From Escherichia phage BUCT632, in sequence record PQ488502.1: a stretch of 64,000 nucleotides of DNA; one strand, given 5' to 3'. This document shows positions 1 through 64,000 of this stretch, one piece after another. The notes beneath the pieces were generated by a model. The model ran no database searches, was not told the origin of the DNA, and saw only the letters and a program-made list of their open reading frames with translations. Positions within the stretch are counted from its first letter, which is position 1, and each line of letters opens with the position of its first letter. Position numbers and translations under genes: made by a program.

Positions 1-1656
1 GCCCTTCTCATTCAGTTCATCCGGTCCACAGTCAGATACTAGGATAGATTTCTCACCCATCTCTAGAGAAGTCTGAAGTGCAACCCAAATACTGGATTCA
101 TCCGGGAACTCATAAGCATGAGCTTTTGACAGCATCTTACGGTGATGATTATAAAATGCTACTGGTTTATCAAACTCAATCAAAGAACCATACGCTTCAA
201 TTGTTTCTGCACTAATATCCCCATCAGATAATATAATAATTTTTGCAGTTGCAAGAATGTCCCGAAGAACCTGTATACATTCACGACGTTGTTTAACAAC
301 CGGGGCGAATAATAGGTCATTCATTACAGCATCACATTCATCGATAAAGATTACATCAATTTGACCAATAAAACTCTTGAACTTATGCAAAGAGTGAATA
401 GTTGTGGACATACGGTCAATAGCACCACGCTTAAAATTAAGCATATCTACGGACTTATCATATTGTCCTGCACTAAATTTCTTAGCATTTGAAGATACCA
501 GTGCTCGAGTATTGGTAATTGCTAAGAAATTACCTTTAATAACTCCTGAATCTAACCAACGCACAACCGCCGTAGTTTTACCTGTACCTAGACTTGCTTT
601 TACAAAAGTCATATAACCTTCTGGTGGTACAGTATTTAATTTCAAGAAGTTATCAGTTTCTAGAGAATTAGTTTCTAGCTTTTTAAGTGGAATACCTTTT
701 AAAACATCAGGTATATCACGTTTAGAATTATTAACAAATGCTTTCAGAGCCTGTTTACGACCGTTATTAAAGTAATCTTGAATATTACGACTATTATCTT
801 TAGTTGCAATATATTCTGATAAGGCTGGGCGGATTTCTTTTTCTAGCCATGCAAAATCAACACCATCCTCCAAAGCTCTGTGATAGAGTTTAGGTATAAT
901 ACGTAGATACACTCCATCCTCAGCTTCTTCTAGTTCGCTGATAGTTTCCTCTACTTTATCAGAGGCAGCTTTTTTACCCTTAATTTGATCGAGTAAAGAG
1001 TAAAACTCCTCCTTAAACTCACCTCTAGTTGTTTCATAGTCAACCAGATTATTGGGTAAATTTACTTTAGAACCCTTAACAAATACCAGACGTGAAGCAC
1101 CCTCCGCCTTAAACGGATCTACTATACCATCGGTAAATAACGGATCTGCAAAATAGTGGAGCTGTACAGAAGAGTAATAAGCTAAGTCGGCAATATCAAA
1201 GCCATACTTTTGTCTACTACTTTCGTTGATAGATGTAAATAAGAATTTGATTTGACCCTGAGTTACTTTAACATTAGACTCTAGTATTAAGTGCATTCGG
1301 ATACCTGGTTTTAGCCCAGCCGAAGACGATGCATGAGCGATAAACCCTGCATCAAGAGGAAACATATCCTCACTAATACTATTTAACATCCTAATAATAT
1401 GTCGAGCCATGCCAACAAGATCAAACTTGTTACAACCACCTGTATCTACAATACCATCCACGTCCATTGCAATTATATGGCTTGGATTAGATACATTAAA
1501 GTTGCCCTTCTTACGCCGCACATTATTTTTAGGTGCAAGACATCGACCTCGTACCGCAACGATATGAGGGTCAGACGTTAAACGTCTCATAAGAGGAAGC
1601 ATTTCTACTAGGGTTTGAGGATCAACTTCATCAATTACATCAAACTTGAAGGGCAT
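1..1656 (-). CDS. P-loop NTPase, putative replication primase/helicase-like protein (C-terminus beyond window start)
   Basis: Open minus-strand frame from ATG at 1656 to window edge, not in ORF track because no stop in window; Walker A GTGKTT and Walker B IFIDECD seen in translation; RBS-like AAGGT upstream. Confidence 0.55.
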   Translation of the reverse strand, partial: MPFKFDVIDEVDPQTLVEMLPLMRRLTSDPHIVAVRGRCLAPKNNVRRKKGNFNVSNPSHIIAMDVDGIVDTGGCNKFDLVGMARHIIRMLNSISEDMFPLDAGFIAHASSSAGLKPGIRMHLILESNVKVTQGQIKFLFTSINESSRQKYGFDIADLAYYSSVQLHYFADPLFTDGIVDPFKAEGASRLVFVKGSKVNLPNNLVDYETTRGEFKEEFYSLLDQIKGKKAASDKVEETISELEEAEDGVYLRIIPKLYHRALEDGVDFAWLEKEIRPALSEYIATKDNSRNIQDYFNNGRKQALKAFVNNSKRDIPDVLKGIPLKKLETNSLETDNFLKLNTVPPEGYMTFVKASLGTGKTTAVVRWLDSGVIKGNFLAITNTRALVSSNAKKFSAGQYDKSVDMLNFKRGAIDRMSTTIHSLHKFKSFIGQIDVIFIDECDAVMNDLLFAPVVKQRRECIQVLRDILATAKIIILSDGDISAETIEAYGSLIEFDKPVAFYNHHRKMLSKAHAYEFPDESSIWVALQTSLEMGEKSILVSDCGPDELNEKG

Positions 1657-2396
1657 TGAAGCTGGTTTACCTTCAGGATGCTTTGAGGAAAATCTTTTAG
1701 CAAAAAGATAGTCTTCTGCTTTAACTTCTCGCCAATTGCCTGTGGCTAAATCGCGATGAAATCCTGCATGACCTTGTAGGATTGAGAACACAACAATACT
1801 CCTGTGTTGGAAATGAAATAAGTTTTCTTTAGGACTATTCAGAAAGAATAGAACAACTGTTACTGTCAATTTCTCAACAAATTAATTGCAAATACTGAAG
1901 TGGGGTGGCAACTTCCACTTTCACGCTGCGCTGCTGCCTCATTATACCGCACAAATCCTTGAGGATGGCCGCTAAGCCAGATTTGCTCACCTAATGCTTC
2001 ATATACTAGCTCATACTAGATGCAATATAACTTACAGAATCACGTCTCGGTAGTTTTTCACTCCTCCCATCTCACTTCACAACCACCTCATACTAGGTTG
2101 CTTCGAGGCCTTACCAGGGTTCCTATGGGACGCAGATCGCTAAGTATTCTATTAACTATTTGTTTAAAAACTAACACGTAACAGTTAAAACAACCCTTAA
2201 TGGGGCAGCCTAACTGTTCCGTATCGCGGATTGTAAACAAGAAAAATTAGCAAAATCAATTTTTACTAATGTCTCTCAATTCAATATAAATATTATATCA
2301 AGATTTTGGGCATCATGCAAGTAAATTTTTCCCAAAGGTGCTATCAGTGTCTTTGAGCATAGAGAAAACCGAGCCAAAATGACTCGGTTATATGGA

Positions 2397-2591
2397 TTAA
2401 TCATAAAAAAGACCACGAATAGTATTAGCAAATTTAAGTATAATAGCGCGGTTTGAGCTACTTAACTTTTTAATATCGAAAGTGGGATCGGTCAAATATC
2501 TTGCCATAAATTTTACTTGCTTAGCTGAAAGTTGGCCCTTATTCCACTTTTTAATCTTACCATAACATACCCAATATTCTTTATTCATCAT
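2397..2591 (-). CDS. hypothetical protein
   Basis: 64 aa ORF in same-strand operon, start overlaps upstream stop. Confidence 0.4.
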   Translation of the reverse strand: MMNKEYWVCYGKIKKWNKGQLSAKQVKFMARYLTDPTFDIKKLSSSNRAIILKFANTIRGLFYD

Positions 2592-2973
2592 TTAATCCCG
2601 GAACATATATCCCAACACTATTTAATTGTTCTCTAGCTTCTTTGAGAATATCTGGAGTGTACTCCCAAATATCATCTTCCACCTGTAAAAGATGGGGCGA
2701 ACAACCATCATCCGGCACACGACATATGGCCAGACCACGTGGATGGAACAAAGAGAAATTTAGGGCAACAATCAAGCCCATAGCAGACAACTCATTCCAA
2801 TCCAATTCCCATTCCCCGGCGTATCCAGACAGGAAAACGCCAATGCACGGATCATCTGTTTGCTGCTCAGGAAAAGTGAAGGAGGCTTGTCTTACCCCCA
2901 ACCAACGTTGTAGCAGCTTTTCCGCACGCTTCACCAAACTAGGATCAATCTGACGCCAATATACTTGTTCCAT
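2581..2973 (-). CDS. hypothetical protein, paralog of adjacent gene
   Basis: 130 aa; shares PCIG and W-x-EL-x-MGL-x-ALN-x-LF-x-P motif block with 2983..3411 product. Confidence 0.55.
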   Translation of the reverse strand: MEQVYWRQIDPSLVKRAEKLLQRWLGVRQASFTFPEQQTDDPCIGVFLSGYAGEWELDWNELSAMGLIVALNFSLFHPRGLAICRVPDDGCSPHLLQVEDDIWEYTPDILKEAREQLNSVGIYVPGLNDE

Positions 2974-2982
2974 TGTGCCCCC

Positions 2983-3411
2983 TTAGGCAGTTAAACCCGG
3001 AATTTGATAACCAAAACGGCGAAGTTTTTGGATACCATCATTTACTTCTTCCGGTGAGTAAGACCAACCATAACGTTCATTAACCTGGAAACCAGGAGAT
3101 TCACTAGTTTTATAGTTAACAACGAGGCGATGCTTAGCAGGCATAAACAGCTTATAGTTTAACGCAAAAACTAAGCCCATTTCATCTAACTCTTTCCAGC
3201 CTACAATCTCTTCAAGACCCTCCTCTACCTGAACAATTAAACCAATACAGGGAGCCTCATCAATATCATCTTTAAAAGCAAAGGAGATTTCATTATTCTC
3301 ACACCATATTTTCAAGGAGTTAATAGCCTCATTATACAGGCTAGCGGGGAGAGTACGCCAAAAGTTAACTAAAATTGGGTTAGCTTCTTTAGAGAATACA
3401 TTATTGAACAT
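2983..3411 (-). CDS. hypothetical protein, paralog of adjacent gene
   Basis: 142 aa; tandem duplicate of 2581..2973 product (same conserved motif order). Confidence 0.55.
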   Translation of the reverse strand: MFNNVFSKEANPILVNFWRTLPASLYNEAINSLKIWCENNEISFAFKDDIDEAPCIGLIVQVEEGLEEIVGWKELDEMGLVFALNYKLFMPAKHRLVVNYKTSESPGFQVNERYGWSYSPEEVNDGIQKLRRFGYQIPGLTA

Positions 3412-3413
3412 AT

Positions 3414-3926
3414 TTACACCTTAAATTGTTGCAAGGATTTACACATTTCAAGATCTGGGCTAAATTCTAGCATATAGCTAACAGCTTTTAAATCTTGAAG
3501 ATTTATCCCAGTCCTACCATTGACTATAACCGTTGGATACTGATACATCATAGCACCGGCATCATCCAGCACACACCAATGTTTAAGCTTATGCTTTTCC
3601 ACGAAGCGAAGAACAGAATTACCCCTAGATAATCCACCACCAGTAAAATCCGTTGTACCAAGAAAACGATCGATAAGACCTAATCCGGTCATAATCTGAA
3701 CGTTCTCCATCTCATTCCGGACAGAGAACCATGAGGATACCCCAACAATCATTATCGAGGAAGGACGAATAAAATCTTGAAAAGCCTTGAGAAGCGGTTT
3801 GAAAACCCAGTCACTCCCAAAGAAAATCTTTTCATCATCAGGTGCATGATGGTGGGAGATGCTCGAATTGAGCACCCCATCAATGTCCAGAAAAATAATT
3901 GGAGTATTACTTATTTCTTGACACAT
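3414..3926 (-). CDS. HAD-superfamily phosphatase-like protein
   Basis: N-terminal IIFLDIDGVL matches HAD motif I (DxDG[TV]); 170 aa. Confidence 0.55.
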   Translation of the reverse strand: MCQEISNTPIIFLDIDGVLNSSISHHHAPDDEKIFFGSDWVFKPLLKAFQDFIRPSSIMIVGVSSWFSVRNEMENVQIMTGLGLIDRFLGTTDFTGGGLSRGNSVLRFVEKHKLKHWCVLDDAGAMMYQYPTVIVNGRTGINLQDLKAVSYMLEFSPDLEMCKSLQQFKV

Positions 3927-4722
3927 AAGGTCTACCCTCTAAATGAGCTTCTACACGAGCAATAAAATCAGGGTCACTGAAAGCATCTACCGCACCCTTA
4001 CTCCAATAAGGAATACCACGTTCTTCCAGCTGGTACATCTCACTACGAGTCATACCTTGATAGCCTGGCTCTGCTGCTAGGGCACTATCATAGTAGTTAA
4101 CAACCATAAGTTTCGCAGCAGTCAAATTAAGAACAGGAAATAATTCCCAGTAGAAGTTAATTACTTGGTTAGAGCAACCAACCACAACGATCATATCTTG
4201 ACTGGTAATATCATCAAAAACATTGTACATTTCTGCGTATGCAGGAGCATGCTCTCCAAAGAAGATTACATTAGGTTTAACCCATTTATAATCATCTGGA
4301 TCAATAGAATTATATCCTACATCAATAATCCGTTTATTGCTACTATTGTAGCTATCAGATACAACAACCTCTTTTAAATATCCGTGAATGTGCAGAATGT
4401 CACTATGTGGAACGCCAGCACGCTCAATAAGGTCATCAACGTTGGTAGTTAAGTTTACTACTTGACCTGGATATTGTTTATACCATTCACCAATACGCAA
4501 ATGTGCAAGATTGGGTTCAACAGTTTTTAGCTCTTCACGACGCTTGTTGTAAAACATATGGGTTTTATGATAAAAATTACCACGAAAGGCATGAATATTA
4601 CATACTTCTTCTAGATCATAATCATCCCACAATGCTTTACCACTAGCAGTATCAGTACGAAAAGCTCGTACACCACTTTCAACACTCAAACCTGCACCGC
4701 TAATAATAATTAATCTACGCAT
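3907..4722 (-). CDS. Sir2-family NAD-dependent deacylase-like protein
   Basis: Sirtuin motifs GAGLSVESGVRAFR, TTNVDDLIERAG, HIHG; no CxxC zinc ribbon seen. Confidence 0.7.
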   Translation of the reverse strand: MRRLIIISGAGLSVESGVRAFRTDTASGKALWDDYDLEEVCNIHAFRGNFYHKTHMFYNKRREELKTVEPNLAHLRIGEWYKQYPGQVVNLTTNVDDLIERAGVPHSDILHIHGYLKEVVVSDSYNSSNKRIIDVGYNSIDPDDYKWVKPNVIFFGEHAPAYAEMYNVFDDITSQDMIVVVGCSNQVINFYWELFPVLNLTAAKLMVVNYYDSALAAEPGYQGMTRSEMYQLEERGIPYWSKGAVDAFSDPDFIARVEAHLEGRPYVSRNK

Positions 4723-4936
4723 TTTTCACCTGTTCTCTGAAGTTTTGCCCAATACTATCTAACAGCTCAGCTAATTCTTTATTACCTTTCTCCATTAAGG
4801 TATTAGCAATAACTTCTAGCATAGTAGCGCAAGATTCAACACCATCCTTATAGCCAGTTTCCCAGTGCTGCATTAATGCGTTTTCCAAAGCGGCGTTTAA
4901 ACCCTTATCTGGTAGCATCGGCTTCGAGAATGCCAT
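4715..4936 (-). CDS. hypothetical protein
   Basis: 73 aa ORF, overlapping start/stop with neighbours (translational coupling). Confidence 0.45.
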   Translation of the reverse strand: MAFSKPMLPDKGLNAALENALMQHWETGYKDGVESCATMLEVIANTLMEKGNKELAELLDSIGQNFREQVKNA

Positions 4937-5108
4937 AAAGTTTCTCCTCTAGTTCCATAACACGATTTTCATAAGAGGCACGCAACTTTTCAATTGCCAG
5001 CGCACGCACTGTAACCTCATTAGAATTAATAGCTAATTGGGCCAGGTCTTCTGTTTCCATACGTCCGTTGTAAATTAAGCGATATTTAAGATGTTTTACA
5101 TTTTTCAT
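4905..5108 (-). CDS. hypothetical protein
   Basis: 67 aa ORF in operon. Confidence 0.45.
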   Translation of the reverse strand: MKNVKHLKYRLIYNGRMETEDLAQLAINSNEVTVRALAIEKLRASYENRVMELEEKLYGILEADATR

Positions 5109-5317
5109 TCTCGTTCCTCAAACATTTCAATTTCTGCATTAGCAATAGAAAGGGCGGGCTCAGATAAGCACAATCCCATCCTAGGATCGATCTTCCCTTC
5201 GCCAATCCAAGTACTTACTAAACATAATTTAGTTATATCCTCACGGAGAATCGAACCATATGCCCCAGAATCCATAATAAAATAGATACGTTCTTTATCT
5301 ACCTTGTGAACTCTCAT
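5105..5317 (-). CDS. hypothetical protein
   Basis: 70 aa ORF, ATGA overlap with downstream gene. Confidence 0.45.
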   Translation of the reverse strand: MRVHKVDKERIYFIMDSGAYGSILREDITKLCLVSTWIGEGKIDPRMGLCLSEPALSIANAEIEMFEERE

Positions 5318-5375
5318 AGCTTTCTCCTCTCAAATTTATAAATCAATTATACATAAGTTTTAGCTAGAAAGCAAA

Positions 5376-5410
5376 TAAAATAAAAGCCAGGTTGACTAGC
5401 AACCCGGCTG
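5376..5410 (-). terminator. putative rho-independent terminator after nrdD
   Basis: GC-rich imperfect hairpin followed by T-run on minus strand. Confidence 0.4.
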
Positions 5411-5416
5411 ATTAGC

Positions 5417-7291
5417 TTATTTAGCTCGAATATCCTGATGTTTCACTCTGCCCATCACCTCGTGCTGTTTGCCGGGGTTAAATGGACGAGCACCCGGATT
5501 TCCAAGATACCCACAAACTCGACGAGTTACTTCAAGAGTTTCGGGGTCATGATTACCACAGATAGGGCACTTAAATCCATCTTCGGATGCTATTGTTTCA
5601 CCTAAGAATCCGCATTTACCGCAAGAATCCACTGGAGTATTAATACCGAAGTAATGAACTTTACTAGCAGCATAATTAATAACCCATTCCAGTGCATCTG
5701 GGAATCGTTTCATATCCGGTAGTTCTACATAGGAAATGCATCCACCAGAAGCAATCGGAGTAAAGTTAGATTCATAATCAAATTTCACATTAGGAGCAAC
5801 TTTACGTTCCACATCAAGGTGGTGAGAGTTAGTGTAGTATCCTTTGGACAGAATATCTTCATGCTCTGGGAAATATTCACGGTCTAGACGACAAAAACGG
5901 TCACATAGGGATTCTGATGGTGTAGCATACAGGCTATAACCTAATTTAGTTTCTTCCTTCTTCTGATCGACTCTATCCCGCATGTACTGCAATACACGCT
6001 GAACAAACTTGATGCAGGTCTCGGACATTGTGTCTACATCTTTGCCAAACATGAACTGTAGCATTTCATGGCAGCCAATATACCCTAGAGATACAGAAGC
6101 ACGGTTATAGAAATGATCGAATACATACTCATCAGGCCCCAAGCGTAACCCAAAGGCTCCTGACATATAGAGGATGGGTGCAGCTTTAGCTTGAATGTAT
6201 TTTAAGCGATCAACTCTCCACTCCAATGCTTTTAACGCTGTATCCACACGTAGCTCAAGCAAATCAAAGAATAGATCAATATTTCCTTCAGCTTCGATAG
6301 CAATTCTAGGCAAGTTTACAGAAACAACACCTAAGTTATTACGACCAGCAGTTTCACCATCTTCTGTAGCAGCTAGGAATGAACGACAGCCCATAGAAAC
6401 TTTGTAGTCTCCAGTAACTTCTACAACTTTGTCATAGCTGATATAATCGGGATACATACGTTCAGCAGTACATTTCATAGCTAACTTCTTGATGTCATAA
6501 TTAACATCTCCTGGCTTCATATTTACGCCATCACGAAGTACAAATACCAGTTTCGGGAAGATAGCTGTACGTTTATTGATACCTAAACCATCCATGCGTA
6601 CTTTCAGTATTGCTTTCTGTACTAGACGTGCTTCCCAAGAAGTTCCTAGACCAAAACCAAAGGTAATAAATGGACTCTGACCGTTAGAGTTGAACATGGT
6701 ATTGATTTCATATTCTAAACCCTGACAAGCGTCATAGACTTCCTTTTCAGTCATCTCCGTAGCCATTACGGATGCTTTGGCTTCATCCTTAGTCCAACGT
6801 TTTGCAAACGCATGATTTTTGTCATATGATTTACGAACATAAGGGGCTAATACTTCATCAAGGCGGTCTACAGAAGTACCACCATACTGATGGGAGCTAA
6901 CCTGAGTGATAATCTGAGCAGTAATAGCCGCCGCAGTAGTGATAGAGTTTGGAGTGCTAATTTCAGCATTACCAACCTTCATACCATTCTTCAACATATC
7001 TTCCAGGGCTACCAGACAACAGTTAGTCATGCCTAATGCAGCATAATCAGCATCATGGAAATGAATATCCCCAATCATATGAGCATTTCGAATCTGAATT
7101 GGCATTTCTTCTAGAATTAGATACTTACTCAATTCACCTGCAAGCATATCCCTTTGTGTAGGGAAACGTTCTGAGGGTTTATTGGCATTATTAAACAGCA
7201 GCTCTTCATCTGCTGACCCTTCGATAATCTCTTTGCAGTTTCTAATTAGCGCCTGCATTTCTTTATACTTTAGTTCTTCATTGCGATTCAT
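5417..7291 (-). CDS. nrdD: anaerobic ribonucleoside-triphosphate reductase (class III RNR)
   Basis: 624 aa; C-terminal Cys cluster CGKCG...CPICG and glycyl-radical motif RVCGYLG. Confidence 0.85.
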   Translation of the reverse strand: MNRNEELKYKEMQALIRNCKEIIEGSADEELLFNNANKPSERFPTQRDMLAGELSKYLILEEMPIQIRNAHMIGDIHFHDADYAALGMTNCCLVALEDMLKNGMKVGNAEISTPNSITTAAAITAQIITQVSSHQYGGTSVDRLDEVLAPYVRKSYDKNHAFAKRWTKDEAKASVMATEMTEKEVYDACQGLEYEINTMFNSNGQSPFITFGFGLGTSWEARLVQKAILKVRMDGLGINKRTAIFPKLVFVLRDGVNMKPGDVNYDIKKLAMKCTAERMYPDYISYDKVVEVTGDYKVSMGCRSFLAATEDGETAGRNNLGVVSVNLPRIAIEAEGNIDLFFDLLELRVDTALKALEWRVDRLKYIQAKAAPILYMSGAFGLRLGPDEYVFDHFYNRASVSLGYIGCHEMLQFMFGKDVDTMSETCIKFVQRVLQYMRDRVDQKKEETKLGYSLYATPSESLCDRFCRLDREYFPEHEDILSKGYYTNSHHLDVERKVAPNVKFDYESNFTPIASGGCISYVELPDMKRFPDALEWVINYAASKVHYFGINTPVDSCGKCGFLGETIASEDGFKCPICGNHDPETLEVTRRVCGYLGNPGARPFNPGKQHEVMGRVKHQDIRAK

Positions 7292-7400
7292 TATACTCTC
7301 CTTCTCTAACTAAGACTACTATTATAACTCATTCGAGGGCGGATGTCAACAATATTTTACTATAAAGTTCTGTAACATGATCTGAGTCAAAAAATTTTAT

Positions 7401-7429
7401 TTGCCAACCTCTATTAAAAATTGTATAAT
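7401..7429 (+). promoter_or_regulatory. sigma70-type promoter (TTGCCA-17-TATAAT)
   Basis: A/T-rich upstream tract, -35/-10 hexamers with 17 bp spacer. Confidence 0.5.
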
Positions 7430-7541
7430 CACGCGCCTATGTACGCGGTATAAAATGATTATCTAGTATCACACATCTCCCGTTAAAAGCAAGCAAATTT
7501 TTTATTTAAATGCAATATCATAGGCTTATTTAAAATTGTAG

Positions 7542-7570
7542 TTGCTTTTTACTGTATATATTGGTATAAT
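7542..7570 (+). promoter_or_regulatory. sigma70-type promoter (TTGCTT-17-TATAAT)
   Basis: consensus hexamers upstream of phoH. Confidence 0.5.
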
Positions 7571-7643
7571 ATATTTGTAAGTTGATAAACAAGATCTTTT
7601 TGTTGATCCTCTGTTAGCGAAGTACACTATAGGAGTGTTATTT

Positions 7644-8396
7644 ATGGGAAAAGCACGTCAAAAAAGAGAGAACCGCAATGGTTCAAGAAAGCGTGGCAAC
7701 AAATATGAGAACAACGTAATTCAAGCTGATTTTTCTAATGATTACGCTAACCCAGTTGCTAAATCCCTAGTAGGTAAAAACCGCGAGCAAAAATCATATA
7801 TTAATATGATCAAGAACAACACAGTGACTGTGGGTATCGGTGAGCCAGGTACTGGTAAAACCTTTATTCCGTCCGTTCTTGCAGCTCAGGAACTCGTAGA
7901 CATTCACTCAGATATTGAGCAAGTGATTCTCGTACGTCCTAATGAACCTCTAGGTAAGTCTCTTGGTATGCTTCCTGGTGATCTAGCAGAAAAGCTAGAA
8001 CCTTGGTTAGAGCCAATAGCTGATGGTATGAAATGGGCCATCGGCGATCATGCCTATAAGGGATATGTCGAACGTCAGAAAATTAAATTTTTGGCTATCG
8101 AACATGCTCGTGGCAGAACTTTCAACAACTCCTATGTAATTGTCGATGAAGCTCAGAATATTTCCGTTGAGGCAATGATTTGTCTCCTAACTCGTGTAGG
8201 ACAAGACTGCCGTTTAATTATCTGCGGAGATATAGCTCAGAAAGACATTAAAGGTGACTCAGGTCTAGCACTCCTTATGGAAGTCTATGAAAAATACGAA
8301 AATGCCCCATTCTCAATGATCGAATTGATTGATAACGTTCGTTCTGTTGAGTCTAAAGCATTCTATGATATTTTTAAAGACATGGGGAAGGTGTAA
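7644..8396 (+). CDS. phoH: PhoH-like ATPase
   Basis: Walker A GEPGTGKTF, PhoH-like motif order; start moved to ATG 8 nt after AGGAG. Confidence 0.8.
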   Translation: MGKARQKRENRNGSRKRGNKYENNVIQADFSNDYANPVAKSLVGKNREQKSYINMIKNNTVTVGIGEPGTGKTFIPSVLAAQELVDIHSDIEQVILVRPNEPLGKSLGMLPGDLAEKLEPWLEPIADGMKWAIGDHAYKGYVERQKIKFLAIEHARGRTFNNSYVIVDEAQNISVEAMICLLTRVGQDCRLIICGDIAQKDIKGDSGLALLMEVYEKYENAPFSMIELIDNVRSVESKAFYDIFKDMGKV

Positions 8397-8397
8397 T

Positions 8398-8619
8398 ATG
8401 GGAAACGTCGTTCATCTGAGCCGTAAAACTAAAATACATCGTACTTCACTGAGTGCTGCTAATATGATTACACGTAAGGAAGGGGAAGAAAGTCCTAAGA
8501 CAACCCTAGCGTGGAAAATTGTAACCTCAAATCCAAATAAACCATTCAATTATAACGAGCTGAGCACCTCCATAGATATTCTATTAAAAGAAGTAGCTAG
8601 AGCTAAAGTAATTGAATAA
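8398..8619 (+). CDS. hypothetical protein
   Basis: ORF starting MGNVVHL overlapping phoH stop. Confidence 0.45.
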   Translation: MGNVVHLSRKTKIHRTSLSAANMITRKEGEESPKTTLAWKIVTSNPNKPFNYNELSTSIDILLKEVARAKVIE

Positions 8620-8761
8620 GCTAAAAAGCTAGACTGGTAATATACAGGGCCTGGGTATGAAAATACTCGGGCCTTTTCTATCAGAAAATTTTATTTGCCT
8701 AATGACCGATAATAAAGTAGAATATTCCTTAAATCCTGATAACTATAAAAAGGAAAGCCAA

Positions 8762-11092
8762 ATGAGCCATCGCATTGAAAAAGTAATTAAACGTGACGGT
8801 ACTGTAGAAGACTTTGCTCCTGAAAAACTCAATGGTTGGGCGGAGTATGGTTGCAAAACAGTTGATGTAAGTTGGTCAGCCATTACTATGGCTGCTCAAA
8901 AAACTCTGCCTAAAGGGGTTGTAGATTCCGACACTCTGATGGATGCATTAATTAAAGCTGCTGAAAGTCTTATCAAAGATAATCCAGCATATGATGTGCC
9001 AGCAAAGGAATTACGTCTTGCGCAAATGCGTAAACGCCTTTATGACTCTTTCGAACCACCTTCTCTACGCTTCTTCCATGACCACATGGTTAGCGTAGGT
9101 GCATGGGAAGACATGAGTGCGTGGATTACCGATGAGCAATTTGAAGCTCTGAATCAGGTTATTGACCATGATCGTGACCGTCTTTTTACTAGTGGTGGAC
9201 TGAAGCAGTTCTTTGATAAGTATTCCCGTCGTAACATAGCCACTGGTGAAATTTATGAAACTCCGCAGTTTGCCTACATGGGTATGGCAATGGCGATGTT
9301 ATCTCAACCTAACTGGACAATTCTAGATGCAATCGACCTCTACAACGCAATGTCACTCCACAAAATCAACGTTCCTACGCCGCCACTGGTTGGTCTGCGC
9401 TCTAGTGACCGTGGATTTGCTAGTTGCTGCCTCGTGGATTCCACTGACACGTTGGATTCAATCGACACCGCCGAGCACATCGTCTTCAAAATGGTCGCAG
9501 CCAGAGCGGGAATCGGGTATCATCTTGAAAGCCGATCAATTGCTGATCCGGTGCGAAATGGGGCATTCCCGCATTCCGGAAAACTGCCATATTATCGACA
9601 CATTGACCGCTCAGTAAAGGCCAATACTCAGCAAACTCGTGGTGGTTCTGCCACAGTGTCTTATCCATACTTCGACCCTGAAATCATTCAATTGATGCAG
9701 GTTAAGCAGCAACGTGCTACAGATGAGAATAAAATCGATAAGATGGATTATTCTCTGAGCTTTAACAATCTTTTGTTAAAACGTTATCTTAAAAACGAAG
9801 ATATTACGCTAATGTCATACTTCTATGCTCCAGAAGTTCATGAAGCGTTTTATAGTGATGACGAGGCTAAATTTGAAGAAATCTACGTGGCAGCGGAGAA
9901 ACGTGTGGCATCTCTTACAAAGATCGACCACGAAGGAAAAACAGTTCCAGCAGCTCCTAAAGTCTCTGCAAAAGAAATCCTAGATACTTGGCTACGTATC
10001 CGAATGGAAACAGGACGTATGTATGCGCATCACATCGGGGAATCTAACCGTCACGGTAACTTCCTTGATCCGATCCGTATGACAAACCTTTGTGTTGAAA
10101 TTACTCAGCCTACACGCCCGTTCCATCATATCACAGAACTGTATAAGACAAAAGAGCAGCTTGATCAAATGAAGCCGGAGGATATTGGTGAAGTATCTCT
10201 GTGTAACTTAGGTGGTGTTGTACTTGGACGCATGGAATCTCTGGCTGAGTGGGAAAAAACTTGCTACATCCTTCTGAAATTCGTTGATACAATTATTGAA
10301 ATTCAGGATTATCCGTTCCCAACTATGGAATACACAGCTAAGAAACGTCGTAACGTTGGTATTGGCCTGATGAACGCAGCAGGTGCAATGGCAGCAGAAG
10401 GTCTGGCTTATGAAGGTATTGAAGCCCGTAACTGGATCCACCGTGAGGCTGAAAAACTGTCTTACTTCCTGCATAAAGCCTCTGTACGCCTAGCTAAAGA
10501 ACAGGGTGCATGTGAGTGGTTTGATCGTACTAAACCGTCTAAAGGAATTCTGGTAATCGACACGTACAAGAAAACTGTTGATGAACTGGTATCTGTAGGT
10601 CTAGAAATGGATTGGGAGTCTCTGCGTGCAGATATTCTGAAATATGGTATGCGTAACTCTGTTCTGACTGCTCAGATGCCGGGAGAAAGTTCTTCTGTTC
10701 TGTTAGGTGTTACTAACTCTATCGAACCACCTCGTAAGATTGTATCTATCAAGGGTAGTGCAGTTAATAAAGTAATTGCAATTGCTCCAGGTGCAACTGA
10801 TTGGGAAACGTTAATGAGCTATAAACTGGCTTATGATGTAGATCGTATCGAGTGGATCAAATGGGTAGCAACTATGCAGAAATTCTTCAGTCAGTCTATC
10901 AGTACGAATATGTACTATGACTACACCAAGTTTGAGAATGAAATCATTCCTGGCCCAGTAGTAGTTCGTGATTTCATGACTGCTGTTAAGTATGGGTGGA
11001 AAACTTTCTACTATGCAAACTTCAATACCGCAAATGGTGGAGGTGCTGGAGAAGAAGCAGCCGGTTGTGCATCCGGTGGTTGTACTATTTAA
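8762..11092 (+). CDS. nrdA: ribonucleoside-diphosphate reductase alpha subunit (class Ia)
   Basis: ATP-cone-like N-terminus, catalytic-site motif NLCVEI and C-terminal Cys pair CASGGC; start chosen at MSHRIEK. Confidence 0.9.
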   Translation: MSHRIEKVIKRDGTVEDFAPEKLNGWAEYGCKTVDVSWSAITMAAQKTLPKGVVDSDTLMDALIKAAESLIKDNPAYDVPAKELRLAQMRKRLYDSFEPPSLRFFHDHMVSVGAWEDMSAWITDEQFEALNQVIDHDRDRLFTSGGLKQFFDKYSRRNIATGEIYETPQFAYMGMAMAMLSQPNWTILDAIDLYNAMSLHKINVPTPPLVGLRSSDRGFASCCLVDSTDTLDSIDTAEHIVFKMVAARAGIGYHLESRSIADPVRNGAFPHSGKLPYYRHIDRSVKANTQQTRGGSATVSYPYFDPEIIQLMQVKQQRATDENKIDKMDYSLSFNNLLLKRYLKNEDITLMSYFYAPEVHEAFYSDDEAKFEEIYVAAEKRVASLTKIDHEGKTVPAAPKVSAKEILDTWLRIRMETGRMYAHHIGESNRHGNFLDPIRMTNLCVEITQPTRPFHHITELYKTKEQLDQMKPEDIGEVSLCNLGGVVLGRMESLAEWEKTCYILLKFVDTIIEIQDYPFPTMEYTAKKRRNVGIGLMNAAGAMAAEGLAYEGIEARNWIHREAEKLSYFLHKASVRLAKEQGACEWFDRTKPSKGILVIDTYKKTVDELVSVGLEMDWESLRADILKYGMRNSVLTAQMPGESSSVLLGVTNSIEPPRKIVSIKGSAVNKVIAIAPGATDWETLMSYKLAYDVDRIEWIKWVATMQKFFSQSISTNMYYDYTKFENEIIPGPVVVRDFMTAVKYGWKTFYYANFNTANGGGAGEEAAGCASGGCTI

Positions 11093-11100
11093 TAAAAACA

Positions 11101-11128
11101 AGGAGATCTTCGGGTCTCCTTTTTCTTT
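11101..11128 (+). terminator. rho-independent terminator
   Basis: GGAGATC-TTCG-GGTCTCC hairpin followed by TTTTT. Confidence 0.6.
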
Positions 11129-11138
11129 GAAATTTTAC

Positions 11139-11168
11139 TTGCTAATCGCTACCAGATTTGCTATAATA
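11139..11168 (+). promoter_or_regulatory. sigma70-type early promoter
   Basis: TTGCTA -35 and TATAAT -10, 18 bp spacer. Confidence 0.5.
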
Positions 11169-11198
11169 TTCCTGAAATAGTGAGAAAGAGGAAAATCA

Positions 11199-12344
11199 AT
11201 GACTACTTTACTAAACCTGAATTGGGATCATACTAACGCTGACCTTTTCCTGGGAGATTCTCTCGGTATCGCAGATTATGTACGTGTAGCACATCCAGAA
11301 CTAGAACGTCTGGCACTTCTGCAACGCTCTCAATTTTGGACTGAAACTGAAACCAGTCTGGAAGCAGATAAGAAACAATGGCCTAATCTCCCACGTGAAA
11401 TTCAGGAAATTACACTCCTGAACTTAGCATGGCAGACTCAAACTGATTCCTTTATCAGTCGTGCCCCGGAAGCAGCTATTATGCCGCTTGTAAGTCGTCC
11501 AGAACTAGAGGGTATGCTCAAACAGTGGAGCTACTTCGAAGATCTGCATAGTCGTGCTTATAGCAATATTATCCGTAATGTGCTAACTGATCCAGCAGAA
11601 TTTATTGATTCTGTAACCAAAAACCAAGAAGCATTCGCACGCATCGCTGATTCTGTTGAACTATTCGATGAACTGTACCAGTTAGGTCAGTATTTCATTG
11701 CAGTACGCGATCATCGTGGCGACAATACATATCCAGAAACTGAGTTCCCTGAAGTTAAACGTGAAACTCAGGCTAAGCTATTAGATGCTTACTTTGCAAT
11801 CTACGGTCTGGAAGCAATGCAGTTTTACGCATCCTTTGCATGTACCTTTGCATTAGCAGAGAACGATATTCTGCAAGGTATTGCTAAAAACCTACAATTA
11901 ATCGCTAAAGATGAAGCTCTGCACACTCAGATGTCCAAAGCAATCATCCAGATTATGTTTCAGCAATTTGACAAAGATCTGGTAGATGAAGCAGTGGCTA
12001 AAGCACCAGCACAGCTCTTAAAAACTCTGAAAACTGAAATTGAATGGGGTCATTTCATTTTCAAAGGTCGTAGTCTGATTGGTTTGAACGCAGAACTTCT
12101 AGAAGAGTACCTATATTTTGTGGGACGTAATGCGTTTATGCACATTGGTGTAGAATGGCCTAGTCATTTACCAGTAATCACCAAAAACCCTATTCCGTGG
12201 ATCATGAACTGGTTGGATACCACTTCTTTACAGCCTGCTCCACAAGAAATCCAGATTGGTGCAGCCTACCGTGTAGGTCAGGTAACTGAGACCTCTACGG
12301 ATACTCTGAAAGATCTGGGCAATGAATTTGGAGATTTCTTATGA
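11199..12344 (+). CDS. nrdB: ribonucleoside-diphosphate reductase beta subunit
   Basis: 381 aa; di-iron/tyrosyl radical protein motif order, immediately downstream of nrdA. Confidence 0.9.
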   Translation: MTTLLNLNWDHTNADLFLGDSLGIADYVRVAHPELERLALLQRSQFWTETETSLEADKKQWPNLPREIQEITLLNLAWQTQTDSFISRAPEAAIMPLVSRPELEGMLKQWSYFEDLHSRAYSNIIRNVLTDPAEFIDSVTKNQEAFARIADSVELFDELYQLGQYFIAVRDHRGDNTYPETEFPEVKRETQAKLLDAYFAIYGLEAMQFYASFACTFALAENDILQGIAKNLQLIAKDEALHTQMSKAIIQIMFQQFDKDLVDEAVAKAPAQLLKTLKTEIEWGHFIFKGRSLIGLNAELLEEYLYFVGRNAFMHIGVEWPSHLPVITKNPIPWIMNWLDTTSLQPAPQEIQIGAAYRVGQVTETSTDTLKDLGNEFGDFL

Positions 12345-12874
12345 TAACGGCATTATATGCAGTTGGGCCGAATGGGGAGTTCGGCCTCCGAGGTAAACTC
12401 CCCTGGGGTTCCTTCAAAGAAGAACTAGATGCTTTCTACTCTCAACTGGACGTGTTGAACCCAGATAACATCATCATTGGTGCGGGTACTTATTTAGCAC
12501 TTCCAGAAGTTGTTCGGCAACGTATGATTGGAGAATCTGACCTCTTTATTCGTGCGGATCGTCCTCTGCCTGATGATATTAAACATGGTATTTACACTCC
12601 AATTTCTAAGATTGGGGATACATTACCTACATTCTTAAAAGATCAACAGACAGTGGTTTTAGGTGGCGCAACATTACTGTACGAAATGTATATTCATGGA
12701 CATATTGAAAGTGCTTTTGTATCAACAATCTTTAGTAATCAAAAACTAGAGGCAGATGTACATCTGGATAATATGATTCTAGATTACAACTATGAATCTA
12801 CTCGTTTAGTTTACGCAACCGGCGCAAACAGTGATAACAGCCTGCGATTTGTACAGGAATTGGTTACTTATTAA
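12341..12874 (+). CDS. frd: dihydrofolate reductase
   Basis: N-terminal DHFR signature ...[10 protein letters not shown]...LPW...; ATGA overlap with nrdB. Confidence 0.85.
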
Positions 12875-13728
12875 TGGATCAGTATATCGAAGTTGGAAAA
12901 CGTATTCTATCAGAAGGTCAGTGGGTAACGAACCCTAGAACAGGGGTTCGTTGCCTCACTATTATTGACGCAGACTTTACTTTTAACGTGGGTGCAGGGG
13001 AATTTCCACTTATTACTACTCGTAAGGCGTTTGCAAAACAAGCAATAATGGAAATGATTGGGTATCTACGTGGGTATGACTCAGCAGCACAATTCCGCGC
13101 TATTGGTGTTAACACATGGAATGCTAATGCAAATGAAAACTTAGCTTGGCTAGACAATCAATACCGTAAAGGTGAGGATGATATGGGACGAGTCTATGGT
13201 GTTCAAGGACGTCAGTGGACTAATTCCGATGGTCTTATGTTTGACCAACTAGCCAAGATTTATCATAACCTGAAGAAGGGCATTGATGATCGTGGGGAAA
13301 TTCTAACATTCTGGAATCCGGGAGAGTTCTCAAAGGGTTGCTTACGTCCATGTATGCACACTCATCAATTCTCTATTTTGGGAGATACATTATACCTGAA
13401 CTCTTTCCAGAGATCTAATGACTTCCTGTTAGGCCAAGTATTTAACATGGTTCAGTGCTATACGCTTCTAGCATTAATGGCACAGATTACAGGTCTTAAA
13501 CCAGGAATTGCACGCCAGAAGATTATCAATCTTCATATCTATGAGGATCAGTATAATGTTTTGATGGAGCATAAGCAATTCGATCGTGAACCTTTTGCGC
13601 ATCCTACTCTAGAAATCAATCCAAACATCCGAACTCTGGAGGATGTATTGACCTGGGTAAGTAAGGATGATTTTACTGTTCGTGGTTACGAACACCACCC
13701 TGCTATTGCATATCCATTCACTGTGTAA
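12874..13728 (+). CDS. thyA: thymidylate synthase
   Basis: 284 aa; ThyA-like motifs including catalytic Cys region [10 protein letters not shown]. Confidence 0.85.
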
Positions 13729-13735
13729 TTTAAAT

Positions 13736-13758
13736 AGCCCTTCGGGGCTATTATATTT
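13736..13758 (+). terminator. rho-independent terminator
   Basis: AGCCC-TTCG-GGGCT hairpin plus T-rich tail. Confidence 0.55.
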
Positions 13759-13768
13759 GAAATTGTAT

Positions 13769-13798
13769 TTGCTTATTAAGTACAATTTCAAATATAAT
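13769..13798 (+). promoter_or_regulatory. sigma70-type early promoter inside palindrome
   Basis: TTGCTT-18-TATAAT embedded in inverted repeat TTTGAAATTGTA/TACAATTTCAAA. Confidence 0.45.
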
Positions 13799-13827
13799 AT
13801 ACTCAATAAGTACAAAAGGATAATAAA

Positions 13828-14211
13828 ATGAGTAAAGAAATTGAATTAGAACAAGCCCTTCTGAGTTACTCCAATTACTTGCAGAGTGATAAAGAAACTA
13901 TTACTAAGGAACAGGTATTATTAATACTAGACTCTATCACTTCTAAATTCAGGACTTTAGAAGACTACTACTCTGTAGGCAATGGAGATGAGAAGGTAGA
14001 GTTACGTCTAAATCTTCTAGAAGATATGGGTTGGGACGAGGAAGATCAATTAGGACATTTAGGTATATCTACAGAAATTCTAGAAAATACAGAGTATGAA
14101 AATATACTTGAAGTAAAGAGCAGAAGTGCTATTCGATATAATACTTATGGTACAGGTATTACAGGAATAAAAGCATTACTTAGTATAGACATAGGATGGT
14201 TAGATGAATAA
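13828..14211 (+). CDS. hypothetical protein
   Basis: 127 aa ORF with RBS. Confidence 0.5.
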   Translation: MSKEIELEQALLSYSNYLQSDKETITKEQVLLILDSITSKFRTLEDYYSVGNGDEKVELRLNLLEDMGWDEEDQLGHLGISTEILENTEYENILEVKSRSAIRYNTYGTGITGIKALLSIDIGWLDE

Positions 14212-14752
14212 AAAGTTACCTAGCCAAGAAAGATTAAAAGAATTATTAATCTATGATCCAGATACCGGTATATTTACTAATAAGGTAAGTCGTGGTAGGG
14301 GAGGAAAAGCAGGTTCACCCGCTGGATACCTAAGAAAAGATGGCTATATAACTATTAAGATAGATAAAATAGATTATTTAGCACATAGACTAGCCTTTCT
14401 ATACATGACAGGATCAATACCAGATTTAATAGACCACAAAAATAGGATTAGGTCAGATAATAGGTGGATAAACCTAAGAGAAGCTACAAGCCAGTCTAAT
14501 AATAGAAACTGTACCGCATCGAGTAAATCTGGATATCTAGGTGTACACTGGAACAAACAATTGCAGAAATGGCAAGTACAGGTGATTGATAATAATGGTA
14601 AAAATATTTACGGGGGTGTTTTTGACTACTTAGACCTAGAAAGTGCGGTCATAAAGGCTAATGAACTAAGAAAAACACTTCATGGTAGCGAAGCTGTTAT
14701 AGAAGATTTCTATACCAACTATTACCCACCAATAGAGGAACTTAATAAGTGA
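14204..14752 (+). CDS. HNH homing endonuclease-like protein
   Basis: HNH-like motif DHKNRIRSDNRWINLREAT plus AP2-like segment YLGVHWNK. Confidence 0.7.
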   Translation: MNKKLPSQERLKELLIYDPDTGIFTNKVSRGRGGKAGSPAGYLRKDGYITIKIDKIDYLAHRLAFLYMTGSIPDLIDHKNRIRSDNRWINLREATSQSNNRNCTASSKSGYLGVHWNKQLQKWQVQVIDNNGKNIYGGVFDYLDLESAVIKANELRKTLHGSEAVIEDFYTNYYPPIEELNK

Positions 14753-15225
14753 GCGTTTTCCACATTTACACAGATGGTGCTTGTAAGTCTAACCCAGGTC
14801 CAGGTGCTTGGGGTTTTATTGTCTATGATGATAACGACGATCGTTTAGGTTCTAAATCTGGTTATAATCCTAAAACTACAAATAATGAGATGGAACTCAC
14901 AGCTATTGTAGAAGCTCTACGTTGGTCTGTTAAAAAAGATAATAGACCGATTGCTATCTATACTGACTCTGCTTATTGCAAAAATGGTATGGAAAGTTGG
15001 ATGTTTTCTTGGCAAAGGAAAGGTTGGAAGAAAGCAGATGGTGAAGTTCCTCTTAATCTAGAACTTTGGCAGGAAGCATTTAAATTAACACAGCAGTATA
15101 TCAACTTTCATAACACTAACCCTACCTTTATTAAGGTTAAAGGACATTCTGGTATTAGTGGTAATGAAGCTGTAGATGCCTTATGTAATACAGTTATTAC
15201 TGAAGCTGAAATGGCTGAGATGTGA
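14749..15225 (+). CDS. rnhA: ribonuclease H
   Basis: RNase H N-terminal IYTDGAC...GPGAWG and catalytic-residue spacing. Confidence 0.8.
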   Translation: MSVFHIYTDGACKSNPGPGAWGFIVYDDNDDRLGSKSGYNPKTTNNEMELTAIVEALRWSVKKDNRPIAIYTDSAYCKNGMESWMFSWQRKGWKKADGEVPLNLELWQEAFKLTQQYINFHNTNPTFIKVKGHSGISGNEAVDALCNTVITEAEMAEM

Positions 15226-15245
15226 TAAATAAACTAAAAATTTTC

Positions 15246-15274
15246 TTGCTTAAAACCCTCTAATTTAGTATAAT
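15246..15274 (+). promoter_or_regulatory. T5-type early promoter cassette
   Basis: AAAATTTTCTTGCTT..17..TATAAT. Confidence 0.6.
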
Positions 15275-15301
15275 ATTCGTATTGAAAGTGAGGAGGGCTT
15301 T

Positions 15302-15580
15302 ATGCGAATTTATAACTCAAATTCATTAGGGTTTAAACCATTGAGAAAACGTGCACAATCACCTCGTAAAATAAGAAAGGCTAATATTGGTGAGCCAGAA
15401 ACACGTCTTCCACCTCCACCAGAACAACGTTTAGTTTACCTGGATGAAGAATTAGCTGAACGCGAAAGAAAAGCTCAAGAAGAGATTGAGCGTAAGAAAA
15501 TGTGTACTGCTCCAGCGTATAATAAAGGGGCGTATCAATATGTCTCAGATGCCGAACAAGCTAAGATGGTTGGTAGATAA
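15302..15580 (+). CDS. hypothetical protein
   Basis: 92 aa ORF after promoter and GAGGAGG RBS. Confidence 0.5.
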   Translation: MRIYNSNSLGFKPLRKRAQSPRKIRKANIGEPETRLPPPPEQRLVYLDEELAERERKAQEEIERKKMCTAPAYNKGAYQYVSDAEQAKMVGR

Positions 15581-15596
15581 TTTTTAAAAAATTCAT

Positions 15597-15625
15597 TTGC
15601 TAAACGCTTCAAATTCTCGTATAAT
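15597..15625 (+). promoter_or_regulatory. T5-type early promoter cassette
   Basis: AAAAAATTCATTTGCTA..17..TATAAT..CATAAATTGATAAAC. Confidence 0.65.
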
Positions 15626-15663
15626 ATACTTCATAAATTGATAAACAAAAAGGAAAATAAATA

Positions 15664-16179
15664 ATGGCTAAGCAGAAAACCGCAAAAACTCAAGCAGCTC
15701 CGGCAGTTAAAACTTTCCCGCAGACCGAGGCTAATCGCAAAGCTCGTCTGGAACGCCACCTGCGTAAGCATCCTACCGATGCTCAGGCTGCTCAAGCACT
15801 GAATAATCCGGCTCCGATTCGTCAGAAGCCTAAGGCTAAAAATGCCACACGTCAATTCTACAAAATGGTTATGTATGTAGAAAATTACGGCCACAAATCT
15901 GTCCCAGTTTCCCTGAGCTTCAACGCTGGGGCTGAATTGTTCTCTCGTAATGGTATGTCTATGAAAGACTATGAAAAGGCAGTTAACCAGAAGCGTAAAC
16001 CAACAGCAGATGTATTGCGTGATACTCGTGGACAGTTTGGCTCTGTTAAACCAAATATCTTTGGCGTAGAGTATAGTAAAGATAATGTTCGTGCTCTGTG
16101 TTACGGTGTAGGCATTAAGTTCACGGGTGATTCTGCTCGTAAATCTGCTAAACCAGCTCGTAAGCGTAAAGCGAAGTAA
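15664..16179 (+). CDS. hypothetical basic protein
   Basis: 171 aa Lys/Arg/Ala-rich ORF. Confidence 0.55.
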   Translation: MAKQKTAKTQAAPAVKTFPQTEANRKARLERHLRKHPTDAQAAQALNNPAPIRQKPKAKNATRQFYKMVMYVENYGHKSVPVSLSFNAGAELFSRNGMSMKDYEKAVNQKRKPTADVLRDTRGQFGSVKPNIFGVEYSKDNVRALCYGVGIKFTGDSARKSAKPARKRKAK

Positions 16180-16188
16180 TAGATAAAT

Positions 16189-16212
16189 AGGGGCGAAAGC
16201 CCCTCTTATTTG
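16189..16212 (+). terminator. rho-independent terminator
   Basis: AGGGGC-GAAA-GCCCCT hairpin plus T-rich tail. Confidence 0.6.
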
Positions 16213-16220
16213 GAGAGACT

Positions 16221-16457
16221 ATGCGTAATTTTGTAGCAAAGAATGATTTTAACCGTGCTAGCACTCATAAGTCCGCTAGAGATTACACGCGACTTTCTAG
16301 TCATGAGGTAATGGACACCTGTTATGAAGAGCTGGAAGGTAGCTGGAATGAATGGCCCGACTTCTCTATGGAAGAGAACTGGGATGTCAGTGAGGATATG
16401 CTTCCTGGTTTTAAAGACCCCAAGAAGTGGGAGTCTATTAAAGAGACAGCTCTTTAA
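16221..16457 (+). CDS. hypothetical protein
   Basis: 78 aa acidic ORF. Confidence 0.45.
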   Translation: MRNFVAKNDFNRASTHKSARDYTRLSSHEVMDTCYEELEGSWNEWPDFSMEENWDVSEDMLPGFKDPKKWESIKETAL

Positions 16458-16485
16458 TAGTTTTCTACACAATAAAGGATAAGTT

Positions 16486-17187
16486 ATGAAAGTAAAACCA
16501 TTTGGTATGCTAGATATTGAATCTCTAGGAACTCCAGGAGATTGTGGTACTACTCATATCGCAATGCCTTCATTCGCTTTTGTAGCTATGCATGGAATTG
16601 ATAAAGACCCTGGTCTAGTATTTGTTACTTTGGATGTACAAGATCAGCTTAATTCTGGTGCTAAAGTTACAGCGTCTACTCTAGCATTCTGGATGGATCA
16701 AGCTAAGCATAGCCCGTCTGCTATCCACATTATGGAAGCTATGAACGAGCGTAATCCAAAGCTGATTGCATTCCAAAACGGTAAACATCATTGTACTAGT
16801 AAACTCGGCTCTAACTATGCTGCCTACTCTAAGGCCCAAAATATTATGGAGTTGGCTCTAGGCGATAATGCTTTGTATTATGGCAACGGCCCAGAGTTCG
16901 ATATGACTATCTACTCTGCAAACACTTTCCATGCTGGAACCAATGAAGAAATAGTTCCGTGGAAATTCTGGAACTTGGGTAATGTTCGATCTCTTCGTAA
17001 TCTCTGGATGCAAACTGGCTATAGTTATAAAGCTCTAGAAACCGAAGCTATTAGCTGGGCAATAGCTAAAATGGAGAAAATGGACACTATTCGTTATGGG
17101 ATCTATCCGGTTAAGCATGATCCAGCATTCGATGCCTTAGTTGAGAGCTATTGTGTTGCAGCTATGATCGAAAAAATGAAAATTTGA
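16486..17187 (+). CDS. putative DEDD-type 3'-5' exonuclease
   Basis: N-terminal GMLDIESLG resembles DnaQ-like exo motif I (D-x-E). Confidence 0.45.
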   Translation: MKVKPFGMLDIESLGTPGDCGTTHIAMPSFAFVAMHGIDKDPGLVFVTLDVQDQLNSGAKVTASTLAFWMDQAKHSPSAIHIMEAMNERNPKLIAFQNGKHHCTSKLGSNYAAYSKAQNIMELALGDNALYYGNGPEFDMTIYSANTFHAGTNEEIVPWKFWNLGNVRSLRNLWMQTGYSYKALETEAISWAIAKMEKMDTIRYGIYPVKHDPAFDALVESYCVAAMIEKMKI

Positions 17188-17188
17188 T

Positions 17189-17217
17189 TTGCTTTCGGCT
17201 CCAAAATTCTGTATAAT
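17189..17217 (+). promoter_or_regulatory. T5-type early promoter cassette
   Basis: TTGCTT-17-TATAAT then CATAAATTTGAGAAAAC leader. Confidence 0.65.
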
Positions 17218-17257
17218 ATATTCATAAATTTGAGAAAACAATAAAAGGAAAACAAAT

Positions 17258-17440
17258 ATGCCAGTATCTAAAAATGTTCGTAAAAATGGTAAGAAAGCTA
17301 CTCGTAATCTGGGTATCCGTCGTATGGCTGAACGTCAATCAGGTATCCAGAAAATCTTTGATCTGCTAAATCGTGCTAATCCTAAAATTGATAACAGTAA
17401 CGATACTGTTCTGCGCACTCTGCTGGCAATTGGTCTGTAA
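17258..17440 (+). CDS. hypothetical protein
   Basis: 60 aa basic ORF after promoter cassette. Confidence 0.5.
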   Translation: MPVSKNVRKNGKKATRNLGIRRMAERQSGIQKIFDLLNRANPKIDNSNDTVLRTLLAIGL

Positions 17441-17493
17441 TAGACCAAATTTAAACAAATTCAAATCTCAAACTTCATATAAGGAAGCAAATA

Positions 17494-18132
17494 ATGACTA
17501 CTCGTATTTCTAAAACTCGCGCTCTGGCAACTATCAAATCTCTGGAAGCTAAAATCCGTAAAGCTACTGAACAACAGCTTCTGATCGCTGTTGGTGAAGG
17601 TAAGGATAAAAATAAGGTTGTAGTTGGCGCTGCAATCGAAGTAGATGACCTGTCTACCCGTATTAAGACTGATTTCCAATCTCTGCTGGATATGATGTCC
17701 CAGCGTGATCGTATCAAAGCTGCTCTGATTAAGAGCAATGCAGAAACAATCGTTGAGATTGGTTCTCGTAAAATGACTGTTGCGGAAGCAATTGAAGCTA
17801 AGCGTTCTATGGAGCTTAAAGCTCAACTGCTGGCTAACATGCGTAAGCAGTTCCATGCCGCTACGGTTAAGTTTAATACGCAGAAAGCACAGTTTGATGC
17901 TAAATATGAGCGTTTGCAGGATAGCATGGCTACCCGCGATAAGAAAACTTCCGAAGATGAAGTTAAAATGCAGCTCAACCTGCTGGAACTCAAGAATACT
18001 CCATTCTTGATTGATCCTCTGGAACTGGAGAAGCTGATTAAGCAGCATGACGAGGAATACCAGGACTTTGCAACAAATGTTGACTTTGTTCTGTCCGAGT
18101 CTAACGCTTCTACCTTCATTGAAGTAGAGTAA
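17494..18132 (+). CDS. hypothetical coiled-coil protein
   Basis: 212 aa, heptad-like charged sequence, RBS AAGGAAG; preferred over antisense shadow ORF. Confidence 0.55.
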   Translation: MTTRISKTRALATIKSLEAKIRKATEQQLLIAVGEGKDKNKVVVGAAIEVDDLSTRIKTDFQSLLDMMSQRDRIKAALIKSNAETIVEIGSRKMTVAEAIEAKRSMELKAQLLANMRKQFHAATVKFNTQKAQFDAKYERLQDSMATRDKKTSEDEVKMQLNLLELKNTPFLIDPLELEKLIKQHDEEYQDFATNVDFVLSESNASTFIEVE

Positions 18133-18515
18133 TAATTTAAAAGCTAGTAAATCGGTAGACGAAAGCCCAAGCATCTTACCTCGCAGCAGCGGTTGAAATA
18201 CGAGGTTAAATAAGACCGCTGACCATACTATAAAGTATAATCTATTGGAGATTATGTTTATTACACCAGCCTTTTAAGCTGACACGTAAGAACAAAGCGT
18301 CGTTGATATTACCGACACAACTTCAAAGATAAACATTTAAGTATGAAAGCTGAAAAGTTTAAAGAACTCAAACTTCTAAACTTCTAAAGCTAAAAGATGC
18401 AAAGTATTCGTTGATGATTCAAACCCTAGATCAAAGGTACATGGCTCATAAGATATGGCCTGTGGCGCCTCTAGGCTGTTTATCGGTTTACTAGTTTCAC
18501 AATTTAAAAATGTAT

Positions 18516-18544
18516 TTGCTAATTTACTAAGTTATCTGTATAAT
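18516..18544 (+). promoter_or_regulatory. T5-type early promoter cassette
   Basis: TTGCTA-17-TATAAT with A-rich upstream element. Confidence 0.6.
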
Positions 18545-18574
18545 ATATTTTTAAATTGATGAAACGAGGCTATT

Positions 18575-18892
18575 ATGACTTTTCATATTTTGATTGATGA
18601 TGTGCGTAATCTTCACGGAATGGACATTATCATTCGAACCCCAGAAGCCGCTGTAGAGTTTCTGAATAAAACTGATACCACAGGCCATTTCGTTTATATG
18701 GATAATGACTTGGCTGTAGATGGTATGGAAGGTTATCAAATTCTTCGTTTACTCTTAGAATTTGGGCAGAGACCAAAGAAAGTGGTACTAGTAACCTCGA
18801 ACCCAGTAGCTAAGCAAAATATGCGTAATGATTTGCTTGACTTAGGGTATAAAGAAAATCCCAATCGTGTTGAATATGATTGGCAGGAGTAA
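18575..18892 (+). CDS. hypothetical protein
   Basis: 105 aa ORF. Confidence 0.5.
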   Translation: MTFHILIDDVRNLHGMDIIIRTPEAAVEFLNKTDTTGHFVYMDNDLAVDGMEGYQILRLLLEFGQRPKKVVLVTSNPVAKQNMRNDLLDLGYKENPNRVEYDWQE

Positions 18893-19347
18893 AAAGAATG
18901 AAGGCAGCTTTGCTTTTAGTAGCTGCCCTTACCTTCAGCTTTAGTAGTCAGGCATCGCACGATGCAAAAGAAATAGATTGCATTGCTAAAAATATCTATT
19001 TCGAGAGTCGTGGTGAGGGCATAAAGGGAATGACGGCGATTGCACATGTTACTAAAAACCGTGTAAACTCCGGTAAATTCCCAGATTCCTACTGTAAAGT
19101 AGTATATCAGTCTAACCAGTTCTCTTGGGTATCTAAGAGACCAAAAGTTGATAAAACCGATGAGGCTTGGCAAACAGCCAAGAATTTAGCTAGAGTGATA
19201 TACTACGTTGATTTACCACAAGATCCTACACATGGAGCACTATACTTCCATAGTGGTAAAGATAAACCTTATTGGACAAAGAAGTTTAAGAAAACAACTA
19301 AGATTAAGGGACATACGTTTTATAAACCTGTTGTCACTAAAACTTAA
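18880..19347 (+). CDS. secreted SleB-like cell-wall hydrolase family protein
   Basis: signal peptide MKAALLLVAALTFSFSSQA; motif NIYFESRGEG...AIAHVTKNRV typical of SleB/Hydrolase_2 family. Confidence 0.55.
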   Translation: MAGVKRMKAALLLVAALTFSFSSQASHDAKEIDCIAKNIYFESRGEGIKGMTAIAHVTKNRVNSGKFPDSYCKVVYQSNQFSWVSKRPKVDKTDEAWQTAKNLARVIYYVDLPQDPTHGALYFHSGKDKPYWTKKFKKTTKIKGHTFYKPVVTKT

Positions 19348-19355
19348 AAATTTAC

Positions 19356-19384
19356 TTGCTTAAATACTTAAATTTCTGTATAAT
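19356..19384 (+). promoter_or_regulatory. T5-type early promoter cassette
   Basis: TTGCTT-17-TATAAT. Confidence 0.6.
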
Positions 19385-19415
19385 ACTTCCATAAACTAAT
19401 GAGAGGAAGCGAAAT

Positions 19416-19586
19416 ATGAAATCAGTTGTAATTATTGGTGTTAACACTCGCGGTATTCGTACTACGAAAACTGTTAAAACATCTAACGTGGCTGAAATTA
19501 CTACTAACCCTAAAAAGTTTGATTTCGCCAAAGTCTCGGCAGTTATGACAGAACAATCTTTTAACCAAGCGTTAGGAATGAAATAA
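19416..19586 (+). CDS. hypothetical small protein
   Basis: 56 aa ORF (below ORF-track cutoff) with GAGAGGAAG RBS. Confidence 0.4.
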   Translation: MKSVVIIGVNTRGIRTTKTVKTSNVAEITTNPKKFDFAKVSAVMTEQSFNQALGMK

Positions 19587-20029
19587 TGGAAGAGAATATT
19601 TTAGATGTTTTGCGTAGAGCTTTGCAGGATTCTAAGTTTAATGGTTCTGATAAAGAAGTCGCTAAAAGCTACCAGACCATAATCGGGGATCTTCAGCGTA
19701 TTGATAAAGATTTCATCACTTCTGAACAATTTGTGTCTTATCTCAAAGCTCAACTAAAAAGCATTAACCAGATGAAAGCTAAACTTCATGGTCGAGATCT
19801 TGATAGCTATAGCTTACAGTCTGCTCAGTATGAATACATTCTAAATAAGTGGTTGCAGGAGTATCTGCCTCCTCAGTTATCTGATACTGAGATTCGTAAA
19901 TACTTTGCAGAATTAGTTAAGCTAAACCCTGGAATTACAAAGGGTATGCTGATGAAAGCGATTAAGGAAGAATTTCCTGGGCGTTATGATGGTGGTACTG
20001 CTGCTCAGATTGCTGGCGAATTTAATTAA
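19586..20029 (+). CDS. hypothetical protein
   Basis: 147 aa ORF, ATAATG overlap. Confidence 0.55.
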   Translation: MEENILDVLRRALQDSKFNGSDKEVAKSYQTIIGDLQRIDKDFITSEQFVSYLKAQLKSINQMKAKLHGRDLDSYSLQSAQYEYILNKWLQEYLPPQLSDTEIRKYFAELVKLNPGITKGMLMKAIKEEFPGRYDGGTAAQIAGEFN

Positions 20030-20037
20030 AAATTCAT

Positions 20038-20066
20038 TTGCTAAATGCTTATAAATTCTGTATAAT
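20038..20066 (+). promoter_or_regulatory. T5-type early promoter cassette
   Basis: AAAAATTCATTTGCTA..17..TATAAT; reads into ~900 nt without a plus-strand ORF. Confidence 0.6.
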
Positions 20067-20289
20067 ATATTCATAAATTAGGGAACAGCGAGCCGATTAC
20101 GCTGAGTGCAGAATCCCAACCGGAGCGCATTGAATAGAGTCGGTGGGTTAGTTGTAAAACTAGTACACAGGGGGCGGCAATCCCGGTTAGTGGCTAGAAC
20201 GTGTAAAATGAGGCGTCTGAAACCTCTCCCCTAAACTCTTCTCTAATTTATAAATAGTGGGGTGTGGAAATCACTTATGTAGTAACACT

Positions 20290-20361
20290 GCCGTCCTAGT
20301 ATAATTGGTATTATCAAGCCGTAACTGGTGGAAGATGTAGGTTCGAATCCTACGGTCGGTA
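20290..20361 (+). ncRNA. tRNA-like element (aberrant anticodon arm)
   Basis: perfect T arm GTAGG-TTCGAAT-CCTAC, D arm with AATTGGTA loop, acceptor with one mismatch; no canonical anticodon stem. Confidence 0.35.
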
Positions 20362-20863
20362 AGAACTGGATAACTGATGCTTTTAACGTAAAAGCTTCCG
20401 AGGTTAGTTGCGCACTGCCTAAACCACGCGGTAGTTGGTTCCAGACTAACCAACCAGTCTGCTGAATAGTTTTATTACGATTTAACTATGTCCAGGCTAA
20501 AGAAGAACTTTAGAAGGTATTCTAGGATAGTGAAGTTCTTTCTCCATATCGGAGTAGTTTTTCAAGCTATCCACAAAGTGGGAAATGCTGACATGAGAGA
20601 TGTCACTAATGGTGCACAATAGCACAGGTAATTCGCGATAACTCCTGTTGAGTAGCAGCAAAAGGCGGGAAGTCATGACCCCAAGCCTAACCGAGTCCTC
20701 AATATACCGCAGGATATAACCACTAAGTCACCCTGACTTAAACTGGAAAATAATAGACGTTACCGTATTTTGTCTTGAAATACTTAATGAGTGAGACTTA
20801 TGACTCTCCCGGTATCGTCTGTATTTTTAAGAGTTTTTACGAGAGTTCTTAAAAATACTTAAA

Positions 20864-20935
20864 CGGGGTGTAGTCTAAGGGAGAGGCAGGAGTCTTCTAA
20901 ATTCCTTTATGCAGGTTCGAATCCTGTCACCTCGG
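20864..20935 (+). tRNA. tRNA-Arg(TCT)
   Basis: manual cloverleaf: acceptor CGGGGTG/CACCTCG, anticodon loop CTTCTAA, T-loop TTCGAAT, CCA encoded. Confidence 0.8.
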
Positions 20936-20972
20936 CCAATTTTATTAACTGTAACTAAAACAAAGGAAACAT

Positions 20973-21920
20973 ATGTTTAATACTAAAAATATGAAAGAAC
21001 TGACTTCTGAGCAGAAAGTAATTCGTACTATTAAACGTTGGGGTATTGGTGCTGTAGTTGGTTTAGCAGGCTTGATTCTAGCTTTTAATTCATATACTAT
21101 TGTTTCTGATGGTACGGTTAAAACCCAAACATTCCTGGGTAAAGTAGATCCTAATCCAGTATTGCCTGGTTTCCATCTTGTAAATCCGTTTGCATCTTTC
21201 GATACTTTTAGTACAAAAGATATTGCTGTAAAATTAGATAAACTTCAGGTTCCTAGCCAGGATAAGTTTAAATCCACTGTTGACCTGACTGTTATGTTGC
21301 AGTTTGATGGTTCTAAGGCACCGATTAACCGTATTAACGCAGGTACTCAGGATCAGGCACTAGACAAGTATGTAACTGAAAAATTATTGTCTACTATTCG
21401 TGAGTTTGGTAAGTCTGTACCTAAAGCACAAGATTTGTTTGATGCTAAAATTCAGGCTCAATTACAAACTGCAATTCAACAGGAAGTTGAAGAGTATGCA
21501 CGCCCATATGGTTACACAGTTAAGCAGGTGTTCCTTCAGGATATTACTCTGCCACCAGTAATCATGGAGCAGGTACAGAATACCAAAGTTCGTGAAGAGC
21601 AAGTTAATGCTGCGAAAGCTGAACTGGCTCGTGTTGAACAGGAAGCACAGCAGAAGGTTAAACAAGCAGAAGCAGATCGTGAAGCTCGTAATAACCAAGC
21701 TATTGCTAATGAACGTGACGCAGATGCTAAACTGTATGCAGCTAAGAAAGAAGCTGAAGCTAACGCCGCACTGCAACGTACCATTACTCCTGAGATGATT
21801 CGTTGGAAACAACTGGAAGTTGAAATGATTCGTGCTCAGAAATATCAAGGTGGTGTACCGCAGACTGTGGTTGGCACTGGCTATGATGGCCAAATGATTA
21901 TGGATATGCGTAATAAATAA
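20973..21920 (+). CDS. SPFH/band-7 (prohibitin-like) domain membrane protein
   Basis: N-terminal TM helix then SPFH-like region and long Ala/Gln/Glu-rich coiled coil. Confidence 0.65.
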   Translation: MFNTKNMKELTSEQKVIRTIKRWGIGAVVGLAGLILAFNSYTIVSDGTVKTQTFLGKVDPNPVLPGFHLVNPFASFDTFSTKDIAVKLDKLQVPSQDKFKSTVDLTVMLQFDGSKAPINRINAGTQDQALDKYVTEKLLSTIREFGKSVPKAQDLFDAKIQAQLQTAIQQEVEEYARPYGYTVKQVFLQDITLPPVIMEQVQNTKVREEQVNAAKAELARVEQEAQQKVKQAEADREARNNQAIANERDADAKLYAAKKEAEANAALQRTITPEMIRWKQLEVEMIRAQKYQGGVPQTVVGTGYDGQMIMDMRNK

Positions 21921-21945
21921 TACCCGCATGTAACATCTGAAGTAA

Positions 21946-21979
21946 GCCCTGCGTTCCCTGGAGAGCGCAGGGTTTTTCT
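21946..21979 (+). terminator. rho-independent terminator
   Basis: CCCTGCG...CGCAGGG hairpin plus TTTTT. Confidence 0.6.
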
Positions 21980-21998
21980 GTATTTAAGATAAAAGAAA

Positions 21999-22032
21999 AG
22001 CCCCTAAGTCTTTCGACTAGGGGCTTTATTGT
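21999..22032. terminator. bidirectional terminator between convergent genes
   Basis: GCCCCTAAG...CTAGGGGC hairpin with flanking A/T runs. Confidence 0.5.
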
Positions 22033-22244
22033 TTGGTTCTTTAGAACCATATACTCTTATTACAGCAACCACCCATACGGGAGGCCAATCTTGACTGAAA
22101 ATCTACTCTAGGGGGCAGGATAAGAGTAGGCTTAAAGGCAAACGGATTGAACGCCGGTATTTGCGTAAACATTGCTGGAGAGCAACAACGTGCTACAGGC
22201 ATTGGGCAGCACGAAACAGATTTTCTGCAACACATAATTCCTCC

Positions 22245-22661
22245 TTAGGAGTTATTACCACCATTTTGAGCTTTTGCAACTTGGCTTTGGCAGAAGCTAT
22301 TAAACTTACCCATAAGTGATACAAGCTGTTTCCCATCCTCTGTCTTTGCGAAGTCTTCGAAAAGGGCTAGTACTGCCTGTCCTTCCGCAGAAACCTGCGA
22401 TTGTTGGGTTTGTTGCTGAACTTGCTGCTGCGGCACCTGTTGCTGCATTTGTTGAGGCATTTGCGACTGCCCGCTCATTTGCTGCATCATTTGTATAGGA
22501 CTCACACTTCCAGGGTTTTGCTGGAGTTGTTGCTGCATCTGTTGCGCTTCTGCTAAACGCTGTTGCAATTGTTGTAAGTAGGGGTTATCCAGACCCGGAA
22601 TGGGCTGCTGGGAGCCCATACTTTGATTAAGTCCGTTATTTACAAAACCATATTTACTCAT
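22245..22661 (-). CDS. Gln-rich low-complexity protein
   Basis: 138 aa, >30% Q, repetitive QQ(M/L)QQ tracts. Confidence 0.5.
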   Translation of the reverse strand: MSKYGFVNNGLNQSMGSQQPIPGLDNPYLQQLQQRLAEAQQMQQQLQQNPGSVSPIQMMQQMSGQSQMPQQMQQQVPQQQVQQQTQQSQVSAEGQAVLALFEDFAKTEDGKQLVSLMGKFNSFCQSQVAKAQNGGNNS

Positions 22662-22682
22662 AATGGGCTCCTCCCCTTAATA

Positions 22683-23732
22683 TTAAGCCGGCAGTTTAGC
22701 CTGCAGACCAGCCAGAGTCTGAGTGATAGCACCAAGACTTAAAGCGATTTGATTAATTACCTGACCGTTAGCACCGCTACCTGCAGCGATTGCTTCACGT
22801 AGGCGACATGCATCTAACTCATCCTGGATACGCGCAGTAGTTACACCAGCGATCGCAGTCTGAAGTTCACAGCAACATTCAGCGATCTGACGTTCCAGAG
22901 AGTTCTGGTTAGCACACATCTGAGCCTGAACAGCGGCAAACTGGTTATTAGTTTGTAAAGTCTGCTGGAAAGCGATCTGTGCAGAATCAAACTTATCTTG
23001 TGCACGAGCTATCTGGTTAGCTGCGAAAGATTGATCAATCTGGCGAGAAAGATCGAACTGACCCTGAATAACGTTGCGAGTTTCCTGGCAGATCTGATTA
23101 GATAGATTAGCACCTGTACCATAGATCGTAGTTAGTACAGACTGAGTATCACGGCTCTGGTTTTGGGATGTCTGGCTAAAACCATTGTTAACTGCGCTTA
23201 AAACAGCTCCAGTACCCTGGTTAGCTTCTGTACGAGTAGTGTTAATAGCTGCTAGAATACTAGCGGTATCTTGGTTCTGAAGTACTGCATCAACTGCGGT
23301 ACCTTCACCAACTACACCACGTCCACCGAATCCACCGAAACCACCGAATCCGCCTGTTAATAGAGCACCGATTAGGATAGCTCCGAATAGTCCCATACCT
23401 TCACCACCGAAAGCACCTGCGTTTGCTGGGTAACCACCCAGTAGGCCAGGGAAGCCACTAGTGAATACGTTTACTGGTTCTTGCATTTTATGTTTTCCAT
23501 ATTTATGACAATGTTCATCATCATCTTCTTCATCATCTTCATCGTGTTCGCGATGTTTCTCTTCGTAGGCTCTGACCTTCTCCCACTTTTTCTTATCTGA
23601 TTCCTCGTGACGGTGCAGTTCTGCTGCAACGCTAGCGACGGTCTCAGGACTCTTAGCTACTTCTTCTGTCATTTTTTGACACCTCCTAGTATATAGAAAA
23701 TGTGTGTCTCTTTGATCACTCATCCATAACAT
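22683..23732 (-). CDS. hypothetical protein with acidic tract and glycine-zipper segment
   Basis: DEDDEEDDDE tract, GGFGGFGGFGG hydrophobic Gly-rich segment, Q/N/A-rich C-terminal half; true start may be an internal Met. Confidence 0.5.
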   Translation of the reverse strand: MLWMSDQRDTHFLYTRRCQKMTEEVAKSPETVASVAAELHRHEESDKKKWEKVRAYEEKHREHDEDDEEDDDEHCHKYGKHKMQEPVNVFTSGFPGLLGGYPANAGAFGGEGMGLFGAILIGALLTGGFGGFGGFGGRGVVGEGTAVDAVLQNQDTASILAAINTTRTEANQGTGAVLSAVNNGFSQTSQNQSRDTQSVLTTIYGTGANLSNQICQETRNVIQGQFDLSRQIDQSFAANQIARAQDKFDSAQIAFQQTLQTNNQFAAVQAQMCANQNSLERQIAECCCELQTAIAGVTTARIQDELDACRLREAIAAGSGANGQVINQIALSLGAITQTLAGLQAKLPA

Positions 23733-23879
23733 ATACTTTACACTACCCCAGCGAAAATGTCAAGGGGTCTTTAAAAATTGCCCCCGGATTTTTAGTGGGG
23801 TCACAAATTTTGGTCCTCACCACTTATCTGCTACCCTTAAGTGCCCTATGATTTTCCTCTAAAAAGTTAAAAAATTTGA

Positions 23880-23908
23880 TTGCTTGAATGCTAAATTCTC
23901 TGTATAAT
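23880..23908 (+). promoter_or_regulatory. T5-type early promoter cassette (PN25-like)
   Basis: AAAAAATTTGATTGCTT..17..TATAAT..ATAAATTTGAGAGAGGA closely resembles T5 PN25 (from memory). Confidence 0.7.
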
Positions 23909-23938
23909 ATATCTATAAATTTGAGAGAGGAACCAAAT

Positions 23939-24457
23939 ATGAATGTTGATGAGCTAACACAGCACCTCTTATCTAGAGGATTTGATACAGATAAATATCA
24001 TTGCTGGTTAAGTCCGGAAGGGTGGCTAACAGTCCCGTTGTATGATTTCTCTGGAATGTTGAGGGGCTATCAAACTTATAATCCTTCTGCTCCAAAAGGT
24101 CATGGTAAGTGCCCATTTGAAGCTAAATACTTTACTTATTCTACTACACAGTGTGTATGGGGACTAGAAACTCTCAATGGAGATGAAAAAGTAGTATTGA
24201 TCGCTGAATCTGTATTTAAGGCAGTTGCGTTACATAATGCGGGTTATCCAGCCCTGGCAATGTTGGGTTCTTCTCCAGGAAAAGCGTTATTAAAGCAACT
24301 GAAATTACTACCTTTTAAATTGGTAGCTGTTGGAGACAATGATCCCGATGGTGAAAAATTTGCTAGACAATTAAATGGATTTGTTTCTCCTGTAGATGTA
24401 GATGAGATGTCTACCGAAAACTTGAAAAATTTTCTTGCTATGAAGCTAAATTTCTAA
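23939..24457 (+). CDS. hypothetical protein
   Basis: ORF starting MNVDELTQ after RBS of promoter cassette. Confidence 0.55.
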   Translation: MNVDELTQHLLSRGFDTDKYHCWLSPEGWLTVPLYDFSGMLRGYQTYNPSAPKGHGKCPFEAKYFTYSTTQCVWGLETLNGDEKVVLIAESVFKAVALHNAGYPALAMLGSSPGKALLKQLKLLPFKLVAVGDNDPDGEKFARQLNGFVSPVDVDEMSTENLKNFLAMKLNF

Positions 24458-24463
24458 TATAAT
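24435..24463 (+). promoter_or_regulatory. early promoter overlapping CDS 3' end
   Basis: TTGCTA-17-TATAAT reading into tRNA-Ser. Confidence 0.5.
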
Positions 24464-24478
24464 ATATCTTATAAATTC

Positions 24479-24564
24479 GGAAGAATAGCATAACGGTATT
24501 GCAGCAGATTGCTAATCTGTCGGTTTGAAATATAGCCTTGTGGGTTCGATTCCCACTTCTTCCG
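24479..24564 (+). tRNA. tRNA-Ser(GCT)
   Basis: acceptor GGAAGAA/TTCTTCC, anticodon loop TTGCTAA, long variable arm, T-loop TTCGATT, CCA encoded. Confidence 0.75.
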
Positions 24565-24573
24565 CCAGATTTT

Positions 24574-24648
24574 GGTTCTCAAGCTCATATGGTATGAGCA
24601 CCCGGCTCATAACCGGAAGGTACGTAGGTTCGAATCCTCGGGGAGCCA
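24574..24648 (+). tRNA. tRNA-Met(CAT), initiator-like
   Basis: anticodon loop CTCATAA; three G:C pairs next to loop; weak T stem; CCA encoded. Confidence 0.65.
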
Positions 24649-24669
24649 CCAATTAAATAGAGGTCACAA

Positions 24670-24858
24670 ATGGATCTATATATAGTTTATGTTGTGTTTA
24701 TTCAAGATAGAGAATACCCGGGTGAATATAAAAAAGGATATAGGTTAGCCAGAGCTACCTCTGAAGCCCAAGCTATGGATAAAGTGGCGGATTATATGAT
24801 TACAGTAGAAAACGTACACTATATCGACTACCTTGAAGCCTCAAAAGTAATTGACTAA
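24670..24858 (+). CDS. hypothetical protein
   Basis: 62 aa ORF between tRNAs. Confidence 0.4.
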   Translation: MDLYIVYVVFIQDREYPGEYKKGYRLARATSEAQAMDKVADYMITVENVHYIDYLEASKVID

Positions 24859-24865
24859 ACTACAC

Positions 24866-24939
24866 GGGGGTGTAATCGAATTGGCATAGGTACTGGACTT
24901 AAAATTCAGGTTTTGTGGGTTCGAATCCCACCACCCCTA
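24866..24939 (+). tRNA. tRNA with anticodon TAA (Leu-decoding, short variable arm)
   Basis: acceptor GGGGGTG/CACCCCT, anticodon stem CTGGA/TTCAG, loop CTTAAAA, T-loop TTCGAAT, CCA encoded. Confidence 0.55.
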
Positions 24940-24956
24940 CCAAATTAAGGAAATAA

Positions 24957-25124
24957 GATGTATAGACATCCACCTCCGCCAACACGTCGTTCTAGGGAAG
25001 TCGTCCTTATGGAATTGACTAAAAACTTCAAGGCAACTCTTGAAGATAGAGATCTGGGCACGGATGAAGACATTGATTTTATTTGTAGACTATTAAAGAT
25101 GAAACTGGAGAAACAACATGGCTA
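24957..25124 (+). CDS. hypothetical small protein
   Basis: 55 aa ORF with AAGGAAA RBS. Confidence 0.3.
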
Positions 25125-25324
25125 ATCCTGAAATTACCGCACAACGTTTCATGCTTAAAGGCATGATTGCTGAGGCAGGTATAACTCAAGAGGTTGCAGA
25201 TTTTCATAAGCAATTTCTTGACATTATAACTCTAGCTAAAGAGACTGGAGAAAAAGAACATGGAGCGGCAATTATGGCTATATCTCTTATTAGTCTAGAC
25301 TTGGCTGAAGAATCTGGAGTTTAG
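25118..25324 (+). CDS. hypothetical protein
   Basis: 68 aa ORF. Confidence 0.45.
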   Translation: MANPEITAQRFMLKGMIAEAGITQEVADFHKQFLDIITLAKETGEKEHGAAIMAISLISLDLAEESGV

Positions 25325-25354
25325 CTCCTCCAAACAGAATTTTTAAAAATGTAC

Positions 25355-25384
25355 TTGCCTTTTGCTTTAAATTTCTGATATAAT
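25355..25384 (+). promoter_or_regulatory. T5-type early promoter cassette
   Basis: TTGCCT-18-TATAAT then ATAAATTGATGAAGGAG leader. Confidence 0.6.
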
Positions 25385-25414
25385 AGTTATATAAATTGAT
25401 GAAGGAGTTAACGA

Positions 25415-25690
25415 ATGCAAAATCGTGTTATAGCTGCTGGTATTGAAAGTGCAATCTGTAAATCCTGGGAAGGCTGGGAAGGTGAGATTGAATGGCTTTA
25501 TTTCTACGATGTAGAACTTCTGCCGGAAATTAAAGCTAAATGTATTGAAGCTGGCATGGCTCCAGATGCAAAAGCTGATATTGATATTTCAATGTCTGAA
25601 CTTAAAGGTCGTGTAATCACTGTTAGTGATGAGGGCGAAGAAGTTTTTGAACTTCCATTCTCCTTAACTGTCACTCCTAAGTTCGACTAA
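25415..25690 (+). CDS. hypothetical protein
   Basis: 91 aa acidic ORF. Confidence 0.5.
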   Translation: MQNRVIAAGIESAICKSWEGWEGEIEWLYFYDVELLPEIKAKCIEAGMAPDAKADIDISMSELKGRVITVSDEGEEVFELPFSLTVTPKFD

Positions 25691-25726
25691 CTAATACAGC
25701 ATTGGGCAAGTTCTTTAAAATTTGAC

Positions 25727-25755
25727 TTGCTCAGTGCCTTAAAACTTGATATAAT
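25727..25755 (+). promoter_or_regulatory. early promoter upstream of tRNA-Tyr
   Basis: TTGACT/TTGCTC -35, TATAAT -10; ~110 nt leader with hairpin precedes tRNA. Confidence 0.5.
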
Positions 25756-25879
25756 AGTTATCTAATTTGGAAACATATCTGAATGAGAAGTAATTAGGCG
25801 AGTTGCTTTTAGGGGTAAAGTCAGGAAATCCTGAAATATTCCACCTTGAGTTTAACCGACTTACTTTTCATTCAAATAT

Positions 25880-25957
25880 GGGGGATTGGCTCAGCGGCGA
25901 CGGCGCCTGGCTGTAGACCGGGTATATCACGCGGAGGTTCGAGTCCTCCATCCCCCA
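25880..25957 (+). tRNA. tRNA-Tyr(GTA)
   Basis: acceptor GGGGGAT/ATCCCCC, anticodon loop CTGTAGA, 10-nt variable region, T-loop TTCGAGT, CCA encoded. Confidence 0.7.
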
Positions 25958-25978
25958 CCAAATTACTAAGGAAGTAAT

Positions 25979-26524
25979 ATGCACAATAAGTTAATAAATG
26001 AGCTTCAAAAAAGACAGATAATAACAAAAACTAAGGAGTTTGATATAACTCCAGATTTAATAGTTGAATGCTCGAAAGTTTACTTAGAGTTAAGTAATAC
26101 AAAGGCTAAGAAAGTCTCCTTAGGAGATCTTAGATATAATGTTAAACTATTGTGCTTATCCTTAATTAAATTTAAGCAAAAAAATAAACTTCCCATAAAA
26201 GAAGGCTTCATATATTTTATAGCAAATAAGGCCTGGCCCAATTATTTTAAGATTGGTATGTCAGCTAACCCAAAGAAACGCTTAGCAAACTATCAAACAT
26301 ATAGCCCTTTTAGGGACTATACAATGCTACACTGGTCTTTCTGGTTTGATAGAAAGGAAGGCAAAAAGTTTGTCCATAGCCTCTATCAAGATAGGGATCA
26401 TGAATGGGTTAAGTTGCCTCGAAGAAAACTAAATAAAATATTTGAACAAATTAATAAACTTTCTGGCTTGGAACATTTAGTACAGAAAGTTAATAAAGAA
26501 ATAGTTAATGCACCTATCGTCTAA
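25979..26524 (+). CDS. T5orf172/GIY-YIG-like domain protein
   Basis: GFIYFIANKAW...YFKIGMSANPKKRLANYQT resembles GIY-YIG/T5orf172 motif. Confidence 0.55.
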   Translation: MHNKLINELQKRQIITKTKEFDITPDLIVECSKVYLELSNTKAKKVSLGDLRYNVKLLCLSLIKFKQKNKLPIKEGFIYFIANKAWPNYFKIGMSANPKKRLANYQTYSPFRDYTMLHWSFWFDRKEGKKFVHSLYQDRDHEWVKLPRRKLNKIFEQINKLSGLEHLVQKVNKEIVNAPIV

Positions 26525-26581
26525 TGGTTAGGACATCAGGATTTCAATCTGAGAATCGGAGTTCAATTCTCCGTGGGTGTA
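26510..26581 (+). tRNA. tRNA-Glu(TTC)
   Basis: acceptor GCACCTA/TGGGTGT, D arm GTCT/GGAC, anticodon loop ATTTCAA, T-loop TTCAATT, CCA encoded; 5' end overlaps CDS stop region. Confidence 0.7.
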
Positions 26582-26593
26582 CCAATTTCTGCA

Positions 26594-26666
26594 TTCCTAG
26601 AGTGTTACTGGACAGCATGTCGGTCTCCAAAACCGTACGGTCTAGGTTCGAGTCCTAGTAGGTTTG
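26594..26666 (+). tRNA. tRNA-Trp(CCA), acceptor pairing uncertain
   Basis: anticodon arm TCGGT-CTCCAAA-ACCGT, T arm CTAGG-TTCGAGT-CCTAG, CCA encoded; 5' acceptor strand not cleanly complementary. Confidence 0.5.
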
Positions 26667-26675
26667 CCAAAATTT

Positions 26676-26747
26676 GCACCTTTAGCTGAGATGGATTAGC
26701 GCTTGCCTGAAGAGCTTGAGAGGTTCGTTCGATACGAACAGGGTGCA
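26676..26747 (+). tRNA. tRNA-Phe(GAA)
   Basis: acceptor GCACCTT/AGGGTGC, D arm GCTG/TAGC, anticodon loop CTGAAGA, T-loop TTCGATA, CCA encoded. Confidence 0.65.
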
Positions 26748-26767
26748 CCAAATTGAAGGAGCTGCTG

Positions 26768-27040
26768 ATGCATCCTGAAAACTTCTTTATTTACTGCGCG
26801 GATAAGTCGCTGAAACGTAGAATTAACAAAGTCTATCATTATCGTGCTAGTCAACAGCCTTATGTATACGCTTTTGACGGTGATCACATTCCACTAGAAC
26901 AATTATCTTGTGATTACATGATATTGAAGAACTTTGACGAGACGAAGATCTCAAGCGTTCATAATCGACAGAATCCATTAACGTGGAAATATAAGAAGAA
27001 AAAGAAAGGCATCAAATTCTTAAAAAATGTAGTTGCTTAG
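26768..27040 (+). CDS. hypothetical protein
   Basis: ORF starting MHPENFF 7 nt after AAGGAG. Confidence 0.45.
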   Translation: MHPENFFIYCADKSLKRRINKVYHYRASQQPYVYAFDGDHIPLEQLSCDYMILKNFDETKISSVHNRQNPLTWKYKKKKKGIKFLKNVVA

Positions 27041-27061
27041 TTTCCAAAAGTTCTGTATAAT
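27033..27061 (+). promoter_or_regulatory. T5-type early promoter cassette driving tRNAs
   Basis: TTGCTT-17-TATAAT; cassette RBS followed by a 10-codon vestigial ORF running into tRNA-Cys. Confidence 0.6.
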
Positions 27062-27109
27062 AATTACATAAATTGAACTGGAGAAGCAACATGACAGAAC
27101 AAGATAAAT

Positions 27110-27182
27110 CGACCGTTGGCTGAATGGCTTAGGCGAAGGATTGCAAATCCTTTTTATGTGAGTTCAAATCTCATGCGGTCGT
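27110..27182 (+). tRNA. tRNA-Cys(GCA)
   Basis: acceptor CGACCGT/GCGGTCG, anticodon arm AAGGA-TTGCAAA-TCCTT, T-loop TTCAAAT, CCA encoded. Confidence 0.75.
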
Positions 27183-27337
27183 CCAATTTGCTGAAAGAAT
27201 TGTTAAATCAATTCAGGCACGCGTAGGAACACTGTCTCCGTAATTGAAAGATGGGGCACGGTTTGGAGAGGTATGCCGCTACACGCTACGGTGCTAACTC
27301 CGTCTAGGTGAAAATCCTAGTCAGCAATGTAAATTTA

Positions 27338-27417
27338 GGGTCGTTAGCCAAGCGGTTTGGCGGCGGATTGTTAATCCGTGTCGAAAGACAACGTAGGTTC
27401 GAATCCTACACGGCCCG
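27338..27417 (+). tRNA. tRNA-Asn(GTT) with extended variable arm
   Basis: acceptor GGGTCGT/ACGGCCC, D arm GCCA/TGGC, anticodon loop TTGTTAA, 13-nt variable hairpin, T-loop TTCGAAT, CCA encoded. Confidence 0.7.
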
Positions 27418-27522
27418 CCAAATTCTGTGTAGAGTTAAGTAAACCGGTAGCCAATCAGCTATCATTGCTGACATCGAATTCAGCCACAGATACCATTTTC
27501 ATTAATAACTGAGGAAACAAGC

Positions 27523-27708
27523 ATGTCCAAGAATGTAATTGCACAGTTAGAAGTTCATCGTGATAGCACTATCAACAATATTGAAGTTGAGAAGAAATAC
27601 ATCGAAGAACTTAAACATGATATACTAGTAAGTCTTAATCGTCTTAATGTACGAAAAGAGTTTCTTAAAGAACTTAATGCAGCTATTGAAAAACTCAAAG
27701 CTGAGTAA
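27523..27708 (+). CDS. hypothetical protein
   Basis: 61 aa charged ORF. Confidence 0.4.
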   Translation: MSKNVIAQLEVHRDSTINNIEVEKKYIEELKHDILVSLNRLNVRKEFLKELNAAIEKLKAE

Positions 27709-27717
27709 ATGAATTAT

Positions 27718-27791
27718 GCGACCGGGGCTGGCTTGGTAATGGTACTCCCCTGTCACGGGAGGGAATGTGGGTTCAAATCCCATCGGTCGCG
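27718..27791 (+). tRNA. tRNA-Asp(GTC)
   Basis: acceptor GCGACCG/CGGTCGC, anticodon arm CTCCC-CTGTCAC-GGGAG, T-loop TTCAAAT, CCA encoded. Confidence 0.8.
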
Positions 27792-27820
27792 CCAAACTAA
27801 ACTAGCACGAGAAAAATGCT

Positions 27821-28168
27821 ATGATTAATGCTAAAGAAGAATTGTTACTTGCCCTAAAGAATACTAATTCTGAAGTTAAGTGTATTAAGATAGAATTCGG
27901 TTATTATGGGGACAAAGAAGTTTGGGTATTACCCGTAGGTTATACAGAAAAAGATATTGAAGATTTTCTAAATAATCTAGACTTTAAATATGATTCTGGT
28001 TTCGGTGGACAATTGCTTTATGGTAACGTATGGTTTACTGATGGAACTTGGTTAGAACGTGGTGAATATGATGGTTCTGAATGGTGGGAGTATAAGACTA
28101 CACCAGCAATCCCTGAGGAATGCCGAACAATTAATGGTGAGGTAGATAATACTTTACGGTTAAACTAA
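27821..28168 (+). CDS. hypothetical protein
   Basis: 115 aa ORF. Confidence 0.5.
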   Translation: MINAKEELLLALKNTNSEVKCIKIEFGYYGDKEVWVLPVGYTEKDIEDFLNNLDFKYDSGFGGQLLYGNVWFTDGTWLERGEYDGSEWWEYKTTPAIPEECRTINGEVDNTLRLN

Positions 28169-28290
28169 TAAAATTTCAGTGCAGAACACGGAGCTAGCAA
28201 TTCGGAAGTGCTGACTCATGATAAGCTGCCTATGTACTTGCGAAGCGGTCGTGTCCAAGACTCGGACTCTTGCACTGAAAACAATCAAAC

Positions 28291-28411
28291 ATTCTAGCGT
28301 GGTTGATGGGGAAACCAGCTTGGCGAGGGCAGAAGCTCGTTCGATTCGAGTGAAAGAATGGTTCTCGTAAGTCCGCACAAGTGATAACAGGTTCGAGTCC
28401 TGTCTAGAATG
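28291..28411 (+). ncRNA. oversized tRNA-like RNA (~121 nt) with two T-arm-like hairpins
   Basis: complementary acceptor strands ATTCTAG/CTAGAAT, D arm TGGT-TGATGGGGAA-ACCA, hairpins CTCG-TTCGATT-CGAG and ACAGG-TTCGAGT-CCTGT; too long for a canonical tRNA. Confidence 0.35.
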
Positions 28412-28559
28412 ACACTATAAAGTTTACTTATTATGTAGGTTCCGGTAGATCGGCGGGTCTATTCTGGCATTTAAGAGGGGTCTCGCAAACTTCTTTGTCA
28501 GCCGTGGGGTTGGTAGCCTCCAGGCGGCCTACACAATAAGTAAATTTATTAAAAATTCA

Positions 28560-28588
28560 TTTGCTATTCTGCTTAATTCTCTGTATAA
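28560..28588 (+). promoter_or_regulatory. T5-type early promoter cassette
   Basis: AAAAATTCATTTGCTA..17..TATAAT. Confidence 0.6.
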
Positions 28589-28621
28589 TATATTTTATAA
28601 AGTGAAGAGAAGGAAAGCAAA

Positions 28622-28780
28622 ATGAAACACAAGATAGCTCAAGTTTTTATGGCATTATGGTGTATGCCAATAGCTGTAACAGCTTTTAATCTAGATACTT
28701 TTACTATAGAAGAAAAATGTATCGGATTAGTTAGCGGCTTTAGTATGCTTGGCTTATCTTTGTTGTGGTTGAAGAAATAA
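28622..28780 (+). CDS. hypothetical small membrane protein
   Basis: 52 aa hydrophobic ORF after GAAGGAAAG RBS. Confidence 0.35.
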   Translation: MKHKIAQVFMALWCMPIAVTAFNLDTFTIEEKCIGLVSGFSMLGLSLLWLKK

Positions 28781-28784
28781 TATT

Positions 28785-28859
28785 CTCCGTGTAGCTCAGT
28801 TTGGCCAGAGCGTTTCGTTTGGGGCGATAGGGTCGGGGGTTCAAATCCTCCCACGGAGA
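28785..28859 (+). tRNA. tRNA-Pro(TGG)
   Basis: acceptor CTCCGTG/CACGGAG, D arm GCTC/GAGC, anticodon loop TTTGGGG, T-loop TTCAAAT, CCA encoded. Confidence 0.65.
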
Positions 28860-28868
28860 CCAAACAAT

Positions 28869-28943
28869 TGCGGGTTAGATCTCTGGTAGAGATCGCTAGT
28901 CTCATAAGCTAGAAAGAGGTAGGTTCGATTCCTGCACCCGCTT
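28869..28943 (+). tRNA. tRNA(CAT) Met or Ile2
   Basis: D arm GATC/GATC, anticodon arm CTAGT-CTCATAA-GCTAG, T-loop TTCGATT, CCA encoded; position 1-72 mismatch. Confidence 0.65.
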
Positions 28944-28965
28944 CCATTTTAATAGGGGATTTCGA

Positions 28966-29133
28966 AATGAAAGTATTTCGATTAGTAGTAAGTGACAAAC
29001 GTTTAGGTAAGAATACCTCAAAATCATTACTTGCTCATTATGGTAAAAATTGGGATGAAGTAATGGTAGAGTTTAATACTAATCACCCTTACTTGAAAGT
29101 TCACTCTATTAAAGAAGTATACAATGGTTACTA
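28966..29133 (+). CDS. hypothetical small protein
   Basis: 55 aa ORF between tRNAs. Confidence 0.35.
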
Positions 29134-29134
29134 A

Positions 29135-29210
29135 TAGATCGCTAGCTCAATAGGTTTAGTAGCATCCGACTTTTAATCGGAAGGTTCTGGGTTCGAGTCC
29201 CAGGCGATCT
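29135..29210 (+). tRNA. tRNA-Lys(TTT)
   Basis: acceptor AGATCGC/GCGATCT, anticodon arm TCCGA-CTTTTAA-TCGGA, T-loop TTCGAGT, CCA encoded. Confidence 0.75.
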
Positions 29211-29232
29211 ACCAATTTCAAGAAAAACGCAG

Positions 29233-29261
29233 TTGCTTGATGCTTAATTTCTTGTTATAAT
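29233..29261 (+). promoter_or_regulatory. T5-type early promoter cassette without ORF
   Basis: TTGCTT-17-TATAAT; cassette RBS GAGGAG lies in hairpin GATGAGGA-GAAA-TCCTCATC and no ATG follows. Confidence 0.55.
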
Positions 29262-29284
29262 ATTTATATAAATTGATGAGGAGA

Positions 29285-29499
29285 AATCCTCATCATAGTT
29301 CACTAAGGTATTAGCTCGACCTAGGACTGGCTGCCAAAAAGCACGATCCCCATGATTCGGGAGAAGTTCTAGATTGGTCCACTAGATTCAGCGGCAACTG
29401 AATAGTGTATTGGGTTTGCGAGATGACGCAGTTCCTTCCGCTCGAAGCGAAGGTGCTGTAGTTACGCCGAGCTAATAGCCTTAGTAAACTAAAGAATTT
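29285..29499 (+). ncRNA. putative structured leader/noncoding RNA upstream of tRNA-Ala
   Basis: ~215 nt promoter-proximal, no plus-strand ORF, several hairpins (e.g. TTCAGCGGCAACTGAA, CCTTCCGCTCGAAGCGAAGG). Confidence 0.3.
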
Positions 29500-29575
29500 G
29501 GGGAATGGGTCTGCATGGAGTGGACACCTCGCTTGCACCGAGGACATCAGAACGGTTCGATTCCGTTATTCTCCA
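29500..29575 (+). tRNA. tRNA-Ala(TGC)
   Basis: acceptor GGGGAAT/ATTCTCC, D arm GTCT/GGAC, anticodon arm CCTCG-CTTGCAC-CGAGG, T-loop TTCGATT, CCA encoded. Confidence 0.75.
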
Positions 29576-29583
29576 CCAAATAC

Positions 29584-29657
29584 GCGTGATTGATGGAATT
29601 GGCATACATACCGTCCTTAGAAGTCGGGTTTTGAGGGTTCGAATCCCTTGTCACGCA
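29584..29657 (+). tRNA. tRNA-Leu(TAG), short variable arm
   Basis: acceptor GCGTGAT/GTCACGC, anticodon loop CTTAGAA, T-loop TTCGAAT, CCA encoded. Confidence 0.6.
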
Positions 29658-29691
29658 CCAAATTTGATGGTCAGAGTAAATTAAACCTACT

Positions 29692-29736
29692 ATCTCGGTT
29701 GAGCTGTTTTAATGGGTTCGAATCCCAGCGAGGCGT
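29692..29736 (+). ncRNA. tRNA minihelix-like element (acceptor + T arm only)
   Basis: T arm TGGG-TTCGAAT-CCCA flanked by partly complementary TCTCGGT / AGCGAGG; no D or anticodon arm. Confidence 0.2.
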
Positions 29737-29772
29737 AACTGCCTGGTGTGATAGAGGCATCATCTTATTATT

Positions 29773-29860
29773 GGAAGAGCAAATCGAATTGGCGACGAAA
29801 ACCGCTTGGAAAGTGGCTGACTGGTAAAACGGCTTGAGAGTTCAAATCTCTCCTCTTCCG
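29773..29860 (+). tRNA. tRNA-Ser(GGA)
   Basis: acceptor GGAAGAG/CTCTTCC, anticodon loop TTGGAAA, 18-nt variable arm, T-loop TTCAAAT, CCA encoded. Confidence 0.7.
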
Positions 29861-29882
29861 CCAAACACTTGAGGTAATAATA

Positions 29883-30230
29883 ATGCTAGCAAAAGATAAA
29901 GCTCTAGAGTTTTTAGCATCTTTAGATGAAGATAAGATTATAGATGCTGCTGAAAAAGCTGGAATGCCAGATTTAACATATCTGGAACGTGCTATTATTG
30001 CTCGTGATAAACTACAGAAAGAGTTTGCTATTGCTCAGGAGGAGTTTTATACTCGCTATAACGCTCTTACTAAGCAAATTGAAAATGAGTGTTCTCATAC
30101 TTGGGGAGTAACAGAAAACCTAGGTAATGATCACGATGGCTGGTCTAAAGTAAAAATTACCTACTACCATCGTAGGACTTGTAAAATTTGTGGAAAAGTA
30201 GAAAACTTCACTAGTACGAGTGACTATTAG
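29883..30230 (+). CDS. hypothetical protein
   Basis: 115 aa ORF with C-terminal CxxC. Confidence 0.5.
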   Translation: MLAKDKALEFLASLDEDKIIDAAEKAGMPDLTYLERAIIARDKLQKEFAIAQEEFYTRYNALTKQIENECSHTWGVTENLGNDHDGWSKVKITYYHRRTCKICGKVENFTSTSDY

Positions 30231-30243
30231 TATAATAAATACT

Positions 30244-30330
30244 AGAAGATAGGACGTAGTGGTATGTAACTGGTCTTGAAAACCAGCCCGCTGTAGTGAT
30301 ACGGTGATGGTTCGACTCCATTATCTTCTG
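30244..30330 (+). tRNA. tRNA-Ser(TGA)
   Basis: acceptor AGAAGAT/ATCTTCT, anticodon arm CTGGT-CTTGAAA-ACCAG, 19-nt variable arm, T-loop TTCGACT, CCA encoded. Confidence 0.75.
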
Positions 30331-30353
30331 CCAATTAACTATAAGGAAATCTT

Positions 30354-30527
30354 ATGAGCAAAACAGTTACTGTAACAATGAAGGATGGTAAAAAATTTAA
30401 AGCATGTCTTCATGAAACAGATAAGGGATGGATGGCTTATTTGCCACACCTAGATTCCACCGGGTACGGAATGACCCAACGTGAAGCTATTGTTGATGCT
30501 TTAAATGAGGCTTCTGCTGGTTTATAA
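30354..30527 (+). CDS. hypothetical small protein
   Basis: 57 aa ORF after AAGGAAA RBS. Confidence 0.4.
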   Translation: MSKTVTVTMKDGKKFKACLHETDKGWMAYLPHLDSTGYGMTQREAIVDALNEASAGL

Positions 30528-30541
30528 AAATTCTTGAAGTA

Positions 30542-30666
30542 TGCCGGAATTGGTAGACGGGGCTGCCTAAAAGGTTTATAGAGAACATCCACTCTCTACA
30601 ACATACCTCATAAAGCGGCTGAGATAAATGGTCTATCTCGTGAAGGTTCAAGTCCTTCTGCTTCTT
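30542..30666 (+). ncRNA. tRNA-like RNA with Leu-type D arm and distal T arm
   Basis: D-arm signature CCGGAATTGGTAGACGG and T arm GAAGG-TTCAAGT-CCTTC ~100 nt apart; internal hairpins; no complementary acceptor found. Confidence 0.25.
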
Positions 30667-30782
30667 GATACATCTATGGCTCAAAGTGTAACGGTGCTAT
30701 TTGATGCTCTTAGTAAGACTTCCCCGACATGCGTTCGGGAGTAAGCTGCTAAGGCTAGAGTAGAAGAGTTTCTGAGAGCCGC

Positions 30783-30895
30783 CACAATTGAAAATTCGTA
30801 CTCGTCTTGAGCTGCGTGCAATAGGAGATAACTTGATTAGTATTCTAGAACATGCTAATTGAGGAAGGTTTCGCTAACCCTGCGAGTTTTCAATT
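30783..30895 (+). repeat. 13-bp inverted repeat pair abutting the tRNA-His 5' end
   Basis: CCACAATTGAAAA (30783-30795) is the exact reverse complement of TTTTCAATTGTGG (30883-30895). Confidence 0.6.
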
Positions 30896-30969
30896 GTGGC
30901 TATATTATAATTGGTTAATGATCCTGATTGTGAATCAGGCCTATGTGGATTCGAATTCCACTAGCCACC
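30896..30969 (+). tRNA. tRNA-His(GTG)
   Basis: acceptor GTGGCTA/TAGCCAC, discriminator C, anticodon arm CCTGA-TTGTGAA-TCAGG, T-loop TTCGAAT, CCA encoded. Confidence 0.8.
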
Positions 30970-30997
30970 CCAAATTAACTTAAATAGGAAATAAAAT

Positions 30998-31198
30998 ATG
31001 GCTGATTTCTGCAAACAATGCTCTATTGATATGTGGGGTAAAGATACTGGTGATCTTTCTGGTTTGATTACAGAAGCTGAAGTTAAAGAAGGTTACGGTG
31101 CTGTTGTGCTTTGCGAGGGATGCGGAGTTATTCGTGTAGATCATGAAGGCAAACGTCTAGAAGAACCAGAACCAATAGCCACGGTTCCTGTAGAGTAA
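30998..31198 (+). CDS. zinc-ribbon small protein
   Basis: 66 aa with CKQC...CEGC pairs. Confidence 0.5.
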   Translation: MADFCKQCSIDMWGKDTGDLSGLITEAEVKEGYGAVVLCEGCGVIRVDHEGKRLEEPEPIATVPVE

Positions 31199-31206
31199 AG
31201 AATTAT

Positions 31207-31279
31207 TGGAGTGTAGATCAATTGGCAGATCGTCGGCCTCTGACTCCGAAGGTTCCTGGTTCGATCCCAGGCACTCCAG
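31207..31279 (+). tRNA. tRNA-Gln(CTG)
   Basis: acceptor TGGAGTG/CACTCCA, D arm GATC/GATC, anticodon loop CTCTGAC, T-loop TTCGATC, CCA encoded. Confidence 0.7.
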
Positions 31280-31288
31280 CCAAACAAT

Positions 31289-31361
31289 TGGAGAGTAGTG
31301 TAACGGTTAGCACAACGGCCTTTGACCCCGTTAATGGTAGGTTCGATTCCTCCTTCTCCAG
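31289..31361 (+). tRNA. tRNA-Gln(TTG)
   Basis: acceptor TGGAGAG/TTCTCCA, anticodon loop CTTTGAC, T-loop TTCGATT, CCA encoded. Confidence 0.65.
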
Positions 31362-31372
31362 CCAAATAATAA

Positions 31373-31452
31373 GCGGTTAAGCACACGGGTTGTGTCGCAG
31401 GCCTTCCAAGCCTCGCTGAGTAGGGTTCGATTCCCTCTAGCCGCTCCAACTT
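31373..31452 (+). tRNA. tRNA-Gly(TCC)
   Basis: acceptor GCGGTTA/TAGCCGC, anticodon arm AGGC-CTTCCAA-GCCT, T-loop TTCGATT, CCA encoded. Confidence 0.6.
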
Positions 31453-31464
31453 TAAGGAAACATT

Positions 31465-31716
31465 ATGCACGTTTTTGAGTTTCGTAATAAAAGTACCGAT
31501 AAACGAGTTATTGTTATTGGAGAAACATACCGAGCATACGAACAAACTGACGGCTCTGTTATCCTGAATGATGAGAAAGGAGGTTTTAGCTTTTATCCAG
31601 AAGAACCTTATGAAGAGTTTCGAAAACAATTTAACCTAGACTGGAGAAAGCATTTAAACACTGTTGCTTCATCCGTAGTATTGCCAACTACCAGTACTGT
31701 ACTCTCTAATGGCTGA
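31465..31716 (+). CDS. hypothetical protein
   Basis: 83 aa ORF. Confidence 0.5.
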   Translation: MHVFEFRNKSTDKRVIVIGETYRAYEQTDGSVILNDEKGGFSFYPEEPYEEFRKQFNLDWRKHLNTVASSVVLPTTSTVLSNG

Positions 31717-31873
31717 TAACCTAAAAGTCAAGATCGATAAACAAAAGAAACGTGTAGAAGTAGAGATTGGTGAAGAACGTGTAGCCTTCACCTTTGAATT
31801 TCTACAACAAATGGCAATGACAGTTATGACTGACAAGTCTCTTGTTATTGAAAAAGAAATCCCGTTGAAATAA
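31709..31873 (+). CDS. hypothetical small protein
   Basis: 54 aa ORF overlapping upstream stop. Confidence 0.3.
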   Translation: MADNLKVKIDKQKKRVEVEIGEERVAFTFEFLQQMAMTVMTDKSLVIEKEIPLK

Positions 31874-31882
31874 CGGGTTTTT
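31857..31882 (+). terminator. rho-independent terminator
   Basis: CCCGTT-GAAATA-ACGGG hairpin plus TTTTT. Confidence 0.55.
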
Positions 31883-31954
31883 GCTCCTAAAGCATTGTTG
31901 GCGATGCAGTTGCCTTGTAAGCATCTGAACCGGGTTCGATTCCTGGTGGGAGCA
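31883..31954 (+). tRNA. tRNA-Thr(TGT)
   Basis: acceptor GCTCCTA/TGGGAGC, D arm GCAT/ATGC, anticodon loop CTTGTAA, T-loop TTCGATT, CCA encoded. Confidence 0.75.
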
Positions 31955-31972
31955 CCAAATTTAAAAATTCAT

Positions 31973-32001
31973 TTGCTTTCTCTCTTATTTCTTGTTATAA
32001 T
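31973..32001 (+). promoter_or_regulatory. T5-type early promoter cassette
   Basis: AAAAATTCATTTGCTT..17..TATAAT. Confidence 0.6.
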
Positions 32002-32031
32002 ACTTGTATAAATTAACGAGAGGGAAACCAA

Positions 32032-32325
32032 ATGAAACGTTATCTTTCTGTTATGTTCCAAACTGGTGGTCAACGCTATACCTATGAATTTCCTAGCTCT
32101 TGGAAAATCAAAGAAGGTGATCAAGTAGTTGTACTAACACCGCGTGATGGGTACAAGGTAGTAACGGTTAAGCAAGTCTTTCCAAAAGATTATACGCCAT
32201 CTAAGTCTATTAATTATAAGATGATTCATGGTGTAGTTCGTCAAGTACCCCGAGTGGACATCGAGGTCAAAGTAGATAAAGATGGTAAACTTAAATATAC
32301 CTCTTGCTTAGACGAGTTGCTATAA
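32032..32325 (+). CDS. hypothetical protein
   Basis: 97 aa ORF after cassette RBS. Confidence 0.5.
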   Translation: MKRYLSVMFQTGGQRYTYEFPSSWKIKEGDQVVVLTPRDGYKVVTVKQVFPKDYTPSKSINYKMIHGVVRQVPRVDIEVKVDKDGKLKYTSCLDELL

Positions 32326-32531
32326 TGAGAATTACTTTCACAGAAAAGATTATGGGTGATGGTGTTATGATCATTACCGCATGGGATGGTAATCAGTGGT
32401 GTAGTGTTTCAGGTATTAAGCCTGAAGAACAAACACTAGAAAATATCTCAAAGATTAAGCGAAGAATGGCAGAACGTGCACGACTTCCAGGTGCGCCTAG
32501 AAATGGTAAACGTTCTGCAATTAAATGTTAA
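32325..32531 (+). CDS. hypothetical protein
   Basis: ORF starting MRITFTEK, start overlapping upstream stop. Confidence 0.45.
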   Translation: MRITFTEKIMGDGVMIITAWDGNQWCSVSGIKPEEQTLENISKIKRRMAERARLPGAPRNGKRSAIKC

Positions 32532-32532
32532 T

Positions 32533-32606
32533 GCTTCGGTAGCTTAGCGATCTAAAGCACTCGGCTGATAACCGAGAGATCGGGGGTTTAAATCCCTCCC
32601 GGAGTA
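32533..32606 (+). tRNA. tRNA-Ile(GAT)
   Basis: acceptor GCTTCGG/CCGGAGT, D arm GCTT/AAGC, anticodon arm CTCGG-CTGATAA-CCGAG, unusual T-loop TTTAAAT, CCA encoded. Confidence 0.7.
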
Positions 32607-32705
32607 CCAAATTTAGGAATTAAGACTATGCGTCCAGGAAAGTTTAAAAAAGCTAATTGGTCTAAAGAGTATAAAGAATACTTACTTAGTCTAATAAAAC
32701 ATAAT

Positions 32706-32778
32706 AGTTAGTTGGCAGAGTGGTTATGCACCTCCTTCATACGGAGCGACTACAGTGGTTCAAATCCACTACTAACTA
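32706..32778 (+). tRNA. tRNA(CAT) Met or Ile2
   Basis: acceptor AGTTAGT/ACTAACT, anticodon loop TTCATAC, T-loop TTCAAAT, CCA encoded. Confidence 0.65.
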
Positions 32779-32818
32779 CCATTAAAATAGCTAGAGATAG
32801 CTAAATTTAGGAGCAGCT

Positions 32819-33013
32819 ATGTTAACAATTAAAATAATGTCAGCCAAGAATGGGGAACAGATTCATACAGGCAAAAGTGTAAGCTTTAATCCTAGAAATA
32901 AAAGATTGGCTATAGTTGGAGTAGATCAAGCCATCTTTTTAAAAGAAGATGAAGTAGCATATGTCATGAACCAAACTGGTAAGACAGTTTCCGTATACTA
33001 TGGAAAAGTATAA
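32819..33013 (+). CDS. hypothetical protein
   Basis: 64 aa ORF. Confidence 0.45.
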   Translation: MLTIKIMSAKNGEQIHTGKSVSFNPRNKRLAIVGVDQAIFLKEDEVAYVMNQTGKTVSVYYGKV

Positions 33014-33055
33014 AGAATAAATAGCTGAGCCAAATTCTAACATCGGGGAGATCTA

Positions 33056-33424
33056 ATGAAAGCATATCAAAATCTTAAATCTGGCGTAATTAACCTTGTT
33101 CATGAAAATCAGATTATTCAGCTATACTCCGACAATGGTGAACTTAAACAGAAAGTTCTAGTTGAAGATCTAGAAGGTATCACACCACAATTCGATCCCG
33201 AAGCCTTCCGTGAAGTCAAAGTGGAAGTCGCTCCTCAAATCGAAGGTGGTCAGCACCTAAATGTCAATGTATTAAGCCGTGATCAGCTTTTGGATGCGCA
33301 GAAACATCCTGAAAAATATCCTCAGCTGACAATCCGTGTCTCTGGCTATGCTGTTCGATTTAATGCATTGACGCGTGAACAACAGAACGACGTTATTAGT
33401 CGTACATTTACTCAGGCGATGTAA
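33056..33424 (+). CDS. hypothetical protein
   Basis: 122 aa ORF. Confidence 0.5.
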
Positions 33425-33505
33425 TGGGGTTTGGATACGGTTTCTCCGAACTACGCAAGGTAGTCGAGCAAACTCCATTTATCTCCCAAGTTTTAGGAGA
33501 AATGT

Positions 33506-33811
33506 GTGGATCGAGCATTAAGACGCCATCACCGGCAACGTGTGAAAAACAACCGCAAGAAGTATTGGACAGTCTTCCCACATGAAGAAAGTCCCAAGCG
33601 GTTAGGTATTGTCACTACTACTCCTTGCATCTGTTCTTGCTGGATGTGTGGGAACCCTCGCAAGTATTATAAGAATAGTAAAGCAGGCATGAAAACCTCG
33701 GAGATCCGGAAAATGGAAGCGATGATTGCGGACATCACCTATACTGGTGGTATTTCAAATGATGAATTTGATGGCTTCGTAGCGTTCGAAGATGAACGCC
33801 CCGATCTGTAA
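33506..33811 (+). CDS. Cys-cluster small protein
   Basis: 101 aa with CICSCWMCGNP motif. Confidence 0.5.
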   Translation: MDRALRRHHRQRVKNNRKKYWTVFPHEESPKRLGIVTTTPCICSCWMCGNPRKYYKNSKAGMKTSEIRKMEAMIADITYTGGISNDEFDGFVAFEDERPDL

Positions 33812-33820
33812 TTAATAACA

Positions 33821-33858
33821 AACCCCAGCTATTGAATAAGTAGTCTGGGGTTTTTCTG
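33821..33858 (+). terminator. rho-independent terminator
   Basis: AACCCCAG...CTGGGGTT hairpin plus TTTTCTG. Confidence 0.6.
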
Positions 33859-33932
33859 TATAAAGGTACATAATATATGTATAATAAAATCCATCCACAT
33901 TAGGTTAACTTAAAAGACTTAATGGAGGTAAT

Positions 33933-34280
33933 ATGAGCCGTACTTATCGTAGACAATCTGGGGATCAGTGGTGGAAGTCTAAAGAACAATTCTCTCAAGA
34001 ATATTCTTTCCTCAAAGAAAATGGCTACTGGATTCGTGTTATTTATGCTAAATCCTGGGATGATGTAGAGCAGGAAATGAAGGAAGCAACCATTCGTAAT
34101 GAGAAAAAGGATGGTTATAACTGGAATTCTATTAGTAAGAATGTTAAGTGGCATTCTAATAAAATGGTTCGTCAAGGGAATCGTCAAGAACTCCACCGCG
34201 TGATGAAAGATCCAGAAAATTATGACTATAATCGCGATCATGACATGCGTAAGCGTGGATTATGGTGGTGCTATGACTAA
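33933..34280 (+). CDS. hypothetical protein
   Basis: 115 aa Trp-rich basic ORF. Confidence 0.5.
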   Translation: MSRTYRRQSGDQWWKSKEQFSQEYSFLKENGYWIRVIYAKSWDDVEQEMKEATIRNEKKDGYNWNSISKNVKWHSNKMVRQGNRQELHRVMKDPENYDYNRDHDMRKRGLWWCYD

Positions 34281-34297
34281 TTTCTGAAATAATTCAT

Positions 34298-34326
34298 TTG
34301 CTAAACCTCTCTTTTCTTGCTATAAT
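34298..34326 (+). promoter_or_regulatory. T5-type early promoter cassette
   Basis: AATAATTCATTTGCTA..17..TATAAT. Confidence 0.6.
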
Positions 34327-34356
34327 ATGTTTATAAATTGATGAGAGAGGTTTGAA

Positions 34357-34638
34357 ATGAAAACTCGTCTAGACTGTGCTGTTCATGTTCTTGAACATGA
34401 TGTTGCAGGAACCTGTATGTCTTACCACGAAGCAGGTCGTTTAATTAAAGAACGTGTGGCAGATGTGTGCGGATTGAAGATTACTGCTGAGGAAGCTGAT
34501 GATCTTTTAGGCCAAGCACTGGAGAAAACCGAAATGTTTCTCTGCGATTCTTGTTCTTGGTGGTGTGAAGCTCACGAACGTTCTTTCAACGATTATGATG
34601 TATGTCGTGACTGTAGTGGGGAGGATGAAGATGAATAA
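34357..34638 (+). CDS. Cys-rich acidic small protein
   Basis: 93 aa with CDSCSWWC and CRDCSG motifs. Confidence 0.5.
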   Translation: MKTRLDCAVHVLEHDVAGTCMSYHEAGRLIKERVADVCGLKITAEEADDLLGQALEKTEMFLCDSCSWWCEAHERSFNDYDVCRDCSGEDEDE

Positions 34639-34930
34639 GTTTATTATTGCACTGGTGATCTCCGCAGTTAGTTTCGGTTCTCTGGCGTCTACCAAAGTTT
34701 CTATGAAAAATGGCAGTGTTAAAGTCCAACAGAACGGCATTATTACCGAGTATGGTAAAGTTCGTGATGTTAAGGAACGTAATGGTAAAGTAGAAATATA
34801 TACTAATAAAAACTTCTCTACTCCAGCCGTTACTATTAGCAAACGCGGTGAAATAACCACTCAACGTACTAATAGCTCCAGTTCTTTTACTTGTCGTTAT
34901 GATTGCGACTTTGAAGGTGAAGATGAATAA
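34630..34930 (+). CDS. secreted small protein
   Basis: signal-peptide-like N-terminus MNKFIIALVISAVSFGSLAS. Confidence 0.5.
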
Positions 34931-35318
34931 TTTAGACCCTAGAATTAAATTTGCAATTACAGAAATCCAAGATCAAATTGATGAGGATTTCACTGTTTGG
35001 TCAAGGTCTGGTAATGGAGAATATTGCCAGCTTTATAGTATGAAAATGGGTATCTCAATTGAGCTTAATATCAACTCTGAAGGTAAAGTAGAAGCCCAAC
35101 CCATGTTCAGTATTCCAGGCTTCTCTGGATTTGTTGAAGGTATAAAACTATGCCTACCAAATAACCATCTTCATCGAGTTATTTGTCAGTTAGAGACTAT
35201 TAAGCATTTCTTGCCAGAGGGTAACATTAATGACTACTACCATGAAGTTGTAGCAGCTCATATGATGAAAGAACGCAAACGTCGGAGAGAAGAACGTGAA
35301 AAGACTAAACATCAATAG
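34923..35318 (+). CDS. hypothetical protein
   Basis: ORF starting MNNLDPRIKF. Confidence 0.45.
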   Translation: MNNLDPRIKFAITEIQDQIDEDFTVWSRSGNGEYCQLYSMKMGISIELNINSEGKVEAQPMFSIPGFSGFVEGIKLCLPNNHLHRVICQLETIKHFLPEGNINDYYHEVVAAHMMKERKRRREEREKTKHQ

Positions 35319-35592
35319 CACAGTGCAGATTCCAGCAACTAAGGATGTTTTAACATTCCTACGTAGTGAGAATACCCAGTTTTGGCATGACTATATTCAG
35401 GAAAATAAAAATAATCCAGATATAGTTGCCTTTGCAAAAAAACGTATCGAAGAATATAAAGATCCAGAGATTAAAGATGGGATGATCACTATGCAATTGT
35501 GGGTAGCCATGAATACGTTTGGCCCTACTATGAGTCTAGGAGTTACTCCACTGTTTACTAATATTCTAATTAATGAAAAGGATCTGAAATGA
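35296..35592 (+). CDS. hypothetical protein
   Basis: 98 aa ORF. Confidence 0.45.
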   Translation: MKRLNINSTVQIPATKDVLTFLRSENTQFWHDYIQENKNNPDIVAFAKKRIEEYKDPEIKDGMITMQLWVAMNTFGPTMSLGVTPLFTNILINEKDLK

Positions 35593-35873
35593 TTATCTCT
35601 CCATTTGCTCTTTGGTTCGTCATTGGATCTATAGTAGCTATTTACAGCTTGGTTGATGATCTGTATATTTCTAAGAATAAAGATGTAATATTATACGTTA
35701 TACATAAAACTCGACCGTTAGATCTGCCTCCTCTTGATGATAAAACATTACTCAGATGTGCTAGATCTATGATATTTATTGTAGATATTCTTCTAGGCCC
35801 AACATCTGTGTTTTTCTTTTATAGAAAGACTCGTAATATGAAAAAATTTAAAGCTGAAATGCAGAATACCTAA
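35589..35873 (+). CDS. hypothetical membrane protein
   Basis: 94 aa with hydrophobic N-terminus. Confidence 0.45.
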   Translation: MIISPFALWFVIGSIVAIYSLVDDLYISKNKDVILYVIHKTRPLDLPPLDDKTLLRCARSMIFIVDILLGPTSVFFFYRKTRNMKKFKAEMQNT

Positions 35874-35983
35874 AGAACTCGCGTAGGACCGAGTTGCGTC
35901 ACCTGCAACTGTTACGGATAAGGGAGTCGTGCCCCTTAGTGCGGTAAGTGGTGAGGTGGCTGCTAGCCATAACTGGAGATAAT

Positions 35984-36328
35984 ATGACTATATTACTAAT
36001 TCTTGTTACAACTTGGTTTTTAATCGGTGCTGTATATGCGATAGCTATTATTAGACATTTGGACGAATATTCTGCTGAATGGTTTATTAAGTATCTACGT
36101 ATTGATGATCAAGAACAGAAGTTTAAAGATGAAAAGCAGAAAAAAGCAGTAAATAATATGACAGCCAAAGAATGCTTGTTCTACATGCGTATTGTAGGGT
36201 TCTTTGGACTATTAGTTGCTGGCCCAATTGGTTCTACCATTGCTCCATATAAAGAAACAGTTGCTGACATCAAATTGTGGAGAAATGCAGGGGTACTACG
36301 CAAAGCTAGAGAAACTAATATTACATAA
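35984..36328 (+). CDS. hypothetical membrane protein
   Basis: ORF starting MTILLILVTTWFLIGAVYAIAII, two predicted TM segments. Confidence 0.45.
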   Translation: MTILLILVTTWFLIGAVYAIAIIRHLDEYSAEWFIKYLRIDDQEQKFKDEKQKKAVNNMTAKECLFYMRIVGFFGLLVAGPIGSTIAPYKETVADIKLWRNAGVLRKARETNIT

Positions 36329-36372
36329 GATTGATGCTAAATCAACTTACTAGCAAAAGCAAATAATGACAA

Positions 36373-36409
36373 AGCCCAGCCTGCACTTTTGCGACTGGGC
36401 TATTTTTAT
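36373..36409 (+). terminator. rho-independent terminator
   Basis: GCCCAG...CTGGGC hairpin plus TATTTTTAT. Confidence 0.55.
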
Positions 36410-36423
36410 AATAAAATTTTAGT

Positions 36424-36451
36424 TGCTTAGATGCCCAAACTTTTGTATAAT
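36424..36451 (+). promoter_or_regulatory. T5-type early promoter cassette
   Basis: TTGCTT-17-TATAAT. Confidence 0.55.
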
Positions 36452-36482
36452 ATGTTTATAGATTGAGGCAAGAGGATTAAAT

Positions 36483-37181
36483 ATGAGGATTATTTCTAAG
36501 TTCGCCGATGTGTATGATTTGCAGAACAGTTTGTTCGACCCAGATCGTGTGTGGGAACGTAAAACTGAGGAGTTGCTGGTTAAAGTAACTGATGATGCAG
36601 AAAAGAACATTGTGCATACTCGCCAGGTATTTCGTGATGGTTCACTATCCTTCCGTGGTGATTTCGAATATTTTGTAAACCCACTATTTGTTGCAGGTGA
36701 AGTTTACTGGTTGCACGAGCTGTACTGCTGGCATCCGGCATTTAGCTTCAAAACGTTCAACCTAGACACTATGTTCGATAAAATGGAAGAGATGGGATTG
36801 CATGCCCGCTCTTATTTAATGGATAAGAGTCGCGGAGATGTTCGTGAAACAATGCGTGATTTGCTCGCTGAAGCAAAACCTAAAGCAGAACGTATCTTAT
36901 CCGAACTGCGTGTACCGATTGCATATGTGAAAGGTATTAAAAAGAACGATAACGATGATGTTCGTAACTTCGTGATTCAGACTAACATTCGTTTCCATCA
37001 GTCAGGTATTCCGTGGCAGGAAATTGAAAGTAACTTATACCGTTTACACCAAGTTCTCGAACAGTATATCTTCGGTGTACTAGGAACTGGTGAGCCTGAT
37101 ATGATTAAAGTATCAGATAAAGACAGGTTAGCAGCGCATGGATTTGATACAAAAACTTCTTTCAGGAATATGGCACGGTAA
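36483..37181 (+). CDS. hypothetical protein
   Basis: 232 aa ORF. Confidence 0.55.
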   Translation: MRIISKFADVYDLQNSLFDPDRVWERKTEELLVKVTDDAEKNIVHTRQVFRDGSLSFRGDFEYFVNPLFVAGEVYWLHELYCWHPAFSFKTFNLDTMFDKMEEMGLHARSYLMDKSRGDVRETMRDLLAEAKPKAERILSELRVPIAYVKGIKKNDNDDVRNFVIQTNIRFHQSGIPWQEIESNLYRLHQVLEQYIFGVLGTGEPDMIKVSDKDRLAAHGFDTKTSFRNMAR

Positions 37182-37587
37182 GTGGTATATCCTGGGAGCA
37201 GGTCTAGCGATAGGCATCGGGTTCGGTGCTTATCACTTAGTAAATAAAGTGGAGACTTTGGCGGGAGATCTTGCGGTAGCTACTAAAAAGATTTCTTCTC
37301 TAGAGACTTCCCTTAACAAGGTGAAAGCTGAAAGCGAACTTCGTGAGACTAGAATGAATCAGTATTTCACGATGAATAATATTTCTCAAGCAGATCTAGA
37401 TAAGAAAATTAGTCAGCTTGATAAAGCACTTAGTCGTCAAGACATTATAGCTGCAAAGCCTAGATTGGTAACATTAATTGCTAAAAAGCAGGGTAAGGAG
37501 TTCGAGGAAAGATTAGCATGTTTAACTGGAAACTTGGAATACTGCTCGCAGCCGCAATCACAATCACAGGCTGTGCACAAGAAATAA
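37138..37587 (+). CDS. hypothetical membrane-anchored coiled-coil protein
   Basis: 149 aa, N-terminal TM helix; start uncertain. Confidence 0.45.
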   Translation: MDLIQKLLSGIWHGKWYILGAGLAIGIGFGAYHLVNKVETLAGDLAVATKKISSLETSLNKVKAESELRETRMNQYFTMNNISQADLDKKISQLDKALSRQDIIAAKPRLVTLIAKKQGKEFEERLACLTGNLEYCSQPQSQSQAVHKK

Positions 37588-37871
37588 AGACAGAATCTAC
37601 ACATGAGCTACCAACAGCTCATGTAGACTGGCCCAAAGGACTTCAACCTTGTAGCTTTGACTTTAAGTTTGAAAAGAAATTAGCTACAAATGGAGAAGAT
37701 GGCGTAGTAGTTGTTGTACCATATAAAGACTGGAATATGTTGGCAAAATGCCGTGAGGCAGAATATTCCTATATTTCACGACTGACTGGTATGGTTTGCT
37801 TCTATCGCCAAGATTTACAAGAAAAACGTTGCTTAGTTTACTATCCACCAATTAACAATAGGAAAGATTAA
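37518..37871 (+). CDS. putative lipoprotein
   Basis: signal peptide with lipobox-like ITGCAQE. Confidence 0.5.
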   Translation: MFNWKLGILLAAAITITGCAQEIKTESTHELPTAHVDWPKGLQPCSFDFKFEKKLATNGEDGVVVVVPYKDWNMLAKCREAEYSYISRLTGMVCFYRQDLQEKRCLVYYPPINNRKD

Positions 37872-38623
37872 TGTCAGTATTAGTCGGTTTACATGGTGAA
37901 GCTGGTTCGGGAAAAGATACTGTTGCAAAATTAATTATCGATTGGTGTAATGACACGTATCCAACGTGTTTACCCCGTCGTTACAGTTTTGCTAAGCCCG
38001 TTTATGAACTTGCATCCGTAATCCTCGGTGTAACTCCAGAGTTTCTAGGAGAGCGCAGGGGAAAAGAGGTTGACCAATGGTTTACAGTCACACAATCTCA
38101 ATTGGAGCGAGCCAGAGATGTGTGGTTTAAGTACGGTATCGATAAGTTTGAAGACTTCTCGTACGTTTGGCCTATTTTTGAGGAAAAATATCTTAATCCT
38201 CAACAACTTATCTCAGAGAATAAAGAAGACGGACTTTATAGTTTATTTATTTCTCCGAGAAAAATGTTACAGCTCGTAGGGACAGAGCTAGGAAGGCAGC
38301 TGGTGCATGAACGCATTTGGCTCATAATTCTGGAGCAATCCATCGCTAAAGACGACCCAGATGTCGCCGTAATAACAGATGTTAGATTCCCCAATGAAGG
38401 AGAGCTACTCAGAGAAACAAACCATTTAGATATGGATTCTTTGATAGTAAATGTAGTACCCGCTGAGCAGAAGTTCACTATTAAATCAGATCATCCATCT
38501 GAAAGTGGTATTCCTGCAAAATATATTACTCACGAATTAGTTAATAAATTCGATGGTATCAATAACCTTAAACTAGAAGTTTATAACTTCTGTGACTTAG
38601 AGCTAGAACCACTAGTAGGATAA
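37871..38623 (+). CDS. deoxynucleoside monophosphate kinase-like P-loop protein
   Basis: N-terminal Walker A GLHGEAGSGKDT; 250 aa. Confidence 0.6.
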   Translation: MSVLVGLHGEAGSGKDTVAKLIIDWCNDTYPTCLPRRYSFAKPVYELASVILGVTPEFLGERRGKEVDQWFTVTQSQLERARDVWFKYGIDKFEDFSYVWPIFEEKYLNPQQLISENKEDGLYSLFISPRKMLQLVGTELGRQLVHERIWLIILEQSIAKDDPDVAVITDVRFPNEGELLRETNHLDMDSLIVNVVPAEQKFTIKSDHPSESGIPAKYITHELVNKFDGINNLKLEVYNFCDLELEPLVG

Positions 38624-38635
38624 TCAAGGATCGCT

Positions 38636-39235
38636 ATGACTAATAAAAAAGAAGAAAAGACTAACCTGTTTCACTCCATTCGCCAATCTAACGAGTATAC
38701 CTTTTTCTTTGATGAAGAATTAGGGCCGCCGGATGAATACCGTGATTTATCAATGGTACTTATGCAGGCAAATGAGGACGACGAAATTAATCTGATGATT
38801 AATGGCCCGGGTGGTTATGTTGATACTGCTGCACAGTTATCTAACTTAATTGCTAATTGCCGTGGAACAGTTATAGGACATCTGATTGGTCCTAGTGCTT
38901 CTGCTTACTGCACAATTTTCCTATCCTGTCATGGATGGGTAGTACATCCACATGCTACGCTAATGGGACACACGTTCTCTGGCGGGTTCTGTGAGAAAGG
39001 TCAAGAAATCAAGAAAGCCTATGAATCTTACAACAAGTTTGTAGAAGATATGATGCTAGATGTCTACTATCCATTTTTCTCAATAGATGAAATCGACGAG
39101 ATGGTAAAAGACAACAAAAATATCTATCTAGATAGCAAAGAAATCCATAAGCGTATTGAAATCTTGGCAAAATATCGATCTGAGCAATATAATAAAGCCC
39201 AGTTACCTCAATCCGGGGAGCACAACGAAGAGTAA
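38636..39235 (+). CDS. ClpP-like serine protease
   Basis: ClpP-like motif order GPGGYV...GPSASAY...HPHATLMGH (Ser/His candidates). Confidence 0.55.
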   Translation: MTNKKEEKTNLFHSIRQSNEYTFFFDEELGPPDEYRDLSMVLMQANEDDEINLMINGPGGYVDTAAQLSNLIANCRGTVIGHLIGPSASAYCTIFLSCHGWVVHPHATLMGHTFSGGFCEKGQEIKKAYESYNKFVEDMMLDVYYPFFSIDEIDEMVKDNKNIYLDSKEIHKRIEILAKYRSEQYNKAQLPQSGEHNEE

Positions 39236-39245
39236 GTAATTTTAA

Positions 39246-39278
39246 GCCAGGGTTTAACGACCCTGGCTTTTCTTTTAT
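39246..39278 (+). terminator. rho-independent terminator
   Basis: AGCCAGGGT...ACCCTGGCT hairpin plus T-run. Confidence 0.65.
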
Positions 39279-39391
39279 CTAAAATTCTTCTTGACAACGA
39301 CAAAATTTTATGCTCCAGAAGTGATCTTTAAAAACACATTGTAATTTTCCTCCAAAATTAGTATAATGGTACTGGTTAGAGGAGGTTACAA

Positions 39392-40048
39392 TTGGAAAAG
39401 TTCTTACAATTATTAACGGTACTGCTCCAAGAAGCGAAAGATCCAGCATCGCTTCTTAAACGTCTGCTAACTATCTTAGTTGCTGTCATTATTTTCTTAT
39501 TTGTTAGTAATACTAGCGAGGTGATGTCATTCTTAAAGACTTTCTCCACGTCTGCGGTTCTACAGGATGTTCAAACTCAAAGGATAGATAACTTTCCTAA
39601 TGTAGCTAGAGAGAAGAGCATGGTACTCTTTTCTCAAACGGGTGCGGATGCTGTTTTTGTCGTCAAGTATAAACCCGATGCCATTAATGATTATTCTAAC
39701 ATTATTGCATGGGAAAGCAATGCGCAATTAGATAGGGCTGACTTGGCCGATAAAGCGGTAAATAAAACGTCTGAGCTATATAGACGTCACTTGGAAGGCT
39801 TTAACTACGCATCGGATTTAAGTGTAAAAGTAAATAAATACATGGGGTTAAATATACCTGCGTTTAAGAACGTTACTTTTAATTACATATACACTTGTCC
39901 GTATTTCAATCTAAACAATATCTATGCTGGATATATTGGTATTGCTTGGAAAGATAATCCTGTAGATGCAGCCGATTCTGAGAAATTTAACGAGTATTTA
40001 ACAAAGCTCTGTTCCCCACAACAGAGATCTTTAGGTAGATCAATATGA
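39392..40048 (+). CDS. putative holin/membrane protein (TTG start)
   Basis: 218 aa with N-terminal TM helix, directly upstream of endolysin-like gene. Confidence 0.45.
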   Translation: MEKFLQLLTVLLQEAKDPASLLKRLLTILVAVIIFLFVSNTSEVMSFLKTFSTSAVLQDVQTQRIDNFPNVAREKSMVLFSQTGADAVFVVKYKPDAINDYSNIIAWESNAQLDRADLADKAVNKTSELYRRHLEGFNYASDLSVKVNKYMGLNIPAFKNVTFNYIYTCPYFNLNNIYAGYIGIAWKDNPVDAADSEKFNEYLTKLCSPQQRSLGRSI

Positions 40049-40458
40049 GTTTTAAATTTGGTAAAAATAGCGAAAAACAATTAGCTACCGTTAAGCCAGA
40101 GCTACAAAAAGTAGCTCGTAGAGCTTTAGAATTATCTCCGTATGATTTCACGATCGTACAGGGTATTCGTACAGTAGCACAAAGTGCCCAGAATATTGCT
40201 AATGGTACTTCATTTTTAAAAGATCCTAGTAAAAGCAAGCATATTACTGGGGATGCCCTTGATTTTGCTCCATACATTAATGGCAAAATTGATTGGAATG
40301 ATTTAGAAGCATTTTGGGCAGTTAAAAAGGCTTTTGAACAAGCTGGTAAAGAACTGGGCATTAAACTTCGCTTTGGTGCTGATTGGAATGCTTCGGGAGA
40401 TTATCACGATGAAATAAAACGTGGTACCTATGATGGCGGTCATGTCGAACTAGTTTAA
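40045..40458 (+). CDS. putative endolysin (M15-type peptidase-like)
   Basis: 137 aa; His/Asp-containing motifs HITGDALDF, GDYHDE; size and context match T5 endolysin (from memory). Confidence 0.55.
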   Translation: MSFKFGKNSEKQLATVKPELQKVARRALELSPYDFTIVQGIRTVAQSAQNIANGTSFLKDPSKSKHITGDALDFAPYINGKIDWNDLEAFWAVKKAFEQAGKELGIKLRFGADWNASGDYHDEIKRGTYDGGHVELV

Positions 40459-40469
40459 TTAATAACTGA

Positions 40470-40492
40470 GGCGGGAATATTCCCGCCTTTTT
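40470..40492 (+). terminator. rho-independent terminator
   Basis: GGCGGGA-ATAT-TCCCGCC hairpin plus TTTTT. Confidence 0.65.
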
Positions 40493-40535
40493 AGGCAAAG
40501 GGGGCTTTAATAATTTTTGAAGATAGGAGAAAGCC

Positions 40536-40952
40536 ATGTTTGCAGAACTATTCACTATGATGCTGCTAGGTATCTGGAAAATAAGTCTAGTAGTATTCGT
40601 TTTAATGATAGTCTTTACTATCCTTGCATTAACTACCCGAAATAGCTTATTAATAAAGGTTATTCACGGACTAGAGTATATAATTATGGGTTCATTCGGC
40701 GTTTGTAAATGCAATTGCCATAGAGATACGAAATATTGTTGGTTATGGATGGAACTAGAGAATCCTATATCCATAGCTTTGGCTGTTTCATTCGGTATGA
40801 TTCTTATGGCCCTTACTCTAGCATTAATACCTTTGATGTTAGCTGGGGGAGTTACAGCGTATTTCACCCTTTTCTCCCCGATACTTATGTACTCAATTTA
40901 CCCAATAACTATGTATCTAGTTAGGAAAAGATTTATACATGTAGTAGATTAA
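40536..40952 (+). CDS. hypothetical multi-pass membrane protein
   Basis: 138 aa, 3-4 hydrophobic segments. Confidence 0.5.
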   Translation: MFAELFTMMLLGIWKISLVVFVLMIVFTILALTTRNSLLIKVIHGLEYIIMGSFGVCKCNCHRDTKYCWLWMELENPISIALAVSFGMILMALTLALIPLMLAGGVTAYFTLFSPILMYSIYPITMYLVRKRFIHVVD

Positions 40953-40965
40953 GATAAAAAAGTAG

Positions 40966-40994
40966 TTGACTTTTAGTCCTAGTTATTATATAAT
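40966..40994 (+). promoter_or_regulatory. T5-type early promoter cassette
   Basis: TTGACT-17-TATAAT then CATAAATTAGTTAAGAGAGG leader. Confidence 0.6.
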
Positions 40995-41027
40995 ATATAC
41001 ATAAATTAGTTAAGAGAGGTATATATT

Positions 41028-41459
41028 ATGTCTGATCGTTTCTATACTCAAATGGCGGAACATTTTCGTATACCACATTACGAGCTAAACATTGCACTCC
41101 GTGATCATGACTCTCCTGAGTACAAAAAGCTCGAAAAGAAAGCGGAAAAATCTATTGATACAAAGGTAGGTGCATCTATGTCTAAGGGCAAAAAGTTAAC
41201 TCGTCTTGATCTTAATAAAATTTTAACTGAACTTTTGGGTACTGATATTGAAGGTGCTAAATTACCGCTTCTTGTACTAGAGACTATGATTAAAAAGGTC
41301 AAAAATAAAGAGTATAAAAAGGTAGAAGTCCCAGAAGGCAGATTAAAAGCTCCTTATCAGGAAGCATTAACCGAGTGTTTGGGTGTAAATCTTGATCTAA
41401 GCACTGCAACCGTAAAAACTATGAGAAACTTCTTAGAGGCCATTAATAACTATGAGTAA
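41028..41459 (+). CDS. hypothetical protein
   Basis: 143 aa ORF. Confidence 0.5.
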   Translation: MSDRFYTQMAEHFRIPHYELNIALRDHDSPEYKKLEKKAEKSIDTKVGASMSKGKKLTRLDLNKILTELLGTDIEGAKLPLLVLETMIKKVKNKEYKKVEVPEGRLKAPYQEALTECLGVNLDLSTATVKTMRNFLEAINNYE

Positions 41460-41742
41460 ATTAGTATATCTATTGAAAGGTTCCACTTGCAATCCTTGCA
41501 AAATGTTTGAGCCAGTATTTGATAAAGTAGTCAATGACTATAATTTGGAAATCCATAAAGAGACTGATAATACAGAATTAATGCAGAAATTTGGTGTGCG
41601 CCAAGTTCCTGTAGTAGTTCTGGCGGATCGCTTACCTAATGGTCGAGTAGAAGCTAATCATATTCTGATTGGACGTCAGCTTCGTAAAGAAACTATGCAC
41701 GAAGCTATTAAAAATTTCCTGGATGATAATCCAGAGGACTAA
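41452..41742 (+). CDS. thioredoxin/glutaredoxin-like protein
   Basis: CNPC redox motif near N-terminus, 96 aa. Confidence 0.5.
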   Translation: MSKLVYLLKGSTCNPCKMFEPVFDKVVNDYNLEIHKETDNTELMQKFGVRQVPVVVLADRLPNGRVEANHILIGRQLRKETMHEAIKNFLDDNPED

Positions 41743-41750
41743 TAAACAAA

Positions 41751-41781
41751 GCCTGATCTTAGCTGATCAGGCTTTTATTTT
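41751..41781 (+). terminator. rho-independent terminator
   Basis: GCCTGATC...GATCAGGC hairpin plus TTTTATTTT. Confidence 0.65.
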
Positions 41782-41783
41782 AC

Positions 41784-41812
41784 TTGCTTTTTGCTAAAAA
41801 TTTTGGTATAAT
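41784..41812 (+). promoter_or_regulatory. T5-type early promoter cassette
   Basis: TTGCTT-17-TATAAT. Confidence 0.6.
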
Positions 41813-41921
41813 ACTTATATAAATTGATGAGAGACATTAATATGATTATGTCACATATCTTTGTATGGATTTTAGTCATATTAATGGCTTTCTTTGTCCT
41901 TCAAGAAATAGGAGTATTACG

Positions 41922-42299
41922 ATGAACTATGCATATCTTATTATTAATAATAATGTAGTTTGTGGTACTCGCGCCGTTGAGATGGGTATTACAGAAGAAA
42001 AGTATAAGTCACTTCCAGAAAAGGAACAACAATATTATGTTGAAGAAGCTGCTTGGGAATATGCTGATGTTTATCCCGAACAACGTGAAGATCGCGTTAC
42101 TATTGTTGTTTCTTTGGGGTTGGTTGGCTGTGATACCGAAGTTGATACAGACCTAGAGACTTTAGAAGAATGGGGAGAATTAGACATTTTAGCTAAAAAC
42201 TCTTTAATCCGTGAGGCTTTTTGGGAAGCAGTTGACTGCCATGTTGTCTTTGAGCCTAACGATGAGGAAGCTGAGAAGCATACTAATCACTGGAGATAA
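41922..42299 (+). CDS. hypothetical acidic protein
   Basis: ORF starting MNYAYLIINN after GGAG RBS. Confidence 0.45.
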   Translation: MNYAYLIINNNVVCGTRAVEMGITEEKYKSLPEKEQQYYVEEAAWEYADVYPEQREDRVTIVVSLGLVGCDTEVDTDLETLEEWGELDILAKNSLIREAFWEAVDCHVVFEPNDEEAEKHTNHWR

Positions 42300-42303
42300 T
42301 TAA

Positions 42304-42549
42304 ATGTTAGCAGAACAAGCAAAACGTTTAACCAGAATAAATAGAGCTGCACTTCTTAAGAGCAGAAAGAAATCATATAAGTATGTTAAAAAGAGAATAG
42401 TTTCTTCTGTGGAGATTGGGGGTTCTTTTGTACAGTTTAATCGTGATGAAATTAGTTATGAAGCTATAAAAGCCCTCTATAAAGAGGGTTATACTCTCCA
42501 ACTATCTAATGATTATGGCACAACTATTTTAACTGTTATTTGGGAATAA
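42304..42549 (+). CDS. hypothetical protein
   Basis: 81 aa ORF. Confidence 0.45.
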   Translation: MLAEQAKRLTRINRAALLKSRKKSYKYVKKRIVSSVEIGGSFVQFNRDEISYEAIKALYKEGYTLQLSNDYGTTILTVIWE

Positions 42550-43415
42550 TTATGAAAAAAGAATTTAATGTACATAAAACTCTAGTAGTGCCTGATGACG
42601 CCAACTTATTTTTCGTTGGTGATATTCATGGATGCAATGATTTGCTAGAAGATGCGTTGAAATTAGCAGGGTATAATGGCAAAAAAGATTGCTTAGTATG
42701 TGTTGGTGACTTAATTGACCGAGGCACACAAAACCTACAAGTTTTAGCCAAATTCCTGTATAATCCACATTTTATCAGTGTCCGTGGTAATCATGACCAA
42801 TTTATGATTGCAGGAGATTGGGCTAATTGGATGTATAACGGTGGTATGTGGGCTATGGATGAGCTGGATGCAGACACCATTAAAAATATTGCCGAAGATA
42901 TGGCTGAAAAAATGCCAGTATTCCTAACTGTTAGACATCGTGGTAAGAAGTATGGTGTTGTTCACGGTGGCGTACCTTTTACGTACAAAGAATGTGGTAA
43001 TGAAGTAGAAACCCCAATATGGGATAATCTTATTGCACAAGTAGAAGCAGCTAAGGAAGACCCACATGACCATCCTGGATACCATATTGAACCATATTTA
43101 TGGGATCGAGATGTAATCCAAGAAATAGGCTTCTACTTGTCCAAAAATGGTGAAGAACACCCGTATTTCCAGCGTTATGCAGGATTTAAAGAAAAATATA
43201 TGGTAGAAGTGCCAGAGGTTAAAGGGGTAGATTTCGTATTTCACGGACATACTGGGGTTCCTTACCCACTTCTTTATAAAAACCGTGTTTATCTTGATAC
43301 TGGCGGTGTTTTCAACGGGCAGTTGACGATTGCGCAAGTTAATGATGAAACGGGTAAAATCACCACATTTACTACACTCCGGGAAGATAGCTGTGGTGTA
43401 CAGAGGGTTCTTTAA
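42540..43415 (+). CDS. Ser/Thr protein phosphatase (metallophosphatase)
   Basis: calcineurin-like motifs GDIHGC, GDLIDRG, GNHD. Confidence 0.7.
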   Translation: MGIIMKKEFNVHKTLVVPDDANLFFVGDIHGCNDLLEDALKLAGYNGKKDCLVCVGDLIDRGTQNLQVLAKFLYNPHFISVRGNHDQFMIAGDWANWMYNGGMWAMDELDADTIKNIAEDMAEKMPVFLTVRHRGKKYGVVHGGVPFTYKECGNEVETPIWDNLIAQVEAAKEDPHDHPGYHIEPYLWDRDVIQEIGFYLSKNGEEHPYFQRYAGFKEKYMVEVPEVKGVDFVFHGHTGVPYPLLYKNRVYLDTGGVFNGQLTIAQVNDETGKITTFTTLREDSCGVQRVL

Positions 43416-43936
43416 TGAAAGTTCGCTTTTGGAGTGATCTCCACTTGTGGCATGCAAATATTACTAAATTCAGACCAATCTTCTCTACTATGGAAGAGCA
43501 TGACGAATTTATTATGGATACTATTACATCCGTGAAAGATAAGCGTACAGTATTCTATATTTTAGGAGACGCATTTGTATCTAGAAATGGTTTGGAGAAG
43601 TTCGAAAAACTCTTTGGCAATGTTAGAACTACGTTAGTTTTGGGAAACCACGACTTAGAACGAGAAGGATTATCTTTCAAAGACTTAATAGGGATTGTAG
43701 ATAATGTACAATCACTAGTTAAGTATAAAAACTTCTGGCTTTCCCATGCTCCAATACACCATGGGGAGCTGAGAGGTAAGAAGAACTTACATGGGCATAC
43801 TCACTTTGAGCTAATGGGGGATCCTCGTTATATTAACGTTTGTGTCGAGTATGCAAAATCACCAGTACGTCTGGAAGACATCATGAGTGGTAAGTATACC
43901 TCACATGATAAAACTAGCTGGATGTTAAATGTCTGA
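43415..43936 (+). CDS. calcineurin-like metallophosphoesterase
   Basis: GNHD and GHTH motifs; overlapping start with upstream phosphatase. Confidence 0.55.
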   Translation: MKVRFWSDLHLWHANITKFRPIFSTMEEHDEFIMDTITSVKDKRTVFYILGDAFVSRNGLEKFEKLFGNVRTTLVLGNHDLEREGLSFKDLIGIVDNVQSLVKYKNFWLSHAPIHHGELRGKKNLHGHTHFELMGDPRYINVCVEYAKSPVRLEDIMSGKYTSHDKTSWMLNV

Positions 43937-44044
43937 GTATATAGCTGAGGCTATTATTAAACGAATCATACAAGCGATAGCAATACTTATAATCATTTAT
44001 ATTGCTATTGGCACAGGATTAGGCATTTTAATTAAAAGTTTTAT

Positions 44045-44073
44045 TTGCTAAAATGCTTAAGTTTCTGTATAAT
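44045..44073 (+). promoter_or_regulatory. T5-type early promoter cassette
   Basis: TTGCTA-17-TATAAT. Confidence 0.6.
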
Positions 44074-44103
44074 TACTTTATAAATTGATGAGAGGGAATC
44101 AAA

Positions 44104-44535
44104 ATGAACAAAGTTGATAAAGCTCTAGTTTTCGCAGCAGCAGATAAGTTTGAACAAGTTAAGGCAACTTTCCGAACCTTATTCCAGTCTTACGTTCAGG
44201 ATAAGTCTAACCCTATCTCTGAACGTTTGATGGTCTGGGAATGTCATGCTTGCAATGCCCTATTAATTGCTGATTATCGTAGCGATATAGATAAAGATCT
44301 GTGCGAAATTCTTATCCCTGAGGAGGCAGAACGTTATCAGTTAATCTCTTTCCAAGATTTGGCGGAGCATATCATTCCTGATGATCTTTGGGATAAATAC
44401 TATGGTGATCCTGAAGATGAAGGAATGACTCCAGAAGCCTGTATTGAGCTGATCTGCAAAGATCATCCTGAAATTGCAGAGAAATTTGAAAAAGTTTTTG
44501 CTTCTGAGTTCTCCGGCGTTGTTAACGATTGGTAA
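44104..44535 (+). CDS. hypothetical acidic protein
   Basis: 143 aa ORF. Confidence 0.5.
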   Translation: MNKVDKALVFAAADKFEQVKATFRTLFQSYVQDKSNPISERLMVWECHACNALLIADYRSDIDKDLCEILIPEEAERYQLISFQDLAEHIIPDDLWDKYYGDPEDEGMTPEACIELICKDHPEIAEKFEKVFASEFSGVVNDW

Positions 44536-44552
44536 GTAATTAAAAAATTCAG

Positions 44553-44581
44553 TTGCTTTAAGCCTTAAAATTCTGTATAAT
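44553..44581 (+). promoter_or_regulatory. T5-type early promoter cassette
   Basis: AAAAAATTCAGTTGCTT..17..TATAAT. Confidence 0.6.
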
Positions 44582-44613
44582 AAGTTCATAAATTAATGAG
44601 AGAGGAAATTCTA

Positions 44614-44865
44614 ATGGAAAACATGACTAAAAACGAAATGGCTAACGTTCTGGCAATTCTCCTCGACATGCAGGGTTTTGAGGGTCAGCTCATGAAGATG
44701 TCTATTCCAGCAATGAAAAAGATGTATGATTCTCTGAATAAGAATGCTATGGCATTCAACCTTGCAAAACAGGAAGCACGTTTTGCTAAAGAGCATCAGG
44801 CGACTGCCGAACGCCGTGCAGCATCTTTTGAGCGTGAAGTTAAGCAACTGAAAGGTAAGAAATAA
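44614..44865 (+). CDS. hypothetical protein
   Basis: ORF starting MENMTKNE after cassette RBS. Confidence 0.5.
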   Translation: MENMTKNEMANVLAILLDMQGFEGQLMKMSIPAMKKMYDSLNKNAMAFNLAKQEARFAKEHQATAERRAASFEREVKQLKGKK

Positions 44866-45031
44866 TAATGGAAAGAGTATCAATTTCAATACTGTCATTC
44901 CTTATAGGAATACTAATATATAATATGGTTTCTCTTAACATACGCTTAACTGAAGTAGACAAGTCTCTTCATGAGCTAAACGTAGAGATTTGCAAAGTAA
45001 CTCCAAATAACGAAAAATGTAGGGGTATTTA

Positions 45032-45313
45032 ATGTTAATTGAAATTCTCATTGGATTGCTAGTGCTTATGACACTAGCAGCGATTGGTGGAGTTATTGGT
45101 ATTGTAAGCATACGAAAAAATATGGAGAGTATGCTTATTACTAATAGTGGACTCCACTGTCGCTTAATAGAACAAGAACAAGATATTGAACTAGCACAAA
45201 GACGCTCAGATATTCTAAAAGAAAAACTAAACAATATTGAAGCAATAGCTGGGGATACAAAATTACCTAATAAAGTAATGCGTGCACAGATAATTACGGA
45301 GATTAAAAAATGA
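45032..45313 (+). CDS. hypothetical membrane protein
   Basis: 93 aa, N-terminal TM helix. Confidence 0.45.
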   Translation: MLIEILIGLLVLMTLAAIGGVIGIVSIRKNMESMLITNSGLHCRLIEQEQDIELAQRRSDILKEKLNNIEAIAGDTKLPNKVMRAQIITEIKK

Positions 45314-45555
45314 TGATGTTTATTCTAGCGTTTTATCTAATTGTGGTTGGTGTACTGGTTACTAAATACCACACATGGACGCCAAAGAATGTTGTTAAGG
45401 TAGCCTTATTTGTTATTCCAGTTCCACTTATTATCTTTTCTATGTTACTGGTGATGTTAGTTGGTAAAGTAACAAAAACCGATATTAAACGTATTGCTGA
45501 TGAATTGCAACAGTCTTGTGATATGGTAGAGGATATTCTTAAAGATGAAGCTTAA
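45310..45555 (+). CDS. hypothetical membrane protein
   Basis: 81 aa, two hydrophobic segments. Confidence 0.45.
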   Translation: MMMFILAFYLIVVGVLVTKYHTWTPKNVVKVALFVIPVPLIIFSMLLVMLVGKVTKTDIKRIADELQQSCDMVEDILKDEA

Positions 45556-45871
45556 TTTTAATGAATTAAATACCTTACATGAGATACTACAGTTTGTGAA
45601 TAATAATATTAGTATTCCAGATGATACATTAGAAGTTCTCACGTTAATCGAGAAAAAGGTAGGAATTGAGATTGAGGACTCTTGGAAACCACTTTCTGTA
45701 TTAACACCACTTAATATGAAAGTGATAGTTAAAAATATTGATACTGGTGAAGAGTGTGAAATGATTCGTAAAGAACTAGCTGATAGCTATTCACCAAAGT
45801 CTGTAGTAATGTACCATGATGATACCGCTAAGACTCTACAGACAGCTAATTACGTATGGCGTCTCCCATGA
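45545..45871 (+). CDS. hypothetical protein
   Basis: 108 aa ORF. Confidence 0.45.
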   Translation: MKLNFNELNTLHEILQFVNNNISIPDDTLEVLTLIEKKVGIEIEDSWKPLSVLTPLNMKVIVKNIDTGEECEMIRKELADSYSPKSVVMYHDDTAKTLQTANYVWRLP

Positions 45872-45970
45872 TTGATTTAGTACCAATTACTGCGGGGCTA
45901 ATAGCACTATTAGTGCTTGCAGTTTTTATTATTGTGGAGCAGGCCAAAGTAATAAGGAGACTTAAAAACA

Positions 45971-46171
45971 ATGATAAAACGTCTTGTTTATCAGGCACCA
46001 AAGATTGTAACTGAGTATTTTGTATTACTTCCTCAGATTGTATTTCTAACAGCATTATTTAATATACTTTTTCGACATCTAGGAATAACGGAAAATATCT
46101 TCTACACTTCTGGACTACTTCCTTTTATGTACGAAGGCATCATCGTGGCAATTAACGGAGTTCGTAAATGA
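45971..46171 (+). CDS. hypothetical protein (frame uncertain)
   Basis: 66 aa ORF; alternative small membrane ORF from ATG 45868 in another frame. Confidence 0.3.
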   Translation: MIKRLVYQAPKIVTEYFVLLPQIVFLTALFNILFRHLGITENIFYTSGLLPFMYEGIIVAINGVRK

Positions 46172-46629
46172 CAGCACTACAACAACTACAGAATTACTGG
46201 TTTGATAATCAATTTAACGATCTCTTTATCCAGTTATTTGTCGAAACGAACGGACGCTTCAACTACCGATTCTTTAATAAGTTTCATGAAACAAAATTCT
46301 CCCATACAGAAATTAATGCAGCGATCCAAGACCTAACTGGTTCTAAAGTAGTTCAATATCGTGAAGTAGACTTTACACCAGATTGTTTTGGGTTTGAATT
46401 GTTTAAGAAAGCATATAAATTTGGTAAGTTTGAAGATGCTCGTCAATGGGTTCATGATTTCTGGTACAACACTGATATTGTTCCTAGTCGTGTACTGATT
46501 CTTAACTGGATTGCTAAACAACATCCACCTAAAACTCAATCGTCCTTCTTACCAACTGACACAGGAAACCTCTACCATGACAGAAAAGAAAAATCCATTG
46601 CTGGAGCAGATGAAGGAATGGGAGAGTAA
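46168..46629 (+). CDS. hypothetical protein
   Basis: 153 aa ORF. Confidence 0.5.
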   Translation: MTALQQLQNYWFDNQFNDLFIQLFVETNGRFNYRFFNKFHETKFSHTEINAAIQDLTGSKVVQYREVDFTPDCFGFELFKKAYKFGKFEDARQWVHDFWYNTDIVPSRVLILNWIAKQHPPKTQSSFLPTDTGNLYHDRKEKSIAGADEGMGE

Positions 46630-46948
46630 TATTGAATCTGGTCTAGTAGACGGTGAAGATATTGTTAACTCCATGTTAGAAGTAACAATAGATAATATTA
46701 ATCCTATTTTGGCGGGGGAAGCTTCTGATCTTATAGGACTTTCTAGTACTTTCGATTCTTTGGCTAAATTAGCTTTAGATGATGAAGAGATAACCAAAGA
46801 AGATCTCGCCTCAGCTATGAATATGGCTATTAACGCTTACATTGGCAAACGTACCGATGAACTCGACAAACAAATCAAAAAGCGTGATACAACGTTAAAT
46901 CTTATGGAAACGGCCACTATGTTAAGAAGTGGTAAACAACTTCATTAA
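46574..46948 (+). CDS. hypothetical acidic protein
   Basis: ORF from internal Met MTEKKNPLL. Confidence 0.4.
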   Translation, partial: TMTEKKNPLLEQMKEWESNIESGLVDGEDIVNSMLEVTIDNINPILAGEASDLIGLSSTFDSLAKLALDDEEITKEDLASAMNMAINAYIGKRTDELDKQIKKRDTTLNLMETATMLRSGKQLH

Positions 46949-46955
46949 TTCTAGA

Positions 46956-46986
46956 GGCCAGGACTTAATTGTTCTGGCCTTTTGTG
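46956..46986 (+). terminator. rho-independent terminator
   Basis: GGCCAG...CTGGCC hairpin plus TTTTGTG. Confidence 0.55.
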
Positions 46987-47002
46987 TTTCAAGGAATTTC
47001 AA

Positions 47003-47206
47003 ATGCAAGTATACGTCCTTACTAGAGATATAAATGAGTATAATCAGGATGGTGAATATTTTGTAAAGGTATTCGCTGAAAAGCCAAGTAAACAACAATT
47101 ATTAGATGCTGGAGTACCAGAAGACCAGGCTAAGTGTATATTACAAGATAAAGAGTTTACTGGTGATGCTTACGAATGTTTCTACCTTAGCTGTGAGAAT
47201 ATCTAA
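47003..47206 (+). CDS. hypothetical protein
   Basis: ORF starting MQVYVLTRD. Confidence 0.45.
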   Translation: MQVYVLTRDINEYNQDGEYFVKVFAEKPSKQQLLDAGVPEDQAKCILQDKEFTGDAYECFYLSCENI

Positions 47207-47207
47207 T

Positions 47208-47654
47208 ATGAGAGAAAAAGTAAATGAATTACTAATCGAGGAAGCTAACAACTTCCCAATAAATAGGTTTATCAAATCGGATGGATCTATTAATAGAACC
47301 AAGATTAAGCAGCTACATCCCGACTTTCAGCAAGAAGCACTAAATCTTATATTTATCAAGAAAGCTGTTGCAGTTCATGGAGCTTTCTTTGGGTATGAGC
47401 GTGTAAATTACAAAACAATGCAACAGCAAGTCGAGATCTATTGTCCGGACCATGAAGGGTATTACTGGCAAACTGCTAGATCTCATTTAGAAGGGCATGG
47501 TTGTCGACTGTGTGCACACAAGGTTGTGCAGCGTGTCACAGATTATGGAACCTACACCGTGCCAGCATGTTACCATAAATTTGTAATTGACGATAATCAT
47601 ATAGTTTGGTATAATAAGTTTTCAAAGTTAAGAATGGAGATAAATAGTGAGTAA
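47208..47654 (+). CDS. hypothetical Cys/His-rich protein
   Basis: ORF starting MREKVNELL; CPDHEGYYWQ...HGCRLCAHK. Confidence 0.45.
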   Translation: MREKVNELLIEEANNFPINRFIKSDGSINRTKIKQLHPDFQQEALNLIFIKKAVAVHGAFFGYERVNYKTMQQQVEIYCPDHEGYYWQTARSHLEGHGCRLCAHKVVQRVTDYGTYTVPACYHKFVIDDNHIVWYNKFSKLRMEINSE

Positions 47655-47937
47655 CTATATTATATGGTCAAATCCATTAGCAGCACTTAGTAACAAACTA
47701 TTTAAAACAACGTGGGGCTATAATGAAATAGACTTAAGCAGTCGCCCAATACCAAATACATGCTCACTAGTCCCAGATCTGTATAAAGTAGTAATAAATA
47801 ACGTAGAATATTTGGTTGACGAATTTGATAGAAGGCATATACTAGAGAGTATTTATGATGCCAATATATCAATGAATGAATTAATAGATCATGCCCAAAT
47901 GTGTGATAAAAGCTGGATGTTAATATGGAAATCATAG
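47647..47937 (+). CDS. hypothetical protein
   Basis: 96 aa ORF. Confidence 0.45.
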   Translation: MSNYIIWSNPLAALSNKLFKTTWGYNEIDLSSRPIPNTCSLVPDLYKVVINNVEYLVDEFDRRHILESIYDANISMNELIDHAQMCDKSWMLIWKS

Positions 47938-48158
47938 CAATTATTTTAGTAGTTATGTTATTCATCGTAGTACTTGTATCTTTTGCTATTATGCGTAGAG
48001 CTAGAGAACTAGCAGAAGATCTAGTAAAATTACGTGGTGAGTTAGCTGCTCTTAAATTACAACGAGAGGCCTTAAAAGTATTTGTAGCTCAAGGTAGCGC
48101 AGCGCATACAGCAGAAGACTTCATCGTATATCTCAAACGTTACGTGGGAATCAAATAA
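47925..48158 (+). CDS. hypothetical membrane protein
   Basis: 77 aa, N-terminal TM helix. Confidence 0.45.
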   Translation: MEIIAIILVVMLFIVVLVSFAIMRRARELAEDLVKLRGELAALKLQREALKVFVAQGSAAHTAEDFIVYLKRYVGIK

Positions 48159-48343
48159 TGGAAACATTACTTCTTGTATTATTAGGAGGCTCACTCCTAA
48201 TAATCCTGGGACTGATACTGATTTGCAGTCGCCTCAATACTAAGAATCTAGAGTTAACCTGTGAGAATGAAATTCTCAATAATGAACTCTTTCAATATAA
48301 CATCGCAGCCCATAAACTGTTAGACAAACTGGAGAATAAATAA
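48158..48343 (+). CDS. hypothetical membrane protein
   Basis: 61 aa, N-terminal TM helix. Confidence 0.4.
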   Translation: METLLLVLLGGSLLIILGLILICSRLNTKNLELTCENEILNNELFQYNIAAHKLLDKLENK

Positions 48344-48963
48344 TGACTTTTAATGCACAACAACCTATTCAAGTAGTACCGGATCATGAACTGAACACAT
48401 GGGATTATAGCTTTAAAGATTTAACTGCTACTGTACAATTTAAATCTATGAAGCTAACATTTGCACATAATGACCTTAGAGCATGTAAAGATCTTGAGGA
48501 TAAGCTCGAAGATGCTCGTAAGATTTTTGGCAAGGCTCGCATCCCAGCTGATAATCTAATTAACGCATTAATCGATGCAGGGTACAAACTTGTGAAGACT
48601 GAGGTGAACCGCCCTAGTACTCCAGTGACTATTAGAGATCCGTGGCAGTCAGGGACAATCTCAATGCTGAATAACTCCGATAAAAGATTAATGTCGGATA
48701 TGCACAATGTTCCTTGTGGGGGTGTGGTAAGTAGTACGCAGTCATATAAGTTTGTGGAAGATTACGGCCCTTCTGTACAGTTGAAACATACTCAAGAAGC
48801 TTTTGAATCTGATATGCGAAGCGTAGCACCTGCGGATGTTGGAGTTTCTAGGAGTTCTGTTTGTACTATTCATTTTAATAATCCTGGTCAACATGGAAGT
48901 TTAGAAGATGCTATTATGGAGGCGTTGGGAGCTGCCATTAATGAAGATAATAGGGGTAGCTAA
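48343..48963 (+). CDS. hypothetical protein
   Basis: 206 aa ORF. Confidence 0.5.
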   Translation: MTFNAQQPIQVVPDHELNTWDYSFKDLTATVQFKSMKLTFAHNDLRACKDLEDKLEDARKIFGKARIPADNLINALIDAGYKLVKTEVNRPSTPVTIRDPWQSGTISMLNNSDKRLMSDMHNVPCGGVVSSTQSYKFVEDYGPSVQLKHTQEAFESDMRSVAPADVGVSRSSVCTIHFNNPGQHGSLEDAIMEALGAAINEDNRGS

Positions 48964-49041
48964 TCCTCTAATACATGAGCCTCTACGGAGGCTCTAAAAT
49001 AAAAAGAAGGTCATCCAGACCTTAAAAATGAGAGATAAATA

Positions 49042-49926
49042 ATGTATAACTTTAAAGATAAACTAAGACAAAATGCTGGCAAAGGAAAGGCAAAGGAGAA
49101 TAATAGTGTTCCTAATGCTAAAGTACTTCCGTTTCCTGAACTAACTCAAGAAGAAAAAGATAAACTAGCATTTATGTTCGATGCACTTATAGGATTAAGT
49201 GGACGACTGTACTCCACCCTTAGTCTTAATGAGAAACGTCTAGTAGAGATGTTTTGTAAACGTTACCCAGTTACTTCAAAGGGCAATGCCCATAAAGAAG
49301 GTGAAAAAGCATTCACAGTCTTAAAAATCAGTGCATATGCACATCGTTTCTTAGTTTATGGGTTACAGATGGAATACTTCACCATTCCACCATTTAAGTC
49401 ATTTCACATTTTTGAAGATGAACGAATGAATATTGATGATCTCTATGGAGATACGTACAAATATTCAGGGAGTCCATTCCATGATGCATTAAGAAGCTAT
49501 CCTACTAGTTATTTACCAGTTAGGGCATCACAAGGTAAAGCTAGCATCTTTGCGGTATACTCAGGATCTAAAGCATCTGATCTAGAAACTTATATATTTA
49601 AAGAGCGTAAATCTGTGCTTCCAGATGAAGCATTATATAATAATCCATTGCTTCCAGAAAAAGAACCAGAGAAAATTGATGTAACCCCACCAACCCCATC
49701 TGATTCTCCTTATCTGAAGTTTGAAAATCAAGTTGGATGGGTTCTAGAAATGGGTGTAGCCTCACCGCTTGCTGCAGCATTCATCAATAGGTATCTAGAA
49801 ATTCCTGACGAGTTCCACTCACGTTATAATACGAATATTCAGATTACAGATGAATTAATAGCCATTGCAAAAGGTACACCTACTGACACTGAGGCGTATC
49901 AAAAAGCATACCAAGAGTTACTATAA
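49042..49926 (+). CDS. hypothetical protein
   Basis: 294 aa ORF, last gene before repeat region. Confidence 0.5.
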   Translation: MYNFKDKLRQNAGKGKAKENNSVPNAKVLPFPELTQEEKDKLAFMFDALIGLSGRLYSTLSLNEKRLVEMFCKRYPVTSKGNAHKEGEKAFTVLKISAYAHRFLVYGLQMEYFTIPPFKSFHIFEDERMNIDDLYGDTYKYSGSPFHDALRSYPTSYLPVRASQGKASIFAVYSGSKASDLETYIFKERKSVLPDEALYNNPLLPEKEPEKIDVTPPTPSDSPYLKFENQVGWVLEMGVASPLAAAFINRYLEIPDEFHSRYNTNIQITDELIAIAKGTPTDTEAYQKAYQELL

Positions 49927-50339
49927 GATCCTGCATGTCTCGGTGCACAATACCTGTACCGAGACTCAAATACAAACTCTCGTTGACAGATAGCTAAATG
50001 TATGTTATCATAACTCTATGAGTTAATAGAATTAACCATTTAGAGTTGCCACACAGAAGGTGTGGTGGTTCAGTAATTTAAAATTACTAACTTGTAGCGG
50101 AGGATACGGAGCGACAGGACAAGTTAATAAGTAATTTAATATAAATTGCTAGAAACATCACGAGACCTTCTGGCGGGGCAAAGCTCTATATGAGAACCCT
50201 GGGGGGATCTTATATTTAAAATAAAAGTAAAACTTTTGACCACATAATTTACATTCAAGATGATACACCGGTTGCCGCTCATCTGCTAGGATGGCACAAC
50301 ACTTTCCTAAAAACTCCAGAGTTCTCACGAAATATCACA

Positions 50340-50425
50340 CTTCTAGTGGGCGGTTCTCCTAAGTTTCTAGGAACATATACTAGGCGGTTTAATACAGGGC
50401 GGTTATTGGGAGGGCGGTTATTTCT
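50340..50425. repeat. GGGCGGTT short direct repeats (4 copies)
   Basis: GGGCGGTT recurs four times within ~80 bp. Confidence 0.6.
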
Positions 50426-50463
50426 AGAAGGCATTTTTCCAAAACACATTTCCAGAAATTACT

Positions 50464-51063
50464 GTCGGATTTGCACACTGACATAAGTTTAAAAACTGGT
50501 CGGATTTGCACAATTGCCTAAGTTTTTAGGAACATATAATCTCCTGAAAATGGCAGCATTATTTCGGGCCGAAGGCCCATGATTGCCTGAGTTTTTAGAG
50601 CCACAGAAATTTTCACTTGTCAAGCTATTTTGCCCCATTTTGCTAATAAAATTTTACTTTATCTCACCCCAAGCCCAATTAACCCAAATCTTCTCAACTC
50701 TTCCCCAAAAACGCAGCAAATCAGGCGTTGCACGCCACCAATGCTGCTCCTCTCGCAGTTCCCCCTATTTTCTCTCGCTCTCTCATCTTATCCCCAAACC
50801 CACACAATCACACACCCTCTCATCGAAGTCACAAAAATCTTGTCGGATTCGCACATCTTAATCCTAGAAAAACCGTGTCGGATTTGCACATACCCCACAG
50901 GATTCGAACGCAGTTCGAGATTGCTGGAGTTTTTGGGAGACAGATTCGTCACTCTCACGAATTTATAAATTTTTCGGGTCGGATTTGCACACTACCAAAA
51001 ATTGTCGGATTTGCACATACACGCCCGCACGTAACACCCGTGGAGCAATGTCGGATTTGCACA
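50464..51063. repeat. dispersed 14-bp direct repeat GTCGGATTTGCACA (7 copies, one GTCGGATTCGCACA variant)
   Basis: copies at 50464, 50499, 50842, 50877, 50978, 51004, 51050. Confidence 0.85.
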
Positions 51064-51089
51064 AAAGCGCAGGGCAATTGCCCTGCGCT
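51064..51089. repeat. perfect palindrome GCGCAGGGCAATTGCCCTGCGC
   Basis: 22-bp perfect inverted repeat seen directly. Confidence 0.8.
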
Positions 51090-51300
51090 AAATGAGAATA
51101 AAAATAAGAATCATTCTCATTTAAAAAGCGGAATGAGAATGATAATAATTCGCATTTAGAAAGTGAAACGATTCTCACTTAGAAAGTGGAATGATTCTCA
51201 TTTAAAAAACGGAATGAAAATTATTCAGGAAGTGAAACGATTCTCATTTAGAAAGTGGAATGCGAATGATAATGATTCGCATTTAAGAATGGAAGTGAGA
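51090..51300. repeat. iteron-like tandem/inverted repeat array
   Basis: recurring AGAAAGTG(A/G)AA(C/T)G, TCATTTAAAAA(G/A)CGGAATGA and ATTCGCATTTA/AATGCGAAT units. Confidence 0.7.
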
Positions 51301-51316
51301 AACACTGCTATTTAAG

Positions 51317-51430
51317 TTATCCACAGACTTATCAACAGCACGATTTGACTTGACAAAATCCTAGCCATTTTGAAGCGTTATTAACAGACTTATCCACAGC
51401 TTATCCTACTGTATAAATATACAGTATTCC
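51317..51430. promoter_or_regulatory. DnaA-box cluster with palindrome (left copy)
   Basis: TTATCCACA at 51317 and 51390; palindrome TACTGTATAAATATACAGTA. Confidence 0.6.
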
Positions 51431-51569
51431 TATGCAGTGAATAATTCTAATATACCGCTAAAACGCTCTCAAAGATTGGAGGAGGCTTGAAAATTAGTTA
51501 GCCCGCTAACGATCACACAAGGCGACACGTAACACCCTAATCATTAGCAGGCTAACCATCGCGGGCGCT

Positions 51570-51592
51570 GTCAAATAAGAATGATTCTTATT
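51570..51592. repeat. perfect palindrome CAAATAAGAATGATTCTTATTTG
   Basis: 23-bp inverted repeat. Confidence 0.7.
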
Positions 51593-51744
51593 TGAGAATT
51601 GGGGGCACTTCCTGATAGTTGCGCCCCGTGATTATTATAGTAGTGGGCAATCGTTACGCTTTGCCCACTCCCGCCACTCATCTTGATGCCTAGACTTGCG
51701 ACGGCGTACTAAAAACCGTTTGTACCAGTGATTAAACCATCGTT

Positions 51745-51948
51745 TCATAAATCTTCCTCCGGTAGTCGATGCGTGATTTTTTCCTCTTCCCCGTAGGAAT
51801 CCACTAAATACTGATAATAACCATCGTGATCATAAATCACTTTATCATACTCGCCACGCTCGACCGCTTGTCTATTTTCCGGCGTATCGGGCACGTAAAA
51901 AACATCAACCATTGTGCTAGTTTTGGTCACAACAATTTTATTGCTCAT
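51745..51948 (-). CDS. hypothetical protein
   Basis: 67 aa ORF. Confidence 0.45.
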   Translation of the reverse strand: MSNKIVVTKTSTMVDVFYVPDTPENRQAVERGEYDKVIYDHDGYYQYLVDSYGEEEKITHRLPEEDL

Positions 51949-52000
51949 AATAACGCTCCGTTACTATATAATCTCGTTGCAATACACCAAAATTATATAG

Positions 52001-52216
52001 TTACTCATATTCTAGCTCGAAAATATCCTCACCATATAATTTGATTAAATCAACTAAATAAAACGCTGTGCCAGTATTATTATTTCTCCTTATAAATCTA
52101 TGATTCGCGTCTTTAAATACAGTGAATACATCACCTGTTTTACCTACTCCCCATAAATCCTGTGTTAATTTTACCCGTTTAACCTTTAGCAACATATTCC
52201 AAGTAATTTCATTCAT
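52001..52216 (-). CDS. hypothetical protein
   Basis: 71 aa ORF. Confidence 0.45.
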   Translation of the reverse strand: MNEITWNMLLKVKRVKLTQDLWGVGKTGDVFTVFKDANHRFIRRNNNTGTAFYLVDLIKLYGEDIFELEYE

Positions 52217-52572
52217 TGCGCCACCTTTCGAAACGCTGTTTCAATACTATCCGCAGTGGATTGAATATATGCGCCTTTCATTATCAGGCGCTCGGTGCAT
52301 ACTTTGCGGAAAATATTAATAAAATCATCTTCATTTTCTGCAATTAATGCTTCCCCCATAACTTGAACGTCACAAGATGCAAAGGTCAAAAATTGAAACG
52401 CTAGTTCACGGGCAACGACCGCATTGATTTTATAATGCGCCTTGCCCTCATAAATATTAATAACGCCCTTATAAGCTGGGGAAAGCTGATTTAAGTAGTT
52501 TGCTAGTAATGCCGGACGGCAATTAGCAACAAAACGATTACCTTCATAAATAACCATTTGACAACCTCCCAA
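52213..52572 (-). CDS. hypothetical protein
   Basis: 119 aa ORF, overlap with downstream gene. Confidence 0.5.
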   Translation of the reverse strand: MGGCQMVIYEGNRFVANCRPALLANYLNQLSPAYKGVINIYEGKAHYKINAVVARELAFQFLTFASCDVQVMGEALIAENEDDFINIFRKVCTERLIMKGAYIQSTADSIETAFRKVAQ

Positions 52573-52680
52573 TTATATAGCCGGATAATAACATAAAGAT
52601 CCCCAATGAAAGGGGATCATTCTTAAATAGGGTGGCTGTAAAACCGCCAACCATTGCAAGGATAATAACAATAACGCTTT

Positions 52681-52893
52681 TCATAGCACCCCACGAAACG
52701 CAGCGTAAAAGGTGGCAAAATGTTTAACCGTTTCAGCGATCACGTTGCCGCGCTTATCAAATTTCTTTTCTGTAACACGAAAAGCGTTTTTATTACGTGC
52801 TACATATTCGATTTTACAATCTTCCCGCTCGAACGTGTTAACATCCACCAGCTTAAATCCTTTCGAACGTGCAAGAGAAACGTTACGGATCAT
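52681..52893 (-). CDS. hypothetical protein
   Basis: 70 aa basic ORF. Confidence 0.45.
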   Translation of the reverse strand: MIRNVSLARSKGFKLVDVNTFEREDCKIEYVARNKNAFRVTEKKFDKRGNVIAETVKHFATFYAAFRGVL

Positions 52894-53091
52894 TTTTATT
52901 CTCCTTTACTAGTCATGCAGCCCAGCAGATAAGAAAACGCAGCAATGCCAGCGCCAATAATAACGGCGTGAACGCCAAAAGCTATTGCAAATAACGATAA
53001 AATAGCGCCCAAGATACCCGCCAGAATAGCTCGAAAAATAATCATTTTTATTCTCCTAGTCAGTGGGGGATATAATATCCCCCGTTACTAA

Positions 53092-53322
53092 TTACATTAA
53101 AACAATTTTTGCGGCTTGTTTTTTAGTGCAATGTTCAGCTTTCAGGGTATCCAGCAAAAAGCCCGCCGTTTGCTGATCGATTTTATCGGCGTTGTATAGT
53201 TCTTGGATGGTGTTATAAGTTTTAGCAATGCCGAACTCCTGCACCATTTCATGAATAACAACGCGATTGGACACCCAACCTTGAGCGGTAAACAGATGAG
53301 TAGCAGAAGAGTAAGCAACCAT
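53092..53322 (-). CDS. hypothetical protein
   Basis: 76 aa ORF. Confidence 0.45.
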   Translation of the reverse strand: MVAYSSATHLFTAQGWVSNRVVIHEMVQEFGIAKTYNTIQELYNADKIDQQTAGFLLDTLKAEHCTKKQAAKIVLM

Positions 53323-53426
53323 TTTAAGCCTCCAAATTTTTGGGAAATTTTCAATCCACCGTTTTGGTGTAAAGGCATTATAACAAAAAAGGCCACCATA
53401 AAAGGCGACCTTTACAAAACTTTACA

Positions 53427-53921
53427 TTAGACTACTTGTAAGGATTCAACATTGAAACATCGTTTCAATTCGTCATGCAAAACAGCGTATTCCTCCCATC
53501 GGGTACTATCAGGAATATAAACAAGCTGTTTTAATCGATTTGCGTATATTACCGCTTTGTTATCGACTATCTCGACGCCGCCATATTTAATAATTAATTT
53601 CATGACGGAATTAATAGGATCGCCGCCGTTTACATATGTGCCGGATTTACTTAGCTGATAATGATAAAGGCTTGCATATACGTTTTCATTTTCATACCAT
53701 TCGCCAGTTTCTTCGTCTTCATAGCCATCACTACCAAAACGAGAAGCATTATCAACAGCCATTTCCTGAGCAAAAGCGTCCAGATCCGTACCAGCAGGAA
53801 CAAAGTATTCCTCGGTGTTCCCTTCCCCGCAATAGCCAGTATGACAATCGACTAAAATGATCATATCATGTTTAGCCGTGCTTACTTCCCCTAGCGAGAA
53901 GCCGTATTTTTCCTCAGCCAT
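53427..53921 (-). CDS. hypothetical acidic protein
   Basis: 164 aa ORF. Confidence 0.5.
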   Translation of the reverse strand: MAEEKYGFSLGEVSTAKHDMIILVDCHTGYCGEGNTEEYFVPAGTDLDAFAQEMAVDNASRFGSDGYEDEETGEWYENENVYASLYHYQLSKSGTYVNGGDPINSVMKLIIKYGGVEIVDNKAVIYANRLKQLVYIPDSTRWEEYAVLHDELKRCFNVESLQVV

Positions 53922-53986
53922 TTATTAGCCTCCTATTAATTAACAAGGGAATAGTAAAGTGGGGAAATAATCCCCACTAAATATTA

Positions 53987-54997
53987 TTACTCGATTTCGG
54001 TGCTAGTGGTAAAAGTAGAAATATCAATACCTTTCACCATTTCATCAATCATTTCAGCGATGTTAAAACTTTGCACCATTTCCAGCATTGCCGCTTCCAT
54101 AGCCGCCCCCGCTACCGCTTTCGCCTTTTGGTTACTCGGTGCGTACTGGTCAACCGCCACACTCAGCAGGTTAGCAATCACTACTCGACCGATCGGCGTA
54201 TCAATATAACCTTTAATCATAAACGGTGCTTTTTTAGCCGCTACTTTCGTAATTTGAGTCAGTGCAATTTTACCCGCTTCCAGTTTTGCAGCATTTACAA
54301 CAGCGGATTTATTAGCGGCAACGATGTTAGCAATCTTGGTCATGGTGTTTTTTCCTTTGTTTTCAGTAGTTTGAGTATTAACGCTTTGAGTGTTAGAATT
54401 TACAGCATGGTTTTCTACGCTGTCAATAATCTGATCTTCATCTTTCCAGAAAGAAAAACCAGCGCTTTCTATATCCCCATCATAAATATACGGGTATAAC
54501 TCCCGTGGTAACAAAAAATTACCATCGCCATCAAAAGCCATTATACCAGTATATTGAGATCCGTCGTTATCCGGCTTATGCCATCCAGCGGGTAAATACT
54601 TCCAGATAACATCTAAAAATCCCTCAATGCTAGAAAGTCCATTTATCAGATCAAGCCCAATAAGCTCGAAACCATTTATATTAAATGATTGACGGCCTGA
54701 ATTGCTATGATACGCAACAATATTATTACCCTGCGTAATAATAAAATCGGCATCCGGCCCCGCTCCCCTGCCTGTAAAGATATGGCAATCCCGATTATAT
54801 AAAACTAGCGTTGCCCCTTGTTTATATAACGGCAAAAAACCATCCATATCATAAGCGTCATAATCATCAAAAAAGTTTTGATGAATAGTCTCAATCTTGT
54901 TAATAAAATGTTTAATGCTGGTTGACTTGCTACCGTCCAGCAGGTTGCGCAATGCACCCTTTAATACGGTGGCATTATCAGGTTTATACAGCCTCAT
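53987..54997 (-). CDS. hypothetical protein
   Basis: 336 aa ORF, largest gene of minus-strand cassette. Confidence 0.55.
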   Translation of the reverse strand: MRLYKPDNATVLKGALRNLLDGSKSTSIKHFINKIETIHQNFFDDYDAYDMDGFLPLYKQGATLVLYNRDCHIFTGRGAGPDADFIITQGNNIVAYHSNSGRQSFNINGFELIGLDLINGLSSIEGFLDVIWKYLPAGWHKPDNDGSQYTGIMAFDGDGNFLLPRELYPYIYDGDIESAGFSFWKDEDQIIDSVENHAVNSNTQSVNTQTTENKGKNTMTKIANIVAANKSAVVNAAKLEAGKIALTQITKVAAKKAPFMIKGYIDTPIGRVVIANLLSVAVDQYAPSNQKAKAVAGAAMEAAMLEMVQSFNIAEMIDEMVKGIDISTFTTSTEIE

Positions 54998-55261
54998 TTG
55001 TTCGGCCTCCTCGTTAATCGGTGAGTGAATGATATAGATATTTGTTCACTAGGGGCAAGAAAAAAGAAAATGTTTTTTATTCCTTGCCTAGCGCCTATTT
55101 TTATGCTAACCGCGCAGCGGTGTAATAAAGAGCAAAAAACGGCGAAGCCACCAGGCCGCAGCATTGAGGCTTTACTTTACTATTACCTTGCAGCGTTTAG
55201 CTCGTTAGAATGCGATTTAGGCCGCTTAAAATTGATTGCAGTTGTTAACACTACCTTTTTA

Positions 55262-55375
55262 CCCTGTATATTTATACAGTGGAATAACCTGTGGATAAGT
55301 CTGTGCAAAAGTCCTTATATCGCCGCCTATCGTGTCAAGTTATTTCGTGCTGTGGATAACGTTGTGGATAACTTA
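55262..55375. promoter_or_regulatory. DnaA-box cluster with palindrome (right, inverted copy)
   Basis: palindrome CTGTATATTTATACAG; TGTGGATAA at 55290, 55351, 55364; ~45 bp is the reverse complement of 51386-51430 at ~90% identity. Confidence 0.6.
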
Positions 55376-55622
55376 AATGATAGTGGTTCTCACTTAGGCC
55401 GATAGTTTCTTATAGTTATTATTTCTCATTAATTTATAAGTATATTATATATTATGAAATAGTTAGTTGGCTAATGAGATTTTTCGTGATTAATAGTCTG
55501 CTAATAGTTTACTCTGTTACAGTCCACCAGCATGATTATCATCCTAGCAATTATTATCCTGCTATCTTTCCGATACATACTAGCAAACAAAAGTCAATTA
55601 ATTTATTTCATAAAATAAGTAG

Positions 55623-55657
55623 TTATCCACTGGAAAATAAAAGTCAAGTGGATAACT
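55623..55657. promoter_or_regulatory. convergent DnaA-box pair
   Basis: TTATCCAC (55623) and GTGGATAAC (55649) in inverted orientation. Confidence 0.5.
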
Positions 55658-56102
55658 AGGAAAATTTCATTTTTGCTTTTGGGGATAAGTTATCAACAAG
55701 GCTAGAATGCGCCTAAAACGCCCTAGAACGCGATGAAGTTTTTAGCCATCCCATCATAAGGGGATAGGCCGTTTATCGCTGCCACGAGCTTTTTGGATTT
55801 TGTCAAGTAGGGCAAAGCAAATATAAATGAAAAAATTACTTGCCTATCTGCTTTATTTTGTGGTATTCGCGCGCCCGTTTCTTTTAATTTTAGGCCATCG
55901 CCGCACGGTGTCCGGTGAGTTTTGTCTTTACGTTTCTTTACAAAAATAAGGTTGCGCCATTTTCGGGAATCCCCTATTATTTATCACGTAGGGCGGCAAT
56001 GACGAACTACACGGCGGGAAGTTTACCGCCACGCTCTTTAAAAATTGGGTACATCTTAAAGCCTATCGGCGGTAAACTTATACATTATAAGGAATCGACG
56101 AT

Positions 56103-56306
56103 ATGAAACAAACGCTTTTGATCACTGGCAAGCCTATTAAGGCACTAGATAGCAAAACAAAAAATTTGTTGACAGTAGCTCAAAGATCAGTAAAATATAG
56201 ATTCACGCAGTACAAGAAAGGCCGCCAGCAAGGTTTAGAAATGATCTGGCGCAATATTATGATTGACCTGAAGGAAAATCATAAAAAATTGCAAAAAATT
56301 GTTTGA
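56103..56306 (+). CDS. hypothetical basic protein
   Basis: 67 aa ORF. Confidence 0.4.
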   Translation: MKQTLLITGKPIKALDSKTKNLLTVAQRSVKYRFTQYKKGRQQGLEMIWRNIMIDLKENHKKLQKIV

Positions 56307-56535
56307 CACCCTAGCCGATAGGCTTTAAGATGTACTCAGTTCGATAAGAGCGATAACTTGATAAAATTTGACGGTCGGTGCTTACCATAATGCATCCCGC
56401 CCCCTAACGGGATATAGCGGCCTACGTGGAGTTCTTTAAATTGATTATAGCGGCGGGAGGATTGTTACTTATTACCTGCTAGTATTTTCTAGTAGGTAAT
56501 GCGGAACAATCCCCAAATAACTAGGAGTTTATACT

Positions 56536-56787
56536 ATGCAAAACGTTATTACCGCGCCGAAAGTTGGTCAATCCGTCTTCATTCCTTTCGTTACTAAAAC
56601 GGATGAATTAACCGGAAAAGCCGAACGTATTAAAGGTGCGGCGCTTATGCCGTTCGATACAATCGACGCGGTATATGCTGAAAATGAACGCAGTAACAAC
56701 GGCAAGCCGATTTATAACGTTCGCGTTAAATCCGGCGACGTTGTAAAGGTTGTTCAACGCAACGAAAAATGGGAAGCTGTATTGTAA
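56536..56787 (+). CDS. hypothetical protein
   Basis: 83 aa ORF with RBS AGGAG. Confidence 0.5.
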   Translation: MQNVITAPKVGQSVFIPFVTKTDELTGKAERIKGAALMPFDTIDAVYAENERSNNGKPIYNVRVKSGDVVKVVQRNEKWEAVL

Positions 56788-56888
56788 TGTAGTGTTAACT
56801 TTATATTCCCCTGAAATATGGGGAATATATGGATTAACATTTAGTTAATCATTAAATCCCTTAAATTAAACTAATAGGAGTTTTTACC

Positions 56889-57296
56889 ATGACTAACGCA
56901 AAAACCGCAAAATTCGCATGGAACGAAGAAAACACTCAGAAAGCTGTTTCTATGTATCAGCAGTTAATCAACGAAAACGGTTTAGATTTCGCAAATAGCG
57001 ACGGTTTAAAAGAGATTGCAAAAGCAGTAGGCGCGGCTTCTCCCGTATCCGTTCGGTCAAAATTGACCAGTGCAAAAGCCTATCAAAAAAGCGATAAGCC
57101 GCGTAAAGTTGGCGGCGGTAGCTCTGTGCGTAAAGCTCACTATGTGCGCGTTATCGCTAAACATGCTATCGATTCCGGCATTATCAAAGACGCCGATGAT
57201 CTGGCAAGTCTGGAAAGTGCAAAACTTGAAACGCTGGACGCAGTAGCGCAATTGTTAGGCGTTGCTGATGAAGTAAAACAAGCCGCAGGCGAATAA
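56889..57296 (+). CDS. hypothetical protein
   Basis: 135 aa ORF followed by hairpin. Confidence 0.5.
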   Translation: MTNAKTAKFAWNEENTQKAVSMYQQLINENGLDFANSDGLKEIAKAVGAASPVSVRSKLTSAKAYQKSDKPRKVGGGSSVRKAHYVRVIAKHAIDSGIIKDADDLASLESAKLETLDAVAQLLGVADEVKQAAGE

Positions 57297-57386
57297 TAGT
57301 TATACCTTGCCCCCTTCTAGTGAGGGGGCAATAATATAACTGTTTAGCGATAGTTATTTTCTTCCCTTAAATCAGGAGTTTTAAAA

Positions 57387-57584
57387 ATGATTTTCTTCCC
57401 TACTGAATCTTTGATTCTAGGCTTGTTTATTATGGCGGCCTCATTATTGTTCGCTTATTTTCAAAATGATTTAGATTCGTATTATTTTAAACGTAAATCT
57501 AAGTTAGCAAAACGTTTAGGTCTGCTTTGTTTTATCGCTGCCGTTGCTTGTGGTGTTAGTTCTAGCCTAGTGCCTTTAAATTAA
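57387..57584 (+). CDS. hypothetical membrane protein
   Basis: 65 aa, two hydrophobic segments. Confidence 0.45.
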   Translation: MIFFPTESLILGLFIMAASLLFAYFQNDLDSYYFKRKSKLAKRLGLLCFIAAVACGVSSSLVPLN

Positions 57585-57674
57585 TGTTGCAAATTATAAC
57601 GCCTATTATTTGAGGCGTTATATTTGGCAATATTGCCATTATTAATCTAATCCCTTTAATGGAGTTTTATTACT

Positions 57675-59345
57675 ATGATTATTTCCGCAGAAAAACAAAC
57701 CGTTATCCTGAAAATGGCCGCTGACTTTAATTTCTATGGTAAACGTCTGCGCGCTACTAAACTGGAGGTCTGCGACGATATATCAAAAGCAGTCTACGAT
57801 ACAACGAAACATTCTACCGCCATTTGTGATTGGCTGGAAGCAAACAAACCAGCTAAACCGAAAGCGGCAAAAGTAGCAAAAGCCATTAAAAACGACGAGC
57901 GCCCCGAAGCGGCTGGGATTGTTTCTAGTACGGTTGAGCAATGGGAAGTAAAACAGGGTAAACGTTTTATTATTACGTCGATTCAGAATAATACTTTCCC
58001 GCATAAAAACTTTTTAGCAAGTCTGGAAAAATTCGCTGAATATATCGGTGCCGATTTGCTTGTTTCTAAGTATATTTATAATAAAAACGGCTTCCAAAAT
58101 GGAGAAGGTGCAGACGGAATCAAATATGATTCTGCGTTTGATAAATATATTTGCAGCAAAAACGTGTTTTTAAATAACCGCCGTTTTGCTTTCATGGCTG
58201 AAATTAATGTTTTGCCTACCGCAGATTATCCGCTTTCTGGATTCGCAGAAACTGCAACGGCTTTAAATATTGAAGGTCTGGCAATTGGTCACGCTAAAAT
58301 TACCGCTGAAAGCGTACCAGCTTTAAAAGGTGAAGTAGTGCGCCGTATGTACTCAACCGGAACGGCAACCCTCAAAAACTACATTCAGCAGAAAGCAGGA
58401 CAAAAGGCCGAGGCGCTGCATAACTTCGGTGCGCTGATTGTTGAGTTCGACGAGGACGGGGAATTTTTTGTTCGCCAGCTTGAAACGATGGACGAAAGCG
58501 GGGTATTTTATGATCTGAATGTGTGCGCTACTCCTGCCGGATGCTATGAGACATCGGGGCATGTTTTAGGCTTGCAGTATGGTGATATTCATGCAGAAAA
58601 ACTAGATGAGGCTTGCGCTCAAGCGTCTTGGGGTCATGGTGATACTTATGGGCTTGTGGATATTCTCAAACCGAAATATCAGTTTGTACATGATGTGCAT
58701 GATTTTACATCCCGCAATCATCATAACCGCGCTTCTGGTGTATTCCTAGCGAAACAGTACGCCGCCGGACGTGATAAGGTTATTGATGATCTTATCGATA
58801 CGGGGCGCGTGCTGGAATCAATGGAGCGTGATTTTTCTCAAACAATCATTGTTGAATCAAATCACGATTTGGCGTTATCCCGTTGGCTGGATGATCGAAA
58901 TGCTAACATCAAAGACGATCCAGCAAACGCCGAACTATATCACAGCCTAAACGCTGCAATCTATGCGGCTATTGCAAAGCAGGACGATACTTTCAACGTG
59001 CTAGATTATGCCTTGCGTAAGGTAGCAGGTTGTGAATTTAACGCCATTTTCCTGACCACTGACCAATCATTTAAAATTGCAGGCATTGAATGCGGCGTAC
59101 ACGGTCACAACGGCATTAACGGCAGCCGTGGCAACCCGAAACAATTTAAGAAATTGGGCAAGTTAAACACGGGGCATACGCATACCGCCAGCATTTACGG
59201 TGGCGTTTATACCGCTGGCGTTGCTGGTAGTCTGGATATGGGTTACAACGTTGGCGCGTCAAGCTGGACGCAAACGCATTTAATTACATACGCCAACGGC
59301 CAGCGCACTTTGATTGACTTTAAAAACGGCAAGTTTTTCGCATAA
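57675..59345 (+). CDS. A1: A1-like pre-early protein with metallophosphatase-like motifs
   Basis: 556 aa, same length as T5 A1 (from memory); motifs GDIHAE, GHGD, GHNG, GHTH. Confidence 0.55.
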   Translation: MIISAEKQTVILKMAADFNFYGKRLRATKLEVCDDISKAVYDTTKHSTAICDWLEANKPAKPKAAKVAKAIKNDERPEAAGIVSSTVEQWEVKQGKRFIITSIQNNTFPHKNFLASLEKFAEYIGADLLVSKYIYNKNGFQNGEGADGIKYDSAFDKYICSKNVFLNNRRFAFMAEINVLPTADYPLSGFAETATALNIEGLAIGHAKITAESVPALKGEVVRRMYSTGTATLKNYIQQKAGQKAEALHNFGALIVEFDEDGEFFVRQLETMDESGVFYDLNVCATPAGCYETSGHVLGLQYGDIHAEKLDEACAQASWGHGDTYGLVDILKPKYQFVHDVHDFTSRNHHNRASGVFLAKQYAAGRDKVIDDLIDTGRVLESMERDFSQTIIVESNHDLALSRWLDDRNANIKDDPANAELYHSLNAAIYAAIAKQDDTFNVLDYALRKVAGCEFNAIFLTTDQSFKIAGIECGVHGHNGINGSRGNPKQFKKLGKLNTGHTHTASIYGGVYTAGVAGSLDMGYNVGASSWTQTHLITYANGQRTLIDFKNGKFFA

Positions 59346-59356
59346 TTAAATTTATA

Positions 59357-59385
59357 AGCTGGAAATATTTCCAGCTTATACCCTT
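59357..59385 (+). terminator. putative terminator hairpin
   Basis: AGCTGGAAA-TAT-TTCCAGCT hairpin, weak T tail. Confidence 0.4.
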
Positions 59386-59410
59386 ATTAAATTAATTGGA
59401 GTTTATAACT

Positions 59411-59803
59411 ATGAAAAAGCAAAATATCCCATTCGATCGCGCTCAATCCTCAATCGTTCTGGTTTATTCTAATGGTGAACGTTACCACGTCGAGGCGGGG
59501 CACGTTGTTGATGATTTAATCGAGTTTAACGAGGCGTTACAGATCACGACTTTCGCCTATACGCAAGGCCGCGCAAGTAGTCACATCAAGGCCGCTGGCG
59601 TTTATGTTGACACGGTGAAACAAGAAACGATTATCATCGACGCCGTAAAATCCGGCCTAGCCTTTGCAGTTGTCGCGCCTTGCCCCGCTTGCCTAGATGA
59701 TCAGCTAACGAGTGCAAAGGTATATACCTGCGCGGGTATTCGTTCCAGTGTATCAGGTGAGGATGTTAGTTTTATCGCTGATGCGTTGGCTTATGGTCTT
59801 TAA
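59411..59803 (+). CDS. A2: A2-like pre-early protein
   Basis: ~130 aa ORF downstream of A1-like gene; assignment by size and synteny only. Confidence 0.4.
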   Translation: MKKQNIPFDRAQSSIVLVYSNGERYHVEAGHVVDDLIEFNEALQITTFAYTQGRASSHIKAAGVYVDTVKQETIIIDAVKSGLAFAVVAPCPACLDDQLTSAKVYTCAGIRSSVSGEDVSFIADALAYGL

Positions 59804-59882
59804 TAGTTAATTTATTATTACCCGCTTATAAATAGCGGGTAATGCTGAATTAATCTAATCCCTTAAATGGAGAACGTAACAA

Positions 59883-60617
59883 ATGAATAAAGCTATTATG
59901 AATATTTCCCGCAGCTTCCCGCATATTTCCCGCGTCATGATTTGGGATTTAGACGGCACTATCATTAATTCTTTCCATCGTGTAGCGCCTTGCTTTGATA
60001 GTGAGGGCAATTTAGATTTAAATAAGTATAAAAATGAAGCGTGTAAACATCATTTAATAATGCAGGATTCTTTATTGCCATTGGTTGAATACATGCGCCA
60101 ATGTATGAATGACGCAAATACTTTAAATATTATTTGTACCGCTCGACTAATGAGCAAGTCGGACTATTATTATTTGCGTAAACAAGGTCTGCGCGGTCGT
60201 GGTAATAGTAATATCCGCGTGTTTTCCCGCGATACACTGCATAAATATTTTAAAGCTGATAAGGTTAGCGAGATATACCACAGCAAAGACGCAGTTTATA
60301 AATCTTATTATTTTGAATTATTTAAACAGCTATATCCGAACGCTGATTTTACGATGATTGATGATCATAAAGGCGTATTATCAGCGGCGGCATCATACGG
60401 ATTTAAAACGCTGGACGCGCAAGCCGTTAACGATATTCTATCAATCGGGGTGGCATTGATAGGTGAAACCTTTATCGATGAATCGCTCGATGATGATAAT
60501 GATTATCAGTTCCTAGCCGATCGTTTGAAATTATGTTGGGAAGGTATGACCGAGGAAGAACGCGCAGAATATAGTTGCAGCCCGCAACAATACATGGAGA
60601 AATTAAAAGTTGCATAA
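59883..60617 (+). CDS. dmp: 5'-deoxyribonucleotidase-like HAD-family protein
   Basis: 244 aa; HAD motif I WDLDGTI; size and position next to A1/A2 candidates. Confidence 0.55.
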   Translation: MNKAIMNISRSFPHISRVMIWDLDGTIINSFHRVAPCFDSEGNLDLNKYKNEACKHHLIMQDSLLPLVEYMRQCMNDANTLNIICTARLMSKSDYYYLRKQGLRGRGNSNIRVFSRDTLHKYFKADKVSEIYHSKDAVYKSYYFELFKQLYPNADFTMIDDHKGVLSAAASYGFKTLDAQAVNDILSIGVALIGETFIDESLDDDNDYQFLADRLKLCWEGMTEEERAEYSCSPQQYMEKLKVA

Positions 60618-60768
60618 TAATTAAAGTTGAAATAGTCACGGTGTGTAACGATAACATGCCGTGACTATTAGCTTGCTAAGTACCGGGCGGTAATGAGACT
60701 TATTCTCATCTCGGGGGGCACTGGACACACCTCCATGTGTAATCTTATGAAATTTGGCAAAAGTCAAA

Positions 60769-61014
60769 TTAGCGCATAGAAGGGTCATCAAACCTGTGTT
60801 CTGGTCTGAACTCACGGAATCTCTTCCGCGACGCCCGAGATCCATCCGACCACTCCCGATCAAACTCCGCACGTTTCTCGTCAAACTTCCGCTCCCTTTC
60901 CGCAATCTCCCGCGCCACTTCCGCAATATATTTACGATGCTTGTTGATTGCCGCAGTCGTCCCGAAAACTCCCGCGAGTACCCCTATAATAAAAGCAATT
61001 ACAATACTAAACAT
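60769..61014 (-). CDS. hypothetical membrane-anchored protein
   Basis: N-terminal TM helix then Arg/Glu-rich region. Confidence 0.45.
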   Translation of the reverse strand: MFSIVIAFIIGVLAGVFGTTAAINKHRKYIAEVAREIAERERKFDEKRAEFDREWSDGSRASRKRFREFRPEHRFDDPSMR

Positions 61015-61423
61015 TATTTATATTCCCGTAGCTTACGTTCAATACGAGCTAAGTGGTTATCCAAGACACATTGCCCTAGAATTACCACAACTAATAAAAC
61101 AATAATTATTACCTCCATTAAAGCCACCCCGCCATAGCTGCTAACCAAAAGCCTACGAAGATTAGGAATAATACAAAACCAAATCCGTAAATATTAATCC
61201 ACGCTTCATACACTTCTCCGCGTCTGCTCTTTCTTTTGTTTGGCATATCTTTCACTCTCCAATAAATATGGTATTTTAAAGTATTTTATAGTTTGTACAT
61301 AACCAACCATGCTCGTGACTTCCTAGAAGGACTTCTACTTTTCTCACATAGTGGTTTCTGCTAGTACACCATCCAAGAAATAAAAAATTTAGTTTACTTG
61401 GATGTCTTTTTGCTTTATACTAA

Positions 61424-61690
61424 TTACAGGTAGTTAGATTGCTCTAGTTTAAATTTACAATCACCATATTTAAGGTCAAACTGACTGAGATCCCACCACC
61501 CAAACTTAGTACGGAGCTGTACTACTGGGAATCGATCTCCCTTAATACGAACTTTTTGAACCTTGAGGCCGTAATGTTCTTCTCCCGCACCACCAAAAGA
61601 TTTTACAAATCCAGTACAAAATGGTTTGGGAGCAGGTGCACAACCAGATAACATAACTGCGGCAACTAGTGCAATCACAAACTTTTTCAT
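61424..61690 (-). CDS. llp: Llp-like lipoprotein (receptor-blocking lipoprotein candidate)
   Basis: signal peptide + lipobox MLSGC; small size; divergent from receptor-binding protein gene. Confidence 0.55.
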   Translation of the reverse strand: MKKFVIALVAAVMLSGCAPAPKPFCTGFVKSFGGAGEEHYGLKVQKVRIKGDRFPVVQLRTKFGWWDLSQFDLKYGDCKFKLEQSNYL

Positions 61691-61775
61691 ATTTATCTCT
61701 CCATTTCTAATTTATGAGTATATTATAGCAAAATAGAGAGATGAAAGCAAATACATTTTTATAATAGGAGATTAT

Positions 61776-63533
61776 ATGGGTTTTTTCGCTGGAAAATATA
61801 GCGATGGTAAGACCGTACTATCTTTAAATACTGAATCTGGTGGTGACATTAATCGTCACTATAGTCCAAATGCCAATAGTATTTTTCATAGTGATATGCC
61901 ATTTGTCCTAGTTGATGGTACTTATGAGTCTGGGTTAGGTGATGCCGGTAATGGGTTTTTTGTATGTCAGATGCCCTCTGACATAATAAATATTAAATCC
62001 AATGACCCCGGTAGAGTTATATTAACTGCTATTGAGATTAATGGTACTCACAGAGCTTTTCTTAATGGTACTCAGAGTAAGGTGGGTCAAACTATAGTTG
62101 CCACTCAAGCAGATCCTTTTAGATCTTTTGCTAGTGTTTCCCAGACTAGTGGATTTGCATTTGGTAATAGCCTGGCATCTGGTACATATAACTATAATCC
62201 ATCTATAGGACATGAAGAATCTATTTCTAGGAATGGTACAGGGGGTACTACCTTACATAGTACGTATCATGGTATAGTTAGGCCAGGTGCAGGAGCTCCA
62301 GTAGGTATTACTGTTGCAGAAGCTTTTGCACAGTTAGGATTCCCTACTAATAGTAGTACAGTACCTATAGATAGTAATAACCAATATTACTGGGACCCAG
62401 GATGGATGTCTCCTTTAGGATCAGCACACAGAGGGCACGATTGGTTTTATGTTTGTAACTCTAACATACGTGGGTATGGTGGGGTAAGACAAGGTCTTCC
62501 TGGTAATGTAAATACTATGTATCATGATGGGGGTAATAGATTTGTTTGTAGAGGTTCTACAACTAATTTAGCTAATCAATCTGGTAACGCTACAATATTA
62601 CAGGATTGGTATAACATAACCCCTACTAAAGTTATTTGGTACGTTTTGAATTTAAGATACTCAAATGGTAATATGGGTATTTCTGGTAATCCTTTTACTG
62701 GCTCAGATATTCTTATCTCTCCCTCTAATTTTACTATAAAAGGGGTTAGTTTACCGAATACTGGGTATAAGTTTATCAACCAAAATGCTTTTGGTAACTT
62801 AGGTTATAGACCAGATATGGAATATATTGGAAATAACGCAGCGTACACCGGGGCCTTTGGGGATACCACTGCAAGATGTGAACTTGTAGGTTCTAGTAAC
62901 GGGAGTTTATGGTCTCCTGTAGACTATGGAGGGGCTAAGTCTCAAATTAGTATTTACAAATTCGGAGCTGGTAAGCAATGGTATGTAAATTCTAATGATA
63001 ATACTATCGGTAATGAACACGGGGTTGTTTGGGGGCCTTCAGCAGTTCCACTACGACTTTTTAGCGGAAATGTTGGTAGTTCTTACATGGGGGATGATAT
63101 TACTCCCAGCTATCCAGGAACTGGAGATAGATACGTTGGTTTATCAACTATTGGGCTAGGTATACCGGGTGGCAATGCTACTGTAATTCTTACCACTGAA
63201 GTTATATCAGGTAATCTTAACTGTGCAGGTGTTCCTGCTAATACATGGAATAACGGTGTGTTTCAAGTGCAGGGAAGAAGAGCATATAGTTATAGTAATG
63301 GAGACGCGATATTCCACCAGATTTTAACACTACCAGTAGGGTATTTAGTACCTTTTCATACTACATCTGCTTTTAGATACACACCTAACAATGCCCTAAG
63401 TAGAAATAGTTTTATATACACTGCTAAAAATCTGGGGAACGGAAATGTAGAGTTAGGGGTAGTTATGCACGTAAGTTTAGGTAGTGCAGTTTTTCTACCT
63501 AGATTAAGAGTAACAGTTCAACGCCTTACCTAA
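61776..63533 (+). CDS. putative receptor-binding tail protein (pb5-like)
   Basis: 585 aa Gly/Asn/Ser/Thr-rich protein divergent from Llp-like gene; assignment by context. Confidence 0.45.
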
Positions 63534-63543
63534 AGGAGGAAAT

Positions 63544-64000
63544 ATGGCAAATGATGTATTAGTACCAGATCTTATGTCCCCTGAAGGGATGGATGTGATT
63601 GAAGCTTATTTACAGTGCGGTAGCGATGTGCCTTCTGCCGCACGTAGTCTTGGAATGTCCGAAATTGCTTTCCGAGATATTATGAATCGTAGTGAAGTTA
63701 AGAATTACTTAAACGATATTTTTATGGAAAGTGGTTTCCGTAACAGGGATCGTTTATTTGGTGTTCTGGATGAAGTTATTAAGCGTAAGCTGGAGGAACT
63801 GGAAGAAACTGGCATGGGTTCTGACCAAGATATTATGGATATTCTCTGGAAAGCACATAAAATGAAAATGGAAGAAATGAAAATGATGGTAGAATTGGAG
63901 AAAGTGAAGGCAGCAGCCCGTACTCCAGCTAACCAGACCAATATCCAGAATAATATTATTGCTGGAGCTGGGGATCAAAACTACATGGACTTAATTACTT
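63544..64000 (+). CDS. putative DNA-binding late protein, possibly terminase small subunit (3' end beyond window)
   Basis: open frame from ATG 63544 to window edge after GGAGGA RBS; N-terminal HTH-like segment. Confidence 0.35.

Follow-up and report, generated by a model that had tools for sequence, protein, structure and literature searches.

A T5-like phage locus pairing a pb5-type receptor-binding protein with a BF23-type Llp lipoprotein, and its predicted receptor BtuB

The window analysed here is a 64,000-nucleotide stretch of Escherichia phage BUCT632 (PQ488502.1). A preliminary description had proposed that it carries a small lipoprotein gene transcribed divergently from the gene of a 585-aa tail protein. 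The ORF listing of the window returned both genes exactly as claimed, an 88-aa ORF (llp) on the minus strand and a 585-aa ORF (rbp) on the plus strand, and an 85-bp spacer between them (61691-61775) was read from the sequence (Table 1). Both are genuine ORFs and not chance, because 540 phage records matched RBP, 401 matched Llp, and both products gave full-length PHROG family matches. The layout of llp, rbp, and terS was identical in T5, BF23, DT57C, SPC35, SSP1, and EV212, the relatives compared. To the right, the rbp cassette is bordered by terS, which is conserved, and the 10-nt junction and its annotation are common to DT57C, SPC35, BF23, SSP1, and EV212. A previous report stated that the RBP gene lies invariably upstream of the terminase genes and that this RBP locus is found in all Markadamsvirinae (PMC8594841). 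The canonical order in T5/BF23 is terS, rbp, llp, small membrane ORFs, and terminal repeat, and the window gives its reverse complement.

Table 1. Features of the llp-rbp locus and its neighbours, in positions of the window
Feature	Position	Strand	Remarks
A1, 556 aa	57675-59345		Upstream of the locus
135-aa ORF	59396-59803		At the position of BF23's 131-aa hypothetical BF23_00177
dmp (5'-deoxynucleotidase)	59883-60617		Upstream of the locus
llp, precursor of a receptor-blocking (superinfection exclusion) lipoprotein, 88 aa	61424..61690	-	Starts MKKFVIALVAAVMLSGC
llp Shine-Dalgarno GGAGAG	61697..61702	-	6 nt upstream of ATG; conserved in most aligned spacers
Putative llp promoter	61722..61750	-	-35 TTGCTT (61750-61745), 17-nt spacer, extended -10 TGcTATAAT (hexamer 61727-61722)
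rbp Shine-Dalgarno AGGAG	61766..61770	+	5 nt upstream of ATG; conserved among the aligned spacers
rbp (hrs/oad homologue), tail-tip receptor-binding protein, 585 aa	61776..63533	+	BtuB-type allele, AKFV33/SSP1/EV212 subtype
terS (terminase small subunit), 5' part	63544..64000	+	Starts 10 nt past the rbp stop, runs off the window

The window belongs to a T5-like phage genome (Demerecviridae, Markadamsvirinae; Tequintavirus-like). The DNA of the 2.5-kb locus was 93.6-97% identical to the best 30 records listed, which were mostly Tequintavirus-type (SP01, ECOP18, SSP1, IME178, AKFV33, T5_ev212, and others), and the 25 kb upstream of the locus was 91-95% identical to other T5-like phages. The synteny of terS and the small membrane ORFs near the terminal repeat was as in T5 and BF23. 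The window carries 22 tRNA genes clustered at 20864-32781, every one on the plus strand; such a cluster is probably typical of T5-like phages. After llp come three small single-pass membrane ORFs (60769-61255, minus strand), homologues of T5.159, T5.160, and T5.162 (BF23_172, 173, and 175). This region held no homologue of the 195-nt ORF T5.161/BF23_174 and no HNH/homing endonuclease, though SSP1 and SelmaRatti carry one at that position. Homology to the annotated right terminal repeat of BF23 placed a terminal repeat boundary near 60727. Since the window runs about 60 kb further left of this boundary, into early genes, the source record is either a single collapsed repeat copy or a permuted assembly, as in many GenBank records of T5-like phages.

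The product of llp has a signal peptide at residues 1-16 and a lipobox, L14-S-G-C17. The sequence ahead of cleavage is MKKFVIALVAAVMLSG, followed by the lipidation Cys (C17), and the mature part is 72 aa. Pfam LPAM_1, the lipoprotein lipid attachment site, matched residues 1-18 above the curated cutoff (E 5.1e-05). The small lipoprotein of the preliminary description was thus borne out by both the lipobox and the family match. The residue that decides retention in the inner membrane under the Lol-sorting rule is that at position +2. As this residue is Ala after Cys17, Llp lacks an inner-membrane retention signal under the rule, and sorting to the outer membrane is predicted. The full-length protein matched PHROG 1119 (Cor/Llp) at 1.8e-26, and the mature 72 aa with the signal peptide removed still matched it at 2.6e-16, over profile positions 17-78. 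Cys25 and Cys78 were invariant in 12 homologues, and a disulfide between them may be formed. The homologue search with Llp gave 11 clusters of 58-99% identity, so that the alignment behind the AF2 model was shallow; T5 Llp was the top structural neighbour of this model. A sequence search of the PDB with Llp returned only noise (ovomucoid, cellulase, E 0.2 or worse).

Llp is strongly conserved among relatives. It was identical at 88 of 88 residues to Llp of BF23, SelmaRatti, Cit2, and EV212, and 98-100% identical in SSP1, Cit2, EV212, SP01, and ECOP18. The sole difference from the DT57C protein, A11T, lies inside the signal peptide, and the mature proteins are identical. About 180 phage records carried Llp at a protein identity of at least 95%.

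The protein encoded by rbp is rich in Gly, Asn, Ser, and Thr, as the preliminary description had noted; their shares are 13.3%, 9.4%, 9.4%, and 7.5%, or 39.7% together. It matched PHROG 4815, annotated as receptor binding tail protein, over residues 1-585 at 6.4e-274, and it matched the solved pb5 chains 8b14_B/8a8c_B over residues 1-157 and 270-531 (E 1.7e-48). No Pfam family was found for the 585-aa protein. Among relatives, its identity was 99% to SSP1, 98.3% to T5_ev212 (575/585), and 97% to Cit2, followed by 74% to both DT57C and SPC35, 71% to SelmaRatti, 70% to TrudiRoth, 69% to BF23 Hrs, and 57% to Yersinia phage phiR2-01. Its identity to T5 pb5 was 34%. The same allele, at a protein identity of at least 95%, occurred in about 95 phage records. 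The comparison with pb5 and the RBPs of BF23 and DT57C, which had been proposed as a check, therefore identified a pb5 homologue and not a non-RBP structural protein. The length of 640 aa given for pb5 in the preliminary description also agreed with NC_005859, in which T5.157 (oad) has 1923 nt. Taken with the PHROG 1119 match, the BF23-identical Llp, and the adjacency of terS, these results uphold the assignment of the arrangement to a T5-type RBP/Llp module.

We examined the spacer in an alignment with those of EV212, SSP1, DT57C, SPC35, BF23, TrudiRoth, and T5. A putative llp promoter was read by eye and is backed by conservation: its -35 element was conserved in all aligned spacers including T5, and its -10 element and the llp Shine-Dalgarno sequence in most. 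The records NC_005859 and BF23 annotate divergent promoters in the llp-rbp spacer, that of llp included. A consensus promoter/terminator scan returned no site in this spacer, and its regional site total was below shuffle expectation; the scan missed the llp promoter because the -35 element matches only 3 of 6 positions. For rbp, no convincing -35/-10 pair was found in the spacer. A perfect TATAAT at 61760-61765 was rejected as an rbp promoter, since neither TrudiRoth nor T5 conserves it and it abuts the Shine-Dalgarno sequence. A further promoter-like site on the plus strand (61393-61421; TTTACT, 17 nt, TATACT) lies just downstream of the llp stop and points antisense into llp, toward rbp; it is a consensus match only, in a region whose total was below shuffle expectation. 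It has been reported that Llp is expressed after genome injection (PMC12980165). Together with the early and late promoter annotations of BF23, this suggests that llp would be expressed early and rbp late.

The preliminary description had taken the shorter RBP as a hint of a different receptor specificity. In this study, we found that the protein is a homologue of the BtuB type, on the BF23 Hrs branch, and not the FhuA-binding pb5. It grouped with the RBPs of the BtuB types phiR2-01, BF23, TrudiRoth, SPC35, and DT57C (57-74% identity) and not with the FhuA type (34%). For the FepA type, the comparison is a literature value obtained with the RBP of Cit2, which is of the same subtype and is 27.7% identical to the RBPs of H8 and S124 (PMC12980165). 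The receptor of these relatives has been studied in several ways. The BtuB dependence of DT57C was shown with btuB mutants (PMC4728585), that of TrudiRoth by knockout and complementation (PMC8594841), and it has been published for phiR2-01 (PMC8624392) and BF23 (PMC10644984). Passages in two papers cite SPC35 as BtuB-using (PMC3326045, PMC12980165). RBPs of the SPC35 and BF23 Hrs kind were all placed in a BtuB cluster (PMC8594841). Genome-wide screens gave 23 BtuB-binding Demerecviridae that carry a protein with about 30% identity to pb5, among them EV212, which corresponds to GenBank T5_ev212 by name only (10.64898/2026.04.02.716166). The 585-aa pb5 of AKFV33 was described in 2012 without a receptor assignment (PMC3326045).

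These results indicate with high confidence that in this locus a T5-like phage carries its host-recognition and lytic-conversion module, in the BF23/BtuB version. This reading is based on homology, identity to tested proteins, gene order, conserved promoter and Shine-Dalgarno elements, and cassette-like variation of rbp, and the BtuB dependence and exclusion come from the literature on identical or near-identical proteins in relatives. The RBP itself differs by 26-31% from three classically studied BtuB binders, mostly in putative receptor-contact loops.

Exclusion by Llp has been demonstrated in relatives. Cloned DT57C llp cut the plating of BF23 and of the DT57C group more than 100-fold and left T5 unaffected (PMC4728585), and a passage of the same paper gives a reduction of more than 10^6-fold for BF23 llp (PMC4728585). 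As the mature Llp of the window is identical to the tested Llp of BF23 and DT57C, the function of that exact mature protein has already been demonstrated elsewhere. A single copy of the RBP would sit at the straight tail fibre's tip and bind the TonB-dependent vitamin B12 transporter BtuB irreversibly, with its distal loops inserted into the barrel, leading to DNA ejection. Llp would be exported, carry its lipid on Cys17, and be directed to the inner leaflet of the outer membrane. It would bind BtuB early in infection and make it unusable by BF23-type RBPs, and this block would prevent superinfection and the loss of progeny on cell debris.

How Llp would block BtuB may be considered by analogy with T5. 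In T5, pb5 puts four loops into the lumen of FhuA, and Llp binds FhuA's periplasmic face and a non-native conformation of its plug, with EL7 and EL8 folding inward over the pb5 site (PMC9586334). The authors of that study argued for the same mechanism at other TonB-dependent transporters (PMC9586334). By this analogy, Llp would probably bind BtuB at the plug and the periplasmic face and refold the extracellular loops allosterically. The PDB copy searched and the recent structural literature contained no structure of a BtuB-type RBP or Llp, nor of either one with BtuB, and such periplasmic jamming of the plug is an extrapolation from FhuA.

Several papers have called Llp of T5 and Llp of BF23 non-homologous (among them PMC4728585 and PMC10644984). 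The pairwise similarity of T5 Llp to the window protein was marginal (BLASTP E 0.009 on the mature parts; 26% identity in the alignment). T5 Llp has a disulfide between Cys11 and Cys58 (PMC9586334); in a MAFFT alignment, the C-terminal Cys of the window protein aligned with that of T5 Llp, and the N-terminal Cys was nearby but in a different column. An alternative is that the module is directed to BtuB and Llp blocks it differently from T5 Llp on FhuA, by direct occlusion, interference with BtuB assembly, or the TonB box. We consider this unlikely, though it is the strongest of the alternatives. Mature T5 Llp also matched the PHROG 1119 profile (1.4e-11), over the same positions 17-78 as mature Llp of the window. 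The two proteins share a lipobox, an outer-membrane sorting residue, and a cysteine pair framing the mature domain. The case made by the T5 authors for generality points the same way, as may the structural neighbourhood of the AF2 model from its shallow alignment. In addition, Llp is invariant while the surface loops of the RBP are swapped, which is expected of an Llp that works from the conserved periplasmic side and does not compete for the footprint of the RBP.

We compared the variation of the RBP and of its surrounding DNA with that of relatives. Among nine BtuB-type RBPs, the least conserved blocks were aa 106-120, 166-195, 241-255, 481-495, and 526-540. They cover the positions aligned to the pb5 loop tips L1 (Q115, window 114) and L2 (F170, window 172) as well as L4 (570-590, window 530-539), and in L4 a 6-residue insertion of SPC35 and BF23 is missing from the window allele and DT57C. 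At the DNA level, rbp (61796-63505) behaves as a recombination cassette with conserved flanks and a divergent interior. In 90-nt bins, the identity of llp, the spacer, and terS was 92-100% with SPC35, 84-100% with DT57C, and 81-100% with BF23. Within rbp it fell to 41-77% against DT57C and BF23, changing abruptly at about 61796 and at 63506; from 63506 on, it was back to 97-100%. In SPC35, the ~290 nt at the start of rbp (94-100%) and an internal stretch at 62696-62965 (89-93%) are shared as well. Variation of the contact loops between constant flanks fits the blocking logic of T5-like phages, as it may apply at BtuB: a blocker acting on the conserved periplasmic side should leave an invariant llp beside a block-swapped rbp. 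The recombination pattern and the same reasoning were already given for DT57C versus BF23 by Golomidova et al. (PMC4728585). A more speculative proposal, to which we give little weight, is that the window allele might engage BtuB by a different footprint, or might tolerate Salmonella, Shigella, or Citrobacter BtuB variants that others do not.

The same variation bears on a second alternative, in which the 585-aa subtype uses a receptor other than BtuB (FhuA, as proposed for Cit2, or FepA) and the BF23-type Llp is a mismatched passenger of recombination. The edges of recombination coincide exactly with the boundaries of rbp, which makes rbp and llp separable in principle, and, compared with SPC35 and BF23, the window allele has replaced sequence in the blocks that align with pb5's receptor-inserting loops. 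A 2026 report stated that the RBP of Cit2 is 96.9% identical to that of T5 (NC_005859), inferred FhuA as its receptor, and discussed a decoupling from the BtuB-type Llp (PMC12980165); this RBP is 97% identical to that of the window. However, the value of 96.9% was not reproduced. The locus of Citrobacter phage Cit2 (OP745948, 8561-10670) encodes an RBP of 585 aa that is 34% identical to the 640-aa T5.157, and its Llp is the BF23 Llp. A 585-aa RBP in NC_005859 was ruled out as the source of the figure, as that record carries the canonical 640-aa pb5. Furthermore, EV212, whose RBP is 98.3% identical to that of the window, is reported to be BtuB-dependent (again matched by name), and the RBP of DT57C, equally divergent, has kept BtuB as its receptor and remains subject to block by the same Llp (PMC4728585). 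The low identities to FhuA-type pb5 (~34%) and, for Cit2, to the RBPs of H8 and S124 (27.7%, PMC12980165) also argue against it, and we regard a receptor other than BtuB as very improbable. On the sequence comparison, Cit2 is most likely an ordinary BtuB-type phage, its decoupling seems to be an artefact that arose from a mislabelled reference, and a receptor mis-assignment in that paper is probable. That the 585-aa protein is another structural tail protein and the lipoprotein an unrelated membrane protein is scarcely credible: the lack of a Pfam family for the large protein is outweighed by the full-length PHROG 4815 and solved pb5 matches, by dozens of records that annotate it as RBP, and by its site directly upstream of terS, the RBP locus in all Markadamsvirinae (PMC8594841).

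Under the preferred assignment to the BF23/BtuB version, the closest known system is the Hrs/Llp module of BF23 (OR083247; Mondigler et al. 2006, as cited in PMC4728585 and PMC10644984). Besides the identical Llp, its spacer differs by two bases in the aligned stretch, its terS is 81-99% identical in 90-nt bins, it has the same divergent layout by terS and the terminal repeat, and BtuB is the family receptor. The BF23 RBP differs, with 595 aa versus 585, 69% identity, and replaced blocks at aa 91-270 and 451-540. In DT57C/DT571-2 (KM979354; PMC4728585), the mature Llp is identical, the RBP of 586 aa shares the short form of the L4-aligned loop, and both BtuB dependence and exclusion by Llp were shown experimentally (PMC4728585), whereas the RBP is 74% identical and diverges along the whole gene from about codon 7. 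Phages of the same allele differ from the window by a handful of substitutions, for example 10 in the case of EV212; SSP1, EV212, Cit2, and ECOP18 were compared by RBP protein (97-99% identity), and SP01 and AKFV33 by DNA (93.7-97% over the 2.5-kb locus).

T5 itself (pb5 (oad)/Llp; PDB 8a8c, 8b14, 8a60, 7qjf; PMC9586334) has a homologous RBP with alignable N- and C-terminal regions and a conserved C-terminal QRLT, the same divergent layout, and conserved llp promoter elements. Its Llp falls in the same Cor/Llp profile family, and among structural neighbours of the AF2 model made from the shallow alignment it came first. In contrast, its receptor is FhuA and not BtuB, its RBP has 640 aa (34% identity), its Llp has 77 aa (26%), and the DT57C/BF23-type Llp gives no protection against T5. 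The Cor lipoproteins of T1, phi80, and related siphophages are likewise small outer-membrane lipoproteins of PHROG 1119 that block the TonB-dependent transporter of the phage, whereas the characterised ones target FhuA, lie in a cor cassette with two membrane proteins, and have no divergent pb5-type RBP partner. On every feature that could be compared at the sequence level, the module belongs to the BF23-type Hrs/Llp family. It has already been sequenced, annotated, and functionally characterised in close relatives, and the window holds no new biology.

The practical value of this assignment is modest. As the terminal receptor can be called as BtuB from the sequence, it may help in composing phage cocktails so as to avoid cross-resistance, and exclusion is predicted between the phage of the window and other BF23-type phages. 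If the window allele did engage BtuB by a different footprint, such loci would offer a natural allele series for studying how one periplasm-acting blocker neutralises many extracellular binding modes. The conserved llp and flanks against a block-swapped rbp interior, a pattern known from DT57C versus BF23, fit an action of Llp from the periplasmic side of the receptor.
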